Positions 1-59,260 of a stretch of 59,260 nucleotides of DNA are shown one piece after another. The translations under genes and the position numbers were made by a program. The notes beneath the pieces are model-generated. The model was not told where the DNA came from. It saw only the letters and a program-made list of their open reading frames with translations, and ran no database searches. How positions within the stretch are numbered: the first letter of the stretch is position 1; every line of letters begins with the position of its first letter. Origin of the DNA: Ktedonobacteria bacterium (GTDB lineage Bacteria; Chloroflexota; Ktedonobacteria; Ktedonobacterales; JADMIN01); assembly GCA_027307065.1 (NCBI GenBank), contig DAHUXT010000001.1, positions 1-59,260 on the forward strand, read 5' to 3'.

Positions 1-162
1 GCACACCGGCCGGCCGTCGACAGTGCCGTAGCCCGTGATGACGCCGTCGCCATACGGGCGGTTGCGCTCCTGCCCGAAGTTGGTGGAGCGGTGCCGGGCG
101 AACTCGTCCAGCTCCACGAAGGAGCCTTCGTCCAGCAGCAGCGCGATCCGCTCGCTATCGTG
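1..162 (-). pseudogene. acyl-CoA carboxylase carboxyltransferase beta subunit (PccB/AccD5-like), 5'-truncated fragment running off the left edge
   Basis: Minus-strand translation of 1..162 reads [54 protein letters not shown], the conserved N-proximal block of carboxyltransferase beta subunits. An in-frame stop (tca on + strand) lies at 163..165 and no start codon follows it. It is absent from the ORF track because it is edge-truncated. Confidence 0.55.
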
Positions 163-690
163 TCAGCATGGCAGCCAGCACAGCACGACGCCGGCCTTAC
201 TCTCTTGCAGCCCGCCGATGCGCCGACGTCAGAGCAGTCGCCCGCGTTGGCCTTTGCCCGCGCAATGCGGACAGCCAGGGCGGCTGGCAACACGCTGGGC
301 TACCTCGACGTGACTATCAATGGCGAGGCTCCAGCCAGCCTGCTCTCGTCGCTGAGCGAGTGCACGCGCGTGCTGGGGAACACGCTGCTGGGTGTCCCGG
401 TAAAGCTGCGCCAGGCGCCCGCCGCCTACCACTCGACCGAGCAGAGCGAGATGGATGGTCCGCCCTATCTCGTCAGTCTGCGGCTGGTTGCGCGGCACTC
501 CGAGCGGTGCCTGATGGGAGCCTACACGAACACATTTTTGCACGCGCAGGCGGTCAGCACCTGGCAGGCGATGATGGAGGCTCAACGCCCGTGCTATCTG
601 CTCGTCGTCGAAGGTGCGCTCGTCGACGCGTCTGAGCCTCTGGCGGCCTTCTTCGCGCAGATTGAACGCGCGCTTCTGCCCGATGCGTGA
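160..690 (+). CDS. hypothetical protein (start uncertain: GTG 160 or ATG 265)
   Basis: Same frame as track ORF 91..690. G/C third positions are strongly favoured from about 160 onward. No recognisable family. The 5' part of the track ORF overlaps the antisense carboxyltransferase fragment and is probably not coding. Confidence 0.35.
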
Positions 691-704
691 CCGATGCCTG
701 TACT

Positions 705-2768
705 CTAGCCCACGGGATTGTACGCGCTGAACCAGTCGAGAATCTTGTGCAGACGCAGCACGCGCGAGCGAGGATGCCCGTTGCGCGAGAGGTCGTGTGT
801 CTGCTCCTCGAAGATGACGAGTTCGGTGACGCGGCCCAGGTATTTGAGCGCGGTGAAGAGCTGCATGCCCTCCGCGATGGGGCAGCGCAGATCGTTGTCG
901 CTGTGCAGTATCAGCAGCGGTGTATGGATGTTTTCGACGAAGGTGAATGGCGAGAACTGCGCCAGCCGCTCTGGCTCGGTCCAAGGGGTTGCGCCGCCGA
1001 GTTCATCAATCGTCAGCTCCCAGCCGATATCGCTAATGCCGAACATCGTCGTCATGCTGACCACGCTGCGCATCGTCACTGCCGCTTTGAAGCGGTCGCT
1101 ATGCCCGACGGCCCAGTTGGTCATAAACCCGCCGTAGCTGCCGCCCGCGATGCCCAAGCGAGTGCCGTCGATGCCACCCTTTGCCAGCGCAGCGTCCAGT
1201 CCCGCCAGAATGTCCTGGTAGTCTTTGCCGCCCCAGTCGTTGAGCACCGCTGCCGAGAAGGTGCGCCCATACCCGGTGCTGCCACGGGGATTGGTGTAGA
1301 TGACCGCGTAGTCGCGCGCCACCAGCACCTGGAATTCTATGAAGAATCCGTAGCCGTACATGGCCATCGGGCCGCCGTGCACCTCCAGCACTGCTGGGAC
1401 GTCCACCGTCTCGCCAGCGCCTGTCTGCGGTGGACGCAGAATCCAACCCTGCAGCTCCCAGTCGTCCGCGCCAAGGAAGCTATATTCCTCCGGCCACGCC
1501 AGCTCGATCTCGCTCAATAGCTCCTCATTCAGGTGGGTCAGCCGCTCCATCACCGGCGCGGTATTCTCGCCGAGATCTACCTCCTGCATGTAGAGGTCGC
1601 CCGGTATGTTTGGATCAGAGACGGCCAGCGCGAACCGGCGGCAGGCGTCGTCCATCGAGAAACCGTAGATCCGGCGTGAGCCTTCGGTGAGACGGCGTGG
1701 CAACCGGTTGTCCGATGGATGCGCGCCATAGACATGGGTCGTGCCTCGCATCGAGCCGGTGAAGAAGATATCGTTGCCGTCTGGCGACCAGACGAGGTGC
1801 GCTCCGCCGTGGCCCGCGCGCATGTCGTCGATGCAGGTATCGTCGCAGGTGGGCACAAAATCGGTGGTGAGTTGGCGGTGCTTGCCGGGGTTATTGGCGA
1901 GCACGACGCAGAGGTCGGTGTGGCCATCACTCTCGCGGCGGGCTGTAGAGAGAAAGGCTATCGTCTTGCCATCGGGCGACCATTTCGGCGCGTGGCATGA
2001 GAGCGACTCGTCGGTCATGCGGGTGAGCGCGCCGCTTGCCTGATGCAGCGTCCAGATCGAGGCGCCTGGCCATGTCCAGCGGTCATCGGTGCGGTCCGAG
2101 GCAAAGACAATTATGCTGCCATCGGGCGACCAGTCTGGCTCGCCGTCGTCGTAGTCGCCATCGGTCAATTGCTGAGGATCGCCGCCATCCGCCGCGACGG
2201 AGAAGATGTGCGTCCGTTGCTCGTAGATAAACCCGACGCCATCCAGTTTGTGCCAAAGGCGGGTGATGGTGCGCACCCGCGGCAGGTGGTTCGCCTCTTC
2301 GCCAATTGCCGCATCCTCCACCTCTGGCTCTTCTGGCTCGCCCACCTTCGCGGTGAACAGCAGCGTTTTGCCATCGGGCGACCACGTCGGCGAACCTGCG
2401 CCGTATCGCTGCTTCGTCAGCTGCGTTGGCTCGCCACCATCGAGCGGCAGAATCCAGATCTGGCCCTGACCCTCGCCCGCATCGCGCGCGGTTTTCGTAT
2501 GCGGCGGTGTCGGACGCGCGGGGCTGCGTACAAAGGCGAGCGCGTGGCCATCGGGCGACCAGCGAGGTGTATGATCGTTCGGTCCGGCGGTCAGGCGGCG
2601 TGGCTCACCACCGTCCGCGGCGACGAGCCAAATCGAGCGCCGGTACTCGTAGCTCTCACGGTCCATGCTCTGCACGACGTAGGCGATGCGCGACCCATCG
2701 GGAGAAATACGCGTATCTTCGACGAGGCGCATGGCGTAGAGGTCTTCCGGGACGAGTGGTCGTGTCAT
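705..2768 (-). CDS. S9 family serine peptidase (prolyl oligopeptidase / acylaminoacyl-peptidase type) with N-terminal TolB-like beta-propeller
   Basis: 687 aa. Repeated SPDG/WSPDG propeller motifs in the N-terminal half. C-terminal alpha/beta hydrolase with nucleophile elbow GGSYGG and a distal D and H (HSDNDLRCP ... QTHDL). Confidence 0.9.
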   Translation of the reverse strand: MTRPLVPEDLYAMRLVEDTRISPDGSRIAYVVQSMDRESYEYRRSIWLVAADGGEPRRLTAGPNDHTPRWSPDGHALAFVRSPARPTPPHTKTARDAGEGQGQIWILPLDGGEPTQLTKQRYGAGSPTWSPDGKTLLFTAKVGEPEEPEVEDAAIGEEANHLPRVRTITRLWHKLDGVGFIYEQRTHIFSVAADGGDPQQLTDGDYDDGEPDWSPDGSIIVFASDRTDDRWTWPGASIWTLHQASGALTRMTDESLSCHAPKWSPDGKTIAFLSTARRESDGHTDLCVVLANNPGKHRQLTTDFVPTCDDTCIDDMRAGHGGAHLVWSPDGNDIFFTGSMRGTTHVYGAHPSDNRLPRRLTEGSRRIYGFSMDDACRRFALAVSDPNIPGDLYMQEVDLGENTAPVMERLTHLNEELLSEIELAWPEEYSFLGADDWELQGWILRPPQTGAGETVDVPAVLEVHGGPMAMYGYGFFIEFQVLVARDYAVIYTNPRGSTGYGRTFSAAVLNDWGGKDYQDILAGLDAALAKGGIDGTRLGIAGGSYGGFMTNWAVGHSDRFKAAVTMRSVVSMTTMFGISDIGWELTIDELGGATPWTEPERLAQFSPFTFVENIHTPLLILHSDNDLRCPIAEGMQLFTALKYLGRVTELVIFEEQTHDLSRNGHPRSRVLRLHKILDWFSAYNPVG

Positions 2769-2774
2769 AGGTCG

Positions 2775-3200
2775 CTAATCCTCCGATGCTTCGGCAACAG
2801 GTTTCCGGTAGTTGCGGTCAACTTCACTGAGCACCGCGCCAGGGATGCTCCAGGTCTCTGCTGTGAAGATATGATATTCGCCATCGCAGACGGGCACGGG
2901 CCGCGAGCAGCGCAGATGAGGCACGAGCCGGAACCGCAGTTCGTCGCCCTCGACGTGCACCCAAATGTGGCGGCGGGTGTATCCGTGACCCCAGCGAAAA
3001 ATGACGCCCGAGTCGTACTCCTCGAATGACCCTCGCCCCTGCAGCGCGTTGCTATTGAGCCTGCGGAGAATCTCGGCGACACCGCTCTCGCGCAGCACTC
3101 GCCGCGCATTCTCGCGGATGGCTTTGCGGCGCGCATCATCCACCGGCGCCTCGTCGTCATCGCGTGGAGGGTTGGAAAGCTCTGCATCGTTCATCTGCAT
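2775..3200 (-). CDS. hypothetical protein
   Basis: Track ORF 2775..3251. ATG verified at 3200 and 3194 (MQMNDAEL...). Lies 7 nt upstream of the peptidase gene on the same strand. No family recognised. Confidence 0.5.
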   Translation of the reverse strand: MQMNDAELSNPPRDDDEAPVDDARRKAIRENARRVLRESGVAEILRRLNSNALQGRGSFEEYDSGVIFRWGHGYTRRHIWVHVEGDELRFRLVPHLRCSRPVPVCDGEYHIFTAETWSIPGAVLSEVDRNYRKPVAEASED

Positions 3201-3269
3201 GTATACCGCTTTCTTCGGCTCGAAAGACTCCTGCCTTCTATTGTAGCGCACGAGATATATGCCTGAACT

Positions 3270-3779
3270 TCAGGATACAGGGGTGGTATCGGTATCTCCC
3301 GCGCCGGGGGGCCGTTGCGCCTGTTGCATCCGGCGAGCCAGAGCATCACCTGCTGGCAGACCGCGAACTATCTGCCAGAGCGCATGCTTCATCGCTTCAA
3401 CGTGCTGCGTGGAAACCTGGGCGCTCAGCGCGGAATAGAGCGCCGACTCGATGGTCTCTACCTGGCTCGCGGCCGTGCGCCCACGCGTGGTAAGCGTCAG
3501 AACAACCTTGCGTTTGTCCTCGGGCGAGGGCTCGCGCGCGATATGGCCCGACGCGACCAATCCAGCGACCAGGCGACTGGGACTACCCTGTTCACACACC
3601 AGGAGTGAACCAAGCTCGATCAACGCAAGCGGCTGCCAGTCCTGCAGTACACGCAGCACCTCGGCTTGTGACGGCGTGAGTCCCAGGGGCTGTAGCGCCT
3701 CCGCGAGGAAGCGATTCCCCTCGCGCTGCGCCGCAAGGATCAAGTAGCGTACTTCCTCGATGGGCTGCATGGATCTCAT
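3270..3779 (-). CDS. MarR family transcriptional regulator
   Basis: Winged-helix MarR pattern (LTPSQAEVLRVL...IELGSLL...PSRLVAGLVASGHIAREPSPEDKRKVVLTLTTRG). ATG verified at 3779, 1 nt after the TGA of the upstream MBL gene (tgacatg). Confidence 0.85.
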   Translation of the reverse strand: MRSMQPIEEVRYLILAAQREGNRFLAEALQPLGLTPSQAEVLRVLQDWQPLALIELGSLLVCEQGSPSRLVAGLVASGHIAREPSPEDKRKVVLTLTTRGRTAASQVETIESALYSALSAQVSTQHVEAMKHALWQIVRGLPAGDALARRMQQAQRPPGAGDTDTTPVS

Positions 3780-3780
3780 G

Positions 3781-4659
3781 TCACATCGTCCGCACTTCAT
3801 TGCTGGTTTGTCGCGCCGCTTCGGCATTCGCAGGCAAGACACGTCGCTGGCTCAGCCGCTGAGCCGATGCGGGATCGTGCGAGGGTAGGTAGACGGTGGG
3901 TATTGACCGGGCAAACGCGAGAATGTGGCGATGGGTGTCGATCTCTTGCGCCTCGTTCGCGCTAACCCCGTCGGGCGCGCGCTCGATCAGTAGTTCCTCG
4001 GTGTACGAGGTATCGCCAGCCAGAAAAATGGCATGTTCCCCATCTTGAACAATGACGGAGAGATGCCCCGGAGTATGGCCGGGCGTAGGAACAAGCATCA
4101 CATCACACGCTTTCGTCACGGGCAGGGTTTGCGTGAACGGGCCATAGGGATGATTCTCGAAATCCAGCAGACGTGGCGCGAACGAGGCGGGCCACCGATT
4201 GTTCATATATCCCTCGATGCGCCCGCGGAGCCCACGAGCCCTGGCGTATTCAACGCGTGACACCAGCGTCTCAACGCCATCAAAGTGTGCGAGTCCACCG
4301 GCGTGGTCAGTGTGCAGGTGGGTCATTACGAGCCAGCGTACATCTCGCTGAGGATCAATGCCCATGCGGCGGAGTTGTGGGCCAATCTCGTCTTCGGGGC
4401 GAACCCACTCTTTTACCGCAAAGCGGAAGTAGAGATGCCAACCTGGGAAGTACCCCGGCTGGCTTGCACGGGACGTCTCGCCGGTATCTACGACAATGAT
4501 GCCCTCTGGATGCTCGATGACCCAGGCGTAGATCGGCAGTGGCTCGGTCCAGCGGCGGTCGAGCAACGTATTGAGCCGCCGGAGCGTGCCGTGGCCCTTC
4601 CCGCGACGCCAGTTCTGCGTAATAGCGACGGATCCGGTCTGAATAGCATGGATGCGCAT
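3781..4659 (-). CDS. MBL-fold metallo-hydrolase (N-acyl-homoserine-lactonase-like)
   Basis: 292 aa with metallo-beta-lactamase motif HLHTDHAGG plus downstream TPGHTPGH and GD..Y. Translationally adjacent to marR. Confidence 0.85.
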   Translation of the reverse strand: MRIHAIQTGSVAITQNWRRGKGHGTLRRLNTLLDRRWTEPLPIYAWVIEHPEGIIVVDTGETSRASQPGYFPGWHLYFRFAVKEWVRPEDEIGPQLRRMGIDPQRDVRWLVMTHLHTDHAGGLAHFDGVETLVSRVEYARARGLRGRIEGYMNNRWPASFAPRLLDFENHPYGPFTQTLPVTKACDVMLVPTPGHTPGHLSVIVQDGEHAIFLAGDTSYTEELLIERAPDGVSANEAQEIDTHRHILAFARSIPTVYLPSHDPASAQRLSQRRVLPANAEAARQTSNEVRTM

Positions 4660-4918
4660 CAGGATCGTATCTCCTCCCCTGTGGATATTGATGACACGTC
4701 ATCAATGATACGTCATGTATTTGGTGCTGTCAAATCACGCTACGGGGATACGTGCCGAGTCCGCATGTGGAGAACTAAGCAGCGAGATTGGGTAGAAGCG
4801 AATGCGCGGTGGGTAGCACGAGACAACTTGATGAGGCGGTAAGGAATAGAGGAAGCAAAATCAACAGGGCAGGGGAACTTCCCCTGCCCTGCCGAACTGT
4901 TGCCTAAGCGATGATGTC

Positions 4919-5941
4919 CTACGGGGTGGATGTCACGCAGTGGCTGCCGCTGGCTGTCGTCGTGCCATTGCTCCAGATCGGCTGCACAGCATAGAAGTTC
5001 GAACCGAATGTGACGTTCGTGGAAACGCCGCCGTTCCCGTTCCAGGCGCACTTGTCGCCATTCTCGTCGCTGCCGCCGCCGGGACCCTGCCACGCGACCG
5101 TCGCGCTGGTGTTGGGGTTCATGTCGGTCTCGGCCTCGACAAACTCATGGCCGCCCACGATGGAGAAGCCGTCAAAGTAGCCGTTGCCGTAGCTGTTGTT
5201 GCTGGCGTTGACGAAGTTCATGCCGCAGCTCGAGCCGGCGTCGGGCATATAGGGGATGTAGCCATAGGCGACGTTGTTGCCGCTGCCGTCCGTTGTGTTG
5301 GAGTGCCATGCGCACCACTGCGTGCCGAAGCCGCTCATCGAATGGCCGCTGGGCGTGAAGACGAGATAGATTGCGTTGGCCTTGTACCCACCGGTCTGGG
5401 CCTCCAGGCGAACCGCCGCGCTGGCGATACTCGACTGGCTAATGCGCTTTGGCAGAGATGTCGTATCAACCCATGTGCCACCCAGCTCGCCCGCGCCATT
5501 GGTGATGTGCTGGCCGCTGGAGCCGCAATTCGTCGTGTTGACCGCGACGCCCTGGCAATATTGCGAATCGATATTGTGCCAGGAACTGCCGCCAACGTTG
5601 CCATAGAAGCCGGTCACATACGTCTGCGCCTGTGTGCTGCTATAGCCGCCAGAAGAGAAACCAGTATTCCAGTTCGTGCCCCACCAGCTAATATAGACGA
5701 CTGGGGCTGTGGAGACCGGGCCACCATGATAATACATCAGGCTGTTGGTGACGGATTGCCCACCCGCATGCAGCGGACGCATGATTTTGCCGTGAAAGAC
5801 TTCGGTGGAGGCAGCGGCACTCGGCGCATGGGCGCCAAAGCCAACGGCAACCGCTACCGAGAGAATAGCGAGCATGGACAATGGAATAACGGCAATACGA
5901 AACTTCTTCACCGCGATGCTTCTCCTTGTGAGTGACGCCAT
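4919..5941 (-). CDS. secreted protein, EXORDIUM / phosphate-induced protein 1 (Phi_1)-like
   Basis: N-terminal signal peptide (KKFRIAVIPLSMLAILSVAVAVGFGAHA). Contains YYHGGPV...VVYISWWG, AIYLVFTP...CAWHS, YGYIPYMPD..SCG and GHEFVEAETDMNP blocks, which recall the Phi_1 family layout. An alternative GTG start at 5911 has AAGGAGA upstream. Confidence 0.65.
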   Translation of the reverse strand: MASLTRRSIAVKKFRIAVIPLSMLAILSVAVAVGFGAHAPSAAASTEVFHGKIMRPLHAGGQSVTNSLMYYHGGPVSTAPVVYISWWGTNWNTGFSSGGYSSTQAQTYVTGFYGNVGGSSWHNIDSQYCQGVAVNTTNCGSSGQHITNGAGELGGTWVDTTSLPKRISQSSIASAAVRLEAQTGGYKANAIYLVFTPSGHSMSGFGTQWCAWHSNTTDGSGNNVAYGYIPYMPDAGSSCGMNFVNASNNSYGNGYFDGFSIVGGHEFVEAETDMNPNTSATVAWQGPGGGSDENGDKCAWNGNGGVSTNVTFGSNFYAVQPIWSNGTTTASGSHCVTSTP

Positions 5942-6363
5942 CCATCGGCGCCCTCGTATGGGGAATTACCAGAATCGTACGACGACACCCCCAACGAGCC
6001 GTCGTTGCCCGCAAAACAGCGCGAGTGACTCTGGATCACCGAATCCAACCAGGACAGCATGAGTGCGATGCGGGCGGACGCGTAAAACAGCACGCATGCG
6101 CCGGGAACCTCGATTCCCAGGGATCGTTTTACCGCCGCTTGCTCCGTGGTATCGCCCATAGGCGAAAGAGACTACGCATTATGGGCGTAGTCTTCTGCTC
6201 ATTACGGGCCAGCGGACAAGTTGGCGCGTAGTATAGAGGCAGGCAGACTGTGTGTCAAGTAGACATTTGCAATGCGCGAACGCGCCTTTGGCAGTAGCCG
6301 AAAAATCATGGGGCGAGTAGCCAAAATGGCGGGCCTTATGTAGATATCGAGGTGCTATGCCGG

Positions 6364-7317
6364 TCAGTCGCCGCTGCGTTGATCGATGTAGTAACTGCTG
6401 CCGGGGATGCTCTTCGCCCGCGACTTGATCTCGGCGGCGACCCGGCTGAATTCTTCCATTGTGGTGATCGACCGGTGCAGATTGGTCAACACGCCGATTG
6501 AGACGCCCACCAGCGGGTAGACCTGCGGATGTCCCTGACGGTCGCGCGCGACGAGCGAGCCACGCGCGAGATCCTCATCCGCATAATAACTTCGGCTCTC
6601 ATACGCCCAGGAGGCGATGATGCGCTTGCAGAGCAATTCCATACGGTCGGGGGTAGTGATAATGATGAAGTCATCGCCGCCGATATGCCCCAGGAAGTCT
6701 GTAGGGTTGCCATCGGAGCACAGACATTCCGATGCGACTCGCCCCAACAGGCGAATCAGATCATTGCCGCGTAATGGCCCATAGACATCGTTGTATGCCT
6801 TGAAATGATCCAGGTCGAGGTAGAGAATGGACCACGGGCGGGGCGACCGCAGTTGATCGGCGATGGCGTGTTCGACGCGCAGGCCAGAGGGAAGCGACGT
6901 GAGCGGCGAGAGCAGTGTCTCGTGCAGGTGGCGCAATTGGGTGCGGATGCGCGCGAGCAATTCTTCGCCATGGAACGGCTTCGTCATATAGTCGTCAACC
7001 CGCGAGGCGAAGGCGCGTACCTTGGAGGGATTGTCATGGAGGGCGCTGAGCACCAGCACCGGAATATGTGTCGTGCGGGCATTGGCGCGAATCGCGGTGA
7101 CGACATCAAAGCCATCGATGCCAGGGAGCAGCAGATCGAGCAGAATCAGTTGCGGTGGCTCGCGCAGCGCGTGCGCGATGGCGTCTTCGCCGGTGTGGAC
7201 AACGGACGGCACAAAGCCCTCTCTCGCCAACGTTTCACTGAGCATGTTGGCGATGGGTGCCTCATCTTCGACGATAAGAATGGAGGCGGGCGGCGATTCG
7301 ACAGCGGTGATATCCAT
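6364..7317 (-). CDS. response regulator receiver + GGDEF domain protein (GGDDF variant)
   Basis: ATG verified at 7317 (MDITAVESPPASILIVEDE...). REC signature (LIVEDE, LLDLLLPGIDG, KPF). The C-terminal GGDEF fold has GHIGGDDFIIIT. Confidence 0.85.
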   Translation of the reverse strand: MDITAVESPPASILIVEDEAPIANMLSETLAREGFVPSVVHTGEDAIAHALREPPQLILLDLLLPGIDGFDVVTAIRANARTTHIPVLVLSALHDNPSKVRAFASRVDDYMTKPFHGEELLARIRTQLRHLHETLLSPLTSLPSGLRVEHAIADQLRSPRPWSILYLDLDHFKAYNDVYGPLRGNDLIRLLGRVASECLCSDGNPTDFLGHIGGDDFIIITTPDRMELLCKRIIASWAYESRSYYADEDLARGSLVARDRQGHPQVYPLVGVSIGVLTNLHRSITTMEEFSRVAAEIKSRAKSIPGSSYYIDQRSGD

Positions 7318-7565
7318 CGCGCGCAACCTCCCTGCTTCGCCTGAAAGAATCCCCAAAGAGCGCCAAGTCGCGGCTGGGAAAGCATGTAGCCAGTATCTCA
7401 TGCGTATGCAGTTAAGTATACACACACAAGAATCCGCCGCCGCCATGATGCGCCTCACAGCCGCGAAAACAGCCCAAACGGGGTGGCCCATCTATACATG
7501 AGCTTTGGAGATGAGCTATGGGGCAAGCGTGCGTGGCACACATGGGGCGGCATGCTCCCTTGGCG

Positions 7566-8105
7566 TTACATCGGCTTTGCGAGTCCCTGATCTTCTTCCG
7601 TACTGGTGCGCTGCGCCCGTACGATCGCCTCGCGCTTGCCAGAGAGTGCGTCTAACAGCCGCTGGCGATGCTTGGGGAGAAACTTCTCGGGCAGGGCATC
7701 CGCGGCAAACCAGCCGACCTCAGAGACCTCATCGCTCGTTCCCGGCGGGCCAGATTCGGGGGCGACGTGGCAGAGAAAGGTGACGACGACCTCATTCTTG
7801 CGCGGCTTCGAATAGATGCCTACCACCCGCTCTATCGTCACGGTGAGGCAGACCTCCTCCATGACCTCGCGCGCCATGCCTTCGTCGACTGTCTCGCCAT
7901 ATTCCAGGCCACCGCCGGGCAGATTCCACCAGCCAATATCGCGGCGACGGGCCAGCAGATACTTCCCCTCGTGCTCGATAACCGCGAAAGCGCCTACGCG
8001 GAAGCGCGCTTTGGAGTCCGGCTGCTGCTGTCGCTCATTTGCCATAACGTCTCCCCGCATATCCATGCGCACAGCGTGTTGCTCTGGCAAGTTCTCCCAG
8101 AGCAT
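7566..8105 (-). CDS. NUDIX hydrolase
   Basis: Nudix box GGGLEYGETVDEGMAREVMEEVCL. An alternative ATG at 8045 (MANERQ...) was verified. Confidence 0.85.
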   Translation of the reverse strand: MLWENLPEQHAVRMDMRGDVMANERQQQPDSKARFRVGAFAVIEHEGKYLLARRRDIGWWNLPGGGLEYGETVDEGMAREVMEEVCLTVTIERVVGIYSKPRKNEVVVTFLCHVAPESGPPGTSDEVSEVGWFAADALPEKFLPKHRQRLLDALSGKREAIVRAQRTSTEEDQGLAKPM

Positions 8106-8137
8106 AGCACACGGGTAGAACGGGTAGAACCGGAGGT

Positions 8138-9325
8138 CTATGCCCTGGCGCTGGCAGCGGGCGCGGTGAAGGTGACTTCCAGTGCGCCCTCGGTCATGCG
8201 CGCGACGGTCGCTTCCATCGGCACGAGCACGGCGGGCAGCGCGATATCGCGCTTGAAGTTGCCGACCTCCACAATCAACTCGTCGCCCTTCTTGGTCATG
8301 ACGACCTTTGAAAGCTCCACATGCGGCAGTGGCAGCCGCAGCAGATAGCTCTCGCCGCGCTTGATCAGTTCTTGTGGACTGCCGCGGAAGAAGACCTGTG
8401 TCGGGTCGGTGTTGCCCCAGATTTCCGCGCCAAGCGCTGCCAGCGCCTCCGCGCCGAGCACCTCTTGCGAACGGTAGGGGGCGTCCCAGACGGGCAACGG
8501 AGCGAAGGTCGAGTGGATTTGTTCGTAGTAGCGGCGCTGTTGGGTCGCCATGTCGCGCAGCAGCGCATCTTGATAGCCGCCAGCCGGGGGCGGTGGCAGT
8601 ACTCGGTTACAGACGACGCCATCGATCGGATAGTCATACAGCGCGAGGTAGGTTTCGGCGCGCAGGGCCTCTTTGATGACCATCTTTTCCGGGTTGACCA
8701 CCAGCCGGTACGAGCTGATGTCTGGATTGGTCAGCACTTTGCGCAACGCCGCCACCTGATCATTCAGCTTTGCGAGCGAATCGAGCACGTTCACACCCGG
8801 CAAGAATGTCTTGAGCAGTGGCTTGGCCGCGTTGAGCGCCAGGCCCTTCCAGCCGTTCGCCTGATTGACATACCAGAGAAACGTCTCGGGCATGCTGAGC
8901 AGACGCACCGTCTCGCCGGTGGGCGCGGCGTCGATCACTACGACGTCGTAGTTGCTGTCGCGCGCCTGGCGGTAGATATTGAGCAGCGCCACGATCTCGT
9001 CCATTCCAGGAATCAGCGCCATCTCTTCGGCGGCCACATCGCTCGCGCCCTGCTTCTTGAGCGTGTTGGTGATGTAGTCCTGCACCTTGCTCCAGCCGGT
9101 GCGCATCTCCTCCAGGACGTTGATCTCTTGCGCCCAGAGCGAACTGGCGATCTGCATTGGCTCGGCGGTCAGCGGGCGATCGAGCGCATCGGCCAGACTG
9201 TGGGCCAGGTCGGTGCTGACGACGAGGGTGCGTTTGCCAAGCTGCGCGGCGCGGGCAGCAGTCGCGGCGGCGAGTGTCGTTTTACCGACGCCACCTTTGC
9301 CGAGGTAGAGAATGAGGCGCATCAA
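8138..9325 (-). CDS. ArsA/Get3 (TRC40)-family ATPase, single-domain
   Basis: 395 aa. Deviant Walker A GKGGVGKTT. Switch region VVIDAAPTGETVRLLSMPE (compare DTAPTGHT of ArsA/Get3). Confidence 0.85.
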   Translation of the reverse strand: MMRLILYLGKGGVGKTTLAAATAARAAQLGKRTLVVSTDLAHSLADALDRPLTAEPMQIASSLWAQEINVLEEMRTGWSKVQDYITNTLKKQGASDVAAEEMALIPGMDEIVALLNIYRQARDSNYDVVVIDAAPTGETVRLLSMPETFLWYVNQANGWKGLALNAAKPLLKTFLPGVNVLDSLAKLNDQVAALRKVLTNPDISSYRLVVNPEKMVIKEALRAETYLALYDYPIDGVVCNRVLPPPPAGGYQDALLRDMATQQRRYYEQIHSTFAPLPVWDAPYRSQEVLGAEALAALGAEIWGNTDPTQVFFRGSPQELIKRGESYLLRLPLPHVELSKVVMTKKGDELIVEVGNFKRDIALPAVLVPMEATVARMTEGALEVTFTAPAASARA

Positions 9326-9485
9326 AAGCTCCTGGATCTATCGAATGTCTATGCTGGAGAGCAATCCAGAGCTGTCTGGCGCCTCCCGATGGACGATGAT
9401 GTCACTATGGCAATCGGCACGATGATATCAGCGTACAAGGTCACATGCTATGTCATGTACGCCCGCGTTCCGCTAGGGGTTGCGC

Positions 9486-10757
9486 TCAGTTCAGCCGGAG
9501 CAGCAATGCCTTCAGGTAGCGATCTTCGGGGAAGCCGGGCAATGTTGGGTGATCGAGCGCTGGACCGAACACCTCGAACAATTGGGCAGTGCGCCCAGCG
9601 CGCACCAGTCCCGCACGTACTGCCGTCTCGAATTCGGCGGCGTTGACCGCGCCCGAACACGAGCAGGTCAGCATCAGGCCATCTGGCGCGACAACTCGTG
9701 CCGCCAGCGCGTTGAGTTGCTCATAGGCGTGCAGCGCGCGCTCTTTCTTGGCGTGGCTGCGGGCATACGCTGGTGGATCAACCACCACCAGATCGAAGCG
9801 CTGCGCGGTGTCGCTCGCCGCTTGCAGATAGCGGGTAACGTCGCGCTCCTCGAAGCCGTGCGCCTCCGGTGAGTGACCATTGAGTTGATAGTTGCGTCGC
9901 GCCAGCGCCAGCGCCGGACCCGACGAATCGACATTGACGGTATGCACCGCGGGATTGCCTGCCAGCGCCGCCAGCGCGAATCCGCCGCTATAGGCAAAGA
10001 GATTGAGCATCGACGTTAGATGCGACGCCAGTTGATGGGTACGTTGCCGTTTCTCGCGCTGATCGAGAAAGAATCCGGTCTTTTGGCCGCCATGTGGATC
10101 GACCAGATAACGGACCGCGCCCTCGCTGATCTCGATCTCGGTTGGCATGCTTCCACGCGCTATGGACGCACCTCCCACTGGCAGCCCCTCACGCTCGCGC
10201 ACACGAATATCGTCGCGAACAAGAATCCCCGCCGGAGCCAGTGCCTGTTCCAGCGCATCGAGCACAAGTTCCCGATGGCGTTCAGCGCCCGCCGTCGAAA
10301 ACTGCGTCACCAGCCAGCGGTCGTAGCGATCCACGATCAACCCAGGTATTCCATCCGCTTCGGCGTTGATGACACGGTAGCCACTGACGTCGCCCGGCAA
10401 GAGCTGGCGCAGCCGCGAGGCGCGTTCGATGCGGCGGCGATAGAAGTCTGTGTCTATCGGCTCATCGGGCGTGCGGGTGAGCAGCCGAAAGGCCAGACTG
10501 TTGCGGGCGTTGAGATGGCCACGCGCTACCCACTCGCCTGAAGCATTCACCACGTCGGCCACGGCTCCCGCTGGGATGTTCGCTGGCAACGCCCGGAAAG
10601 CGCCCGAAAACAGCCACGGATGCCCATGCAGCAGCGTATAATCGCGTCCCGGCATGAGCGTTACCTGGGGTATCGCCGTGTCATCGCCAGAATCGCCAGA
10701 ATCGCCAGAATCGCCAGAATCGCCTGAGTTGTCAAAGTTGTCAGACGAGTTCGCCAT
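9486..10757 (-). CDS. rlmI: class I SAM-dependent rRNA (cytosine-C5) methyltransferase, RlmI-like (PUA + MTase)
   Basis: LHGHPWLFSGAF N-terminal PUA-like block. MTase motifs LNLFAYSGGFALAA and DLVVVDPPAYA. The N-terminus carries a (GDS)n repeat. Confidence 0.8.
   Translation of the reverse strand: MANSSDNFDNSGDSGDSGDSGDSGDDTAIPQVTLMPGRDYTLLHGHPWLFSGAFRALPANIPAGAVADVVNASGEWVARGHLNARNSLAFRLLTRTPDEPIDTDFYRRRIERASRLRQLLPGDVSGYRVINAEADGIPGLIVDRYDRWLVTQFSTAGAERHRELVLDALEQALAPAGILVRDDIRVREREGLPVGGASIARGSMPTEIEISEGAVRYLVDPHGGQKTGFFLDQREKRQRTHQLASHLTSMLNLFAYSGGFALAALAGNPAVHTVNVDSSGPALALARRNYQLNGHSPEAHGFEERDVTRYLQAASDTAQRFDLVVVDPPAYARSHAKKERALHAYEQLNALAARVVAPDGLMLTCSCSGAVNAAEFETAVRAGLVRAGRTAQLFEVFGPALDHPTLPGFPEDRYLKALLLRLN
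10685..10729 (-). repeat. 9-nt tandem repeat (cgccagaat x4 plus 1 degenerate copy) encoding (GDS)n at the RlmI-like N-terminus
   Basis: Read directly from the sequence. In frame, giving NSGDSGDSGDSGDSGDD. Confidence 0.9.
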
Positions 10758-10855
10758 AAAAAGTCCCGCCGTTTGTGAACATCCTCACATCGTCACGATA
10801 TTGCCCGGCATCAGTATAGCGCCGAGAGGCATCCGTATAGTATACTCATAAACTG

Positions 10856-11599
10856 GTGAGCTGCGCGCCTGCTTCTGAGATGGCCGAGACGATCACCACT
10901 CTCGTCATGAGTGGATGCGTACACCAGCAGAGAAGTCTTGAACCAGCAACCGACGCGGTCGTTGTTCTTATTAAGAGGATGCTGGCGGAGACTATGGGGC
11001 AGGCGATTCGAGGCGCGCAGCAGACGCCGATTGTGGTGGTCGAGCAAGGGCGGACGGTGCTGCGTGTTGGTGGGGTAATTCAATCGGTCGGCGTAGATGA
11101 CACGTATCAGGCGGATATCTGGGATGCCATGCTCCCACGACGCCAACCGGCGAACGCGCTGATTCTGGGGCTTGGTGGCGGCACAATCGCCACGCTGCTC
11201 ACCCAGCGCTATGGCCCCCTGCCCATCACTGGCGTCGAGCGTGATCCGGCGGTGGTCTGGCTGGCGCGCCACGACTTCGGACTTGAAGCGCTGGAGCATT
11301 TGCGCATCGTCACCGACGACGCCTTCGACTACGCGCGCATCTGCCGCGAGACATTCGACGCGATCTGTGTGGATCTTTACACCGCTGGCAAGATGGCACA
11401 TGGCGTGCTGGGCGGGGGCTTTCTGCGCGATGTAGCGCGTCTGCTGACGTCTGAGGGCGAGGCGACCATCAACCTCTGGCGCTCGCCCTATCTGGACGAC
11501 CAATTGCGGCGTATCGGCCGCGAGCTGCTGGTGCGCGACGTCGTTCCGGTGGATGATAACGTCGTGGTTCATTGCGGGCGCGGCCCAACGGCACGGTAA
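10856..11599 (+). CDS. spermidine synthase-like SAM-dependent methyltransferase
   Basis: ALILGLGGGTIATLL (motif I) and FDAICVDLY blocks. GTG at 10856, first ATG at 10880. The overlapping minus ORF 10811..11635 has no recognisable motifs. Confidence 0.65.
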   Translation: MSCAPASEMAETITTLVMSGCVHQQRSLEPATDAVVVLIKRMLAETMGQAIRGAQQTPIVVVEQGRTVLRVGGVIQSVGVDDTYQADIWDAMLPRRQPANALILGLGGGTIATLLTQRYGPLPITGVERDPAVVWLARHDFGLEALEHLRIVTDDAFDYARICRETFDAICVDLYTAGKMAHGVLGGGFLRDVARLLTSEGEATINLWRSPYLDDQLRRIGRELLVRDVVPVDDNVVVHCGRGPTAR

Positions 11600-11960
11600 G
11601 CTCTCACGGGCAAAGCTCTGCCGCTCTTCTGTCAACCTCCATGGCCAATTTGCGATAACAGTACCTATGTCTTATCCTCAGATTCTGAGAAACATGATAC
11701 GCTCACACAGTGTTTCTAGCGCCTGGCGCGCACGCAAATCGCCGTACTACCGGAGTACATTCCTGGGTCATCTTGCGCGTTCGACGGTAGCGTGGCACGA
11801 GAATCGCGGCATGGCATCGATCGAGCCAGGTATTTCCCATGGAACTCTCGTATTCGTGCGTATTCGCGATGTAGGCGTACGCGCATACCTACGCCGCGAA
11901 ATCAATCTATAACGCGCTGACATTCTCGCGGCACGTGGAGCCAGCGAGAGCTATTTTACT

Positions 11961-11982
11961 GACACTATGTCGACACTATGTC
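11961..11982 (+). repeat. perfect 11-nt direct tandem repeat (gacactatgtc x2) abutting the treT-like Shine-Dalgarno
   Basis: gacactatgtcgacactatgtc is followed immediately by AAGGAG (11983..11988) and ATG at 11998. Confidence 0.9.
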
Positions 11983-11997
11983 AAGGAGTTGTGCCGC

Positions 11998-13296
11998 ATG
12001 CAGGAATTTCGCACACCAGGCATGCAGGATGTTGTACTCGCTGAGAAATCGCTGGCGGACTATGAGTCTGTTGTCGGCGAGGATATACTCGCTGAACTGC
12101 ACCGGATGGCCAAGCCATTTCAGGGCGCGCGCGTGGTGCATATTTCGTCCACTGCCTATGGGGGCGGCGTCGCGGAGATGCTGCACACGCTCATTCCGCT
12201 GATGCGTAGCGCCGGGTTGGACGCCAGCTGGCGCATCATCTCTGGCACGGATGAGTTCTTTACGGTTACCAAGAGTATGCATAACGCGCTTCAGGGGATG
12301 GACCTCGATCTGACGCCCGCGATGAAGGCCGCCTATCTCCATTCCAATGTCGATAACTCGGTCTATTTTGAAGGCAATTTCGATTTCGTCGTCGTACACG
12401 ACCCACAGCCCGCGCCTCTGCGGATGCTGCGCGCGGGTGATGGCGGCAAGTGGATCTGGCGCTGCCACATCGATCTCACTGCCGCGAACGAGACGTATTG
12501 GAGCTTCCTGCGGCCATACGTACAGGCATACGACGCGGCAATCTTCACCATGCCCGAATATGTGAAGAAGGATCTACAGATCGGCAAGGTGGCAATTGTG
12601 CCGCCCGCGATTGATCCGCTTAGCCCCAAAAATGCTCCGATGAGCGACGAAGATGCCGCGCGCGTTGTCAGCCTCTACGGTATCGACCCCACGCGGCCGA
12701 TGCTGGTGCAGGTTTCGCGTTTCGACCCGTGGAAAGATCCACTGGGTGTCATCGACGTGTATCGCGCGGTGCGCCAGAGGTTTCCAGAGGTGCAGTTGGT
12801 GCTGGTCGGCTCGATGGCGCACGACGACCCCGAAGGCATGGAATACTACCAGCGCACCAAAGATTATGCCGAAGGCGATACCGATATCCACCTGCTCTCG
12901 AATATCGATGGCGTAGGCAATGTCGAGGTGAACGCAATTCAGCGTATGGCGACGGTGGTGCTGCAGAAGTCACTGCGCGAGGGCTTCGGCCTGACTATCT
13001 CCGAGGGACTGTGGAAGGGCAAGCCAGTCATCGGCGGCAACGTTGGCGGCATCCCACTTCAGATTCAGGATGGCGAGACGGGGTACCTGGTCACCAGCAT
13101 CGAGGAGTGCAGCAAGCGCACGCTGGAGTTGATGCGCAATCCGGTCCGTGCCCAGAAAATGGGCGAACGCGGCCGCGAGGTGGTGCGGCAGAATTTCCTC
13201 TCGACGGCCAATCTGCGCAACTATCTGCGGCTCTTCAGCGATCTCACGCAGACACGGTCGGCCGCTCGGCCACGCCACGCGCGTTCGGCGGTGTAG
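11998..13296 (+). CDS. treT: GT4 glycosyltransferase, trehalose synthase (TreT)-like
   Basis: ATG at 11998 with AAGGAG 9 nt upstream. Blocks SSTAYGGGVAEML, FFTVTKSMHNALQG, VVHDPQP and WIWRCHIDL are as I recall for TreT-type enzymes. C-terminal GT1 EX7E region (SLREGFGLTISEGLWKGKPVI). Confidence 0.7.
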   Translation: MQEFRTPGMQDVVLAEKSLADYESVVGEDILAELHRMAKPFQGARVVHISSTAYGGGVAEMLHTLIPLMRSAGLDASWRIISGTDEFFTVTKSMHNALQGMDLDLTPAMKAAYLHSNVDNSVYFEGNFDFVVVHDPQPAPLRMLRAGDGGKWIWRCHIDLTAANETYWSFLRPYVQAYDAAIFTMPEYVKKDLQIGKVAIVPPAIDPLSPKNAPMSDEDAARVVSLYGIDPTRPMLVQVSRFDPWKDPLGVIDVYRAVRQRFPEVQLVLVGSMAHDDPEGMEYYQRTKDYAEGDTDIHLLSNIDGVGNVEVNAIQRMATVVLQKSLREGFGLTISEGLWKGKPVIGGNVGGIPLQIQDGETGYLVTSIEECSKRTLELMRNPVRAQKMGERGREVVRQNFLSTANLRNYLRLFSDLTQTRSAARPRHARSAV

Positions 13297-13367
13297 GACC
13301 GAACCCCCTCCCCTCCCTCTGACGGGAGAGTGGAACTAGAGGCGGTCGGGGTCGGTTGGCCGTAGCG

Positions 13368-14570
13368 TTATTCCCGGCGGGCGAGTTCGGCTCCGGCGCG
13401 CTCGCCCAGCACCATGCCCGGCAGCACGCCGAGAGCGCCCAGCCCCTCGATGGCCATCCCTGGCGCGCTCTTGGTCAATGGACGCAGATGCGGCAGCAGA
13501 TCAGCCGAGCAATCGAGGTCGACGCCCCATGCCCAGGCGGGTTCGATGTCGGCCAGTTCTGGCAGCCAGCGTCGCGCTGCCTCAGCCATGCGCGCATGAT
13601 AGGCGGCGTCGCGGTCGAGGGCGCCCGGTGCGCCATAGCGACCACCGCTCACGGTCATCCGTCCGTCACCAGGGCGATAGTCATAATAGACGTAGGGCGC
13701 GGCATCCCAGAATACCGGGAAGTCTTCCGGAAGATCGGCGGCGAAGGCGAGCGCATACAACCGCGCATTGGGGCGAATCGTCGGCCCAACGGCCCAGATG
13801 AGCGTGCGCGCCGTAACGATCGGGCCATCCTCCAGGGTGAGTCGCCAGCCTTTGCCGCGTTCCACCTCCATCGCGCAGACATTAGCATGCCCGGCGAGCG
13901 TGGCTCCCTGCTGGCGCGCGGTCTGTGCGAGATGCGCCAGCAGCGTCAGCGGATGAACGCGCCCCTCGTCCGGTAAGCACATCGCCGCGACGACCTCATC
14001 GGTTGCCAGTCGTCCGCCAGTGGCCTCGGCCACCTGCTCAGGCTTCCACATGTCCGCGCGGAGCCCCGCGTCGTTGCGCACCCGTACCTCGCGCTCCAGG
14101 CGCCGGGCGGCGGTGACGCTGGTTGCCAGGCTCAACGAGCGTGTGCGTCGCGCCGAGAGAATCGCTCCCGGCTGGCTGGCGATCTCGTGCACGCGGAGCA
14201 TCGCCTGATAGGTGGCGGGCCAGAGTTCGGCGGCAAGGCTGCCCGGTGGGGTATCGGTGATGCCCATATTGACGCCCGCGCTGAGAATGCCCGCGTTCCT
14301 TCCGGTCGCGCCAAGCCCTAGTGTCGCGGCTGCCTCCACCAGCAGCACCCGCGCTCCCGTTGCCGCTGCGGCCCCTGCCGCGCTGAGGCCAGCTACGCCC
14401 CCACCGACGACGACGACGTCCAACCCAATGCGCTCTGAGGCCTCGAGCGAGCGCGCATCAGGCACATTCAGCGCTGCGGCGACAGATGGGGAGAGTCCCT
14501 CCCACCAGGGCGCATGAGCGCGTGGGAGAGCATCCGGCGCGCTGTCAGTGGCGGCGGGCTGAATAGACAT
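13368..14570 (-). CDS. FAD-dependent oxidoreductase (DAO / glycine oxidase-like)
   Basis: Rossmann dinucleotide motif VVVVGGGVAGLSAAGAAAATGARVLLVE. ATG verified at 14570 (MSIQPAAT...). Confidence 0.8.
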   Translation of the reverse strand: MSIQPAATDSAPDALPRAHAPWWEGLSPSVAAALNVPDARSLEASERIGLDVVVVGGGVAGLSAAGAAAATGARVLLVEAAATLGLGATGRNAGILSAGVNMGITDTPPGSLAAELWPATYQAMLRVHEIASQPGAILSARRTRSLSLATSVTAARRLEREVRVRNDAGLRADMWKPEQVAEATGGRLATDEVVAAMCLPDEGRVHPLTLLAHLAQTARQQGATLAGHANVCAMEVERGKGWRLTLEDGPIVTARTLIWAVGPTIRPNARLYALAFAADLPEDFPVFWDAAPYVYYDYRPGDGRMTVSGGRYGAPGALDRDAAYHARMAEAARRWLPELADIEPAWAWGVDLDCSADLLPHLRPLTKSAPGMAIEGLGALGVLPGMVLGERAGAELARRE

Positions 14571-14603
14571 GGCGCCTCGCTTTGGTGGGTAGCGGTATCT
14601 GCG

Positions 14604-14631
14604 GATGGGTCGCAGTCGATGGGTCGCAGTC
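14604..14631 (-). repeat. 14-nt perfect tandem duplication (gatgggtcgcagtc x2) in the 5' region of the oxidoreductase gene
   Basis: Read directly from the sequence, 34 nt upstream of the verified ATG at 14570. Confidence 0.85.
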
Positions 14632-14874
14632 GATGCCGCCGTCACGGGTCGCGGCATCCACACGTCCGCACTATAAATGGTGGTGTATGGCGGCGTCATT
14701 GGCCGGGCTGCCCAAAGATGCTACGCCGCGTTGTCCGTACTGAGCCGCCACATGCGTCACCCTGGATGCGGCGCGCCACACGATACGCTACAATACGAAG
14801 GCGTGCGCCCAAGAGCGGATAGTGTTCCGACGATGTACGGGCACATGCGTCGGATTCTTTCGTAACTGGAAAGT

Positions 14875-15852
14875 ATGTACGGTATGAATACTGCACAGGC
14901 TCGCGCCCAGGGGACATCCGCGAATGCCGGTGACGCGGCCATCGTCGTCGAGCGGCTGGTGAAGTTGTATGGCGACAAGGCGGCTGTACGCGACCTCTCA
15001 TTTACCGTTGCGCGGGGCGAGATTTTCGCGCTACTTGGCCCAAATGGCGCGGGCAAGACCACCACCGTCGAGATTCTGGAGGGCTATCGCACCGCCGATT
15101 CTGGCAGTGCGCGTGTGCTGGGACTCGATCCGCGTCGTGATGGCGCGCGCCTCAAGCCGCGCATCGGCGTGATGCTCCAGCAGGACGGCATTTACAACTA
15201 TCTGACGACGCGCGAGCTGCTCGAACTCTTCGCTCGCTTTTATCGCGAGCCGGAAGATCCCACGCGACTGCTGCAGGTAGTCGGGCTGAGCGATGCCGCC
15301 GCGACACGGTGCCGCCAGCTGTCTGGCGGGCAGAAGCGACGACTCTCGCTGGCGCTGGCGCTGGTGGGTCGCCCGGAGCTGATCTTTTTGGATGAGCCAA
15401 CGACTGGAATGGACCCGCAGGCGCGGCGTGCCACCTGGGAGATGTTGCGCGAACTGCGCGAACGCGGCTCGACACTCTTGCTGACGACGCACTTCATGGA
15501 TGAGGCGGAGCGGCTGGCCGACCGCATCGCCATCATCGATCACGGCGAACTGCTGGCGCTCGATACGCCCGCTGGACTGACCCGCGAGCAATCCACCACG
15601 ACGACTGAGGTGCGCTTCACCGCGCATGGCGCGGTGGATGTAGCGGCGCTTGGCAGCCTGCCTGGTGCGCGGATGGTGCGCAGCGATGCCCCAGGGTCGT
15701 ATGTGGTCGAGACGGGCGATGCGGCGGCACTGTTGGTGGAATTGACGACGGCGCTGCACGCGGCGGGGATTACGCTGAGTGAACTTCGCGTGGGCCGCAC
15801 CTCGCTGGAGGATGTCTTCCTTCAGTTGACCGGGAAGGAGATGCGCGAGTGA
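14875..15852 (+). CDS. ABC transporter ATP-binding protein (ABC-2 / DrrA-like exporter)
   Basis: Walker A GPNGAGKTT, signature LSGGQKRRL, Walker B LIFLDEPTTGMD. Confidence 0.9.
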   Translation: MYGMNTAQARAQGTSANAGDAAIVVERLVKLYGDKAAVRDLSFTVARGEIFALLGPNGAGKTTTVEILEGYRTADSGSARVLGLDPRRDGARLKPRIGVMLQQDGIYNYLTTRELLELFARFYREPEDPTRLLQVVGLSDAAATRCRQLSGGQKRRLSLALALVGRPELIFLDEPTTGMDPQARRATWEMLRELRERGSTLLLTTHFMDEAERLADRIAIIDHGELLALDTPAGLTREQSTTTTEVRFTAHGAVDVAALGSLPGARMVRSDAPGSYVVETGDAAALLVELTTALHAAGITLSELRVGRTSLEDVFLQLTGKEMRE

Positions 15853-16622
15853 GCGCGCCAACGACGACAACGAATACGACACCGGGCGCGGCTCCGGTGA
15901 CGCAGACCATTCTGGCGCAGACGCGCGCCGAACTGACGATGGCGCTGCGCCGGGGCGAAAGTCTGCTCGTCACCATCGTCATCCCAACGGGCCTGCTGAT
16001 CGTCTTCATGGGGCTTCCCATCGTGCCTGGCGGCTCGGGCGCGAAGATCGCGTTTCTGCTGCCGGGGATCCTGGCGGCGGCCATCATGTCGACCAGCCTC
16101 GTTAGCCTGGGCATCGCCACCGCCTACGATCGCTACTATGGCTCGCTCAAACGACTGGGCAGCACGCCGTTGCCACGCTGGGGACTGATCGCCGCCAAGA
16201 TTGTGACGGTGCTGGCGATCGAAGCGGCGCAGACGCTCCTCTTGCTGCTGATTGCGATAATCTTCTTTGGTTGGCGGCCCGCTGGCTCGCCGCTGCTGGC
16301 GCTGCTGGTGATGCTGTTGGGGACGGCAGCATTCGCGGGGCTGGGCATGTTGATGGCTGGCAATCTCCGCGCTGAGGCGACGCTTGCTGGCGCCAATGGC
16401 CTCTTCCTGCTCTTCGTGATCATCGGCGGAATCGTGCTGCCGCTCGATCACTGGCCGGGAATCATCCAGTTGCCCGCGCAGGTGCTCCCCGCTGCCGCGC
16501 TCTCGGATGCGCTGCGTTCGGCGCTCAGCCCAGCGGGCATCAACGGCGGCAGCCTGCTGTTGTTGCTGGCATGGGCAGTCGTGCTGCTGGTCACGGCGGC
16601 GCTCACCTTCAAGTGGGAGTGA
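15849..16622 (+). CDS. ABC-2 type transporter permease
   Basis: Six predicted TM segments. Its GTG start overlaps the ATPase stop (GTGA), typical of translational coupling. Confidence 0.85.
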   Translation: MSAPTTTTNTTPGAAPVTQTILAQTRAELTMALRRGESLLVTIVIPTGLLIVFMGLPIVPGGSGAKIAFLLPGILAAAIMSTSLVSLGIATAYDRYYGSLKRLGSTPLPRWGLIAAKIVTVLAIEAAQTLLLLLIAIIFFGWRPAGSPLLALLVMLLGTAAFAGLGMLMAGNLRAEATLAGANGLFLLFVIIGGIVLPLDHWPGIIQLPAQVLPAAALSDALRSALSPAGINGGSLLLLLAWAVVLLVTAALTFKWE

Positions 16623-16713
16623 GCCGCGTCCATGGAGCGCGGCAACTATGGTTAGGCGCTTTATAAGTGGATCGCGCGCGCCGCGGTAGCAGCGAAAGGC
16701 CAAAACAGTGCGA

Positions 16714-17454
16714 CTAGTGTGCTGCTGCCTTCACGGCCCTTGCAGTGGCGAGGAACTTCCCTATACTTGCGCCGAGGCCACCGACGACGAATGCGATGAG
16801 CGGCGCTTCGACGAAATGCGTTGCGCCGTTCGAGAATGTATTCGCAATGGTAAAGGCATGTAGGTCGTCCCAATGGCTGCGCAGAAAATCGGGGTCGCTC
16901 GCCTCAAATGTGGCGAGTCGGGGCCAGGCGAGGGCGAGCAGCGCGAAACCATAGGTAACGGCCAACAGCATCATGACTATCGCGCTCCACACGGCGGCGA
17001 GCGCGCCTGACACGACGCTCCGCGTACGATGAGCCACCAGCATACCCACTGTGCCCCATAGCGCAAACGCACTCAGCATGAAGATTCCAGTGACAACGGC
17101 GGTGACCGCCTGCGGCATCGCCACCAGACTCTCCAGGCTGATATTGAGCGCCTCGATCACAGCGGCCACCAGTCCAACGCGGGTTCCCACACTTAGCGCG
17201 CCTGCGCCGCCAGACACGTGCGCCACAATGATGGGCAACGCAAGGACAACGCCCGCGTAGATGGCCAGCAGAACCACCGGCGCCAGCACAAATGACCAGC
17301 CATCTGGCATCGCCAGCAGAGCAGGATACAGCACTAGCTGGAACGCGATCAGGCTCAGGTTGAGCGCCATAACACCCCACAACACAGGACGCAGCCAGCG
17401 CGGCTGTGCGCCCGACTGTGCAACGGGTATGGGAGTGGGAGTGAGAGTGGGCAT
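16714..17454 (-). CDS. integral membrane protein, unknown function
   Basis: 246 aa with about 7 hydrophobic helices. Codon usage is consistent with coding. Confidence 0.6.
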   Translation of the reverse strand: MPTLTPTPIPVAQSGAQPRWLRPVLWGVMALNLSLIAFQLVLYPALLAMPDGWSFVLAPVVLLAIYAGVVLALPIIVAHVSGGAGALSVGTRVGLVAAVIEALNISLESLVAMPQAVTAVVTGIFMLSAFALWGTVGMLVAHRTRSVVSGALAAVWSAIVMMLLAVTYGFALLALAWPRLATFEASDPDFLRSHWDDLHAFTIANTFSNGATHFVEAPLIAFVVGGLGASIGKFLATARAVKAAAH

Positions 17455-17538
17455 GGGCGCCTCTCCATCGCGGTACTAGCTGTCTCACCGCCAACTGGAT
17501 ACATCATCTCCTAACGGGTCAAGGTCAGGATGGTCACG

Positions 17539-18459
17539 CTATCGCTGGCCGATGACGACGTAGAATGGCGTGTAGCAGCGGCCCCGGCGCGCATTGAAAT
17601 CGCCGCGCATTCCTTCGAGCGTCTGGTCAAATTGCTGCTGGGTGGTGAGGCCCGCGCCGACGATCAGCCCTCCATATCCCTTGCACACGCCGATGAAGTC
17701 GGTAGCCACCATCGCGCCCAGGCGATCACCCCACGCCCCTGTTGGCACATTGACGACCGATGCCGCGACGTTTCGCAGCCCCGCGCCGCGCATGAGGTCG
17801 GCGATCCGACTGCCGTCCATCAGATCGACATGCCGGCGAGCGGACATCTGCGCGATCCACGACATCATCTGATCAACATGGCGACCACCATCGTGCAGTC
17901 CGGTGGTCTCGACCGACTCCACCCAGCCGTCTGACCGCGTCACCCGGACCAGTTCATGAATGGCTCGCGGCCACCGGTCCGACGGGATCGCCGTGAAGAG
18001 CAGACGCATGTGCGCGAAGTCGAACTGCTCGTCGTTGAACGGGAGCCCTTCGAGGACGTTACCGGGCATGAAGGAGTAATTTGAGGGGCGCGTGTCCATG
18101 CCAGCGGCTGCCTGCTCGTCGGCTGGTGGCGGATTGACATCCACGCCGCAGACGTACGTGCGCGGAAACAGGTGCGCCATATCCATTGCCCAGCGGCCCG
18201 TGCCTGTCCCTACATCCAGAATGCTGCCGGGGGATTCGAGCGGCGCCGCGTAGAGTCCACGAAGCGCGAACCGCAGCATATAGTGCTGGAAGTCGAGCCG
18301 ATTGATTTCTTCCATGTCGCGTGGCAGCGCATAGGGCAGCCCTATCGTGCGCATGCGGCCGCCCATGAGCGCCACGGGCGTCCCTTCCTGTAACGCCATC
18401 GCCTCGATCAACCCTGCGCCTCCGAGCTCGCGCTTGCGAAACCATCCAAGCCACCGCAT
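17539..18459 (-). CDS. class I SAM-dependent methyltransferase
   Basis: Motif I ILDVGTGTGRWA. ATG verified at 18459 with AAGGAGG 8 nt upstream. Confidence 0.8.
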   Translation of the reverse strand: MRWLGWFRKRELGGAGLIEAMALQEGTPVALMGGRMRTIGLPYALPRDMEEINRLDFQHYMLRFALRGLYAAPLESPGSILDVGTGTGRWAMDMAHLFPRTYVCGVDVNPPPADEQAAAGMDTRPSNYSFMPGNVLEGLPFNDEQFDFAHMRLLFTAIPSDRWPRAIHELVRVTRSDGWVESVETTGLHDGGRHVDQMMSWIAQMSARRHVDLMDGSRIADLMRGAGLRNVAASVVNVPTGAWGDRLGAMVATDFIGVCKGYGGLIVGAGLTTQQQFDQTLEGMRGDFNARRGRCYTPFYVVIGQR

Positions 18460-18540
18460 TCTGCCTACCTCCTTGAATTGTCTGCCTGCCTGGAGCGACA
18501 CCGTGCGCCAGGCCATCCAACCGTCTGGCCGCCAACGCGG

Positions 18541-18774
18541 CTAGATCGGGTAGAATGGGATGTTCGGAAAGAATTGTTCGGGGATATAGCCCTCTGGTAG
18601 CTCGATCATGACGAGTACCATGCCCACTCTGGTGGGCGGCGCGATCTCTACATGACCCCCCACATGTTCGACGTCGCGTATGCGCGCCCGCACGCTTGCC
18701 ACGTTTCGCGGGTTGCCGAGCAGCGCCTGATACTGGATCAGCTTCATGCGGACGCATTCCCTGTAGTCCTTCAT
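18541..18774 (-). CDS. small hypothetical protein (77 aa)
   Basis: High-GC3 frame (MKDYRECVRMKLIQYQ...). No clear SD and no family recognised. Confidence 0.35.
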   Translation of the reverse strand: MKDYRECVRMKLIQYQALLGNPRNVASVRARIRDVEHVGGHVEIAPPTRVGMVLVMIELPEGYIPEQFFPNIPFYPI

Positions 18775-19066
18775 GGCTGCGTGAGGACGCGGCAGCGCCT
18801 CGTGATGTCTCATCTTCGACATCACAGGCCGCGTCCATGAAATCACCGAATGCCATCGTGTGATGTCATCGGATGAGCAGCGGGCCTAAACTCCTGACCC
18901 TTGATCGATCATGGCATTCGTGCCAACAGTGGTATTCCTTGGAACCGAGCGTCGTAAGCCATTCCTGGGGCTGGCCGCCGATTCAGAGAAAGCATACACC
19001 CCGATGTCAAGCAGTCGGCTCTAAGCGCCGAGGCCTTTCACGGAACGTGCGCCTGATTGTGGGCAT

Positions 19067-19112
19067 ACACTCGCGTCTTGACGCACACTCGCGTCTTGAC
19101 GCACACTCGCGC
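19067..19112 (+). repeat. 18-nt tandem repeat (acactcgcgtcttgacgc x2 plus a 10-nt partial copy)
   Basis: Read directly from the sequence. Each full copy carries a TTGACG hexamer. Confidence 0.9.
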
Positions 19113-19125
19113 TACACCCCATAAT
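19096..19125 (+). promoter_or_regulatory. candidate sigma-70-type promoter of ubiD (TTGACG-N18-CATAAT)
   Basis: -35 at 19096..19101 (second repeat copy) and -10 at 19120..19125. The ubiD ATG lies at 19187. Confidence 0.45.
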
Positions 19126-19186
19126 TTCCGTGTGGGCGTGGTGTGGCGCGCCCACTGATTGGACTGCGGAGAGGTAGAGACACGGT

Positions 19187-20653
19187 ATGGCGTTTCAGGA
19201 TTTGCGCGACTTTATCACGTTTCTGGAGAAGAAGGGGCAGCTTCAGCGCATCAGCGCGCCTGTCTCCGCTGACCTGGAGATTACCGAGATTGCCGACCGT
19301 GTGGTGAAGGTGGGTGGCCCGGCGCTGCTCTTCGAGAACGTGCGCGGCTATGAGATGCCTGTCGTCATCAACCTCTTTGGCAGCGCGGAGCGGATGTCAT
19401 GGGCGCTAGGCGTCGAATCGCTCGACGAGCTGGGCGCGCGCATCAAGAAGTGGCTCGATCTGGTGCAGAACCGCCCGCCGGAGGGCATCATCGAAAAGGC
19501 GAAGTTATTGCCGGAACTGGCGGAACTGGCGCGTATCGGCCCGCGCACCGTCAGCCACGCGCCCTGCCAGGAGGTCGTCGTCACCGACAAGCCGTCTATC
19601 GCGAACCTGCCGATTCTCAAGTGCTGGCCCCAGGATGGTGGGCAGTATCTGACGCTCACCATGTGCCATTCGAAGGACCCCGAAACAGGCAAGCGCAACA
19701 TTGGCATGTATCGCGTGCAGGTCTATGACGAGCGCACCGTTGGCATGCACTGGCAGATTCACAAGGGCGGCGCCGCGCATTTCCGCGATGCCAAGGCCCA
19801 CGGCGGCGAGAAGAAGCGAATGGAGGTCGCCGTCGTCATCGGCGCTGACCCCGCCAGCATCTATGCCGCGAGCGCGCCGCTGCCACCTGGCGTGGATGAG
19901 CTGCTCTTTTCGGGCTTTCTGCGTCACAAGGGTGTCGAGGTGGTGCAGTGCAAGACGGTGGATGTGAAGGTGCCCGCCCATGCGGAGATCGTGCTGGAGG
20001 GCTACGTGGATACGGACGAGTTGCGCCCGGAAGGCCCATTTGGCGACCATACCGGCCACTACACGCCCGTCGAGCCGTACCCTGTCATGCATATCACCGC
20101 CGTTACCTCGCGGCGTAATCCTATCTATGCCACCACTATCGTCGGCAAGCCACCGATGGAAGACGCCTATCTTGGCAAGGCGACTGAGCGATTCTTTCTG
20201 CACCTCTTGCGCGTGGTGCTGCCGGAGATCGTAGATATCAATATGCCGGTCGAGGGCGGCTTCCATAATATCGTTATCGTCTCGATTCGCAAACGCTATC
20301 CCGGCCAGGCGAAGAAGGTGATGGCGGGCATTTGGGGCATGATGCTGATGATGCTCTCGAAGTTCATCATCGTGGTGGACGAGAACGTGGACGTGCAGAA
20401 CATGCATGAAGTGCTCTTCCGCGTGGGCAACAATATCGACCCGAAGCGTGATACGCTGCTGGTGGATGGTCCGGTGGATGCGCTCGACCATTCGTCACCA
20501 TACGAGAAATATGGCTGGAAGATGGGGCTGGATGCGACAGCCAAGTTCCCAGAGGAGGGGCATCCCCGGCCCTGGCCCGACGATATCGAGATGACGCCAG
20601 AGATGAAGGCGCTGGTAACAGAACGCTGGGCAGAATACGGCATCAAGCTCTAG
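19187..20653 (+). CDS. UbiD family (prenylated-FMN dependent) decarboxylase
   Basis: 488 aa with full-length similarity to the UbiD / menaquinone-biosynthesis decarboxylase pattern (DLRDFI..LEK.G.L, GMYR.QV, HWQ.HKGG, ...). Confidence 0.9.
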   Translation: MAFQDLRDFITFLEKKGQLQRISAPVSADLEITEIADRVVKVGGPALLFENVRGYEMPVVINLFGSAERMSWALGVESLDELGARIKKWLDLVQNRPPEGIIEKAKLLPELAELARIGPRTVSHAPCQEVVVTDKPSIANLPILKCWPQDGGQYLTLTMCHSKDPETGKRNIGMYRVQVYDERTVGMHWQIHKGGAAHFRDAKAHGGEKKRMEVAVVIGADPASIYAASAPLPPGVDELLFSGFLRHKGVEVVQCKTVDVKVPAHAEIVLEGYVDTDELRPEGPFGDHTGHYTPVEPYPVMHITAVTSRRNPIYATTIVGKPPMEDAYLGKATERFFLHLLRVVLPEIVDINMPVEGGFHNIVIVSIRKRYPGQAKKVMAGIWGMMLMMLSKFIIVVDENVDVQNMHEVLFRVGNNIDPKRDTLLVDGPVDALDHSSPYEKYGWKMGLDATAKFPEEGHPRPWPDDIEMTPEMKALVTERWAEYGIKL

Positions 20654-20661
20654 CGCGACAC

Positions 20662-21852
20662 GTGAACGCTGCGAATATAACACACCGTGCAGGCGATATG
20701 AACGAGACGAGCGAGACGACGAACAACGCATCTGATGACGTCACTCTAGCGGCGATGGAAACCCAGACGGCGCGGCCACCTCTTTGGCGGCGTCTGCTTC
20801 GCCGTGACGCGGGCTTCGGCGTGCTGGTGCTGGCTGTCTTGCTCGTCACTGTGCTCGTCATCAGCCGGCCATCGACTCCGCCAACGCACCGCGCGAAGCA
20901 ATTGCCAGCGAATGTGAATTCCGCGAATGCGCAGATCATCCCGATGCCGAATCCAACCGCCGGATTGATGCAGCCCGCGGTTGACGCGCAAGGCAGTATC
21001 TGGGTAGGCGAGATGACGGCCAACAAGCTCGCGCGCATCGATCCGCGGACAGGCCAGGTGACGGAATGGACGCCACCCAATGGCCAGCACAACATCATGG
21101 AGACGGCGATAGATCGCCACGGCATGATCTGGTTCACCGAGCAACTGGCCAATTACATTGGGCGCTTCGATCCCACCACGCAGACGTTCAAGGTGTATTC
21201 GCTCGATGTGGCGATCGGGCCACGCATGGCGCCGCAGGATCTCGCATTCGACACGAGCGGCAGGCTCTGGTTCACGCTGCTCGGTGGTCGCATTGGTCGG
21301 CTCGACCCGGCCACGGGGGCAATGCAGTCGTGGGTGGCTCCCGTGCCCGCTGGGACGTCACGCGCTTATCCGTTTAGCCTGGCCGTCACGCCGGATGGCG
21401 TCTGGTTCGGCTATCTTTCGGGCGGCGCGGTGGGCAGGCTCGATCCCGCGACCGGAGCGACGACGCTGATGCCGCTGAAGCATCCGCAGGCGGCGATCTA
21501 CGCGATGACAGCCGACGTGGCAGGGCATATCTGGTTTACCGAGATGCAACCGGCAATCCTCGGCATGATTGACGCCAGGACCAGCACGGTCACTGAGGTT
21601 GCGGTGCCAAAGCTGGCGGGCGATCCCAGCATGCTGTATGGTGTGGTGACGACACCAGATGGTGTGGTCTGGTTCGCCAGCGCGGGCTCGAACGCGGTAG
21701 TGCGTTATCAGGCGGAGACTCAGGCGTTTACATTCTATCAGTTGCCCACGTCGCAGAGCATTCCCTTCGGGCTGGCGCTAGGACACGACAGCAGCATCTG
21801 GGTCAGTGGTGATGGAGCGACCGATAACTACGTCGCGCGCATAACCCCGTAA
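20662..21852 (+). CDS. membrane-anchored beta-propeller protein, Vgb (streptogramin lyase)-like repeats
   Basis: N-terminal TM (FGVLVLAVLLVTVLVI), then repeated G.(I/L)WFTE....IGR.DP.TG units. Starts 9 nt after the ubiD stop. Confidence 0.7.
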   Translation: MNAANITHRAGDMNETSETTNNASDDVTLAAMETQTARPPLWRRLLRRDAGFGVLVLAVLLVTVLVISRPSTPPTHRAKQLPANVNSANAQIIPMPNPTAGLMQPAVDAQGSIWVGEMTANKLARIDPRTGQVTEWTPPNGQHNIMETAIDRHGMIWFTEQLANYIGRFDPTTQTFKVYSLDVAIGPRMAPQDLAFDTSGRLWFTLLGGRIGRLDPATGAMQSWVAPVPAGTSRAYPFSLAVTPDGVWFGYLSGGAVGRLDPATGATTLMPLKHPQAAIYAMTADVAGHIWFTEMQPAILGMIDARTSTVTEVAVPKLAGDPSMLYGVVTTPDGVVWFASAGSNAVVRYQAETQAFTFYQLPTSQSIPFGLALGHDSSIWVSGDGATDNYVARITP

Positions 21853-21983
21853 CAGCACGAGGCGTTTCCGTAACAATATGCAGAACAGCACGCGGAGTGA
21901 TAGGCTGCCCGCCAGGGAGGAGATCCCAGACGGGCAGTGAGGCTGACTTACCGGGTAAACGATCCGGGCGGAAAGTTCTCCGG

Positions 21984-22397
21984 TTAGCGGTAGCGCGGGT
22001 TCGCCTTCGGCATTGGGGCCGGAGCGGTTGGGTCATCGTACATGCGTCGGCGTGGCGTGTATCGCACGGGAGTGCTGTACATGCCATTGCCAGGGGTGCG
22101 CCCTGGGGTGGCTATTTCCCCCGATGAATTGCCATTCTCAGACTCACGATACGGACGCTGCGCGTCAGCATCGCGCGCGACGTAGGAGCGGTGCTCTCGC
22201 ATCGGAACCGGCGTTCCGGGCAGTGAAGCACTCGGGCCAGCAGACTGGCCTTCCAGGAGCTCAGAGCGCACAATAACAACATCGGCAGGTGCGTTGATGC
22301 AGAGCTTAACCCGTTCGCCCTCAACGGCGAGGACGTGAATCGTGATAGTACCATTGAGGACAATTGCCTCACCGGCTTTCCTGCGTAACACAAGCAT
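21984..22397 (-). CDS. csrA: carbon storage regulator CsrA homolog with about 85-aa C-terminal extension
   Basis: The first roughly 52 aa, MLVLRRKAGEAIVLNGTITIHVLAVEGERVKLCINAPADVVIVRSELLE, align to the CsrA core (Leu4 and the VxR of the HREEI region are conserved). The ORF then continues for about 85 P/R/G/Y-rich residues. Confidence 0.8.
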   Translation of the reverse strand: MLVLRRKAGEAIVLNGTITIHVLAVEGERVKLCINAPADVVIVRSELLEGQSAGPSASLPGTPVPMREHRSYVARDADAQRPYRESENGNSSGEIATPGRTPGNGMYSTPVRYTPRRRMYDDPTAPAPMPKANPRYR

Positions 22398-23526
22398 GCG
22401 TTATACCCCTCTCCAGTCTGTGACGTTCCAGCGCCGGATTCACCTGGCTGGCATTCCCTGCTGTGCTACTCTACTGATCCTGAAAAGAGTAGCCGTGTGG
22501 TCGCGCTGCAACGACCGCTCGCTTGCACAAACCATTTTGGGAGGAGGCTCCACCCTGGCCACCACTGGCCCTCCAGGGTCTGCGTGCTTCGTCGTTTGCC
22601 ATTGTCCGTAAATAGAAGTGACACAATACACATCCATTGCTATCTGCACTGGCAACGTTTCGATGGATCATCGCGCCTGTATGGTCCGCACAGTCTCTCG
22701 TATATATTTCACACTGCGCCGCCTGCCACATGGGCTCAGCGCGCAATGAGCGAGCTACCAGAGTATATGTGCGCCACCGTGCTACGGTCCTCGCGATGAC
22801 GATAACGTTTGCCGGATTGATAGCAGCCGTTGTACCCATAACAACGTAGACACCGACTTCTGGTACCGCAACTTGTGTACTACGACGAATACCGCGTGCG
22901 CGGTCACTTTTAGCTACTCTCGCGCACACCAGATCACGAGCACCGTGTGGCAATGCGCGAGACGTGGCGCCTTCATTACGAACAGTCTGCCGGGGCTCCT
23001 TGCACAAGGCATTTCCTCGGTGAGACCGTCGCCAGCCACCTCCTTTTGGGGAATCGGATAAAGCCGATTCGAGATCCACGGGTAGGATCTAGCTGGACTG
23101 GTAGGCAATCAATTCGTCAGACGGCATCATGCCATCCCTGGCATCGCCCGGCGTTTCAAGATTGCAGTCCCGCTTATCATCATAGTGTACGAGTGCCGAC
23201 GATAAGCGATGAAAGCGTTCGAATACAAGCTCTGCCGGTAGCGTACAGCGTCGTGGATTGGCTGTCAATAACCGCTTCCCCGCTGCCACACCCCAGTCAA
23301 GCCGATTGCCATGCGATGGGAGAGTGCGATGACTTGCGATGGTCGGATAATAATTGCGATGTTTGCGTCGTACGGGCTATTCCTCGCTGGTCCGCGGCAT
23401 CTGAGGACACTTTTGGTATCCCCCCCGCGCGCGACAAGCGCACCCTACCCCACTACGATTATGTCTATAATACTCTACAATTCCGGATTTGGGAATGCAT
23501 TGGTTCACATTATGAGGTAGTTACAT

Positions 23527-23562
23527 GAAAAACGTGCCCCTCACCACAATGGTAGAGGGGCA
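23527..23562 (-). terminator. intrinsic terminator downstream of the GtrA-like gene
   Basis: Minus strand reads tgcccctc-taccattgtggt-gaggggca, then cg and TTTTT. The inner acca/tggt pairing extends the stem to about 12 bp with one bulge. Confidence 0.65.
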
Positions 23563-23602
23563 ACCTGGACATCTAACGCTCAATGCCTACTATTTCGGCG
23601 GG

Positions 23603-24289
23603 TTAGAGCACTGGCGACGGCTTGTGCCGGTAGGTAAACAGATGATGGAAGGTGAAGTTGAACGCGATCGCGATGATCAGCGCCACCGCCTGCGCGGGCA
23701 GCGCTGGCACCTTGAACACCAGATGCAGCACGCCCGATATCGCGAATGTTACGATGACGCCGCCGACGCAGGTGACATGGAAGCGCGCGCACCGTTGCAT
23801 CCAGGTGCGGCTGTGCCCTGGCAAATGGCTGAAGGTAATGCGGTCGTTCGGGATGAAGTTTGCCAGGATCGAGACTTCGGTCGCGACGGCAAAGGCGATG
23901 ACGTAGTGTACGCGATGCGAGAATGGTGAGCCCGCTAGCGCATTCAGTGTCAGTTGCAGCGTGATCAGGTTGACGATGGCCGCGATGCCGCCGACAAACA
24001 GGTAGCTGAATGCCCGCTGGATCCACTCGGCGCGTCCGCCGGTCAACTGGTCGGTGAGGTCGAGCAGATGGTCAATCCGTGGCTTTCCGGTGGGATGATA
24101 GCTCGGTAGCGCGCGCTGTGGCTTCTTCACGCCAGATTCGACATCAGCTGATTGGTATGTATCGTAATATCCAGTAGACTTCTCTCTGGGCAATTCCTGA
24201 ACCATGCTTCCTCCAACGACATCTCGCCATATCATCGATGGCCTTTGTCTCCGGACTAGCGCGTCATGCGCTGAAGCATCCAGCGACAT
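23603..24289 (-). CDS. GtrA family membrane protein with N-terminal soluble extension
   Basis: The C-terminal roughly 130 aa have four TM helices and GtrA-like blocks (FVGGIAAIVNL..., ANFIPNDRITF, FNFTFHHLFTYR). Confidence 0.75.
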   Translation of the reverse strand: MSLDASAHDALVRRQRPSMIWRDVVGGSMVQELPREKSTGYYDTYQSADVESGVKKPQRALPSYHPTGKPRIDHLLDLTDQLTGGRAEWIQRAFSYLFVGGIAAIVNLITLQLTLNALAGSPFSHRVHYVIAFAVATEVSILANFIPNDRITFSHLPGHSRTWMQRCARFHVTCVGGVIVTFAISGVLHLVFKVPALPAQAVALIIAIAFNFTFHHLFTYRHKPSPVL

Positions 24290-24586
24290 CAGAACCAGCT
24301 ATCACGTAAACATCTTCCGTATTGGCTTTACCATCAGAACATGAGAAAACCATGAACAGTCAGCTAATTCCTGATATTTCTCCATAGATCTCGACGACGA
24401 GAACCATGGAGCGGTTCCCTCGGGCGCCAGAAATCGACTTATAGTAAGTCTACGCAATGTTCCCGATGCGATGGTACCCCGCCATGACCAATGTATGCCA
24501 GTACGCGCATCCGCTGTGGCTGCACACGGGTGCACTGATCCCGCTCGTCGCGGCGCATCACGTGAGCATGCGCGCACGGTTGCGGT

Positions 24587-25333
24587 TCAGTTGAACGCAA
24601 GGATGATGCCAGGTCCAATGGTCTTATTGGGGAGGTCGTCCAGGTCTTGCGTCAGCGGGTACTCGGTGGGACTCCACACCTCGAGCGCCAGGCCAATGCA
24701 GCGCATGCGGTCGCGCTCGTCCACCATGTCATCCTCATCATCTCGCGTGGTAGCGCCCTCGTCTTGCTCATCATGTGGGCGATTCTCGCCAGTGCTGGCG
24801 CTATAGTCGTCCCACCATCCGGGTGTCAGCACGATGCGCGCGAAATCCTCTGGCGCGGTATCGGGCGGCAAGAGATCGGCGAACCGCTCGGGATGCCCAC
24901 GCAGCGATTCGAGATCGGGCAGAGACGCATTGCCATCCTCGTCATCGTGCTGCCAGGTCGGGTCACTGATATAGCGATCAACCGCAACTCCACCACGCGC
25001 CAGCGTGTAGCCCGACACTGTCTCGCCGTAGTCGAAGATGGTAAAGACCGGCGCGCCGTCCAGCGTTCGCGAGAGTTCGACATCCAGACCGTCGGTGCGG
25101 TTGCCCAACTCCAGCACGGGCGTCCAGCGCGAGACCTCATGCGGACGGCAGATGAGGTAGCGGTAGGCGGCTTCCATATCGGGATCGGTGACACGCGCCA
25201 GCACCGCGCTGAACGTGCCCTCCAGGCGTAGCACCGTCTGCCGCTCTTCGCGCGTGAAGATCTCGGTAAGCGCGCGCTCGACCGCGTCAGCGTCGTGGCC
25301 ATAGACATGCAGAATTGTGGAAACTGTGCTCAT
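24587..25333 (-). CDS. acidic hypothetical protein
   Basis: 248 aa with high GC3 and a D/E-rich central segment. No family recognised. Confidence 0.6.
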   Translation of the reverse strand: MSTVSTILHVYGHDADAVERALTEIFTREERQTVLRLEGTFSAVLARVTDPDMEAAYRYLICRPHEVSRWTPVLELGNRTDGLDVELSRTLDGAPVFTIFDYGETVSGYTLARGGVAVDRYISDPTWQHDDEDGNASLPDLESLRGHPERFADLLPPDTAPEDFARIVLTPGWWDDYSASTGENRPHDEQDEGATTRDDEDDMVDERDRMRCIGLALEVWSPTEYPLTQDLDDLPNKTIGPGIILAFN

Positions 25334-25388
25334 AGCCTCTATTGTACGCTATCCCGTGCTGAATCGCACGACGATACTGGTCTTGGCG

Positions 25389-26156
25389 CTATCCCTGCCC
25401 GAGCAGCCGCCACGCCACGAACGCCACCAGCGGCATCCACGCGCCCAGCAGCAGTCCCCGCACTATCACCCCGCGTGGCGCCACTCGCTCCAGTCCGCAG
25501 GTGAGCAGCGGCAATAGCGCCACGATGCCTCCCTCGAACGCGAAGACATAGACGGGGGTGTGCCCGATGCGCGGCAGTGTGGTGTAGCGCCACCAGCCAG
25601 CGTACCAGGCGCTTTCTTCGTAGAAGGGAATGATGAGCAGACCCGCCAGTGCGGCGAGCGCCATGGCCCGCCAGCGCGAGAACATGCCCGCCAGTCGCCA
25701 GCAGAGATAGCCGAGTAGTGTCAGCACTACCATCCACGAAACCGGCATGTAGGCAGGCGACTGCCAGAGCATCGGCTCGTTCGCGGGATAGACGAGCGAG
25801 CGCGCCACCTGTTCGCCCGCGGCATCGGTGAAAAGCTCTACGATGCCTGCTACCAGCCCAAGCAGCAGGAGCCGAGTCATCAGGGGCCGCCACTCCGGGC
25901 GCGCGACGAGCATGCTGGCGAGATAGCCAAGCACGATGCCGTCGCTGATGGCGGCGGTGATCCAGCCGCGTGCCAGCACAGCCGCCACCAGATGGCACAG
26001 CGCCATGAGGACGAACATCCCCACGAACGCGAGATCGGGCAGCGGGGCGTCACGACGGAGCGAGACAGGCGCGGACGCCGACAACGGAGGTGTGGTCGGC
26101 GGCGGTGGTGTCCGTTTCAACATGGAGGCGATTTCTCTCGACATTGAGTCTGGCAA
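25389..26156 (-). CDS. integral membrane protein, unknown function
   Basis: 255 aa with a Pro-rich N-terminus followed by about 6 TM helices. Confidence 0.6.
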   Translation of the reverse strand: MPDSMSREIASMLKRTPPPPTTPPLSASAPVSLRRDAPLPDLAFVGMFVLMALCHLVAAVLARGWITAAISDGIVLGYLASMLVARPEWRPLMTRLLLLGLVAGIVELFTDAAGEQVARSLVYPANEPMLWQSPAYMPVSWMVVLTLLGYLCWRLAGMFSRWRAMALAALAGLLIIPFYEESAWYAGWWRYTTLPRIGHTPVYVFAFEGGIVALLPLLTCGLERVAPRGVIVRGLLLGAWMPLVAFVAWRLLGQG

Positions 26157-26323
26157 TTCAGGCAGGTCATTGACGCTCTTTACCAGAGTATAGCGGCCAC
26201 ATGCGCGGACGGCTCATCCAAGGGGCCATTTCATCGTTATGGAATGTGGCGTACAATACGAGTGCGTGCGGAGATGCTACTCCGCGTTTCAGACGCGAAA
26301 GCGCCACAAAAAAGGGGAATGCC

Positions 26324-26503
26324 ATGTCACCTGGTGATGTCCTCTGGGTTCTGGCCGTAATCGCATTCTGGGCATTTGTGTTCTGCCTGATGTTCCTCTT
26401 CGTCAACCTGATCTCGCGTGGCCGCGACGGCGAAGAGACTACCTGCGAGGTACCGCAACCAACGCCCTCGCCGGTGGACACCGCGGGACACGTGCCAGCC
26501 TGA
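26324..26503 (+). CDS. small membrane protein (59 aa)
   Basis: ATG at 26324 preceded by aaaaaggggaa. One TM (VLWVLAVIAFWAFVFCLMFLFVNLI). A hairpin terminator follows at 26548..26580. Confidence 0.45.
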   Translation: MSPGDVLWVLAVIAFWAFVFCLMFLFVNLISRGRDGEETTCEVPQPTPSPVDTAGHVPA

Positions 26504-26540
26504 GGGCAGCGTCGATCGTAGGATGAACCTTCTCGGAGCG

Positions 26541-26580
26541 CAAAAATGAGGGCGGTGATTGCCGCCCTCGCACTGTTTTC
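26541..26580. terminator. bidirectional intrinsic terminator
   Basis: Stem gagggcgg / ccgccctc (26548..26555 and 26562..26569) with a 6-nt loop. A5 lies upstream on the + strand, giving a T5 tail on the minus strand. tgtttt lies downstream on the + strand. Confidence 0.65.
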
Positions 26581-26738
26581 GCCGATATAACGCGCTTCAC
26601 CTTGCGACGACGCAGCCCACTTCATCCGCCGCGATCGCTGCCAGGCCACGCGAATTCATCACGGTTGTGATGGCGTTGCTGAGAGAGGCGGGTCGCCATA
26701 CGCCTTGCAATACTTGATCAGCGACAGCAGGGCCGCGG

Positions 26739-26927
26739 TCACTCCGGCGGCGAGCGCCGTCCGCCCCACATCGCTCCAGTTGACGCTCCATGCCCCAGCG
26801 CATCCGAGATGATGGGCAGCGCCGCCACGAGCGCCGCGCACGCCAGCCCTTCGATCAGTTTCAAGAGCGTCCGCTCACTGGGTGCCAGCGCTGCGTGATT
26901 ACTCGCCCGCGCAAACAGTCTCATCAT
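26739..26927 (-). CDS. holin-like small membrane protein, apparently frame-disrupted
   Basis: ATG ATG at 26927/26924 with GGGGAGGAG upstream. TM1 is LLKLIEGLACAALVAALPIISDAL. A second TM-like segment (VNWSDVGRTALAAGVTAALLSLI) continues only in a shifted frame (track ORF 26659..26841). Confidence 0.35.
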   Translation of the reverse strand: MMRLFARASNHAALAPSERTLLKLIEGLACAALVAALPIISDALGHGASTGAMWGGRRSPPE

Positions 26928-26949
26928 GTCGCTCCTCCCCATCCACTCG

Positions 26950-26990
26950 CCCACTCACCCACTTGCCCACTCACCCACTTGCCCACTCAC
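26950..26990 (-). repeat. 16-nt tandem repeat (plus strand cccactcacccacttg x2.5); G3 tracts on the coding strand just upstream of the holin-like start
   Basis: Read directly. The minus strand gives GGG-N5-GGG-N5-GGG-N5-GGG-N5-GGG...GGGG, running into the SD. Confidence 0.9.
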
Positions 26991-27018
26991 GCGTCACGAG
27001 AGCCCATGCCCGACACCC

Positions 27019-28050
27019 TCACACGGCAATGAGCTTCAGCGCCTTCGCCAGTTGGGTCAGAGCCGCCAGCGACGCCGCCGCGTTCGGGTCTGTCTGATGA
27101 TCCTGCTGCAACTGCGCGATCTGCTGCTGCGCTGTGGCCAGTTGGCTCACCAACGCAAGGATGTCTTGCCCGACCCAGATGCGATAGACCGCGCCCCAAC
27201 TCCCATCGGCGTGATGCTCGACGCCCAGCGAGCGATAGCGGAAGTCCTGGCGTGCGCCTGGCCCATGGGTCAGGTTGCCCCACTCGATCTGCGCCAGTTG
27301 CGCCTCTGGCGCTAGCGGCCAGTTGTCGCTCTCCCAGTTGTTCGCCAGCACAAAGGCGCGCATCCCACGGATCACCGGCACACCATTCGGCGCTGTCAGT
27401 GTCGTGCCATCGTCTTTCCATCCTGCCGGAACGCCCATGCTGCTCCCCCCTCCCAAACTTCCTGCCCGCGCTGTGATGGCTAGCGCCCCGCATGGTTTGC
27501 TGGCGGCCAGCACGGTATCCGGGTAAAACTGCAAAACATCGCCCGCATCGAAGTTGTCGCCATCGGCGCACCACCAACCCGGCGGCAGCGTCTTCCCATG
27601 CGCCTGGGGATGGTGTGAGACGCCACCCGGATGCCATCCCGCGACCATCACAAAGTGGTAGTGCAGGTTGTGCGCGTTCTCGCCTTTGCCCGTCAGACTG
27701 TCTACCAACGCCTGCCCGTTCGCCGTCTCGAACACGATGGCCTGGTGGCCGACGTGCGCCTGGAAGAAACCGCGCCAGGTGGCGTCTGGCATCGGCTCGT
27801 GATAGGGCAGCGACGCCACCGTGTAATGGTTGCGTTGCGCGTCGGTCAATAGCCCGGAGAGGGTAGACGATCCGCTGGTATCACAGAGATTCGCCGCCCG
27901 CATGCGGCGATAGACATCCAGTGTCGAGAGCGCGGACTGATCGGCCCAGCGCTCAGCCATGCTCAGGGCGTTCGGCCCACATGCGGCGGTCAGCCCACCC
28001 ACGAACTCGGTTTCCCGGTGAATCACGCCTGGCAGCCATAGTTCATCCAT
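27019..28050 (-). CDS. papain-like cysteine peptidase (C39-like) lysin with C-terminal coiled coil
   Basis: N-terminal candidate catalytic Cys in TAACGPNAL and His in NLHYHFVMVAGWH. Central W/G-rich putative wall-binding region. C-terminal LVSQLATAQQQIAQLQQDHQ heptad-like segment. Confidence 0.55.
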   Translation of the reverse strand: MDELWLPGVIHRETEFVGGLTAACGPNALSMAERWADQSALSTLDVYRRMRAANLCDTSGSSTLSGLLTDAQRNHYTVASLPYHEPMPDATWRGFFQAHVGHQAIVFETANGQALVDSLTGKGENAHNLHYHFVMVAGWHPGGVSHHPQAHGKTLPPGWWCADGDNFDAGDVLQFYPDTVLAASKPCGALAITARAGSLGGGSSMGVPAGWKDDGTTLTAPNGVPVIRGMRAFVLANNWESDNWPLAPEAQLAQIEWGNLTHGPGARQDFRYRSLGVEHHADGSWGAVYRIWVGQDILALVSQLATAQQQIAQLQQDHQTDPNAAASLAALTQLAKALKLIAV

Positions 28051-28070
28051 CGCACTCCTGCCTCCCTCAC

Positions 28071-28094
28071 TCCCCTAGTCCCCTAGTCCCCTAG
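28071..28094 (-). repeat. 8-nt tandem repeat (plus strand tcccctag x3); G4 tracts on the coding strand upstream of the lysin start
   Basis: Read directly. The minus strand gives CUAGGGGACUAGGGGACUAGGGGAGUGAGGGAGGCAGGAGUGCG-AUG. Confidence 0.9.
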
Positions 28095-28137
28095 CCTCCA
28101 CGAAACATCGCTACGGTCGTGTGCCGTTCGATGCTGC

Positions 28138-29622
28138 CTATGCGCCGACTGTGGTATATTTGCCCGTCCAGACGATGGCGCCCGCCGCTGCCGCCGTCAC
28201 CGTGACCTCACAGCCATATGGCGTCATTGTGCCTGCCGTCACGGTTGGCCCGCCGCCAATATTGGTGCTGTTGATTGCGGTGAAGGTTAGCCCGGTTGGC
28301 ACATTCGAGAGCACTGGCACAAAATTGACCCCGACGCCGAACTGTTGGCCCGCGCTGGCGCCTGGCGCGCGAATCGAGAGGTAGCCCACCTGTTGCGCGC
28401 CCGCCGATTGCACCGGACGATACACGCCACGTTGCCGCTGGTGTGACTCATCGGCGATTTGCAGACGCGCCAGCAGCGATTCGCCCCGGTCGGCGTAGTT
28501 ATCCAGTTGCAACGCCAGCCGCACGTCGCCGGATGCCGACTCGCGATAACTCGACTCGATGATGTAAAACTGGTTTACGCCTGGCTGCGGCCCAGCCGAG
28601 AGTCGTTGCCCGCGCACCGCAAGCTCTGGCACATAGAGATTGGCGTCGGCGCGCACATGACTCAACGGCAATGGATTGCCACTGGCGTCGCGCACCGCCC
28701 GCAGGACAATTTCGATCTTGTTGCTGGGATTGCTATAGGCCGCCAGCCAAGCGTTGGCGATCGCGCTCGCCTGCGCGGAGGTCATCGGCAGGTTGCCGAG
28801 ATTGCGCCGGAGCTTGCGGCGACGAAACGGTGCGTTGCCCTGCACGCCACCCGCGCCCAGTCGCGCATCGCTGACCGTCACACTGCCGGGGCCAGCCACC
28901 GGATCCACATACGCCACCTGCACCACATTGTACGCCCGCTGTGCCGAGGGCGCGACCCGCCATTCGAGGATGTCCGCGCCAAGCGCCAGATAGCTGGTGG
29001 TTGCCGTATCACGCTGGTGCGCCCGGAGTTGCCACGTCGGGAAGCCTGCAGCATCTTTGTGGATGGGGTGCTCGTAGACGGTCCAGGTGTAGTCGCCCAG
29101 CGCGCCCATCAGGTGATGCAAAATCTCCTCCAGCGTCGAGCCGTCGTAGACCGGGGTGAAGGTGTTGGGTGGATTGTTTGGCAGCACCGCCGAGACATCG
29201 CTATCCAGGGCGAGATAGCTGGCGCGCCGCGAGAATTCGTTGGCGATGATGCCCTGAGCGGTGGTGGCGGTGTTGTAGGCCGCGTCGTCGGGATCGTCGC
29301 GTAGCGCCACGCCGCCGCCGAGCGCCGCGAGCATCATATACTCGCCGCGCCCTCCATCGAGCACCAGCGTCGGATCGCTCCACTCGCCCGCGAAGCAGGT
29401 GAAAAGGCCGTCGCGCAGGATCACCCGCGAGAACAGCCCCAACTCTGGCCGCGGGAGTCTGGCATCGGGCAGCTTGATGATACAGGCGAGATCGCCGAAT
29501 CCGCCCGGCGCGACTGTGGTAAATTCCAGCGCCTCGACGCGCGCGCCATAGTCTATCGCCACCTGCGGATAGGGTGCGCCCGGCGCGGTGTATGCCCAGA
29601 GCGCCAACGCATCGCGTTGCAT
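28138..29622 (-). CDS. phage tail-like protein (minor tail / distal tail or receptor-binding type)
   Basis: About 494 aa. ATG at 29622 with GGGAGGG 8 nt upstream (the track start 29646 is TTG). Its size, beta-rich composition and position directly upstream of a lysis cassette suggest a siphovirus-type tail component. No sharper assignment is possible by eye. Confidence 0.45.
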   Translation of the reverse strand: MQRDALALWAYTAPGAPYPQVAIDYGARVEALEFTTVAPGGFGDLACIIKLPDARLPRPELGLFSRVILRDGLFTCFAGEWSDPTLVLDGGRGEYMMLAALGGGVALRDDPDDAAYNTATTAQGIIANEFSRRASYLALDSDVSAVLPNNPPNTFTPVYDGSTLEEILHHLMGALGDYTWTVYEHPIHKDAAGFPTWQLRAHQRDTATTSYLALGADILEWRVAPSAQRAYNVVQVAYVDPVAGPGSVTVSDARLGAGGVQGNAPFRRRKLRRNLGNLPMTSAQASAIANAWLAAYSNPSNKIEIVLRAVRDASGNPLPLSHVRADANLYVPELAVRGQRLSAGPQPGVNQFYIIESSYRESASGDVRLALQLDNYADRGESLLARLQIADESHQRQRGVYRPVQSAGAQQVGYLSIRAPGASAGQQFGVGVNFVPVLSNVPTGLTFTAINSTNIGGGPTVTAGTMTPYGCEVTVTAAAAGAIVWTGKYTTVGA

Positions 29623-29676
29623 CGCCTCAGCCCTCCCTTCAGCCAATACCTGTTGCCAGCGCCAGCCATACGGCCG

Positions 29677-29958
29677 CTATAGGCCAGCAGGTCGCGCCAT
29701 CCCGCCGGGTCGCCGCCATGCGCGATTGGCCAGCCGATCCTGTTCGCGCTGCCATGCCGCGAGCGTCCCCTGCAATGAACCATGCTCGTCGCCCACGATG
29801 TCGAGCAATGCGCTGAGCAATCCGCCCGACGATGTATGCGCGGCTGCGCCACCGGCTGCGCCAGCCTCTACTGGTGGCAGCACACCGCCCTTCGCCCGCG
29901 CAATGCTGTGATACGGATCGCCCGCGCCACCCGGTTCGCCCAGATGTGATGTAGCCAC
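29677..29958 (-). CDS. small phage-region ORF, possibly frame-disrupted
   Basis: GTG at 29958 with AAGGGG upstream. The high-GC3 signal switches frame near 29740 (see finding). Confidence 0.2.
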   Translation of the reverse strand: MATSHLGEPGGAGDPYHSIARAKGGVLPPVEAGAAGGAAAHTSSGGLLSALLDIVGDEHGSLQGTLAAWQREQDRLANRAWRRPGGMARPAGL

Positions 29959-30140
29959 TCCTTCACCCCTTTCTTGCCTCAAGCGACTTAGAACACCCGT
30001 TCTCAATGATGATTGGGACCCGCTGATGGCGTCAAGCTGTCAGCAATCGCCACATCGCGACAAGTGGCGGCGTCATCGTTGGAACGAGCCGTATCCAGGC
30101 GCCTGAGCCAGTCTCTTGTGCGTCACATCGCACACGAAGA

Positions 30141-30177
30141 AGGCTGCCTCACTCCTACGAGGGGAATAAGGCAGCCT
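30141..30177 (-). terminator. possible terminator hairpin downstream of the secreted-protein gene
   Basis: 8-bp stem aggctgcc / ggcagcct with a 21-nt loop. On the minus strand it is followed by tcttcgtgtg, a weak U tract. Confidence 0.3.
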
Positions 30178-30225
30178 AAGGGAATCGTCTGTGGCTCAGG
30201 GATGACTCAAATCGGTCGTGCCGAT

Positions 30226-31443
30226 CTACTGCAAAATAGTGTCGCAGTAGGTGGTGTCGGTGCCGAATGGGCTTGGGCACTGCATCGTCTGTGCGAACTG
30301 CAACGCCTGGCCAAAGTCTTTGCTCGTACCAGGATAATCACCACCGTAGGTGAACGCCTTCGCCGTGCCGTTGTAGGCAAACCACGGATAGGTACAGAAC
30401 GGCTGGCCATAGTTCGCCGCGCCGCAATACTGATTCACCTCCGCCTCGCCGCCATAGTCGCTGACTGCCGCCCAATGCTGCGGTTTGCTGCCATCGCCAA
30501 AGGTGACACTCTGCACCAGCAGCGGCGAGAAGCCGACCCACGTTGGTACGTTGTAGGAATAGCACGGTGGCTTGGTGGCGCTACCCGGCAGGCAGAACTG
30601 CGAGGCAGGCTGCGTATAGGGGCTGGTATGCCCGATCTCCCAGACGAGGCTATTGGGCGTATCGTCGACCAGCCCCCACTTGAGTGCGTTGCCGATGGTC
30701 TGCGTATCGAAGGCGGGCATTAGTGGGCCATCAGTCTGGCTGTTCAGGATGATCGTGCCGCTGTGCCCCGTGGTCTGGTCGGCCACGGTAATGTGCATGC
30801 CATCCTGCGCGGCGGTGACGTATTGATGATCGGTGATGGTGTCACCCGCGTGCATAGTCAATGGGCCGCCCGAAGCGCTATCGGTGAGCATCGCATTGAA
30901 TGCGGCGGACTCCGCGGATCCATGCTGCGAGACTCTCCAGACGGGCGAACAGGCGGTATAGACGCCCGGCGCGTACGTGACATTGAAGCCGCCACCCGAA
31001 GAGCAGCCTTTCAGCAGGCTGTTGGGATAGAACTGCAATTCGAGGAATGCCTGACCGAAGAGGCTGGTCGGGTCGGTAACGGTACCGCCGATCCAGAACG
31101 TTGGCCCTACGCTATCCACTGCGGTGGTGCCATCGGTTGGCAGCACTACCGTCCAGGTGATGTCGCGCGCGGAACCGGCGTGGTTCGATACCGGATCGAG
31201 CTCTGGCTCGTCATGCCCGGTGCAGCTATGGGTGTACCAGACGTACTCCTGCGGGTGATGGCCAATGCAGACTGATTGTGCCTGCGATGTCGCTGGCCCT
31301 GTCTGTCCCTGCGCGTGCGTCGTAACGCCGCCACGCATCGCCACGCCAAACGCCAGACTGGCGAGCAATGCCACGCCGACACCTAGAGGAAGGATCCGTC
31401 GGGTCAGTCTCGGGGAGGGCTTCGGGGCAAGTTGTGCTGCCAT
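30226..31443 (-). CDS. secreted protein, unknown function
   Basis: Signal/TM segment ILPLGVGVALLASLAFGVAM. Cys-rich mature region. ATG verified at 31443 (the track start 31473 is also possible). Confidence 0.65.
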   Translation of the reverse strand: MAAQLAPKPSPRLTRRILPLGVGVALLASLAFGVAMRGGVTTHAQGQTGPATSQAQSVCIGHHPQEYVWYTHSCTGHDEPELDPVSNHAGSARDITWTVVLPTDGTTAVDSVGPTFWIGGTVTDPTSLFGQAFLELQFYPNSLLKGCSSGGGFNVTYAPGVYTACSPVWRVSQHGSAESAAFNAMLTDSASGGPLTMHAGDTITDHQYVTAAQDGMHITVADQTTGHSGTIILNSQTDGPLMPAFDTQTIGNALKWGLVDDTPNSLVWEIGHTSPYTQPASQFCLPGSATKPPCYSYNVPTWVGFSPLLVQSVTFGDGSKPQHWAAVSDYGGEAEVNQYCGAANYGQPFCTYPWFAYNGTAKAFTYGGDYPGTSKDFGQALQFAQTMQCPSPFGTDTTYCDTILQ

Positions 31444-31867
31444 GCGCTGTGTACCCTTTCTACCACGACTCAACTATGGCTCAAGGCATCATCTACACTG
31501 GACGACCAGTGGACCACGACAGGATACGCCGCACTACGGAGTGCCACGGCCGTGTCCTCCCATGTGCGTAGAGCGGGCATCCACTATTCTGTGACTGTTA
31601 TAACGCACGTCCACGTGAAATGTCTTCCTCAAGAAGGAAATTTGCTCGCTGGAACCCACGAGAATGCGCGCGTGTCGGCGACCAGTTCCGGCCTCCAATG
31701 TGGAATGAACTATGCGACACGTTCATCAGATTCGGCCAGACGTCTTCTTGGGGTGTATGTATGTGTATTCAGGCGCGTGGAGCATGCGTGGATTGCTGGC
31801 ATACTCGCGCAGGAGGAGGAATGGCACGCCCGAACGAAGGCCGCGGCGCGAACGATGCCGCGACGTT

Positions 31868-31889
31868 GAGGATATGAGTATCCTCTTTT
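31868..31889 (+). terminator. short intrinsic-terminator-like hairpin upstream of tatA
   Basis: gaggata-tgag-tatcctc followed by TTTT, on the plus strand only. Confidence 0.35.
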
Positions 31890-32002
31890 GCTACCCGGTG
31901 TCCAGGTGATAGAGTATAATCGCTGAATAGAGGTGAACACGTGGCACAGTGCTTTCGAAGATGCCCACACCTCGTCACGCAGCAGAAATGGAGCGAAAGC
32001 GT

Positions 32003-32260
32003 ATGCCTTTCGGTTTTCACTGGTATGAACTAGTTCCACTCGTTGTGCTGGCGCTCCTGTTTTTTGGCCCCAAGCGGCTCCCGGAAATGGGTTCTGCCAT
32101 TGGGAAGACCATCAAAGAGTTCCAGCGGTCCATGCGTGAGATAAGAGAGCCCGAGCCCGAGCCAACAGCAGCGATTCCGTCCGCGCCCGCTCAGGCAACG
32201 CCTGAACTGCCGTCCGCGTCGGCTGTTGCTTCGACGCCGGCAGAGGCTCCCAAAGAATAA
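32003..32260 (+). CDS. tatA: twin-arginine translocase subunit TatA/E
   Basis: ATG at 32003 with GGAG 9 nt upstream. LVVLALLFFGPKRLPEMGSAIGKTIKEFQ is the canonical TatA TM plus amphipathic helix. Confidence 0.85.
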   Translation: MPFGFHWYELVPLVVLALLFFGPKRLPEMGSAIGKTIKEFQRSMREIREPEPEPTAAIPSAPAQATPELPSASAVASTPAEAPKE

Positions 32261-32315
32261 CCCGGAGCGCGTGTCGCCGTGAGGAGACTGGCAGCGCGGT
32301 TGGGGGAGGGACACT

Positions 32316-33104
32316 ATGGCAGCGGAAAATGTGCACGACTTCAATCGGACCGACCAGGCCGCTGAGGGAGAGGAGCCTGAAGGCGGTACGATGACGCTCA
32401 TCGAGCATCTCGAGGAACTGCGCGGCCGGTTGATCAAGGTTGCCATCGCGGTCGCGGCATGCTCGGTCGTCGGGTTCATCTTCTGGGATCGCATCCTGAC
32501 CTTCTTACTGCTGCCTCTCCCCGCCGCCGCCAACAGGCTCCCCGGCGCTCACATCGGTACACTGGTGGCGCGCGATATCGGCGAGCCATTCATGGTCGCG
32601 CTGAAATTGGCGCTCGCCGTTGGCATCATGGTCGCCTCGCCAGTGCTGCTCTATCAGACCTGGGCGTTCATCGCTCCCGCGCTCACCCGCCGCGAACGCA
32701 AGTACGCATTGCCTTTTACCCTGCTCGGTGTTGGCCTGTTTATCACAGGACTCGCGGTGGGTTTTGTCGTGTTGCGCTATCCGATCGACTGGCTGGTGCA
32801 TTTCGGCAGCGACCGGTTCGTTCTGTTGACCGACGCCGATAGCTATTTCACGTTTGTGGCGTACTTCCTGCTGGCCTTTGCCATCGTCTTCGAACTGCCG
32901 CTGGTGCTGACCTTCATGTCGGTGGTGGGTATTGTCAATAGCACCATCCTGCGGCAGAAGCGGCTCTACATTCTCTTTGGCCTCTGGTTCCTCTCCTGCT
33001 TCATCACGCCCGGCGCCGATCCCTATAGCCCGGTGATCATCGGCGTCTCATTCACCGTGCTCTTCGAGGGCACGATTCTGCTGATGCGCGCCATTCACCG
33101 TTAA
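32316..33104 (+). CDS. tatC: twin-arginine translocase subunit TatC
   Basis: 262 aa with six TM segments. N-terminal MTLIEHLEELRGRLI is the typical TatC opening. Confidence 0.9.
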   Translation: MAAENVHDFNRTDQAAEGEEPEGGTMTLIEHLEELRGRLIKVAIAVAACSVVGFIFWDRILTFLLLPLPAAANRLPGAHIGTLVARDIGEPFMVALKLALAVGIMVASPVLLYQTWAFIAPALTRRERKYALPFTLLGVGLFITGLAVGFVVLRYPIDWLVHFGSDRFVLLTDADSYFTFVAYFLLAFAIVFELPLVLTFMSVVGIVNSTILRQKRLYILFGLWFLSCFITPGADPYSPVIIGVSFTVLFEGTILLMRAIHR

Positions 33105-33111
33105 GCGAATG

Positions 33112-33891
33112 CTATAGCGTACCGCCAAGCGCCCGCGCCAGAGTCTTCCGCAGGTCTGGCGAGAGTGGATGCTGCGCCTGCGCGTACTCCCAGAGGAATG
33201 CTTCCGGCGGCGCTCGCAAAATACCCACCGCGCTGAGACGACTCAACCGGCGTAGCAGGTCGCGCGCGCTGGCAAAGCCCCTGCGCTGGCAAGCCTCGTC
33301 ATCGCGCCGGTGCCCATCCGCTGCCAGGGTTCGCATCGCCTGTTGCAGATGCTCAGCTGCTGTGTGGTCTGGCGCGCCGCTCACCATAAGCACGTTCGGC
33401 ACCGAAGCGGGCAACTGTCGCAACTTATCGGCGAGTACGGAAACAAGCCGCAGGCTCACTTCGGTGGGCGATGGCCGAAGATGGCGCACCTCGACCATGA
33501 AGGACGTATGCGACCTGAAGGTGACGGCAAAGTCGGGTCCGCGCTGTTTTTCGGCGAGATATGGCTCGTAGATCAGCGCGAAGCTGCGCTCTTGCAGCAA
33601 TGTGTGTGCCGTCTCTAGCTCTGCCAACAGATCGACGTAGCCAGCTTCGTCATGAATGCCGCGCAGTTTCTTGCCGATTTTACCCTGATATTCGTCCAGA
33701 AACGCGGCGAAACGTGGGCTTTCGGCAGCCCATATCTGGCAATGCGCCGACAGGGGTGTCGTGCCGAAGAGCGTGGCGCACATCCTGGCGATGTCAGTAC
33801 GCGATCGGCGACCAGCGGCCATGCCAGACCCGCTGCCAGACCCTCTGGATGTGGTTGCCATCGCGCTGCTTCCGCTTTCCTCATGGTTCAT
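33112..33891 (-). CDS. hypothetical protein (possible PD-(D/E)xK-like core)
   Basis: ATG verified at 33891. The long N-terminal extension of track ORF 33112..34269 overlaps the next gene and was trimmed. Contains IYEPY...GPDFAV...FMVEVRH. Confidence 0.5.
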   Translation of the reverse strand: MNHEESGSSAMATTSRGSGSGSGMAAGRRSRTDIARMCATLFGTTPLSAHCQIWAAESPRFAAFLDEYQGKIGKKLRGIHDEAGYVDLLAELETAHTLLQERSFALIYEPYLAEKQRGPDFAVTFRSHTSFMVEVRHLRPSPTEVSLRLVSVLADKLRQLPASVPNVLMVSGAPDHTAAEHLQQAMRTLAADGHRRDDEACQRRGFASARDLLRRLSRLSAVGILRAPPEAFLWEYAQAQHPLSPDLRKTLARALGGTL

Positions 33892-34088
33892 GCGCCTCAC
33901 GGATGGGCTTTTCCCTATCCCTGTCCTGAGGCTCGATCTGCTGTGCCATAAGGGCATGATAGCCGATGGTAGGCCACGCGGGCCAGAAGATATCTGCCGG
34001 AAAATACCAGCGCCGCAATCCCGATGGTGGAATCGCGGCGCGGATGTTCGGTTGTGCTGGACGAGCGCTGGAGAGCGACAGGCAGTGG

Positions 34089-34541
34089 CTAGCGGCTGCC
34101 GGCGCGAATGGCGCGCTTTTTGGTGTTTGGCTGCGGATGGTACTGCGCCTTGATGCGCTCTTGCCGGTAATATTCCAGATGGCCAGAATAGCGGCGGGTG
34201 AAGTAGAGTCCCCAATAGACGACGATGATCGCCAGCCAAAGCAGCCAGCCATAGCGCCAGATGCGCCAATCGAAGAGCGACAGTTCGGCGTAGCGCGCCC
34301 CAATCAAAATCCAGCCGACCAATGCCAACGGCCAGAGCTGATTCATGAACTTGGTCATCAGATACTTGTGCAGCGTGTGATGGCCAAAGAAGCGTTTGCG
34401 TCCCTCAAGCGCATAGTACAGAGGAATCAGCAATCCGAGCCCGCAGAATATCATCCAGGGAAGGAAAAAGTGAAAGATCTCTGGGCGGCCCGAGGCGGTG
34501 TTGGTCGGGTCCGCTATTAACCAGCCGATGAATTTATCCAT
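34089..34541 (-). CDS. small integral membrane protein
   Basis: ATG verified at 34541 with GGAGG upstream. Four hydrophobic helices, W/Y-rich. Confidence 0.6.
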   Translation of the reverse strand: MDKFIGWLIADPTNTASGRPEIFHFFLPWMIFCGLGLLIPLYYALEGRKRFFGHHTLHKYLMTKFMNQLWPLALVGWILIGARYAELSLFDWRIWRYGWLLWLAIIVVYWGLYFTRRYSGHLEYYRQERIKAQYHPQPNTKKRAIRAGSR

Positions 34542-34827
34542 AGTCTCGTGCCATCCTCCAGTTGCGGCTACATCCAGCAGTGCGCCCGATCGCTTCTGGC
34601 TTCGGGCACTAATCCCGCTCATTTTATCAGACAGGTAGCGCCTGGTCAAATCCACTCGCCAGTGTGCCATCTCTGGGATCGCAGATGTGACATCGTGAGA
34701 ATACCAGGATGCTCTACAGGAAAGGTGGATGGCACAGAATAGCCTTCATGATATACTGTGTCGGCATAAGGGCGGCGGTGAATTGCCGTAGCGTATGGGG
34801 ATGCTTCAGGCAACGGAGGGATCGGGC

Positions 34828-35910
34828 ATGCGACGCAGGACGCAACGCTTCAGCGGCAGTCGCTGGTCAGGGCTATTGATGCTGATGGTGATGATGGCGC
34901 TGCTGGTCATGGGCAGCGTATCAACTGCCCGCACCGCGCGCGCCGATTCTTCTGGAAGCATGCATGTCGTCGTGCCGGCGCCGTCCGCGGATAACAAGAC
35001 CGTTGCGGGGCCGTTGCATACAAACGTCTCAGTATCGGCAAGCCAGGTGACGGCAGGCGCCACGTATAGCCTGGGCTGGGCCAAGCCTTCCGATGGCTGC
35101 GCCAATGGCTTTCAAGGGTTTGACAGCGGTGGCGCATCGGTCACTGCTGACAACAGCGGCACCTTCACGGCAACGGTTATCTGGCCGGGCGCCGCCAGCG
35201 ACACCACCACGCAATATTTGATATGCGCGCGCGATACCGCGAATCCGACGACAAATGTCATCACCTGCGATCAGCAGTATCAGGTACTCGTCGCGGGCAG
35301 GCCACATTTTGCCATGGCGCCGGTTTCAAAGACGAAAGGAACAGGGTACAGCGCGGGTGGTGCTGTACGGATTGACGGCATCAATTTTGTCCCTGGCAAT
35401 ACATCCATCGATGTCTTTGTGACGACGAGCGCGACGTTTGCGGCGGCAGACTTCCAGCCTGATCTCGCATTGAAGACGCAGGATGGCTCGCCGATTACCT
35501 CGGATGCCCAGGGCAGTTTCACCGCGTTTGTCCTTCTGCCGCTCAGCCCGACCGGACAACTCTTCCTCTACGTAGTCTCGGCCGACGGCGCGCCCAATGG
35601 GCCGACACCCTTCCTGCCATCGCTAGTGGTCAATCATGCCATTCTTATTGGCCAGGCCCAGCCCACACCTTCGGCCCAGCCATCCCCCACGGCGAAAGTG
35701 CCAGTTACCCAGAAGACACCGAAGACAACGTTCCCCGACCATCCGCGACGTATCTTTGCCATTGCGCTGCTTGGTGTGCTGAGTCTCATTTTGTTCATCG
35801 TCGGCGGTGTTCTGATTGCCTCAGTGGCGCTTAAACCCCGCACCCCTCCCACGATGAATAGCGGTGAGCGGTCAATGCCCGATGTGGTGCGCACTGGTCG
35901 AGAGTGGTAG
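34828..35910 (+). CDS. secreted, C-terminally membrane-anchored protein with Ig-like/beta-rich ectodomain
   Basis: ATG at 34828 with GGAGGG 7 nt upstream. Signal peptide (LLMLMVMMALLVMGSVSTARTARA). P/T/S linker. C-terminal TM (IFAIALLGVLSLILFIVGGVLIASVAL). Confidence 0.65.
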   Translation: MRRRTQRFSGSRWSGLLMLMVMMALLVMGSVSTARTARADSSGSMHVVVPAPSADNKTVAGPLHTNVSVSASQVTAGATYSLGWAKPSDGCANGFQGFDSGGASVTADNSGTFTATVIWPGAASDTTTQYLICARDTANPTTNVITCDQQYQVLVAGRPHFAMAPVSKTKGTGYSAGGAVRIDGINFVPGNTSIDVFVTTSATFAAADFQPDLALKTQDGSPITSDAQGSFTAFVLLPLSPTGQLFLYVVSADGAPNGPTPFLPSLVVNHAILIGQAQPTPSAQPSPTAKVPVTQKTPKTTFPDHPRRIFAIALLGVLSLILFIVGGVLIASVALKPRTPPTMNSGERSMPDVVRTGREW

Positions 35911-35981
35911 CGTGCGTGTAGGCGGTGACGTTGCCCCAGAACGCCGCGCCATCACGCGCAGCGCCCACGCCATGTGCCCGC

Positions 35982-37502
35982 CTACAACTCGGACTGTAGC
36001 GCGCGAAGCTGATCGGCGGGGATTACCTGGAATTTGAGGAGCAGTGTGGCGAGGTCCTCATCTTTGCCGGTAGCGGCAAGTTCCTGCTTGATGCGCCCAA
36101 GTGACGCGATCTGTTGCGGGCTGACGAGTCCCCGGCTGACCAGTAACGCTGCCAGGAGTTGATCGGGGCTGAGAAATTTGAAGAGCAGCGCCAGTTCACC
36201 GAGCTTGAACTCCATCCCGACGCCGGTGAGCATCTGCTGGATACCCCGCAGCGCCTCGATCTTCTGCTCTGTCAGCATCGCGCCCTCAACCAGCACCGTG
36301 CTCAGCGCGCGATCCGTTGGCGTGCCAGAGTGGTTGGCATAGTGCGCAGGGTTCGCGTTGATGCTCGGCATGGTAGCTATCCGGTGCGTTGGCTCTTGCA
36401 GGGCGGCGCCCATCTGGCTCATATTCCCCATCGCGCCCATATTTCCCATCGAACCGAAGTGGCCGTCGCGCTCCATCCGCTGAAATGTCGCCTCCGGCAC
36501 GACACTGGTCACCTGGTCGTCCTCTTCAGGCGGAATCCAGACATCCACGACCTGTCGCTCGTCGCGGACCACCTGCGCGGTGTGCTGCTGCGCATGCTGA
36601 CCAAATGGGTCGTGGCCAAATGAGTCGTATTGTCCCTGCCCGCTTGCCGGTTGCGCGCCAAAGCGTGGCACCTCGAACCGCTGAGCGCCAAATGGATCGG
36701 ATGGCGCGGAAGGATGTCCGAACGGATTACTGGCTGGGGACATGCCATTGCTGCCAGAGGGCATGCTGGTCGAAAACGGATTGACGCTATACGGCTGGGC
36801 AAATGGCGACCCATGATCGCTTTGGCCATCTGAGAAGGGATTCGATGCGGCAGGTTGCGCAAACGGCGAACTGCCTAAGGGGTGGGCAAACGGCGATGGC
36901 TGCTGTGGATTCGAGGAATACGGTGGTACCGAAGGCTGGCTAAAGGGATTGCTGAAGGGCGAATAGGCTGGCTGGCTCTGGGGCGAAGGCTGGCTGAATG
37001 GGGACGGGATACCGAACGCGGCGCCTATTGGTGGAATCGCGCCCTGGCTGCCCATTGACGGCATCGCGCCGTTGAACTGTATCCGCTGGCGGACGCCATC
37101 CAGCACTTTCTGGAACTCGTGTATGCCCCGTACTTCCACATCAGCCAATGCCCGCGCCGCTGGGTCAAAATCAGGATCGAGCGCGTTCGCCGGGCTGATG
37201 AAGCGGAATGTCATTACCTGGAGGGAGCGTCCACGCCGTTGAGCATCGAGCGCGACCCAGAACTCACGGCGTCCTGCCGTCGCGTTGCCGAGATCTACCA
37301 GCACCAGCGCGACCAGTTGCTTTCCCAGCATCCCAAACAGCTCGACGGGAGTGCGAGCGGCCCGGACGTCGTATCCGGCCATACGGAGTTGAGAGAGCAG
37401 TGGAACCGCAATCGTGTCATCGCGCTCGAACAAGACGACGAGCGGCGACGTGGTATTCCCCATGTCCGCGAAGCCGTTTCCCGGCATTTGCAGTATAGCC
37501 AT
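35982..37502 (-). CDS. receiver-like domain + PF/NPF-rich low-complexity linker + C-terminal T2SSE_N (GspE-N/MshEN-like) repeats
   Basis: N-terminal CheY-like pattern (VVLFERDD...LVLVDLG). About 200 aa of SPF/NPF/QP repeats. The C-terminus (LTEQKIEALRGIQQ...LSPDQLLAALLVSRGLVSPQQIASLGRI...VIPADQLRAL) resembles tandem T2SSE_N modules. Confidence 0.7.
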   Translation of the reverse strand: MAILQMPGNGFADMGNTTSPLVVLFERDDTIAVPLLSQLRMAGYDVRAARTPVELFGMLGKQLVALVLVDLGNATAGRREFWVALDAQRRGRSLQVMTFRFISPANALDPDFDPAARALADVEVRGIHEFQKVLDGVRQRIQFNGAMPSMGSQGAIPPIGAAFGIPSPFSQPSPQSQPAYSPFSNPFSQPSVPPYSSNPQQPSPFAHPLGSSPFAQPAASNPFSDGQSDHGSPFAQPYSVNPFSTSMPSGSNGMSPASNPFGHPSAPSDPFGAQRFEVPRFGAQPASGQGQYDSFGHDPFGQHAQQHTAQVVRDERQVVDVWIPPEEDDQVTSVVPEATFQRMERDGHFGSMGNMGAMGNMSQMGAALQEPTHRIATMPSINANPAHYANHSGTPTDRALSTVLVEGAMLTEQKIEALRGIQQMLTGVGMEFKLGELALLFKFLSPDQLLAALLVSRGLVSPQQIASLGRIKQELAATGKDEDLATLLLKFQVIPADQLRALQSEL

Positions 37503-37618
37503 TGGCAGTCTGCGTCTCCCCCCTCAACGATTCCGGTACGTTACGTCCCGATGTCCTTTCAGGCGGCGTTGCCCGTGCGTTTCAGTATAGCATACTCCTC
37601 ATGCGTGTCTATGCCCTG

Positions 37619-38912
37619 TCAGTACCTCTTCAGTACCTCTTCAGTACCTCCGCCAAACAGTTTGCCACGCAGATACGTCTGTGCCACCAGGTTTACGCCA
37701 AAGTGGTAGGCGATTTCGCGCTCGTCGGCCCCACGCAGCACAATCAGATCACAGCGTTTGCCCGGCTCCAGGCTGCCCACCTCGGACTCCAGCGCCAGCG
37801 CCGCCGCGCCGCCACGGGTGGCCGCTGTGATCGCTTCGTCGAGCGTCATGGCCATCGCGCTGACCGCGAGCGCAATCATCATCTGCATGTTCTCGGTGTA
37901 GCTCGTGCCTGGGTTGAAATCGGTCGCCAATGCGGTGCGCACGCCATGTTCGCGCAGCCGCCGGGCCGAGGGATAGGCGATGCTCAGCGAGAAGGAACAG
38001 CCCGGCAGCAGTGTGCCTACGACGCCCGCCGCATTCAGCGCATCCAGTTCTTCGTCGGAGGCGAAGTCGAGGTGATCGGCAGAGACAGCATGCAGGTCGG
38101 CGGCGAGTTGCGCCCCACCCGTTGGGCCAAGCTGATTGGCGTGCAACTTGAGCGCATACCCGAGGGCGCGAGCCGCTTCGAGGATGCGCCGCGACTCATC
38201 CACGGTGAACGCGGTGCGCTCGCAGAACACATCGCAGAATCGCGCATCGGCGGCAAACGCCGGCAGCATCCGTTCGCAGACGAGATCGACATAGGCCGTG
38301 CGGTCTTTGGGGCGCTCGCGGTACTCCGGCGGCAGCGTGTGCGCGCCCAGGAACGTCGGGACGATGCGCGGCAGCCAATGAGCGCATCACCGCCAGGCAA
38401 CGCGCCTCGCTCTCGGGACTCAGCCCGTAGCCCGTCTTGCCCTCAACGGTGGTGGTGCCGTGGATGGCGAACGATTCCAGGCGGCTACGGCCGAGCGCCC
38501 GCAATGCCTCCTCGGAGGCGGAGCGTGTGGCCCGCACCGTGCTGAGGATGCCACGGCCTTGCCGCGCCAGTTCTTCATACGAAACGCCCGCATGCCGCAA
38601 CTGGAACTCTTCCGCGCGCTCGCCCGCAAAGACAAAATGCGTATGCGAATCGACAAAGCCGGGCAAGACAGCGCGCCCGCCAGCATTGTGCTGCGATCCA
38701 TCCGGTAGCGACTCGATGGCAACTGCCTGTGCCAGGTCGGCCTCTGACCCCACCCAGACGATGCGACCATCCAGCGCGGCTATCGCGCCATGGGGGATCA
38801 CCCCAAGCGGCCCGCTGCCGGAGCGCTCAGGAGCAACCGTCACCAGCCGCGAAATGCCGGTGAGCACGAAATCGGCGGCATGGCGCGTATCGACGTTGGC
38901 GTCAGAATCCAT
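37619..38912 (-). pseudogene. hutI: imidazolonepropionase (HutI), interrupted by a single frameshift near 38361..38370
   Basis: N-terminal ORF 38196..38912 carries LPGFVDSHTHFVFAG. The C-terminal frame carries IVPTFLGAHTLPPEYR...CDVFCE...HANQL...SADHL...ATDFNPGTS. The two frames abut at ...AVMRSLAAAH | IVPTFLGAH. Confidence 0.75.
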
Positions 38913-38952
38913 CGCGTGCTCCCACTGCTATTCCTATATGGCTGAGCTCAGG

Positions 38953-39729
38953 TTACTTGCCCACCCAGGCTGGCTGGCGCTTTTCGAGGAAGGCGCACAT
39001 GCCCTCCTGCGCGTCGACAGCCATCGCGTTCATGCTCATCACCTCTTTGGCGTAGGCGTATGCTTTCGGTTGATCGAGGTCAATCTGGCTGTAGAACGCC
39101 TGTTTGCCGAGCGCCACGGTGAGCGAGCTGGCGGTGGCAATCGAAAGCGCAAGCTCGCGGGCGGCGCTTTCCAATTCGCCAGCGGGCACGACGGCATTGA
39201 TCAGTCCCCACTCGGCGGCGGTCTCAGCGGAGATCAGCTTGCCGGTCATCAGCATCTGGAGCGCGCGTTTGCGTCCGATGGCGCGGCTGAGGGCAACCAT
39301 TGGCGTGGTGCAGAATAGGCCAATCTTGACGCCAGGCGTGCCAAAGGTAGCCTCCTCGGCGGCGATGGCCAGATCACAGGTAGCCACAAGCTGGCACCCG
39401 GCGGCGGTAGCGATCTTCTGCACGCGCGCGATCACCGGCTGCGGAATCGCCTGGATGGTGTTCATCAACTCAACGCAGAGGTCGAAGACAGCGCGATACT
39501 GATTGATATCGCCATCCACCAGCTCGCGTAGATCATGCCCGGCGGAGAATGCGGGTCCGTTGGCCGCCAGAATGATGGCGCGCACGTCCTTCTCGGCGCT
39601 GAGCGCGCGCAGGGCATCGATGAGCTCGCGCATCATCTCACTGGCAAGGGCGTTGCGCTTCTCCGGACGATTCATCGTGATGGTGGCGACGGGAGCGTCG
39701 CGCTCGACGAGAATGGAGTTGTACGTCAT
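38953..39729 (-). CDS. enoyl-CoA hydratase/isomerase (crotonase) family protein
   Basis: ATG verified at 39729. ITMNRPEKRNAL, FSAGHDL and ATAAGCQLV crotonase blocks. Confidence 0.85.
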   Translation of the reverse strand: MTYNSILVERDAPVATITMNRPEKRNALASEMMRELIDALRALSAEKDVRAIILAANGPAFSAGHDLRELVDGDINQYRAVFDLCVELMNTIQAIPQPVIARVQKIATAAGCQLVATCDLAIAAEEATFGTPGVKIGLFCTTPMVALSRAIGRKRALQMLMTGKLISAETAAEWGLINAVVPAGELESAARELALSIATASSLTVALGKQAFYSQIDLDQPKAYAYAKEVMSMNAMAVDAQEGMCAFLEKRQPAWVGK

Positions 39730-39794
39730 TGTAGGTGCTCCTCGTGAAAGTTGCTCTCGGCTGTTGCGCGTGGCGGCGGCGTGGCGGCATGCGA

Positions 39795-40376
39795 TCACTC
39801 GCCGATGGATAGCCGCTTCTTGAGCGCGGCGGCCACTGTGTTGGTGACGATGCCGTCGAGATCGCCATGCAGGCGAGCCACCTCTTTGAGCAACGTAGCG
39901 CTGATGAAGAGGTAGCGCAGGTCGGTGACGATCATGATTGTTTCAATCTCCGGCGCGAGTTTGCGGTTCATCAACGCCTGCTGAAACTCCAGCTCGAAAT
40001 CAGTGACGGCGCGCAACCCGCGCACGATAGACTGGGCGGCGACAGAGCGGGCGAAGTCTATCACCAGCCCCTCGAACGGCTCGACGCGCACATTGGCCAG
40101 TTCTTCTTCGGCGATGGTCTTGCGCCAGAGGTCGGCGCGTTTGTCCGTCGAGAACAACAGCTTCTTATTCGGAGTCGCGTAGACGGCGATGATCAACTCG
40201 TCCACCAGAGCTGCTGCCCGCTTGGCGATATCGATATGCCCCCGATGCACGGGATCGAAACTGCCGGGATAGACCGCGACGAGACGTTTATGCTCCGATG
40301 GTGTGGCTCGACCCTGCGCCGCACCACGGCTCGCGTCGTCTGGTGGCATCGCTCTCTCGCTTTCTCTGCGCGCCAA
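39795..40376 (-). CDS. coaD: pantetheine-phosphate adenylyltransferase
   Basis: VAVYPGSFDPVHRGHIDI (T/HxGH nucleotidyltransferase motif) and IVRGLRAVTDFE. The N-terminal roughly 30 aa of the track ORF may not be translated. Confidence 0.85.
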   Translation of the reverse strand: MARRESERAMPPDDASRGAAQGRATPSEHKRLVAVYPGSFDPVHRGHIDIAKRAAALVDELIIAVYATPNKKLLFSTDKRADLWRKTIAEEELANVRVEPFEGLVIDFARSVAAQSIVRGLRAVTDFELEFQQALMNRKLAPEIETIMIVTDLRYLFISATLLKEVARLHGDLDGIVTNTVAAALKKRLSIGE

Positions 40377-40464
40377 CGGTTACCGGCGGACATCGCCTGG
40401 TACTGACCGTGACCGACCACTACCGACTTCTACCGGCATTGTAGCCGCGATGCTCCAGTGCTGT

Positions 40465-42036
40465 CTACACAGGCAACGCGCGTTGGCCACGCCGGGAGAA
40501 CTCCATCGTGCCATCACGCAACGCGCTGAACCGAAGACTCAGCAGGTCGAGCGCGTAATTCTGGTAGAGCTTCCACGGCCTTTTCGAGCCCTGATGCGGG
40601 AGCGAATCTAGCGCGCGACGCACATAGCCGGAGCTAAAGGTAAGGAGCGGTTCTTCGGTCACGGTGGGGTCATTTCGGCGGGGCGTACAGTGGCTATATC
40701 CGTGCCGCTCTATGTAGTTCAAGAGACGACACACGTACCGTGAGGTCAGCTCGCACTTCAGCGTCCATGACGCGTTGGTGTAGCCCATGGCCGATGCGAG
40801 ATTTGGAATGTCGCTGTACATCATCCCCTTGTAGGTCATCGTGTTCGACATGTCAACCGGGTTGCCATCCACTGCGAGCCGCACACCACTTAGCACCCGC
40901 ATGACGAGGCCGGTCGCCGTGACGATGAAGTCGGCGGCGAGATGCTCGCCTGAGCCCAACTGGATACCATCCTCGTCGAACGCTTCGATCTGATCGGTGA
41001 CGACCGACGCTTTGCCAGCCTTCATCGCCGCGAAGAGGTCGGCATCGGGGATCAGGCACAGCCGTTGATCCCATGGATTGTACCGGGGCGCGAAGTGTTT
41101 CTCGACGTCATAATCAGGCCCCAGCTGTTGACGGGCCATTTGCAGAATCGCGTTCTTCGTCGCATCGGGACGTCGGCGCGCGAGGTTGTAGAAATACATC
41201 CCCAGCAGAACTGACTTCCACCGGGTCGTCACATCCGCAACTCTGGCGGGCAGTCGTTGGCGCATCCAGTGCGCTATCGCATCCACTGATGGGCGCGCGA
41301 CGATATAGGTGGGAGATCGCTGGAGCATCGTGACATGCGCCGCCTGCTCGGCCAACGCTGTCACTAGCGTCACAGCGGTTGCCCCACTGCCAATCACCAC
41401 CACCCGCTTACCGGCGTAATCCAGATTGTCGGGCCATTGCTGGGGATGGATGATGCGGCCGGTGAAGCGCTCGACGCCGGGCCACGTGGGCGCGTAGCCA
41501 TGGTCATAGTCGTAGTAGCCGGTGCACAGATAGAGGAAATTACAGGTAAAGCGCACCAATTCCGTTGCCGGAGCACCATCAGCCGTGGCCGTGGCTGTCT
41601 TCTCCACCTCGACAGTCCAGCGCGCGTCGGCGCTAGACCACGCTACGCCACATACCCGATGCCCGAAGCGGATCTTCCGATCGATGCCGTACGTCCTGGC
41701 GGTCTCGCGTACATACTGCAGAATTGACGGCCCATCCGCGATAGATTTCGCCGCTCGCCAGGGATGAAACGAGTAGCCAAGCGTGTACATGTCGGAGTCG
41801 GAGCGGATGCCTGGGTAGCGGAAGAGGTCCCATGTTCCGCCAATGGCCTCCCGCCCTTCGAGGATTGCATACGTCTTGGCACGGCATCGTGTCTGGAGAT
41901 AATAGGCGGCTGCGATGCCGGAAATTCCCGCTCCCACAATCAAAACATCGATGTGTTCGGCATGATTGGCCTGCTCGGCCTGGTCAGCCTGGTCGGTGGT
42001 CATCTGGCGCATTCCTCTCGCGCAGGGTCCGCTCAT
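40465..42036 (-). CDS. class B flavoprotein monooxygenase (Baeyer-Villiger type)
   Basis: FAD GxGxxG motif VLIVGAGISGIAAAY. BVMO fingerprint FTGRIIHPQQWP (FxGxxxHxxxW). Second Rossmann motif VVVIGSGATA. The start is ambiguous between M1, M9 and M12. Confidence 0.85.
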   Translation of the reverse strand: MSGPCARGMRQMTTDQADQAEQANHAEHIDVLIVGAGISGIAAAYYLQTRCRAKTYAILEGREAIGGTWDLFRYPGIRSDSDMYTLGYSFHPWRAAKSIADGPSILQYVRETARTYGIDRKIRFGHRVCGVAWSSADARWTVEVEKTATATADGAPATELVRFTCNFLYLCTGYYDYDHGYAPTWPGVERFTGRIIHPQQWPDNLDYAGKRVVVIGSGATAVTLVTALAEQAAHVTMLQRSPTYIVARPSVDAIAHWMRQRLPARVADVTTRWKSVLLGMYFYNLARRRPDATKNAILQMARQQLGPDYDVEKHFAPRYNPWDQRLCLIPDADLFAAMKAGKASVVTDQIEAFDEDGIQLGSGEHLAADFIVTATGLVMRVLSGVRLAVDGNPVDMSNTMTYKGMMYSDIPNLASAMGYTNASWTLKCELTSRYVCRLLNYIERHGYSHCTPRRNDPTVTEEPLLTFSSGYVRRALDSLPHQGSKRPWKLYQNYALDLLSLRFSALRDGTMEFSRRGQRALPV

Positions 42037-42175
42037 CAGCAGTGAGCGACCGCTCGACGTGTTTCACGGTATCGCGAGGAAGCAGCGGCGTCAAGTGCGT
42101 ATAGAATACATCAGCCTCCAGCGCCGCAGTGGGCGTCCAGAGGCTGACAGGATGGCGTGGTATTTGGCCGAACGA

Positions 42176-44338
42176 TTAGGCGCGAATCTCATCCACCTGC
42201 GAGAGGTTGATGAACAGGTCGCAGCTCTGCCGCAGGATCATCGCGGCGGCATCCTCGAAGGCGGCCGCCTCGACGCGTACGCCGTGGTCAGAGCAGTATT
42301 CCAGCAATGGCAGGAAGTCGCTATCACCGCTGACCAGCACGACCGTATCGAGCGCGCCAGCATCTACCAGCCGCACGATATCCATGCACAGGTCAAGGTC
42401 CATATCGGCCTTGCGCGCGCCACTGGCGAACGTTTTGTAGTTCTTGGTGGTGATGCGATAGCCGACGCCCTTCACTGCCGAGAGGAAAGTCTGCTCGGCG
42501 TGCGGGTCGGGATTGGTCGGCGCGTAGGCGTGCGCCCGAATCAGCCGGCGATTGCCGCGCAAGAAGTCGAGCAGCCTCCCGAAGTCGATGCTCATCCGCT
42601 GATTGCGCGCGGAATAGAGCAGATTGGCGACATCCACAAACACGCCGATGCGCTCAGTTGACGGGAACGCTGGCAGCGCCACCGTCATGCTGGGTGGATA
42701 CTGCTGGCGGCGTAGCTCGTTGAGCAGACGGTCGGTCTGTTGCGCGATTGAATTGGTCAGGACAGCGCCCAGCTGATTGGATGACATTGGCGGCACATCG
42801 CCACCGCGCTCATTCCGGCGCACACGCGGCAACGGCTCGTGCAGCGGACTGGCGACACCAGACGACTGTGGGCCGAAGCCCCGCGCGAACGAGGGCTCTG
42901 GCGCGCTGAACGGACTCGCGGGCTCCTGCACATGTTGCTGTGCGGACGCCATGCTCCACCGCGACTCTTGCTGGCGGGCGGCTGGCGCTGGCTGGCGCGA
43001 GCCTCGCGGGCGCGGCGCGGGGGTATACGGGCTGTAGCCCGGCTCTTCAAAGAAATCGGCGCCCTCCGCGCCCGAAAGGTAGCCGTTGCTCTGGTCGTAC
43101 TCGGTGGCATACGACACCGCCGTTTCAGGAGCGGCATACGGCGCGGGCAGATGTGGCGAGCGTGATCCGTTCTGATCATGCTGCTCATCGCCTTCAACCT
43201 CGCCCGACTCGGCATCCTGAGTGCGGCTGCGACCGCGACCACGGCCACGGCGGCGGCGGCGGGCTGCCCCCTCGCGCTCGGCCTGGTCCTCGTGCTCGGC
43301 GGCATCGGCGGTAGCCGTGGATGTGCCACTCACCGGCTCCGTGTCAACGATGACCGCCTCATGATCTTCTGGTGCTTCGAGCGTTTCGAGCGTTTCGAGC
43401 GCACTGGATGTATCCGCACTATCCGTCGATTCCGGCGTGATGACGGCGATCACTGGCGCAGCATGCTCAGGACTTTCCACCGTCTTCACCGGCTCGATTG
43501 CCTCAGCACCCTCAACGGTCTCGGCGAACTCGCCCGGCTCGGTCGCGGCGCTGGGCTGAGTCTCTTCTGCGCCACTTGTCGCCTCAGTCACGGCTGTGGC
43601 GGGTGTCGTCATCAACGTGGGCGGAGTGGCGCGCCATCCACTTAGCCGCTCGGTGCGCGTTGGCGTCTGCGTGGCGGTTGCCTGGACTCGTGGGCGGTCG
43701 AAGCGATAGCGGCGCTGCTGGGTTGTTTCCTCGCGCGGCGCTAGCGTTGCCTCTGTAGATGGCTGTTCTTCAGCCTGAGGCTGCGTTGCCTGGGGAGACT
43801 GCGCCGACAGTTGCCTGGCGCCTTCGAGCGCATCCAGATGCGCCAGAATCGCGGCGTCTAGCGGCAACGGCTCAGGAGCAGGCAGCGGTATCGCCAGCGG
43901 ATTTTCCTCGCTGGTCGCGTGCGTGGGTGTCTCTGTCGCCGAGATTACCGGAATGAGTTGTACGTCTTGCGACTCTGGCTTGCCACTGCGGCGGCGATTG
44001 CTGCCTCCTCGCCGTCCGCGCGCGGGAGGACGCTTGGTAGTCTCGGCAGCTATCTCAGTGGCGACAGGTGCGACAGGTGCGCTGTGCGCTGTTTCTGCCG
44101 CTGGCGCGGATGCGGCCACGGGCTCGGCGATAGGGGTCGCGGGCTGTTCGTCGTGCTGCTCCCTGGGTTCTTGCTGTTCTTTCTGCTCTTTCGCCTGCCG
44201 TCCGCGGCTCGATGTATGGCGGCGGCGCGGCGGCCGGGAGGATGTCTTCGCGGGTGTGCTTTCCTGGGCACCAGCGGTGGCTGTGCCTTCAGTAGACCCA
44301 GGCGTCGGCGCCATGGGGTCACGTTGATCTTGCGTCAT
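42176..44338 (-). CDS. NYN-domain (LabA/PIN-like) putative RNase with about 550-aa disordered N-terminal region
   Basis: ATG at 44338 with AGGAG upstream. C-terminal IGVFVDVANLLYSAR...DMDLDLCMDIV...VVLVSGDSDFLPLLE matches the NYN layout. The N-terminus is E/T/A/P/R-rich with an RRRRRGRGRGRSR box. Confidence 0.8.
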   Translation of the reverse strand: MTQDQRDPMAPTPGSTEGTATAGAQESTPAKTSSRPPRRRHTSSRGRQAKEQKEQQEPREQHDEQPATPIAEPVAASAPAAETAHSAPVAPVATEIAAETTKRPPARGRRGGSNRRRSGKPESQDVQLIPVISATETPTHATSEENPLAIPLPAPEPLPLDAAILAHLDALEGARQLSAQSPQATQPQAEEQPSTEATLAPREETTQQRRYRFDRPRVQATATQTPTRTERLSGWRATPPTLMTTPATAVTEATSGAEETQPSAATEPGEFAETVEGAEAIEPVKTVESPEHAAPVIAVITPESTDSADTSSALETLETLEAPEDHEAVIVDTEPVSGTSTATADAAEHEDQAEREGAARRRRRGRGRGRSRTQDAESGEVEGDEQHDQNGSRSPHLPAPYAAPETAVSYATEYDQSNGYLSGAEGADFFEEPGYSPYTPAPRPRGSRQPAPAARQQESRWSMASAQQHVQEPASPFSAPEPSFARGFGPQSSGVASPLHEPLPRVRRNERGGDVPPMSSNQLGAVLTNSIAQQTDRLLNELRRQQYPPSMTVALPAFPSTERIGVFVDVANLLYSARNQRMSIDFGRLLDFLRGNRRLIRAHAYAPTNPDPHAEQTFLSAVKGVGYRITTKNYKTFASGARKADMDLDLCMDIVRLVDAGALDTVVLVSGDSDFLPLLEYCSDHGVRVEAAAFEDAAAMILRQSCDLFINLSQVDEIRA
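43376..43402 (-). repeat. 9-nt in-frame tandem repeat (ttcgagcgt x3) inside the NYN-protein disordered region
   Basis: Read directly. Encodes LETLETLE. Confidence 0.85.
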
Positions 44339-44705
44339 ATTGTCTCCTGCTTCTGCCGCAAGCAGGGGCGCAGAGTGGTGTGGCGGGGAGGCTGATCGAT
44401 GACGTAGGGGGAATCCGGCAAGTCGCAACGCCGCGGTGTATCTCTGATGCGCTGTGCCTGAAGTAGTTCTGCTGGCAGCCAGCGCGGATGCGCATTATCG
44501 TCGCGTCAGTCGTATATTCCCAGGCCGGTCTCAACCCAACCTCAACCCTCTCCCCACTACCCTTCCGGCATCCCGCCATCCCTGGCGGAAGCGCAACCCT
44601 GTGCGGGCTTGTCTTTCTGTCTGTGCGCCGCCGGAGCAGCACATCAGGAACGATTTCAGAGCCTCCCGTCGCCGCGCATACACACGTGAGCGACGGTAAC
44701 CAATG

Positions 44706-45437
44706 TCATGAACGATGCTCTGAAGTCAGCGATTGTGCAGTATTCATGTGTTCGGGATGTCTCCCGTTGCTCTGCGTCCCCTGCGCGGGCGAGCCTTCGA
44801 CGGTCTCAACCGCGTCAACCGAGGACGATTGGCGCGCTGAACGCGAGAGCTTCAGCCAGACGGCGACGATACGCTGCACCGAGGTGAATACACTCGTTAC
44901 CGCAAGCAATAGGAGCGTCCAGATGAGCCACTGCCCGGCTCCCAGGATGAGTCCCGCTGCCAGCACCAGCACACGCTCAGGCCGGGCCATCAGACCACTC
45001 TTCATTTCCAGGCCCAAACCCTCAGCCCGCGCGCGCACATAGCTGACCATGAGCGACCCCAGTCCGGCGATGTACGCCAGAGCCAGAGCCCATGCCTTTT
45101 CCGTTGATGGCGGCAAGCTGTTGACGTAAAGGATGATGCCGAGGATGATAATGCCCTCAGAATAGCGGTCCAGCGTCGAATCGAAGAAAGCGCCAAAAGT
45201 CGTCTTCTGATTCCGCACGCGTGCCAGCGCCCCATCCACCATGTCAAACATTCCAGCAATCAGTAGCATCACGCCCCCCAGGCGCAATGACCCCATCGCC
45301 AGAATCGCCGCCGTAATCGCGTTGAGCAGCAGCCCGATAAGCGTTGCCATGTTTGGAGTCATGCCAATCGCCGCCAGCGGCCAAACCACTAACTCGGCGA
45401 TACGGCGCGCGGTTTGTTGTATCCGTGGCCCAAACAT
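44706..45437 (-). CDS. CDP-alcohol phosphatidyltransferase, phosphatidylinositol-phosphate synthase (PgsA1)-like
   Basis: Complete family motif D-x2-DG-x2-AR-x8-G-x3-D-x3-D in FDMVDGALARVRNQKTTFGAFFDSTLDRYSE. Multi-TM. Genomic context includes ino1, pimA-like and patA-like genes. Confidence 0.8.
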   Translation of the reverse strand: MFGPRIQQTARRIAELVVWPLAAIGMTPNMATLIGLLLNAITAAILAMGSLRLGGVMLLIAGMFDMVDGALARVRNQKTTFGAFFDSTLDRYSEGIIILGIILYVNSLPPSTEKAWALALAYIAGLGSLMVSYVRARAEGLGLEMKSGLMARPERVLVLAAGLILGAGQWLIWTLLLLAVTSVFTSVQRIVAVWLKLSRSARQSSSVDAVETVEGSPAQGTQSNGRHPEHMNTAQSLTSEHRS

Positions 45438-45641
45438 ACCTGCTCCTCGTTGCGTGCTGCTTCTATTGTACCACTACCTGTCCCACACGTATGCGAATCC
45501 AGGCACTCGTTTGCCAGAGCGATTCGCGCCAGCGAAAAGATGCGCTTATGGCCCATCAGGCCCAGCCTCGCCAGCCCTTTGCGGCGTTGGCTGTCTCTTG
45601 TTGGCTGTCAATTGGCCATTTCCGACATCGCCGATACGGCG

Positions 45642-46844
45642 CTATTCCAGAATTGGTAGGACCGCAGCCGTCGGACGCGCGAGCTGTCTGCCCCATGTGG
45701 TGGCGTACTCCGCGCGCAGTTCACGATAATAGTCGAGCACCTGCCCGGCAATATGCTCCCAGCCAAAATCCTTGGCGCGCTCGCGGGCGGCATACGCCAA
45801 TCGCCGACGTTCGGCCTCGTCATCCAACAGATGACAGATCGCCCACGCAAGCTGCTCGTGGCTCTTGGGCGCGACCAGCAATCCATCGCGCTGATTACGA
45901 ATCACCGAGCGGAACCCCGGAATATCTGAGGCTACCACTGCCCGACCAGAGGCCATCGCCTCCAACAATACGATACCCTGGCTCTCGCCGCCGGTATTAG
46001 GCGCGCAGAAGACGTCCGCCGTCGCATAGAGCGACGGAAGCTGCTCCGCTGGAACGCGCCCCAAAAAGACAACATCGCGCCAGTCTGTCTGGGCCACATA
46101 CGTCTGGAATCCCACCCGCTGTGGGCCGTCGCCGCCGATCAGAAAACGGGTATTGGGATAGTGCTGGCGAATGATGGGAATCGCTCGCAGCAGATATTTC
46201 AACCCTTTGCGCTGCTCCAGTCGGCCGAGAAAGACGACATTGAAGCGCCCGTCATTGTATTGCGCGAGCGGAGGCACAGTGGTGCTAAAGCGTCCCAGAT
46301 CGACCCCGTTGGGAATAACTCGGTACTCGCCAGGGAAGAACCGTGAGACGAACTCCACCGCGGCTGGCGAGACAGCGATGCGCCCATGCAATCGCCGGAA
46401 GTAGCGGCCCAGTAGCGGCTTGGCGGAATAATACGCCCAATCACTCGTCGAGGTAAGACTGCGCCGCGCCCAGGCGTGGAACGTGCCGACGTAGAGTGTG
46501 TTGGTGATGCCCGTCAGATGGAGCATCGTCAGGGGCAGGGCGGATGCCAACGGCTCGTGCATATGCAGCACGTCGAATTCTTCGCGCCGCAACAGCGAGC
46601 GAATGCGTCCGCGCCAGTCTGGGGCCACCGCTACCCGCGCAATCGAGCCATTGACACGCACCGGAGCCGCCCATCCCAACTTGTAGACGCCATATTCCAC
46701 CTGCCGCGCACGTGAGCCAGTCGCGGGGGTGAGGATGCGCACGGTGTTGCCCCGGCTGCGCAACTCGGCGGCCAGGTGCGCTATGTGATCCTGCACGCCC
46801 CCTGGATAGCTCCAGTCGTAGGGCGAAACAAGTCCAATTTTCAA
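45642..46844 (-). CDS. GT4 glycosyltransferase, PimA (phosphatidylinositol mannosyltransferase)-like
   Basis: The N-terminus MKIGLVSPYDWSYPGGVQDHIAHLAAELRSRGNTVRILTP closely parallels the PimA N-terminus. C-terminal EX7E region (GGESQGIVLLEAMASGRAVV). Confidence 0.8.
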   Translation of the reverse strand: MKIGLVSPYDWSYPGGVQDHIAHLAAELRSRGNTVRILTPATGSRARQVEYGVYKLGWAAPVRVNGSIARVAVAPDWRGRIRSLLRREEFDVLHMHEPLASALPLTMLHLTGITNTLYVGTFHAWARRSLTSTSDWAYYSAKPLLGRYFRRLHGRIAVSPAAVEFVSRFFPGEYRVIPNGVDLGRFSTTVPPLAQYNDGRFNVVFLGRLEQRKGLKYLLRAIPIIRQHYPNTRFLIGGDGPQRVGFQTYVAQTDWRDVVFLGRVPAEQLPSLYATADVFCAPNTGGESQGIVLLEAMASGRAVVASDIPGFRSVIRNQRDGLLVAPKSHEQLAWAICHLLDDEAERRRLAYAARERAKDFGWEHIAGQVLDYYRELRAEYATTWGRQLARPTAAVLPILE

Positions 46845-46999
46845 TGCGCGCCTTCCTGTCGGTTCATGATATCGAGCGATGGTGCTCGATGCTCTTTCGT
46901 GTTCGTCTGCTTCTGCGTCGTCTGCGAGACCGTGGCTCGATGGCTACATCCATGATGCAAGGCTCTGCGCACCCTCCGGCGCCTGGCACCGGGACACCC

Positions 47000-47917
47000 T
47001 TAGCGTACCACGCTAGCCGATGGGCGCATGCGGGTGCTCCGCTCGAGGGCGAACCCACCGATGCGCGCCATCGCGGTGCGGCGTGGCTCGATCTGCTCGT
47101 GCGTCGCTCCACCCCCATATACCATGCGATGTGAGACGAATGCAACATACTCTCTGGCTTGCCAGTAGCGCCCCTGCGGCGATGTCTGTCGCAACTCGAC
47201 CGCTCGGCGGAAATCCGCGGCGTTGCGGCCTGGAAAGAGCGTGCGCGCGCAGCCAACCGCCGTCGTCGTGTGCGCGTCGCTGCTGCCAGTCTCAGCCCAA
47301 TGATAGACCGTGCGCGCAAGTGACATGGCAATGCGCGACGAACCGATGCCCGCGAAGCTGCCATTGAGTGTCTCGATGCCATCGGGGTGCAGGTCGGGCT
47401 GTCGCAACAGCCGGTTCATCACCTTGCGCTGCACGCTATGGCGGAAGACCCGATTAAACGGATGGGCGATGATTGCGAGGCCGCCTTGCGCGTGTACCAG
47501 TTCAATACTACGCTCGATGCTCAGGCCTGGCGGGACACGCTTTTCCAGGAAGAGGGCCAGCATGTGTCCCTCGCGCGTGCTGATTTCTTCGCCGACAATC
47601 ACCTCAAAGGGATAGCTGCGGCGAGCCGCAAGGTCGCGGGCACGCAGCGCGCCGTCGATGGTGTCGTGATCAGTGATGGCGATCACATCGAGTGGCGTGT
47701 AGGTCTCGACAAAGTTCAATACCTCGTCCACCGAGCCAGTGCCGTCGCTGTAGTTCGTGTGCATATGCACATCGGCGAGGCCGTCGCCTGGGATGCCACC
47801 GCGCGCGATGTCGATGATTTCGTCGCGCTGGTAGGTGGCTGCGATCGTTTCTTCAAAAGTATGTTCGGCATCACCAGACGGTGTGCTATGCAGTCGCTTG
47901 TTGGAATCGCTCTTCAT
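47000..47917 (-). CDS. PHP-domain metal-dependent phosphoesterase
   Basis: ADVHMHTNYSDGTGS, VIAITDHDTIDG, IIAHP and SSDAH blocks of the polymerase/histidinol-phosphatase fold. Confidence 0.8.
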   Translation of the reverse strand: MKSDSNKRLHSTPSGDAEHTFEETIAATYQRDEIIDIARGGIPGDGLADVHMHTNYSDGTGSVDEVLNFVETYTPLDVIAITDHDTIDGALRARDLAARRSYPFEVIVGEEISTREGHMLALFLEKRVPPGLSIERSIELVHAQGGLAIIAHPFNRVFRHSVQRKVMNRLLRQPDLHPDGIETLNGSFAGIGSSRIAMSLARTVYHWAETGSSDAHTTTAVGCARTLFPGRNAADFRRAVELRQTSPQGRYWQAREYVAFVSHRMVYGGGATHEQIEPRRTAMARIGGFALERSTRMRPSASVVR

Positions 47918-47971
47918 GCGTTGTGTCTTTCCTTCGCTTTCCTGTCTGTGTGCTCGTCATGGTCGTAACGC

Positions 47972-48979
47972 TCACACGGATGGGATCGCGGATTGCTGCT
48001 GGCGGGTAGCCGCTGGCGACATGTGTGTTGCCGTCGATATTTGTTCGGTCATGTGGTATTTGCCGGGCTGGTCGTCGGTCTCCCAGACCGTTGCCAGCGT
48101 TGAAACCCACTGTTCTGGATGCGCCGAGATCAGCCTTTCCAACTGCTCGACATAGAGGTGTACCGCGTGAGAGGTGTCTTCTTCGGTACGCGCGCGCGCG
48201 GCTGCGTTGCCAGCACCTTCGGTACCCGTATGCCCCGGCTGAACGTTCAGCGGAATGACACCACCGTGTGACCTTCCCCGGCCCAGTCGCCACGAGAACG
48301 ACGCGACAATCGGCGCGCCGGTTTTAAGCGCCAGGGCAACCGCCGACGTTGGCAGCCGCGCTGGCTCGCCGAAGAATGGCGTCTGGATGCTCGACCCCAC
48401 GATGAAGCGGTCGGCGGCGATCAGCACCATCTCGTTCCGTTTGAGCGCGTTCATCATCTCGCGCAGGGTCTCGCGGCTATCCGCCGGAAACAGGCGCATG
48501 TTGTGATGCGCGCGCGTCTTGCAGAACCAGGTGAAGAGCTCCTCTGGCTGCATACGTTCGGCAGGTGTAGTCATCAGGTAGCCGAGCGCGCCCAGCCGCG
48601 ACGCGCCATATTCGAAGTTGCCAAAGTGGGCACTCACGACGATGAGCCCGCGTCCCTGCTGCATCGCCTCATTGATAATCTCTTCGCCCTCGGTTGTCCA
48701 TCCCGCAAGCACCTGCTTGTCGGTCAGATGCGGCCCCCGCAGGAAGTCTACATAGTTGAGCACCATATTCTCGAAGACGCCGCGCGTCGCGTGATGCAGG
48801 GCCACAGGATCGCTGGCGAGGGAAGGCACGTGGCGCAGATTGCGCTCCACCCGGCGGCGAAGTTCTCCCCCGAAGGCCCAGATGAGCCTGCCGATGAGCC
48901 GGGCGCTGGGATACACCAGCCACAGGGGAATGAATGGAATGATGGTCGCCGCCAGGCGAAACGCGCGCAACTTAGCCAT
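47972..48979 (-). CDS. lipid A biosynthesis-type (LpxL/HtrB/PatA family) acyltransferase, copy 2
   Basis: N-terminal membrane anchor. Catalytic-region motif SAHFGNFE (HxxxxD/E). Its start ATG at 48979 overlaps the stop of copy 1 by 8 nt. Confidence 0.8.
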   Translation of the reverse strand: MAKLRAFRLAATIIPFIPLWLVYPSARLIGRLIWAFGGELRRRVERNLRHVPSLASDPVALHHATRGVFENMVLNYVDFLRGPHLTDKQVLAGWTTEGEEIINEAMQQGRGLIVVSAHFGNFEYGASRLGALGYLMTTPAERMQPEELFTWFCKTRAHHNMRLFPADSRETLREMMNALKRNEMVLIAADRFIVGSSIQTPFFGEPARLPTSAVALALKTGAPIVASFSWRLGRGRSHGGVIPLNVQPGHTGTEGAGNAAARARTEEDTSHAVHLYVEQLERLISAHPEQWVSTLATVWETDDQPGKYHMTEQISTATHMSPAATRQQQSAIPSV

Positions 48980-50030
48980 TGGATTGCTCTCCCGGAGCCA
49001 GGCTCGCTGCCGCGGTCTGGAGTCGCCTGGACGCCATGTGCTCGGATGATGACGGCGCGCCGCCTTCGGGCCAGAATCGGCGGAACATTTCCCATTGGTC
49101 AGGATATTGCCGGATAACTTCCTCCATGGACTCGAACATTTGCTGTGTCAACCGTATCGTATCGGCACGTTTGTCGCCAGTATGCTGTGGGAAGATGGGG
49201 GACATTGCCCCTAAGTAATACGTACTGGAATAGTTTTTGTCGTAACGGCAATAGCCGGGGAGAATTGTCGCGCCTGATTTCAGTGCGAGTTGCGCGATTC
49301 CACCAGGAACATAGCAGGTCTTGCCGAAGAACGTTATCGGCACGCCCTCCTCTGGCGGCACTGGCTTATCGACGGCGACGGCTACCACCTTATTCTCTTG
49401 CAAGGCGCGCAGGATCCGGCGTGGCGTCTTCTCGATGCGAATGAGGTTCAGGCCAAACTTGCCGCGCTGGTCCATTACCAGCTTATCCATGCGCGGGTCA
49501 TCAAACGATTCGACGATGAGATCGATGGGTACATGGCTGCGTACCATAACGGCGGCCACATCCCACGCACCGAAGTGAAACGAGACGAGGATAACCCCCT
49601 TGCCAGGGGCCAGTGCCTGATCAATGTGGTTGAATGCTCCCGGCGCTGGCGTGACGTCTTTCATGCGCGCGAGCAACTCGTCGAAGGTCGCATTGGGAAG
49701 ATAGAAGAAGTCAGAAATATAGCGTCCGTAATTACGCCAGGAGTCCCGCGCCAGCCGCCGCGCGCGCGGATCGTTCTCCGGAACGCCGAGCACCTGGGCC
49801 ATATTGGCGATAGTCACGCGCCGCTTGGCTACCCACGCATAATACACCAGCACAGTAATGGGGCCGCCAACGGCCAGCCGTACCGGACGTGGCACGCGAC
49901 CGGCGAGCCAACTGGCAAAACGGGTAAGGTAGTAGACCAACGTCTCGCTCCCTCGGTGCATCCTCAGCAGGCGGAGCAGCGAAAACACACAGGATTGATT
50001 GCGTTTCCCCTCGGCTGACCCGGCGCGCAT
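48972..50030 (-). CDS. lipid A biosynthesis-type (LpxL/HtrB/PatA family) acyltransferase, copy 1
   Basis: Motif SFHFGAWD. An alternative ATG at 49961 was verified. Confidence 0.8.
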   Translation of the reverse strand: MRAGSAEGKRNQSCVFSLLRLLRMHRGSETLVYYLTRFASWLAGRVPRPVRLAVGGPITVLVYYAWVAKRRVTIANMAQVLGVPENDPRARRLARDSWRNYGRYISDFFYLPNATFDELLARMKDVTPAPGAFNHIDQALAPGKGVILVSFHFGAWDVAAVMVRSHVPIDLIVESFDDPRMDKLVMDQRGKFGLNLIRIEKTPRRILRALQENKVVAVAVDKPVPPEEGVPITFFGKTCYVPGGIAQLALKSGATILPGYCRYDKNYSSTYYLGAMSPIFPQHTGDKRADTIRLTQQMFESMEEVIRQYPDQWEMFRRFWPEGGAPSSSEHMASRRLQTAAASLAPGEQSNG

Positions 50031-50143
50031 ATCTGCCGAGCCTGCCGGGGAGAGAGTAACAGGAGTTGTTACGCAAGCGCAACATCTCTACGCTAAATGG
50101 GTGAGCCGTAACCCCTCCCCGACACGGAGAGGGGTCGCGTCAA

Positions 50144-51373
<1,230 letters not shown>

Positions 51374-51430
51374 ACGTTTCCGGGCCTGCCCGGATGGGAT
51401 GATGGCTGAACAACCACTGTTAAGAGCTGC

Positions 51431-51880
51431 TTAGAACTGCCGGGCTGGCCGGGTGCCATTAGGCTTGCCAGTTGGCTTGCCGGCTGTTGTGCCTGCTACG
51501 CCAGGCGCGAGCAGCGATGCGTCACCGGGATCGCCCGCTGGCGAGAGTGCCGTCGTCGAAGCCGCTGGAGCAGGCTCGCCACTGATGACGTCTCCCAATC
51601 GCCGCAGGCTCTGCTGACACCGCGCGACATCGAGCCAGCAATAGACCTGCCGCCCCTGCCGACGCGTGCGTACCAGCCCATTGCGCCGCAGGATTCCCAA
51701 ATGCCACGAAACCAGTGGCTGACTGATCAGCAACTGCTGCGAGAGATCGGTAACGTTCACCTCTTGGCTGTTGGCCAGAACACGCACGATGTTCAGGCGC
51801 ACCTTGTCGGCCAGCGCGCGCGTTAATTTTTCGAGCTCGGTGTAGTCTTGCCAGCCATCCGGTGTGCCTGTTTGTGTCAT
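51431..51880 (-). CDS. ArsR/SmtB family transcriptional regulator
   Basis: ATG verified at 51880. HTH block LADKVRLNIVRVLANSQEVNVTDLSQQLLISQPLVSWHLGILRRNGLV. Lies 57 nt upstream of ino1 on the same strand. Confidence 0.8.
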   Translation of the reverse strand: MTQTGTPDGWQDYTELEKLTRALADKVRLNIVRVLANSQEVNVTDLSQQLLISQPLVSWHLGILRRNGLVRTRRQGRQVYCWLDVARCQQSLRRLGDVISGEPAPAASTTALSPAGDPGDASLLAPGVAGTTAGKPTGKPNGTRPARQF

Positions 51881-51970
51881 TCGCTCCGCCTTCGGCCGAC
51901 GAGGAGGAGCACGTAATCCGCGCCATCGCACGACATTGTGCTGTTCTCTCGCCAAATACATCAAGCCATG

Positions 51971-52034
51971 CTATATAAGCAAATCCTATATAAAGGATCG
52001 CTATATATGTACCTGACCGGCTCTCAGTTGTCAA
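51971..52034 (-). promoter_or_regulatory. candidate arsR/ino1 promoter-operator: TTGACA -35 plus three CTATATA boxes at exact 15-bp spacing
   Basis: Minus-strand TTGACA at 52029..52034, a 17-nt spacer, then TACATA at 52006..52011. sCTATATA boxes at 51971, 51986 and 52001 overlap and follow the -10. Confidence 0.45.
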
Positions 52035-52207
52035 GGGACAGTTAACCGCGGCTCGTGATTGGGGTCATCCGCAGACGCGTCCTGTCCATTGGGGGAGCCG
52101 CATCCCTGCCGGAATGACGGGTGCGATTGCCTGCCATGCCTACTAGAATGAGGGAAGAATAGGGCGACGCACTCTCGGTATTTTGATGAGATTGCGACAC
52201 AACAGCG

Positions 52208-52738
52208 ATGACACATGGCGAGACGAGGCGTACTATGCAGGGTTTCTACTGGCTGATCGAGGATATGTTGGCTGGATGCGCGCGACCGGGTGGAAGCATG
52301 ACACGGCGCGATGCTTTGCCGGATGACGCGGGCGCGCTTGCGGCGCTAGACGCCGATCTGGCCTGGCTGCGCGAGCGAGGCATCGGCGCGGTGCTCTCGA
52401 TGACCGAGACGCCGCTCTCCGCTGAGGCGCTCGAACGTCACGGCCTGGAGTCGCTCCATGTGCCGGTGGACGATCTGACCGCGCCCACGCCCGAACAGTT
52501 CGACCAGGCGCTGCGTTTCATCGACTGGCAGCGTGTCCGTGGGAAGCCTGTCGTCGTCCATTGCAAGATGGGCCAGGGACGCACTGGCGTGGTGCTGGCG
52601 GCCTATCTGGTGCGAACGGGCGCGACCCCCGCACAGGCTCTGGCGCGGGTACGGGCAGTCTGCCCCGGCGCGGTGGGAGTCTCTGAACAGGAACGCGCGC
52701 TCGACGCCTTTGCCATTCGCCGCGACTGGATTGTCTGA
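52208..52738 (+). CDS. dual-specificity / PTP-fold cysteine phosphatase
   Basis: Active-site loop VVHCKMGQGRTG (CX5R), with an upstream conserved D in VPVDDLTAP. An alternative start lies at M10 (52235). Confidence 0.8.
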   Translation: MTHGETRRTMQGFYWLIEDMLAGCARPGGSMTRRDALPDDAGALAALDADLAWLRERGIGAVLSMTETPLSAEALERHGLESLHVPVDDLTAPTPEQFDQALRFIDWQRVRGKPVVVHCKMGQGRTGVVLAAYLVRTGATPAQALARVRAVCPGAVGVSEQERALDAFAIRRDWIV

Positions 52739-52770
52739 TGGAGCGTCTGATGGAGCGTCTGATGGATGCT
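52735..52770 (+). repeat. 12-nt tandem repeat (ctgatggagcgt x2 plus ctgatggatgct) beginning at the phosphatase stop codon
   Basis: Read directly from the sequence. Confidence 0.9.
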
Positions 52771-52918
52771 CTGACGCGCTTGCTCTCCTGACGTCTCCTT
52801 GAAGGTTCGCGAAATTTCGGATACCATGGCAGCACACCGTGCATCGCATTCACGGCGCAGGCGATCCGGCTAAACGTGGCACGCTTCGTCTGACGAGGAA
52901 GTAGAGAATCAGAGACTG

Positions 52919-54013
52919 ATGTATGCATCCATTCTAGCCGGTGGCAGCGGGACTCGCCTCTGGCCCTTGAGCACACCAGAAACCCCCAAACAGTTCCTCC
53001 GGCTGATGAGCGATCGCACGATGCTGCAAGAGACCGTCGAGCGTGTTGCGCCATTTGTTGCTCCTGACCACCTCTACGTCGTGACCTTCGAGCGCTATCG
53101 CCAGTCCGTCGCCGAGCAACTGCCCGCGCTGCCCGCCGAGCACATTCTGGCGGAGCCACTGGGCCGTGGGACCGCCGCATCCATTGGCCTCGCCGCCACG
53201 CTCATTGCCGCGCGCGAACCGACCGCCACCATGGCATCCGTCCATGCCGACGCCGCGATTACCGATGTTGAGGGATTTCGTCGCGCGCTCGCGTTTGCCG
53301 AGCAGGTGGCGCGCCAGGGGTATCTCGTAACGCTAGGCATCACGCCGACCTACGCGGAAACCGGCTACGGCTACATTCAGGCGGGCGAGCCGATGGCTGC
53401 CTCGGGCGATCTGACCGCGTACCGTGTCAGCCGATTTGTCGAGAAGCCGCAGCGTGAAGTGGCAGAGGAATACGTGCGCGCAGGCCACTACTCGTGGAAT
53501 TCCGGAATCTTCCTGTGGCGAGTAGATCGCATCCTCGAAGAAATGCGCCGCCACGTGCCGCAGATCGCCAGCGTACTCGACGAGATCGGCGCCGCCGCTC
53601 GACACACCGGAGGACGGATGACGGCGGAGGTTGAGCAGGTGATGCATCAGGCCTGGCAACGGCTGACCGAGAATGTAACTATCGACGTAGGCATCATGGA
53701 GCGCGCCGACCGTATGGCCGTCATCCCTGTCTCGGTCGGCTGGAATGACATCGGAAGCTGGGCGCAGGTTGCCACACTGCACCCCCAGGATGAAGCAGGC
53801 AACGTGATGGTTGGTCTGCAGGCGGATGACTGTCTGCGCGTGCAAACAGATGATACGCTGATCTTCAGCACCACTGGCCGGCCTGTGTCTACCGCCGGGG
53901 TCAAGGGATTGGTCATTGTCGATACGCCCGACGGTGTGTTGGTATGTTCCAAGGAACACGCGCAATTGGTGAAAGACCTGGCCGAACGCGCAAAACAGCG
54001 CCAGCAAGGCTAG
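52919..54013 (+). CDS. manC: mannose-1-phosphate guanylyltransferase
   Basis: N-terminal ILAGGSGTRLWPLS...PKQF nucleotidyltransferase signature. 364 aa, with no C-terminal isomerase domain. Confidence 0.85.
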   Translation: MYASILAGGSGTRLWPLSTPETPKQFLRLMSDRTMLQETVERVAPFVAPDHLYVVTFERYRQSVAEQLPALPAEHILAEPLGRGTAASIGLAATLIAAREPTATMASVHADAAITDVEGFRRALAFAEQVARQGYLVTLGITPTYAETGYGYIQAGEPMAASGDLTAYRVSRFVEKPQREVAEEYVRAGHYSWNSGIFLWRVDRILEEMRRHVPQIASVLDEIGAAARHTGGRMTAEVEQVMHQAWQRLTENVTIDVGIMERADRMAVIPVSVGWNDIGSWAQVATLHPQDEAGNVMVGLQADDCLRVQTDDTLIFSTTGRPVSTAGVKGLVIVDTPDGVLVCSKEHAQLVKDLAERAKQRQQG

Positions 54014-54015
54014 AT

Positions 54016-54056
54016 CCATCGGTGGGCGCTTGCCGATGGGATATCTTTCTCATTTC
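54016..54056 (+). terminator. possible intrinsic terminator after manC
   Basis: Stem ccatcgg / ccgatgg (54016..54022 and 54033..54039) with a 10-nt loop, followed by the T-rich gatatctttctcatttc. Confidence 0.4.
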
Positions 54057-54185
54057 AGAACGAGATGAGACATCGTCGTATCTCACAGCATGCTATACTG
54101 AGCACGCAACGGATGCGCGATTGTGGGATGTGACAGCGGGGGGCAGATCGCAGGCACGTCTGCGGCGAGAGGCACGAGAACGACC

Positions 54186-54974
54186 ATGGCCAAGTCCAGA
54201 GTGACGGCAACAAACCGCCTTGCCAACGTGATCGAAGTGGTTGAATTGGGTCGGCGCACGGGCCTACTTTCCGCGGAGCGTGATGGCAACGGACTGGAAG
54301 AGGGTGAGATCTATTTTGTCTCGGGGCATCCGGTCTATGCCGCTCTCGGGCAACTCACCGGCCGCGAGGCGCTGAATATCCTGATTCGCTGGGGTGAGTG
54401 CCGCTTTGCCTTCGAGACATCGGCGCAGCGCCCTATCCCCAATGTCTCCGGAGTATTGCCCGCCGTCGACAACAACGGCTCCCCGTATGGTGTCAGCACT
54501 TCCTACAATAATGGCCAGCCACCCGAGCCACCGCCGCAACAGCCCACGTCAAGGCCAACACATCCAAGTGGCGCCAGCGGCGCTGGCTGGGGCTATCGAG
54601 GCAGCGCGCCCAATATGATGCCGGGTATGAATCCCAACACGCCTATCATGCCAAATACTCCCAATCCACCGAATTATGGCAATTCTGGTATTTGGAACCC
54701 CTCCGACCCGCCTTCCTCGCCCGCGAGTTCTGGCTATCGCTCGCCATCGAGGCAACCATTGCGCGCCGAGCACGATACGCCGCGGCGCACGCCAGATGTG
54801 CGCGACTTGAACACGCTGGTGGCAACCTATAGTCTCTCGCGAGGACATCGGACAGTCCTGCTGCTGGCAAACGGGCAGCACACGGTGGGCGATATGGCGC
54901 GACTTTCCGCGAAGTCGGTGGATGAGGTCCTCCAACTGCTGAGCGACCTGAAGGGCTTCGGGCTCATCTTTTAG
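54186..54974 (+). CDS. DUF4388-domain protein with Pro/Asn/Gly-rich linker and C-terminal wHTH-like module
   Basis: ATG verified at 54186. The N-terminus LANVIEVVELGRRTGLLSAER...GEIYFVSGHPVYA...GREALNILIRWGECRFAFE matches the DUF4388 pattern. Confidence 0.65.
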   Translation: MAKSRVTATNRLANVIEVVELGRRTGLLSAERDGNGLEEGEIYFVSGHPVYAALGQLTGREALNILIRWGECRFAFETSAQRPIPNVSGVLPAVDNNGSPYGVSTSYNNGQPPEPPPQQPTSRPTHPSGASGAGWGYRGSAPNMMPGMNPNTPIMPNTPNPPNYGNSGIWNPSDPPSSPASSGYRSPSRQPLRAEHDTPRRTPDVRDLNTLVATYSLSRGHRTVLLLANGQHTVGDMARLSAKSVDEVLQLLSDLKGFGLIF

Positions 54975-55200
54975 GAGTGCGAGTAGGGATGCGAATACGC
55001 ATGGAGGATGTGTGGCACGCGGCGGAAAGTCAGCATATCAACGCAACCAGCGCAGTATTTGGTCGTATCCGAAAGTACTGATTTTCACTGAGAACGGCGG
55101 TCAGGCGTGGCACGATAAAGTGCTATCGTCAGCATTGACGCGTCACCGGAATGCCTGTTGATTGCTCGCGTTGAGCGCTCGCGCATTGTCGGTTGAACGA

Positions 55201-55229
55201 TTGAGACAGGTTGCTATTTTGCGATATAT
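55201..55229 (+). promoter_or_regulatory. candidate promoter of the Cache sensor gene (TTGAGA-N17-ATATAT)
   Basis: Hexamers and 17-nt spacer read directly. ATG at 55287. Confidence 0.35.
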
Positions 55230-55286
55230 GGCATCGGTGCCAGCAGACGACGCGCACGAATCCGGCGCGAAGCGAGGTGCTTCTAC

Positions 55287-57218
55287 ATGGCTCAGGTGAA
55301 AAAACGTGGGGGGCGCCGCTTGCCTCTCTCCGCGCGGCTGACGTTGCTGGTGCTCTTCGCCGCGCTTGTGCCGCTGGCAGCGGTTGTCGGCATCAACGAT
55401 TACTTCGCGCGCGGAACACTGCTAAACCAGAGCCGCAGCGCGCTCTCGACCGACGCCAATGCCAAATCAACACTGGTCGACACCTACATCAAAGAGCGAC
55501 TGCTCGACGGCAAGACGCTGGCATTTGTCGACACGGTGATCAAGTATCTTGTCTGCGCCGAATCGCCGACGCCACCGCCTGAACTTGCCTGCGGCATTCA
55601 AAGCACGCTTGGCTCCGCCTCCTATCAGGGATCGTCGTTGCGGGCACTGGGCGCTGGCATGACACGTGATGAATTCTATACGCAGTGGAGCCTCTACGAC
55701 GCGACTGGCAAAATGCAACTGACTTCCAGCGCCGACATCCAGAAGAATGCGCCGCCACCAACGCAGGCCGATCTCGACACGGTACTGAAGCAGGGCAAAC
55801 AGTGGGTCTCTGAGGTCTACTATGATCCGGCGACCAAGCATGCGTTCGTCCGACTCTATACGCCGGTAGTCGCCAACCCGCTGAAGCCCGCGCCACCTGT
55901 GTTGGGCTTCCTGCAGGCAACGCTGCGACTCGATTACATCTGGAATATTGTGAACGGCAAACATGGAATCAATAGTGACGGCAGCTACGCGTTTGTGACC
56001 GACGAAAACGGCGTCGTCATCGCCGATCCCCAGCGGGACAATCTCTTCACGACGGTGCTTCCGCTGAGCGCTGATGTTCAGCATCAAATCGCGACTGAGC
56101 AGCGCTATGGCTCAACCGGTGCCGTGCCACAGCGACTGTTGCCCGGCGTGCAATCGTCGCTCAACGCTGCGGCGAATGAAGACACCTTCGAGGGAATCGC
56201 ACAACCCGGCGATAACACCCAGTATCAGTTTGTGCGGGTGCGGCTGAATGTGGTGCCCTGGTCGTACTTCGTGCTGAGCCCGGTCTCCACGGTTACACGC
56301 GTTGCCGACGACCAGATACGCACCTCGTTGCTCTCGGCCGGGGTCATCGCTATTCTGGCGGTGCTGATCGGTCTGATCGTTGGAAGCAGAACGACGCGCC
56401 CCGTGATCGGATCAGTCGCCGAACTGCAGGGAGCGTCAGCCGCGCTGAAGGATCTGGCGTCTCGCCAGGAAAGCTCCGCAGGCGAGCAGCACTGGGTGGT
56501 GGATGCCTGTCGCACAGGTCTGGAGAGTATTCGCTATCTCTCAGATGCCATGAACCAGGCGGCACGGCGCATCATCGACGCGAGCAACTGGTTTAACGAA
56601 TACTGGGATCGCCTGACAGAAGAGCAGGCGCGGCGCACCGTGCAGCATTTGGTAGAACTGGCGCATTACATCGACGAGGCAGCGCGGCGCCAGCAGGCCA
56701 GCAACGACCGTATGGATAAGGCGATCACCGTCACACAGCAGGTATCTGACCAACTGGTCTCGGGCGCGTCGGCGGCCAATCGCAGCGCCGGACAACTTGA
56801 GCAAGTTGTCGACGAACTGCAGCACGTGGTGGGTGGCCGCACCCAGTCTACGGTTGCCCCGAGTGTTGGCTCGCCCAACGGAGCGCCCGGTTACAATGAG
56901 GCGGCGAATGGGCGCGCGCAGCAACCTGGCGGCATGATGCCACCCATGCGCCCTGCGAACGGTCAGATGATGGGTGCGCCGCAGGCTCCCATGCATTTTG
57001 GGCAAATGGGCCCGGCAAACCAGATGGGTCCAGCAAGCCAGATGGGTGGTCCTGGCGCCCGGAGGAACCCTGGCTCGCGTACGTTCCGTAATCCGCCGAG
57101 CCAGTACGGCCCACCGCCAGATGGCTATGGCGCATACCCGCCCAGTGGCCGTTCCTCAGGAGCAATGCCCGACGACCAGTGGGGCGCTCCCGCTGGAGCG
57201 GGATGGGACGACCGCTAG
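55287..57218 (+). CDS. membrane sensor: TM - dCache-like periplasmic domain - TM - coiled-coil signalling segment - Q/M/G/P-rich tail
   Basis: N-terminal TM (LTLLVLFAALVPLAAVV). Cache-like blocks (VSEVYYDPATKHAFVRLYTPV, GFLQATLRLDYIW, GSYAFVTDENGVVIADP). Second TM (LLSAGVIAILAVLIGLIV). The C-terminal helical region has MCP-like heptads. The tail contains GQMGPANQMGPASQMGG. Confidence 0.7.
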   Translation: MAQVKKRGGRRLPLSARLTLLVLFAALVPLAAVVGINDYFARGTLLNQSRSALSTDANAKSTLVDTYIKERLLDGKTLAFVDTVIKYLVCAESPTPPPELACGIQSTLGSASYQGSSLRALGAGMTRDEFYTQWSLYDATGKMQLTSSADIQKNAPPPTQADLDTVLKQGKQWVSEVYYDPATKHAFVRLYTPVVANPLKPAPPVLGFLQATLRLDYIWNIVNGKHGINSDGSYAFVTDENGVVIADPQRDNLFTTVLPLSADVQHQIATEQRYGSTGAVPQRLLPGVQSSLNAAANEDTFEGIAQPGDNTQYQFVRVRLNVVPWSYFVLSPVSTVTRVADDQIRTSLLSAGVIAILAVLIGLIVGSRTTRPVIGSVAELQGASAALKDLASRQESSAGEQHWVVDACRTGLESIRYLSDAMNQAARRIIDASNWFNEYWDRLTEEQARRTVQHLVELAHYIDEAARRQQASNDRMDKAITVTQQVSDQLVSGASAANRSAGQLEQVVDELQHVVGGRTQSTVAPSVGSPNGAPGYNEAANGRAQQPGGMMPPMRPANGQMMGAPQAPMHFGQMGPANQMGPASQMGGPGARRNPGSRTFRNPPSQYGPPPDGYGAYPPSGRSSGAMPDDQWGAPAGAGWDDR

Positions 57219-57464
57219 GAGCATCACCCGCATATCGCGGCAGACACACAAAACGCCTGGATGGCCGAAGGACGATCTGTCCCGAAGCCGTCCAGGATTC
57301 GTTTTTCCGTGTTCGTGTCATACCCACTTTGTTGGAGGCGTTGTCCATGGGAATGTGTACCGCAACCTGAAAGCCACCGCGAATGGGCCGAATTTTCCTG
57401 ATTCGCCGTGGCACTCATGCCGCGGACAGCCGCCGCACACGACAACATCCCACCGGATTGAGTA

Positions 57465-57941
57465 TCATTCCAGCGTCAGCGAGATCGCCTTGCCCATGAA
57501 TTCGCCCTGGGCCGTGCGGGCGGCGCGATCTATCTGAATGTGGAAGGTCGCACTCTCGCCTCTGCGAAGTTGAGAGCGGTCGACGATGCTGCCCTCCACG
57601 TGTAGCACGCTCCCGGTCTGCCGGATGCCGCTGACCCGAATCAGGCGGGTGAACCCCGACCAGATCATCTGGCTCATCGCCTCGGGAGAGCCTGCGTACA
57701 TTGTCTCGGTGATGGTGCCCGTCTTGGTCGCTAGGTCCAGGTGGCCCTCGATCACGTACGTGCAGTAGTTGGGCAGCGGCTTCGCGGGCAACCCCGAGAC
57801 CGCTTTGAAGCTCAGGCTGGCTTTCCTGCCTGTCCCCGCGAGCAATCCCTTGCCCGCGACAATCCCCGTGGCGCCCACTGCAACCGCTGCCGTGCCTGCG
57901 CCCGCCACTGTCAGAAATGTGCGCCGATTCATCGTTGCCAT
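57465..57941 (-). CDS. Tat-signal secreted protein, unknown function
   Basis: ATG at 57941 with AAGGAG 8 nt upstream. Twin-arginine signal MNRRTFLTVAGAGTAAVAVGA. Confidence 0.65.
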   Translation of the reverse strand: MATMNRRTFLTVAGAGTAAVAVGATGIVAGKGLLAGTGRKASLSFKAVSGLPAKPLPNYCTYVIEGHLDLATKTGTITETMYAGSPEAMSQMIWSGFTRLIRVSGIRQTGSVLHVEGSIVDRSQLRRGESATFHIQIDRAARTAQGEFMGKAISLTLE

Positions 57942-57960
57942 GACTTCGGCTCCTTTCTCG

Positions 57961-58914
57961 CTAGTGTGGATTCCCCAGGTAGGGGAAGTCGGAGAGATAG
58001 TCAGTATGCGGGCCAACTTTATCGGTCGTCACGGCTCCATTCGTGACCAGCGCCAGTTCGGCGTCAATCACGTCGTCCGCGAGCTTCCGCCCGTTCAGGA
58101 ACCCAGCCGCACTCGAATAGTCATAGGTGAGGATGTCTGGCAGCAGGATTTCGGCAATGGCTTTGGCCTCTGACGCGGGATGTCCGAACGACGCCAGCGT
58201 ATTGACAAAGCTCGTCTCGAAAAGCGCGCGATCCTGCGTCGGCTCGATGCCATTGAAGGTATTCTTATCCGCGCCGTGGTTGAAGACCGTGTTGATTGCT
58301 GGGCGTCCCATGCGATCCATCTGCGTCCACACGTCGTCGACTTCCTTCAGCACGCGGAACCACACGCCAATCTTGGGATTGGCTCCAAGCGCCGAATTGG
58401 GTACCTCCAGCGCGATGCCGAAGACGTTTTTGTCGATGAAGAAATCGTCTCCGGTAAACTGGAATCCGTGCAGGAACCCGATCAAATCGAAGAAGAAAGG
58501 GTCACTGCGCAGGCCGGCGAAGAACTTGTACGGGCCGGCGGTCGTCACCTGGGGAGTATGACCGAAGGAACACGGCGCATTGTTGATGATGATGCTGCCG
58601 CCACTGTTCTTTCCCGCTGCCACGTTCCCGGTAGCATAATGGACGGTCGCGGTCTGCGCGCCATTCGCGAACTCCGAGAAGCGGTACCGGAACGCCACAT
58701 CGGCTACGGCGTCTCCATTGGTATCGATGCGTAGGTCGTAAATCGCCTGGTGCTCGAACGAATCCGCCAGCGTGGGCGCAAGGGGATTCACATTGGTAAT
58801 AAGAATCGTCTTGCTGGGGTCTCCAGGCTTCTGGAACGCGTAAATATCGGTGATGTCGATGCGCGCGTCCATGTTCGGAGACTGCAGACCTGGTGCGTCC
58901 AGATGATCTGCCAT
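57961..58914 (-). CDS. DUF4331-family protein
   Basis: ATG at 58914 with GGAGG upstream. N-terminal ADHLDAPG...DITDIYAF..P.....ILITNVNPL resembles the DUF4331 opening (H-x-E/D-AP ... D-x-TD-V/I-YAF). Confidence 0.65.
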   Translation of the reverse strand: MADHLDAPGLQSPNMDARIDITDIYAFQKPGDPSKTILITNVNPLAPTLADSFEHQAIYDLRIDTNGDAVADVAFRYRFSEFANGAQTATVHYATGNVAAGKNSGGSIIINNAPCSFGHTPQVTTAGPYKFFAGLRSDPFFFDLIGFLHGFQFTGDDFFIDKNVFGIALEVPNSALGANPKIGVWFRVLKEVDDVWTQMDRMGRPAINTVFNHGADKNTFNGIEPTQDRALFETSFVNTLASFGHPASEAKAIAEILLPDILTYDYSSAAGFLNGRKLADDVIDAELALVTNGAVTTDKVGPHTDYLSDFPYLGNPH

Positions 58915-59260
58915 AGTTGCTAGGACCTCCTCGATACCGTCCACCGTCGCCCTCGGACAAACTCCGCTCAGGCGATCTGGATGTCGTTTCGCGCCTGCGG
59001 ATTACGCGCCAGGGCGCGGCCACACGCTGAACGACACACACTACAGGACTCAGGAAACATCATCTCTAGCCGTTACTACACGGCCCGCTGGTAACTGGAT
59101 GAGCGGAGAGAAAGGAGGATTTAGAAGCGCTAAGTATGCCGATGCTTTTCCATAACAGTTTTAGATGCCAATATATTTTCGCCGATGATTTGCTGTCCAA
59201 AAATAAACGGGCTAAAGCCAAGGAACCCAAAGCCCTGCATATGACCGCCAAATTGTTTAG

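Follow-up and report, generated by a model that had tools for sequence, protein, structure and literature searches.

A conserved Chloroflexota gene cluster with a probable role in the synthesis of phosphatidylinositol and an acylated glycosyl-phosphatidylinositol

The locus lies in a window of 59,260 nt (the whole stretch of DNA that was analysed) from a soil bacterium of the Ktedonobacterales (Chloroflexota), which is not an actinobacterium. An ORF check and profile searches recovered the nine ORFs that a preliminary description had placed here, on the same coordinates and strands and with the domains it had named. Seven minus-strand genes, all in the same direction, encode an ArsR regulator, Ino1, two PatA-like acyltransferases (AT1 and AT2), a PHP protein, a PimA-like GT4 and a PIP synthase; divergent from them are the genes for a CX5R phosphatase and ManC. 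The features are as follows.

44706-45437, minus strand: CDP-alcohol phosphatidyltransferase (CDP-OH_P_transf, Pfam PF01066), most likely the PIP synthase
45465-45473, minus strand: promoter-like extended -10 sequence TGgTACAAT; the PIP synthase ATG lies some 30 nt further downstream, after a GAGGAG ribosome-binding site
45642-46844, minus strand: PimA-like GT4 (Glycos_transf_1 and Glyco_transf_4)
47000-47917, minus strand: PHP phosphoesterase (PHP and PHP_C)
47972-48979, minus strand: acyltransferase AT2 (Lip_A_acyltrans)
48972-50030, minus strand: acyltransferase AT1 (Lip_A_acyltrans)
50112-50134, minus strand: GC-rich stem-loop without a U-tract, about 10 nt downstream of the ino1 stop
50144-51373, minus strand: Ino1 (Inos-1-P_synth)
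51431-51964, minus strand: ArsR/SmtB regulator
51971-52007, minus strand: putative operator, three TATATAG repeats at 15-nt spacing, then TTGATGTA
52006-52034, minus strand: predicted sigma-70-type promoter of the arsR-led operon (TTGACA at 52034-52029, 17-nt spacer, TACATA at 52011-52006)
52208-52738, plus strand: CX5R (DSP) phosphatase with the loop HCKMGQGRTG
52919-54013, plus strand: manC, mannose-1-P guanylyltransferase domain without the PMI domain

The starts are those of the longest ORFs, and some are probably too far upstream. For arsR the ATG at 51880 (MTQTG..., 149 aa) is more likely than the listed TTG at 51964, which falls within the operator region. The start of AT1 is probably near 49961, and that of ino1 probably a few codons inside the listed ORF. 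The AT1 and AT2 ORFs overlap by 8 nt.

The earlier placement of an inositol-phospholipid or PIM-like locus in a non-actinobacterial lineage is borne out by named homologs of the PHP protein and by the titles of related loci. At 64-99% identity every PHP homolog with an organism name is from Ktedonobacterales, and the closest related loci are titled as Ktedonobacterales or Chloroflexia MAGs; no cultured relatives are among the loci recovered. Of 38 species-representative Ktedonobacterales loci, 28 have the order ArsR-Ino1-AT1-AT2-PHP-PimA-PIPS and a further 8 are interrupted by contig ends. A second Chloroflexota lineage (14 loci) has the rearranged order ArsR-PIPS-Ino1-AT1-AT2-PHP-PimA and different flanks. 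Since the seven-gene arrangement recurs in both lineages, it is not due to chance. The PHP gene lies immediately upstream of pimA in every case in both lineages, and at locus L014 the PHP, PimA and PIP synthase genes are still together with the other operon genes absent.

The regulator matches HTH_5 (39 bits) and NF033788 (77 bits, above the cutoff of 55). Its recognition helix, SQPLVSWH, is near-invariant in both lineages (W is replaced by H in 2 of 22 aligned sequences), and the protein has neither a CXC motif nor a His-rich metal site. The pattern TATATAG-N8-TATATAG has a single site in the window, versus 0.02 expected. In the 200 nt upstream of arsR, 28 loci together have 39 copies of the octamer TTATAT[AG]G, against 2 copies elsewhere in 515 kb; in the second lineage the same position holds ATCAAC-N5/6-(G/T)TT(G/T)ATATAAA. 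The -35 hexamer is TTGACA or TTGACG in all 38 arsR-upstream regions compared, from both lineages. Retention of ArsR with the locus in both lineages, together with the conserved putative operator, upholds the view that the regulator belongs to the locus. Transcription would start from the TTGACA/TACATA promoter upstream of arsR; the TATATAG repeats overlap its -10 and start region, where the ArsR-type protein, lacking a metal site, probably binds as an autorepressor.

The cluster is here not one simple transcription unit, given the extended -10 element of the PIP synthase gene and the strong hairpin after ino1. Nearly every Ktedonobacterales locus compared has (T/A)G(N)TACAAT in the corresponding position, although it is not evident in L036 and L038; judged by its sequence the element would be a promoter, giving the Ktedonobacterales PIP synthase gene an additional start of its own. 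The stem-loop after ino1 has a minimum free energy of -24.6 kcal/mol (z = -3.4 versus shuffles), and many Ktedonobacterales loci have hairpins of differing sequence at that place. Its role may be that of a partial terminator or of a hairpin that stabilises the mRNA, and it may modulate read-through.

The earlier suggestion of a single regulon that takes in the two divergent genes with the seven is not supported. ManC (364 aa) matches PF00483 (148 bits), ManC_GMP_beta-helix and, over profile positions 2-349 of 467, TIGR01479 (304 bits); a terminator-like hairpin follows the gene at 54015-54040. Of the 20 Ktedonobacterales loci whose flanks are long enough, about 14 have manC as a divergent neighbour, at distances that vary, and it is absent from the second-lineage loci. 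No copy of the operator was found upstream of manC, a frequent but not a constant neighbour. The CX5R phosphatase (176 aa, dual-specificity type) matches Tc-R-P (84 bits) and DSPc (55 bits) in Pfam and 25xa (111 bits), DUSP23 (69) and PTPMT1 (30) in the PDB. No loci other than those of the closest relatives (L003-L005 and L007-L009) have its gene, a clade-specific neighbour outside the conserved core; L006 stops short of the gene's position.

Ino1, a myo-inositol-1-phosphate (inositol-3-phosphate) synthase by family, matches PF01658 (130 bits) and, over residues 24-373, TIGR03450 (543 bits, below the curated cutoff of 638), and its identity is 77-93% among Ktedonobacterales and 66-72% in the second lineage. 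Scores below the NCBIfam equivalog cutoffs are common to all four lipid-pathway proteins. The phosphatidyltransferase (243 aa) ends in a low-complexity tail that begins at about residue 197, and it scores 64 bits against PF01066. The CDP-alcohol motif reported earlier is intact in the alignment (D65-x2-D68-G69-x2-A72-R73-x8-G82-x3-D86-x3-D90). The NCBIfam scores are 160 bits for AIP synthase, 150 for BT1523-type PIPS and 135 for PIPSynth, all below curated cutoffs, versus 71 for DIPP synthase (cutoff 580) and 27 for pgsA. The best PDB match is PgsA1 of Mycobacterium tuberculosis (6h5a, 90 bits; AF2299 48, DIPPS 40). By these scores the protein groups with PIP/AIP synthases rather than with DIPP or PGP synthases. 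On alignment its residues R91, S132, Y133, R135, R137, R152, R155 and R189 match R94, S132, Y133, K135, R137, R152, R155 and R195 of the inositol-phosphate pocket of M. tuberculosis PgsA1 (PMC6506517). The enzyme is most likely a PIP synthase that uses inositol phosphate as substrate.

The PHP protein (305 aa) belongs to a metal-dependent phosphoesterase family and is without a hydrophobic segment. It matches PHP (30.7 bits) and PHP_C (33.4 bits) in Pfam, and the CehA/McbA domain (67 bits, below the cutoff of 80), RNase RNM (58) and pAp phosphatase (49.5) in NCBIfam. The metal ligands H51, H53, D58, H84, E110, H152, D214 and H216 are all invariant, and the PHP fold is confirmed, with TM0559, RNase AM and Cv1693 closest to a poor AF2 model (pLDDT 63). 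Pathway logic and the conserved gene position lead us to propose the protein as a candidate PIP (PI-3-phosphate) phosphatase, and the earlier claim that the locus encodes every step depends on this predicted role. It is unlikely, though worth serious consideration, that the pathway is right but that this step belongs to an unlinked Pgp-type enzyme or, in this clade, to the divergent CX5R phosphatase. The PHP protein could then act later, on glycosylated PIP, or hydrolyse a nucleotide by-product. MshA/MshA2 and GpgS/GpgP work in such a two-step manner, glycosyltransferase then phosphatase. Locus L046 of the Thermomicrobiales is consistent with a pair of this kind, as the gene immediately upstream of its PHP homolog encodes a non-PimA GT4. 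Among characterised PHP enzymes the nearest relatives of the protein are pAp phosphatases and RNase AM, whose substrates are nucleotides or RNA. Moreover, the subfamily is not dedicated to the inositol-lipid pathway, since comparably similar homologs (38-48% identity) are encoded in Patescibacteria, Coriobacteriia and further groups without inositol-lipid genes nearby. The CX5R gene shares the intergenic neighbourhood, its product has weak matches to PTPMT1 and PTPlike_phytase, and its P-loop resembles those of the lipid phosphatases PTEN (HCKAGKGRTG) and PTPMT1. However, this gene is missing at the 31 Ktedonobacterales loci beyond the closest relatives and at all second-lineage loci, where the PHP gene is always present, and the PHP gene stays with pimA and the PIP synthase gene even in L014. 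Also, Pfam and NCBIfam profiles found no PgpA-, PgpB- or PgpC-like domain in the cluster, and pAp is not produced by any reaction of the pathway. The PIP phosphatase of bacteria is known only from Bacteroides, where it is of PgpA type, and is described as unidentified elsewhere (PMC9246714, PMC9385802). If the role proposed for the PHP protein is true, the operon covers the phosphatase step, for which an enzyme is otherwise known only in Bacteroides.

The GT4 (400 aa) matches PimA of Mycobacterium smegmatis (2gej/4n9w) over its full length (residues 1-375) at 202 bits; the next structure scores 81 bits, MshA 67 and PimB' 54, and by these scores the protein groups with PimA. Residues Y9, G16, H118, R196, K202, E274 and E282 do not vary among 17 Chloroflexota orthologs. 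R196, K202, E274 and E282 have donor-phosphate and catalytic roles, and Y9, G16 and H118 are on the acceptor side (PMC13533801). No PimB'-type second mannosyltransferase was found within the window. The guanine-contacting residues D253 and K256, which are required for the activity of M. tuberculosis PimA, are absent from this GT4, which has A266 and L269 in their places. This makes the donor nucleotide uncertain, and the proposal of GDP-mannose as donor is not supported by this copy of the enzyme. With D253 and K256 lost, the case for mannose comes down to the adjacency of manC; the transferred sugar is probably mannose, with the adjoining ManC as the source of GDP-mannose, a reading weakened by the change in the guanine loop. 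That loop is variable among Ktedonobacterales, and this would suit a GT4 that moves a non-mannose sugar from a UDP- or ADP-sugar, giving a glycosyl-PI other than a PIM and leaving manC as a mere syntenic neighbour that serves other mannosylations. The missing second-lineage manC, its variable distance in Ktedonobacterales and the lack of an operator upstream of it point the same way. We nevertheless consider this unlikely: UDP- and ADP-sugar GT4s of known structure score at most 81 bits, D253 and K256 are kept in the second lineage, divergent manC adjoins in 14 of 20 informative Ktedonobacterales loci, and a cultured member of the Ktedonobacteria has mannose among its whole-cell sugars (PMC12453558).

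Both acyltransferases are of the PatA/LpxL family, and both have counterparts of PatA H126, E149 and R164 and carry an acidic residue in the position of E200 (active-site residues from PMC4792965). AT2 (335 aa) has invariant counterparts of H126, E149 and R164 and an invariant Asp in place of E200; AT1 (ORF of 352 aa) has an invariant counterpart of H126 and again an invariant Asp in place of E200. PF03279 scores 107 bits for AT2 and 137 for AT1, and the PIM acyltransferase model PRK07920 125.5 and 124.8 bits, both below the cutoff of 209. PatA in the PDB is matched at 52 bits by AT2, whose block AERMQPEELF resembles AERLKPESLY of PatA, and at 71 bits by AT1 over residues 75-321. The two proteins are 21% identical, and orthologs from the two lineages are 29-31% identical versus 23% in cross-comparisons. 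AT1 and AT2 are proposed from their sequences to be anciently diverged PatA-like acyl-CoA acyltransferases.

Taken together, we regard it as reasonably probable that the seven genes are a conserved Chloroflexota operon for the de novo synthesis of phosphatidylinositol, part of which is converted to an acylated, PIM1-type glycosyl-PI. Ino1, by its family assignment, would form inositol-3-P from glucose-6-P, and the PIP synthase, by family, motif and inositol-phosphate pocket, would join this to CDP-diacylglycerol to give PI-3-phosphate. The cytoplasmic PHP metallophosphoesterase may then remove the 3-phosphate to yield PI. The PimA-like GT4, by homology, would transfer a hexose, probably mannose, to the inositol, and the two acyltransferases, with their conserved active sites, would add one or two acyl chains. 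That the locus instead makes soluble inositol derivatives (di-myo-inositol phosphate, a mannosylated solute or a mycothiol-like precursor via an MshA-like glycosyltransferase) seems highly improbable. Ino1 does match a model named 'mycothiol_INO1', and a GT4 paired with a phosphatase is reminiscent of MshA/MshA2 and of compatible-solute pathways. Against this, the phosphatidyltransferase scores lower with the DIPP synthase model than with the PIP/AIP synthases (71 versus 135-160 bits), the GT4 is far closer to PimA than to MshA, NCBIfam profiles detected no inositol-phosphate cytidylyltransferase, and the operon has two conserved lipid acyltransferases. PI is also a major lipid in the class: the major polar lipids of the cultured Ktedonobacteria member are PI and unidentified glycolipids and phospholipids (PMC12453558).

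The region 44706-54013 contains nine open reading frames, exactly as in the preliminary description, seven of them on the minus strand. Domains of the nine proteins were assigned from Pfam and NCBIfam, as follows.

44706-45437, minus strand: CDP-alcohol phosphatidyltransferase (PIPS), 243 aa
45642-46844, minus strand: GT4 glycosyltransferase (PimA-like), 400 aa
47000-47917, minus strand: phosphoesterase with PHP and PHP_C domains (PHP), 305 aa
47972-48979, minus strand: Lip_A_acyltrans protein AT2, 335 aa
48972-50030, minus strand: Lip_A_acyltrans protein AT1, 352 aa
50144-51373, minus strand: inositol-phosphate synthase (Ino1), 409 aa
51431-51964, minus strand: ArsR/SmtB regulator (ArsR), 177 aa
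52208-52738, plus strand: CX5R dual-specificity-type phosphatase, 176 aa
52919-54013, plus strand: mannose-1-phosphate guanylyltransferase without a PMI domain (ManC), 364 aa

The AT1 and AT2 ORFs share 8 nt. The GC content is 0.61-0.62 in windows spanning the locus and ranges from 0.57 to 0.66 over the whole 59-kb window; the base composition is the same as in the remainder and gives no sign of recent insertion. Ino1 scores 130 bits on PF01658 and 543 bits over the whole of model TIGR03450, below the equivalog cutoff of 638. No RNA family was matched between positions 44000 and 54500 in a search of Rfam (E ≤ 1).

Scanning a single genome for each species yielded 80 loci, and the nine window proteins served as tblastn queries for their annotation. 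All are from MAGs, with no cultured species of analyzed lipid composition among them. Homologs 64-99% identical to the PHP protein belong to Ktedonobacterales MAGs wherever the source names the organism, in agreement with the non-actinobacterial host proposed earlier. The order ArsR-Ino1-AT1-AT2-PHP-PimA-PIPS is found, with the same orientation, in 28 of 38 Ktedonobacterales-type loci; a further eight are consistent with it and cut by contig ends. Of the two exceptions, L014 (8723-11702) has just PHP-PimA-PIPS, and its 8.7 kb of upstream sequence contain neither an acyltransferase gene nor ino1 or arsR; L030 (7694-12747) is without arsR and ino1 and carries pimA in four frame-shifted pieces. 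The flanks of the Ktedonobacterales loci are also syntenic, with an NYN gene downstream and DUF4388 and Cache-domain genes beyond manC, and conservation within this order alone therefore proves little. A second lineage, comprising 14 loci labelled Limnocylindria, CSP1-4 or 'Anaerolineaceae', has the order ArsR-PIPS-Ino1-AT1-AT2-PHP-PimA, a PHP protein 42-49% identical to that of the window, and wholly different flanks (MFS transporter, CorA, a giant ORF with PMT domains). Since the same seven genes are kept there despite rearrangement and different neighbours, they are regarded as a functional unit. Of the two divergent genes, that of the CX5R phosphatase is confined to the closest relatives (L003-L005 and L007-L009). 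manC takes the divergent position in roughly 14 of the 20 Ktedonobacterales loci that are informative, and no second-lineage locus has it there. The regulon proposed in the preliminary description is narrowed to the seven core genes, leaving out the clade-specific phosphatase and manC, which is a frequent neighbour only.

By all sequence criteria applied, the phosphatidyltransferase is an inositol-phosphate-using PI-phosphate (PIP) synthase, which would form PIP from CDP-DAG and inositol-3-P. It scores 64 bits on PF01066 and carries the complete signature D65-x2-D68-G69-x2-A72-R73-x8-G82-x3-D86-x3-D90, aligned to D68, D71, D89 and D93 of Mycobacterium tuberculosis PgsA1. The inositol-phosphate pocket of the latter is formed by R94, S132, Y133, K135, R137, R152, R155 and R195 (PMC6506517), and all eight have counterparts in the alignment (R91, S132, Y133, R135 with K changed to R, R137, R152, R155 and R189). 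Among the NCBIfam models the protein scores 160.2 bits for archaetidylinositol-phosphate synthase (NF040950, cutoff 180), 150.4 bits for the BT1523-type PIP synthase (NF052561, cutoff 350) and 134.9 bits for the actinobacterial PIP synthase (NF045883, cutoff 170), missing the curated equivalog cutoff in each case. Much lower scores came from the rival families, DIPP synthase (71 bits) and pgsA (27 bits). The best solved structure is M. tuberculosis PgsA1 with 90 bits, followed by AF2299 (48 bits) and the DIPP synthase 4mnd (40 bits). The enzyme, for which grouping with DIPP or PGP synthases had been named as the contrary outcome, therefore sides with the PIP synthases in HMM and structure scores, motif and pocket. 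Synthesis of DIPP or of compatible solutes was rejected on the same scores (71 against 135-160 bits; 40 bits for 4mnd against 90 for PgsA1). The route to PI via PIP is well documented for Actinobacteria, Archaea and Bacteroides, and the locus very probably makes PI in this way. PI is a major polar lipid of a cultured member of the Ktedonobacteria, beside unidentified glycolipids and phospholipids (PMC12453558), so that PI synthesis is expected in this group.

The GT4 protein, of GT-B fold, matches PimA of M. smegmatis (2gej/4n9w) with 202 bits over residues 1-375; the next-best structure reaches 81 bits, MshA 67 and PimB' 54. With 202 bits against 81, it falls with PimA and not with the non-PimA enzymes. 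Residues Y9, G16, H118, R196, K202, E274 and E282 do not vary among the window protein and 16 orthologs; R196, K202, E274 and E282 were taken as the donor-phosphate and catalytic residues of PimA, for which mutagenesis data exist (PMC13533801). D253 and K256 of PimA are strictly conserved in mycobacteria, and the K256A variant is inactive (PMC13533801). Both are replaced in the window protein, by A266 and L269 (loop GRVPAEQLP), and kept in the second lineage (loop GRVSDxEKA); the loop is variable within the Ktedonobacteria. PimA transfers mannose to O-2 of the inositol of PI. The window protein is described as PimA-like, with GDP-mannose as a putative donor, and mannose is the sugar that we consider somewhat favoured. 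The assignment of manC as the GDP-mannose supply, made in the preliminary description, agrees with its frequent divergent position; its absence from the second lineage and the lack of a copy of the putative ArsR operator (see below) upstream of manC speak against it. PimB' was not found at the locus.

AT1 and AT2 score 137 and 107 bits, respectively, on Lip_A_acyltrans (PF03279). The best NCBIfam match of both is the PIM acyltransferase model NF005919 (124.8-125.5 bits, short of the cutoff of 209), and the best solved relative is PatA (71 and 52 bits), with LpxM at 42 and 30 bits. Chloroflexota are monoderm. A function in lipid A acylation was rejected, PatA being the best match. Both proteins keep H126 of the PatA charge relay H126-E200 and the acceptor residues E149 (as E or D) and R164; the acceptor residue H284 is lost, and E200 is replaced by an invariant Asp, a position at which the PatA family uses Glu or Asp (PMC4792965). 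The identity between AT1 and AT2 is 21%. Each is 29-31% identical to its cross-lineage counterpart and 23% to its neighbour, suggesting old paralogs with separate conserved roles. In mycobacteria no acyltransferase has yet been assigned to the second PIM acylation (PMC9490103), and the second PatA paralog is for this reason of interest as a candidate for such a step. The authors of PMC9490103 expect the mycobacterial enzyme to be unrelated to PatA. With the results for PIPS, GT4 and the PatA-like proteins, the core of the earlier interpretation as an inositol-phospholipid and PIM-like locus holds, and further glycosylation and acylation of the PI is the probable outcome of the pathway.

In such a pathway PI-phosphate would be released by the PIP synthase and PI would be used by PimA, and a phosphatase would be needed between the two. 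A PIP phosphatase is known only in Bacteroides, namely BT_1525 of the PgpA family (PMC9246714); outside this genus the enzyme was described as unidentified (PMC9385802), and a literature search on the mycobacterial PIP phosphatase returned nothing relevant. No PgpA or other Pgp-type protein was detected by Pfam and NCBIfam among the nine locus proteins. The PHP protein scores 30.7 bits on PF02811 (cutoff 26.4) and 33.4 bits on PF13263 (cutoff 21.3), and the metal ligands H51, H53, D58, H84, E110, H152, D214 and H216 are all invariant. Its NCBIfam domain score, 67 bits, falls short of the cutoff of 80. A Foldseek search with an AlphaFold model, which was poor (pLDDT 63) and built on a shallow alignment, returned PHP proteins and confirms the fold, not the substrate; searching the PDB by profile led to the same proteins. 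These are remote: RNase AM (TrpH/YciV), the 3',5'-nucleoside bisphosphate (pAp) phosphatase Cv1693, and the uncharacterized TM0559. The window protein has their PHP fold and every one of the metal ligands, but is only 17-28% identical, lies below the NCBIfam cutoffs, and is encoded in a context of lipid biosynthesis rather than of nucleotide or RNA metabolism. As it has no hydrophobic segment, it is expected at the cytoplasmic face, where PIP synthase, PimA and PatA would also work. The PHP gene is always directly upstream of pimA, and still stands beside pimA and the PIPS gene in L014. From the pathway logic, the lack of a Pgp-type gene at the locus, the constant adjacency to pimA, and L014, the PHP enzyme is proposed as the PIP phosphatase, an assignment to which we give even chances.

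PHP homologs at 38-48% identity are also present in Patescibacteria, Coriobacteriia, Dormibacterota and others, where the neighbours are unrelated. Around the non-cluster homologs of Patescibacteria, Actinomycetota and others, the neighbours (Rce1-like, DJ-1, ABC-2 transporter, aminotransferase, radical SAM protein, rubrerythrin) provided no second context in support of a lipid role. None of the PHP relatives that the genome scan retained is a Mycobacterium locus, and the mycobacterial gaps are therefore not directly solved. In a Thermomicrobiales MAG (L046, 8435-10777) a GT4 gene immediately precedes the gene of a PHP homolog 41% identical to that of the window; this GT4 is only weakly PimA-like, and no other inositol-lipid gene is nearby. 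A fusion of the two proteins was considered and rejected, the long ORF being spurious and the genes adjacent and separate. The occurrence of a non-PimA GT4 before a PHP homolog in L046 keeps open a different order of steps, in which glycosylation comes first and PHP dephosphorylates afterwards. In the clade of the window, the PIP phosphatase might alternatively be the CX5R enzyme: it scores 30 bits against PTPMT1, and its P-loop HCKMGQGRTG resembles those of the lipid phosphatases PTEN and PTPMT1, yet it is not conserved with the locus, unlike the PHP protein preferred here. Beside the PHP homolog of a Chloroflexia MAG (L044, 8634-9782, minus strand) an ORF similar to IS605 OrfB/TnpB was observed, with OrfB_IS605 and Cas12f1-like TNB domains.

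ArsR is a winged-helix HTH_5 protein (77.4 bits on NF033788, subfamily cutoff 55), and its recognition helix SQPLVSWH is nearly invariant across both lineages. ArsR/SmtB metal sites consist of CXC in alpha3 or a His/Asp/Glu cluster in alpha5. In the alignment no such site was found: alpha3 reads EVNVTDL, a His-rich alpha5 is absent, and a single Cys is partly conserved. A promoter is predicted on the minus strand 5' of arsR, with TTGACA (52034-52029), a 17-nt spacer and TACATA (52011-52006), and transcription would start near 51999. It is followed by three TATATAG repeats at 15-nt spacing (52007-51971, minus strand) and then by TTGATGTA. The element TATATAG-N8-TATATAG is unique in the 59-kb window (0.02 expected). 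In 28 Ktedonobacterales loci, 39 copies of the octamer TTATAT[AG]G fall in the 200 nt before arsR and two elsewhere in 515 kb. An inverted-repeat search of the region upstream of the window arsR found none; the element consists of direct repeats. The second lineage carries at the same place TTGACA and then TAG(C/T)ATCAAC-N5/6-(G/T)TT(G/T)ATATAAA, an inverted repeat of the same half-site. These features fit a putative autorepressor with an operator overlapping the -10 element and the transcription start. ArsR resembles the ArsR/SmtB autorepressors in the HTH_5 domain, the first place in the operon, and the repeats over the -10 and start region, and differs from them in the missing alpha3/alpha5 metal site and in the lipid-biosynthetic operon. 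The listed arsR start, TTG at 51964, lies inside the putative operator region, and ATG at 51880 is the more likely start.

A GC-rich hairpin (50112-50134; -24.6 kcal/mol, z = -3.4) follows the ino1 stop codon, and many relatives have hairpins of similar structure and different sequence at this position. Some 30 nt before the PIPS ATG there is an extended -10 element, TGgTACAAT (45473-45465), that nearly all Ktedonobacterales loci keep; the PIPS gene probably has its own promoter in the window, with a predicted start near 45458. The second lineage has PIPS immediately after arsR. The hairpin and the extended -10 element qualify the view of a single operon. In a terminator scan over the locus, sites were no more frequent than in shuffled sequence, and none fell between genes on the minus strand. 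The stretch from the ino1 hairpin to AT1 (49962-50110, minus strand) reads CTCACCCATTT..GTTGCGC..GCAAC..CTGTTACTCTCTCCCCGGCAG and is kept in L003-L005, although such close relatives make its conservation uninformative; it includes a small hairpin and a weak promoter-like TTGCGC-N18-TACTCT.

PIMs count as a hallmark of the Actinobacteria, and in M. tuberculosis they serve as drug targets. The early PIM locus of mycobacteria comprises pgsA1 (Rv2612c), patA (Rv2611c) and pimA (Rv2610c) (PMC4792965), and the window locus has the same three enzyme families, clustered and co-oriented. The likeness includes an identical catalytic motif and matched inositol-phosphate pocket of PIPS (K135 to R), a GT4 with PimA as best full-length match, PatA-like acyltransferases with the His/acid dyad, and, in the second lineage, the order PIPS ... 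AT ... PimA. The window locus differs in belonging to Chloroflexota, in having ino1, a second acyltransferase paralog, PHP, and arsR with its putative operator inside the cluster, in lipid-pathway proteins that score below the actinobacterial equivalog cutoffs, and in the loss of PimA D253/K256. It also has no PimB' and no Nudix gene of the Rv2609c type. The cluster BT_1522-BT_1526 of B. thetaiotaomicron is likewise self-contained, with MIPS, PIP synthase and a dedicated PIP phosphatase (Heaver et al. 2022; PMC9246714), and the window PIPS scores 150 bits on the BT1523-type model. The Bacteroides cluster differs in its PgpA-family BT_1525, where the window locus has PHP and no PgpA-like gene, in its regulator, and in leading to inositol sphingolipids instead of glycosylated and acylated PI. 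No paper was found on PIMs or on PimA or PatA homologs in Chloroflexota or Ktedonobacteria. A conserved PimA/PatA/PIPS operon in Chloroflexota would broaden the known distribution of PIM glycolipids and would give a genetic basis to the routine reports of PI and of 'unidentified glycolipids/phospholipids' from cultured Ktedonobacteria. Together, the putative operator and the ArsR-type regulator would make a compact regulatory pair. A wider joint reading is put forward tentatively and with considerable doubt: PIM-type synthesis might be an old trait common to Actinobacteria and Chloroflexota and not an actinobacterial invention, PHP might be the second type of PIP phosphatase in bacteria, not orthologous to the PgpA type of Bacteroides, one PatA paralog might perform a second acylation (e.g., on inositol), and the ArsR-type non-metal regulator might sense inositol-lipid status through the TATATAG-repeat operator.

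Several neighbouring genes were also recorded. In the second lineage pimA is closely followed by a convergent, very long ORF (L060, 12976-18642, minus strand, and equivalent positions in 11 other loci). The PMT and PMT_4TMC domains of this ORF mark a GT39-like, polyprenol-phosphate-mannose-dependent mannosyltransferase, and it could be an enzyme of further mannosylation or a mere syntenic neighbour. In the window, a 750-aa protein (42176-44428, minus strand) has a C-terminal NYN domain (105 bits) after about 590 aa of low-complexity sequence rich in Pro, Ala, Glu and Thr; the NYN part is kept just 3' of the PIPS gene in nearly all Ktedonobacterales loci and not in the second lineage. Positions 54123-57218 (plus strand) encode a DUF4388 protein with a Pro/Ser/Asn-rich linker and then a 643-aa protein with a Cache-like domain and a Gly/Pro/Met/Gln-rich tail, a pair that comes after manC in many Ktedonobacterales loci. 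A small TAT-signal protein and then a DUF4331 protein (158 bits), whose listed ORFs overlap by 56 nt, are encoded at 57465-58944 (minus strand) and are unrelated to the inositol-lipid locus.
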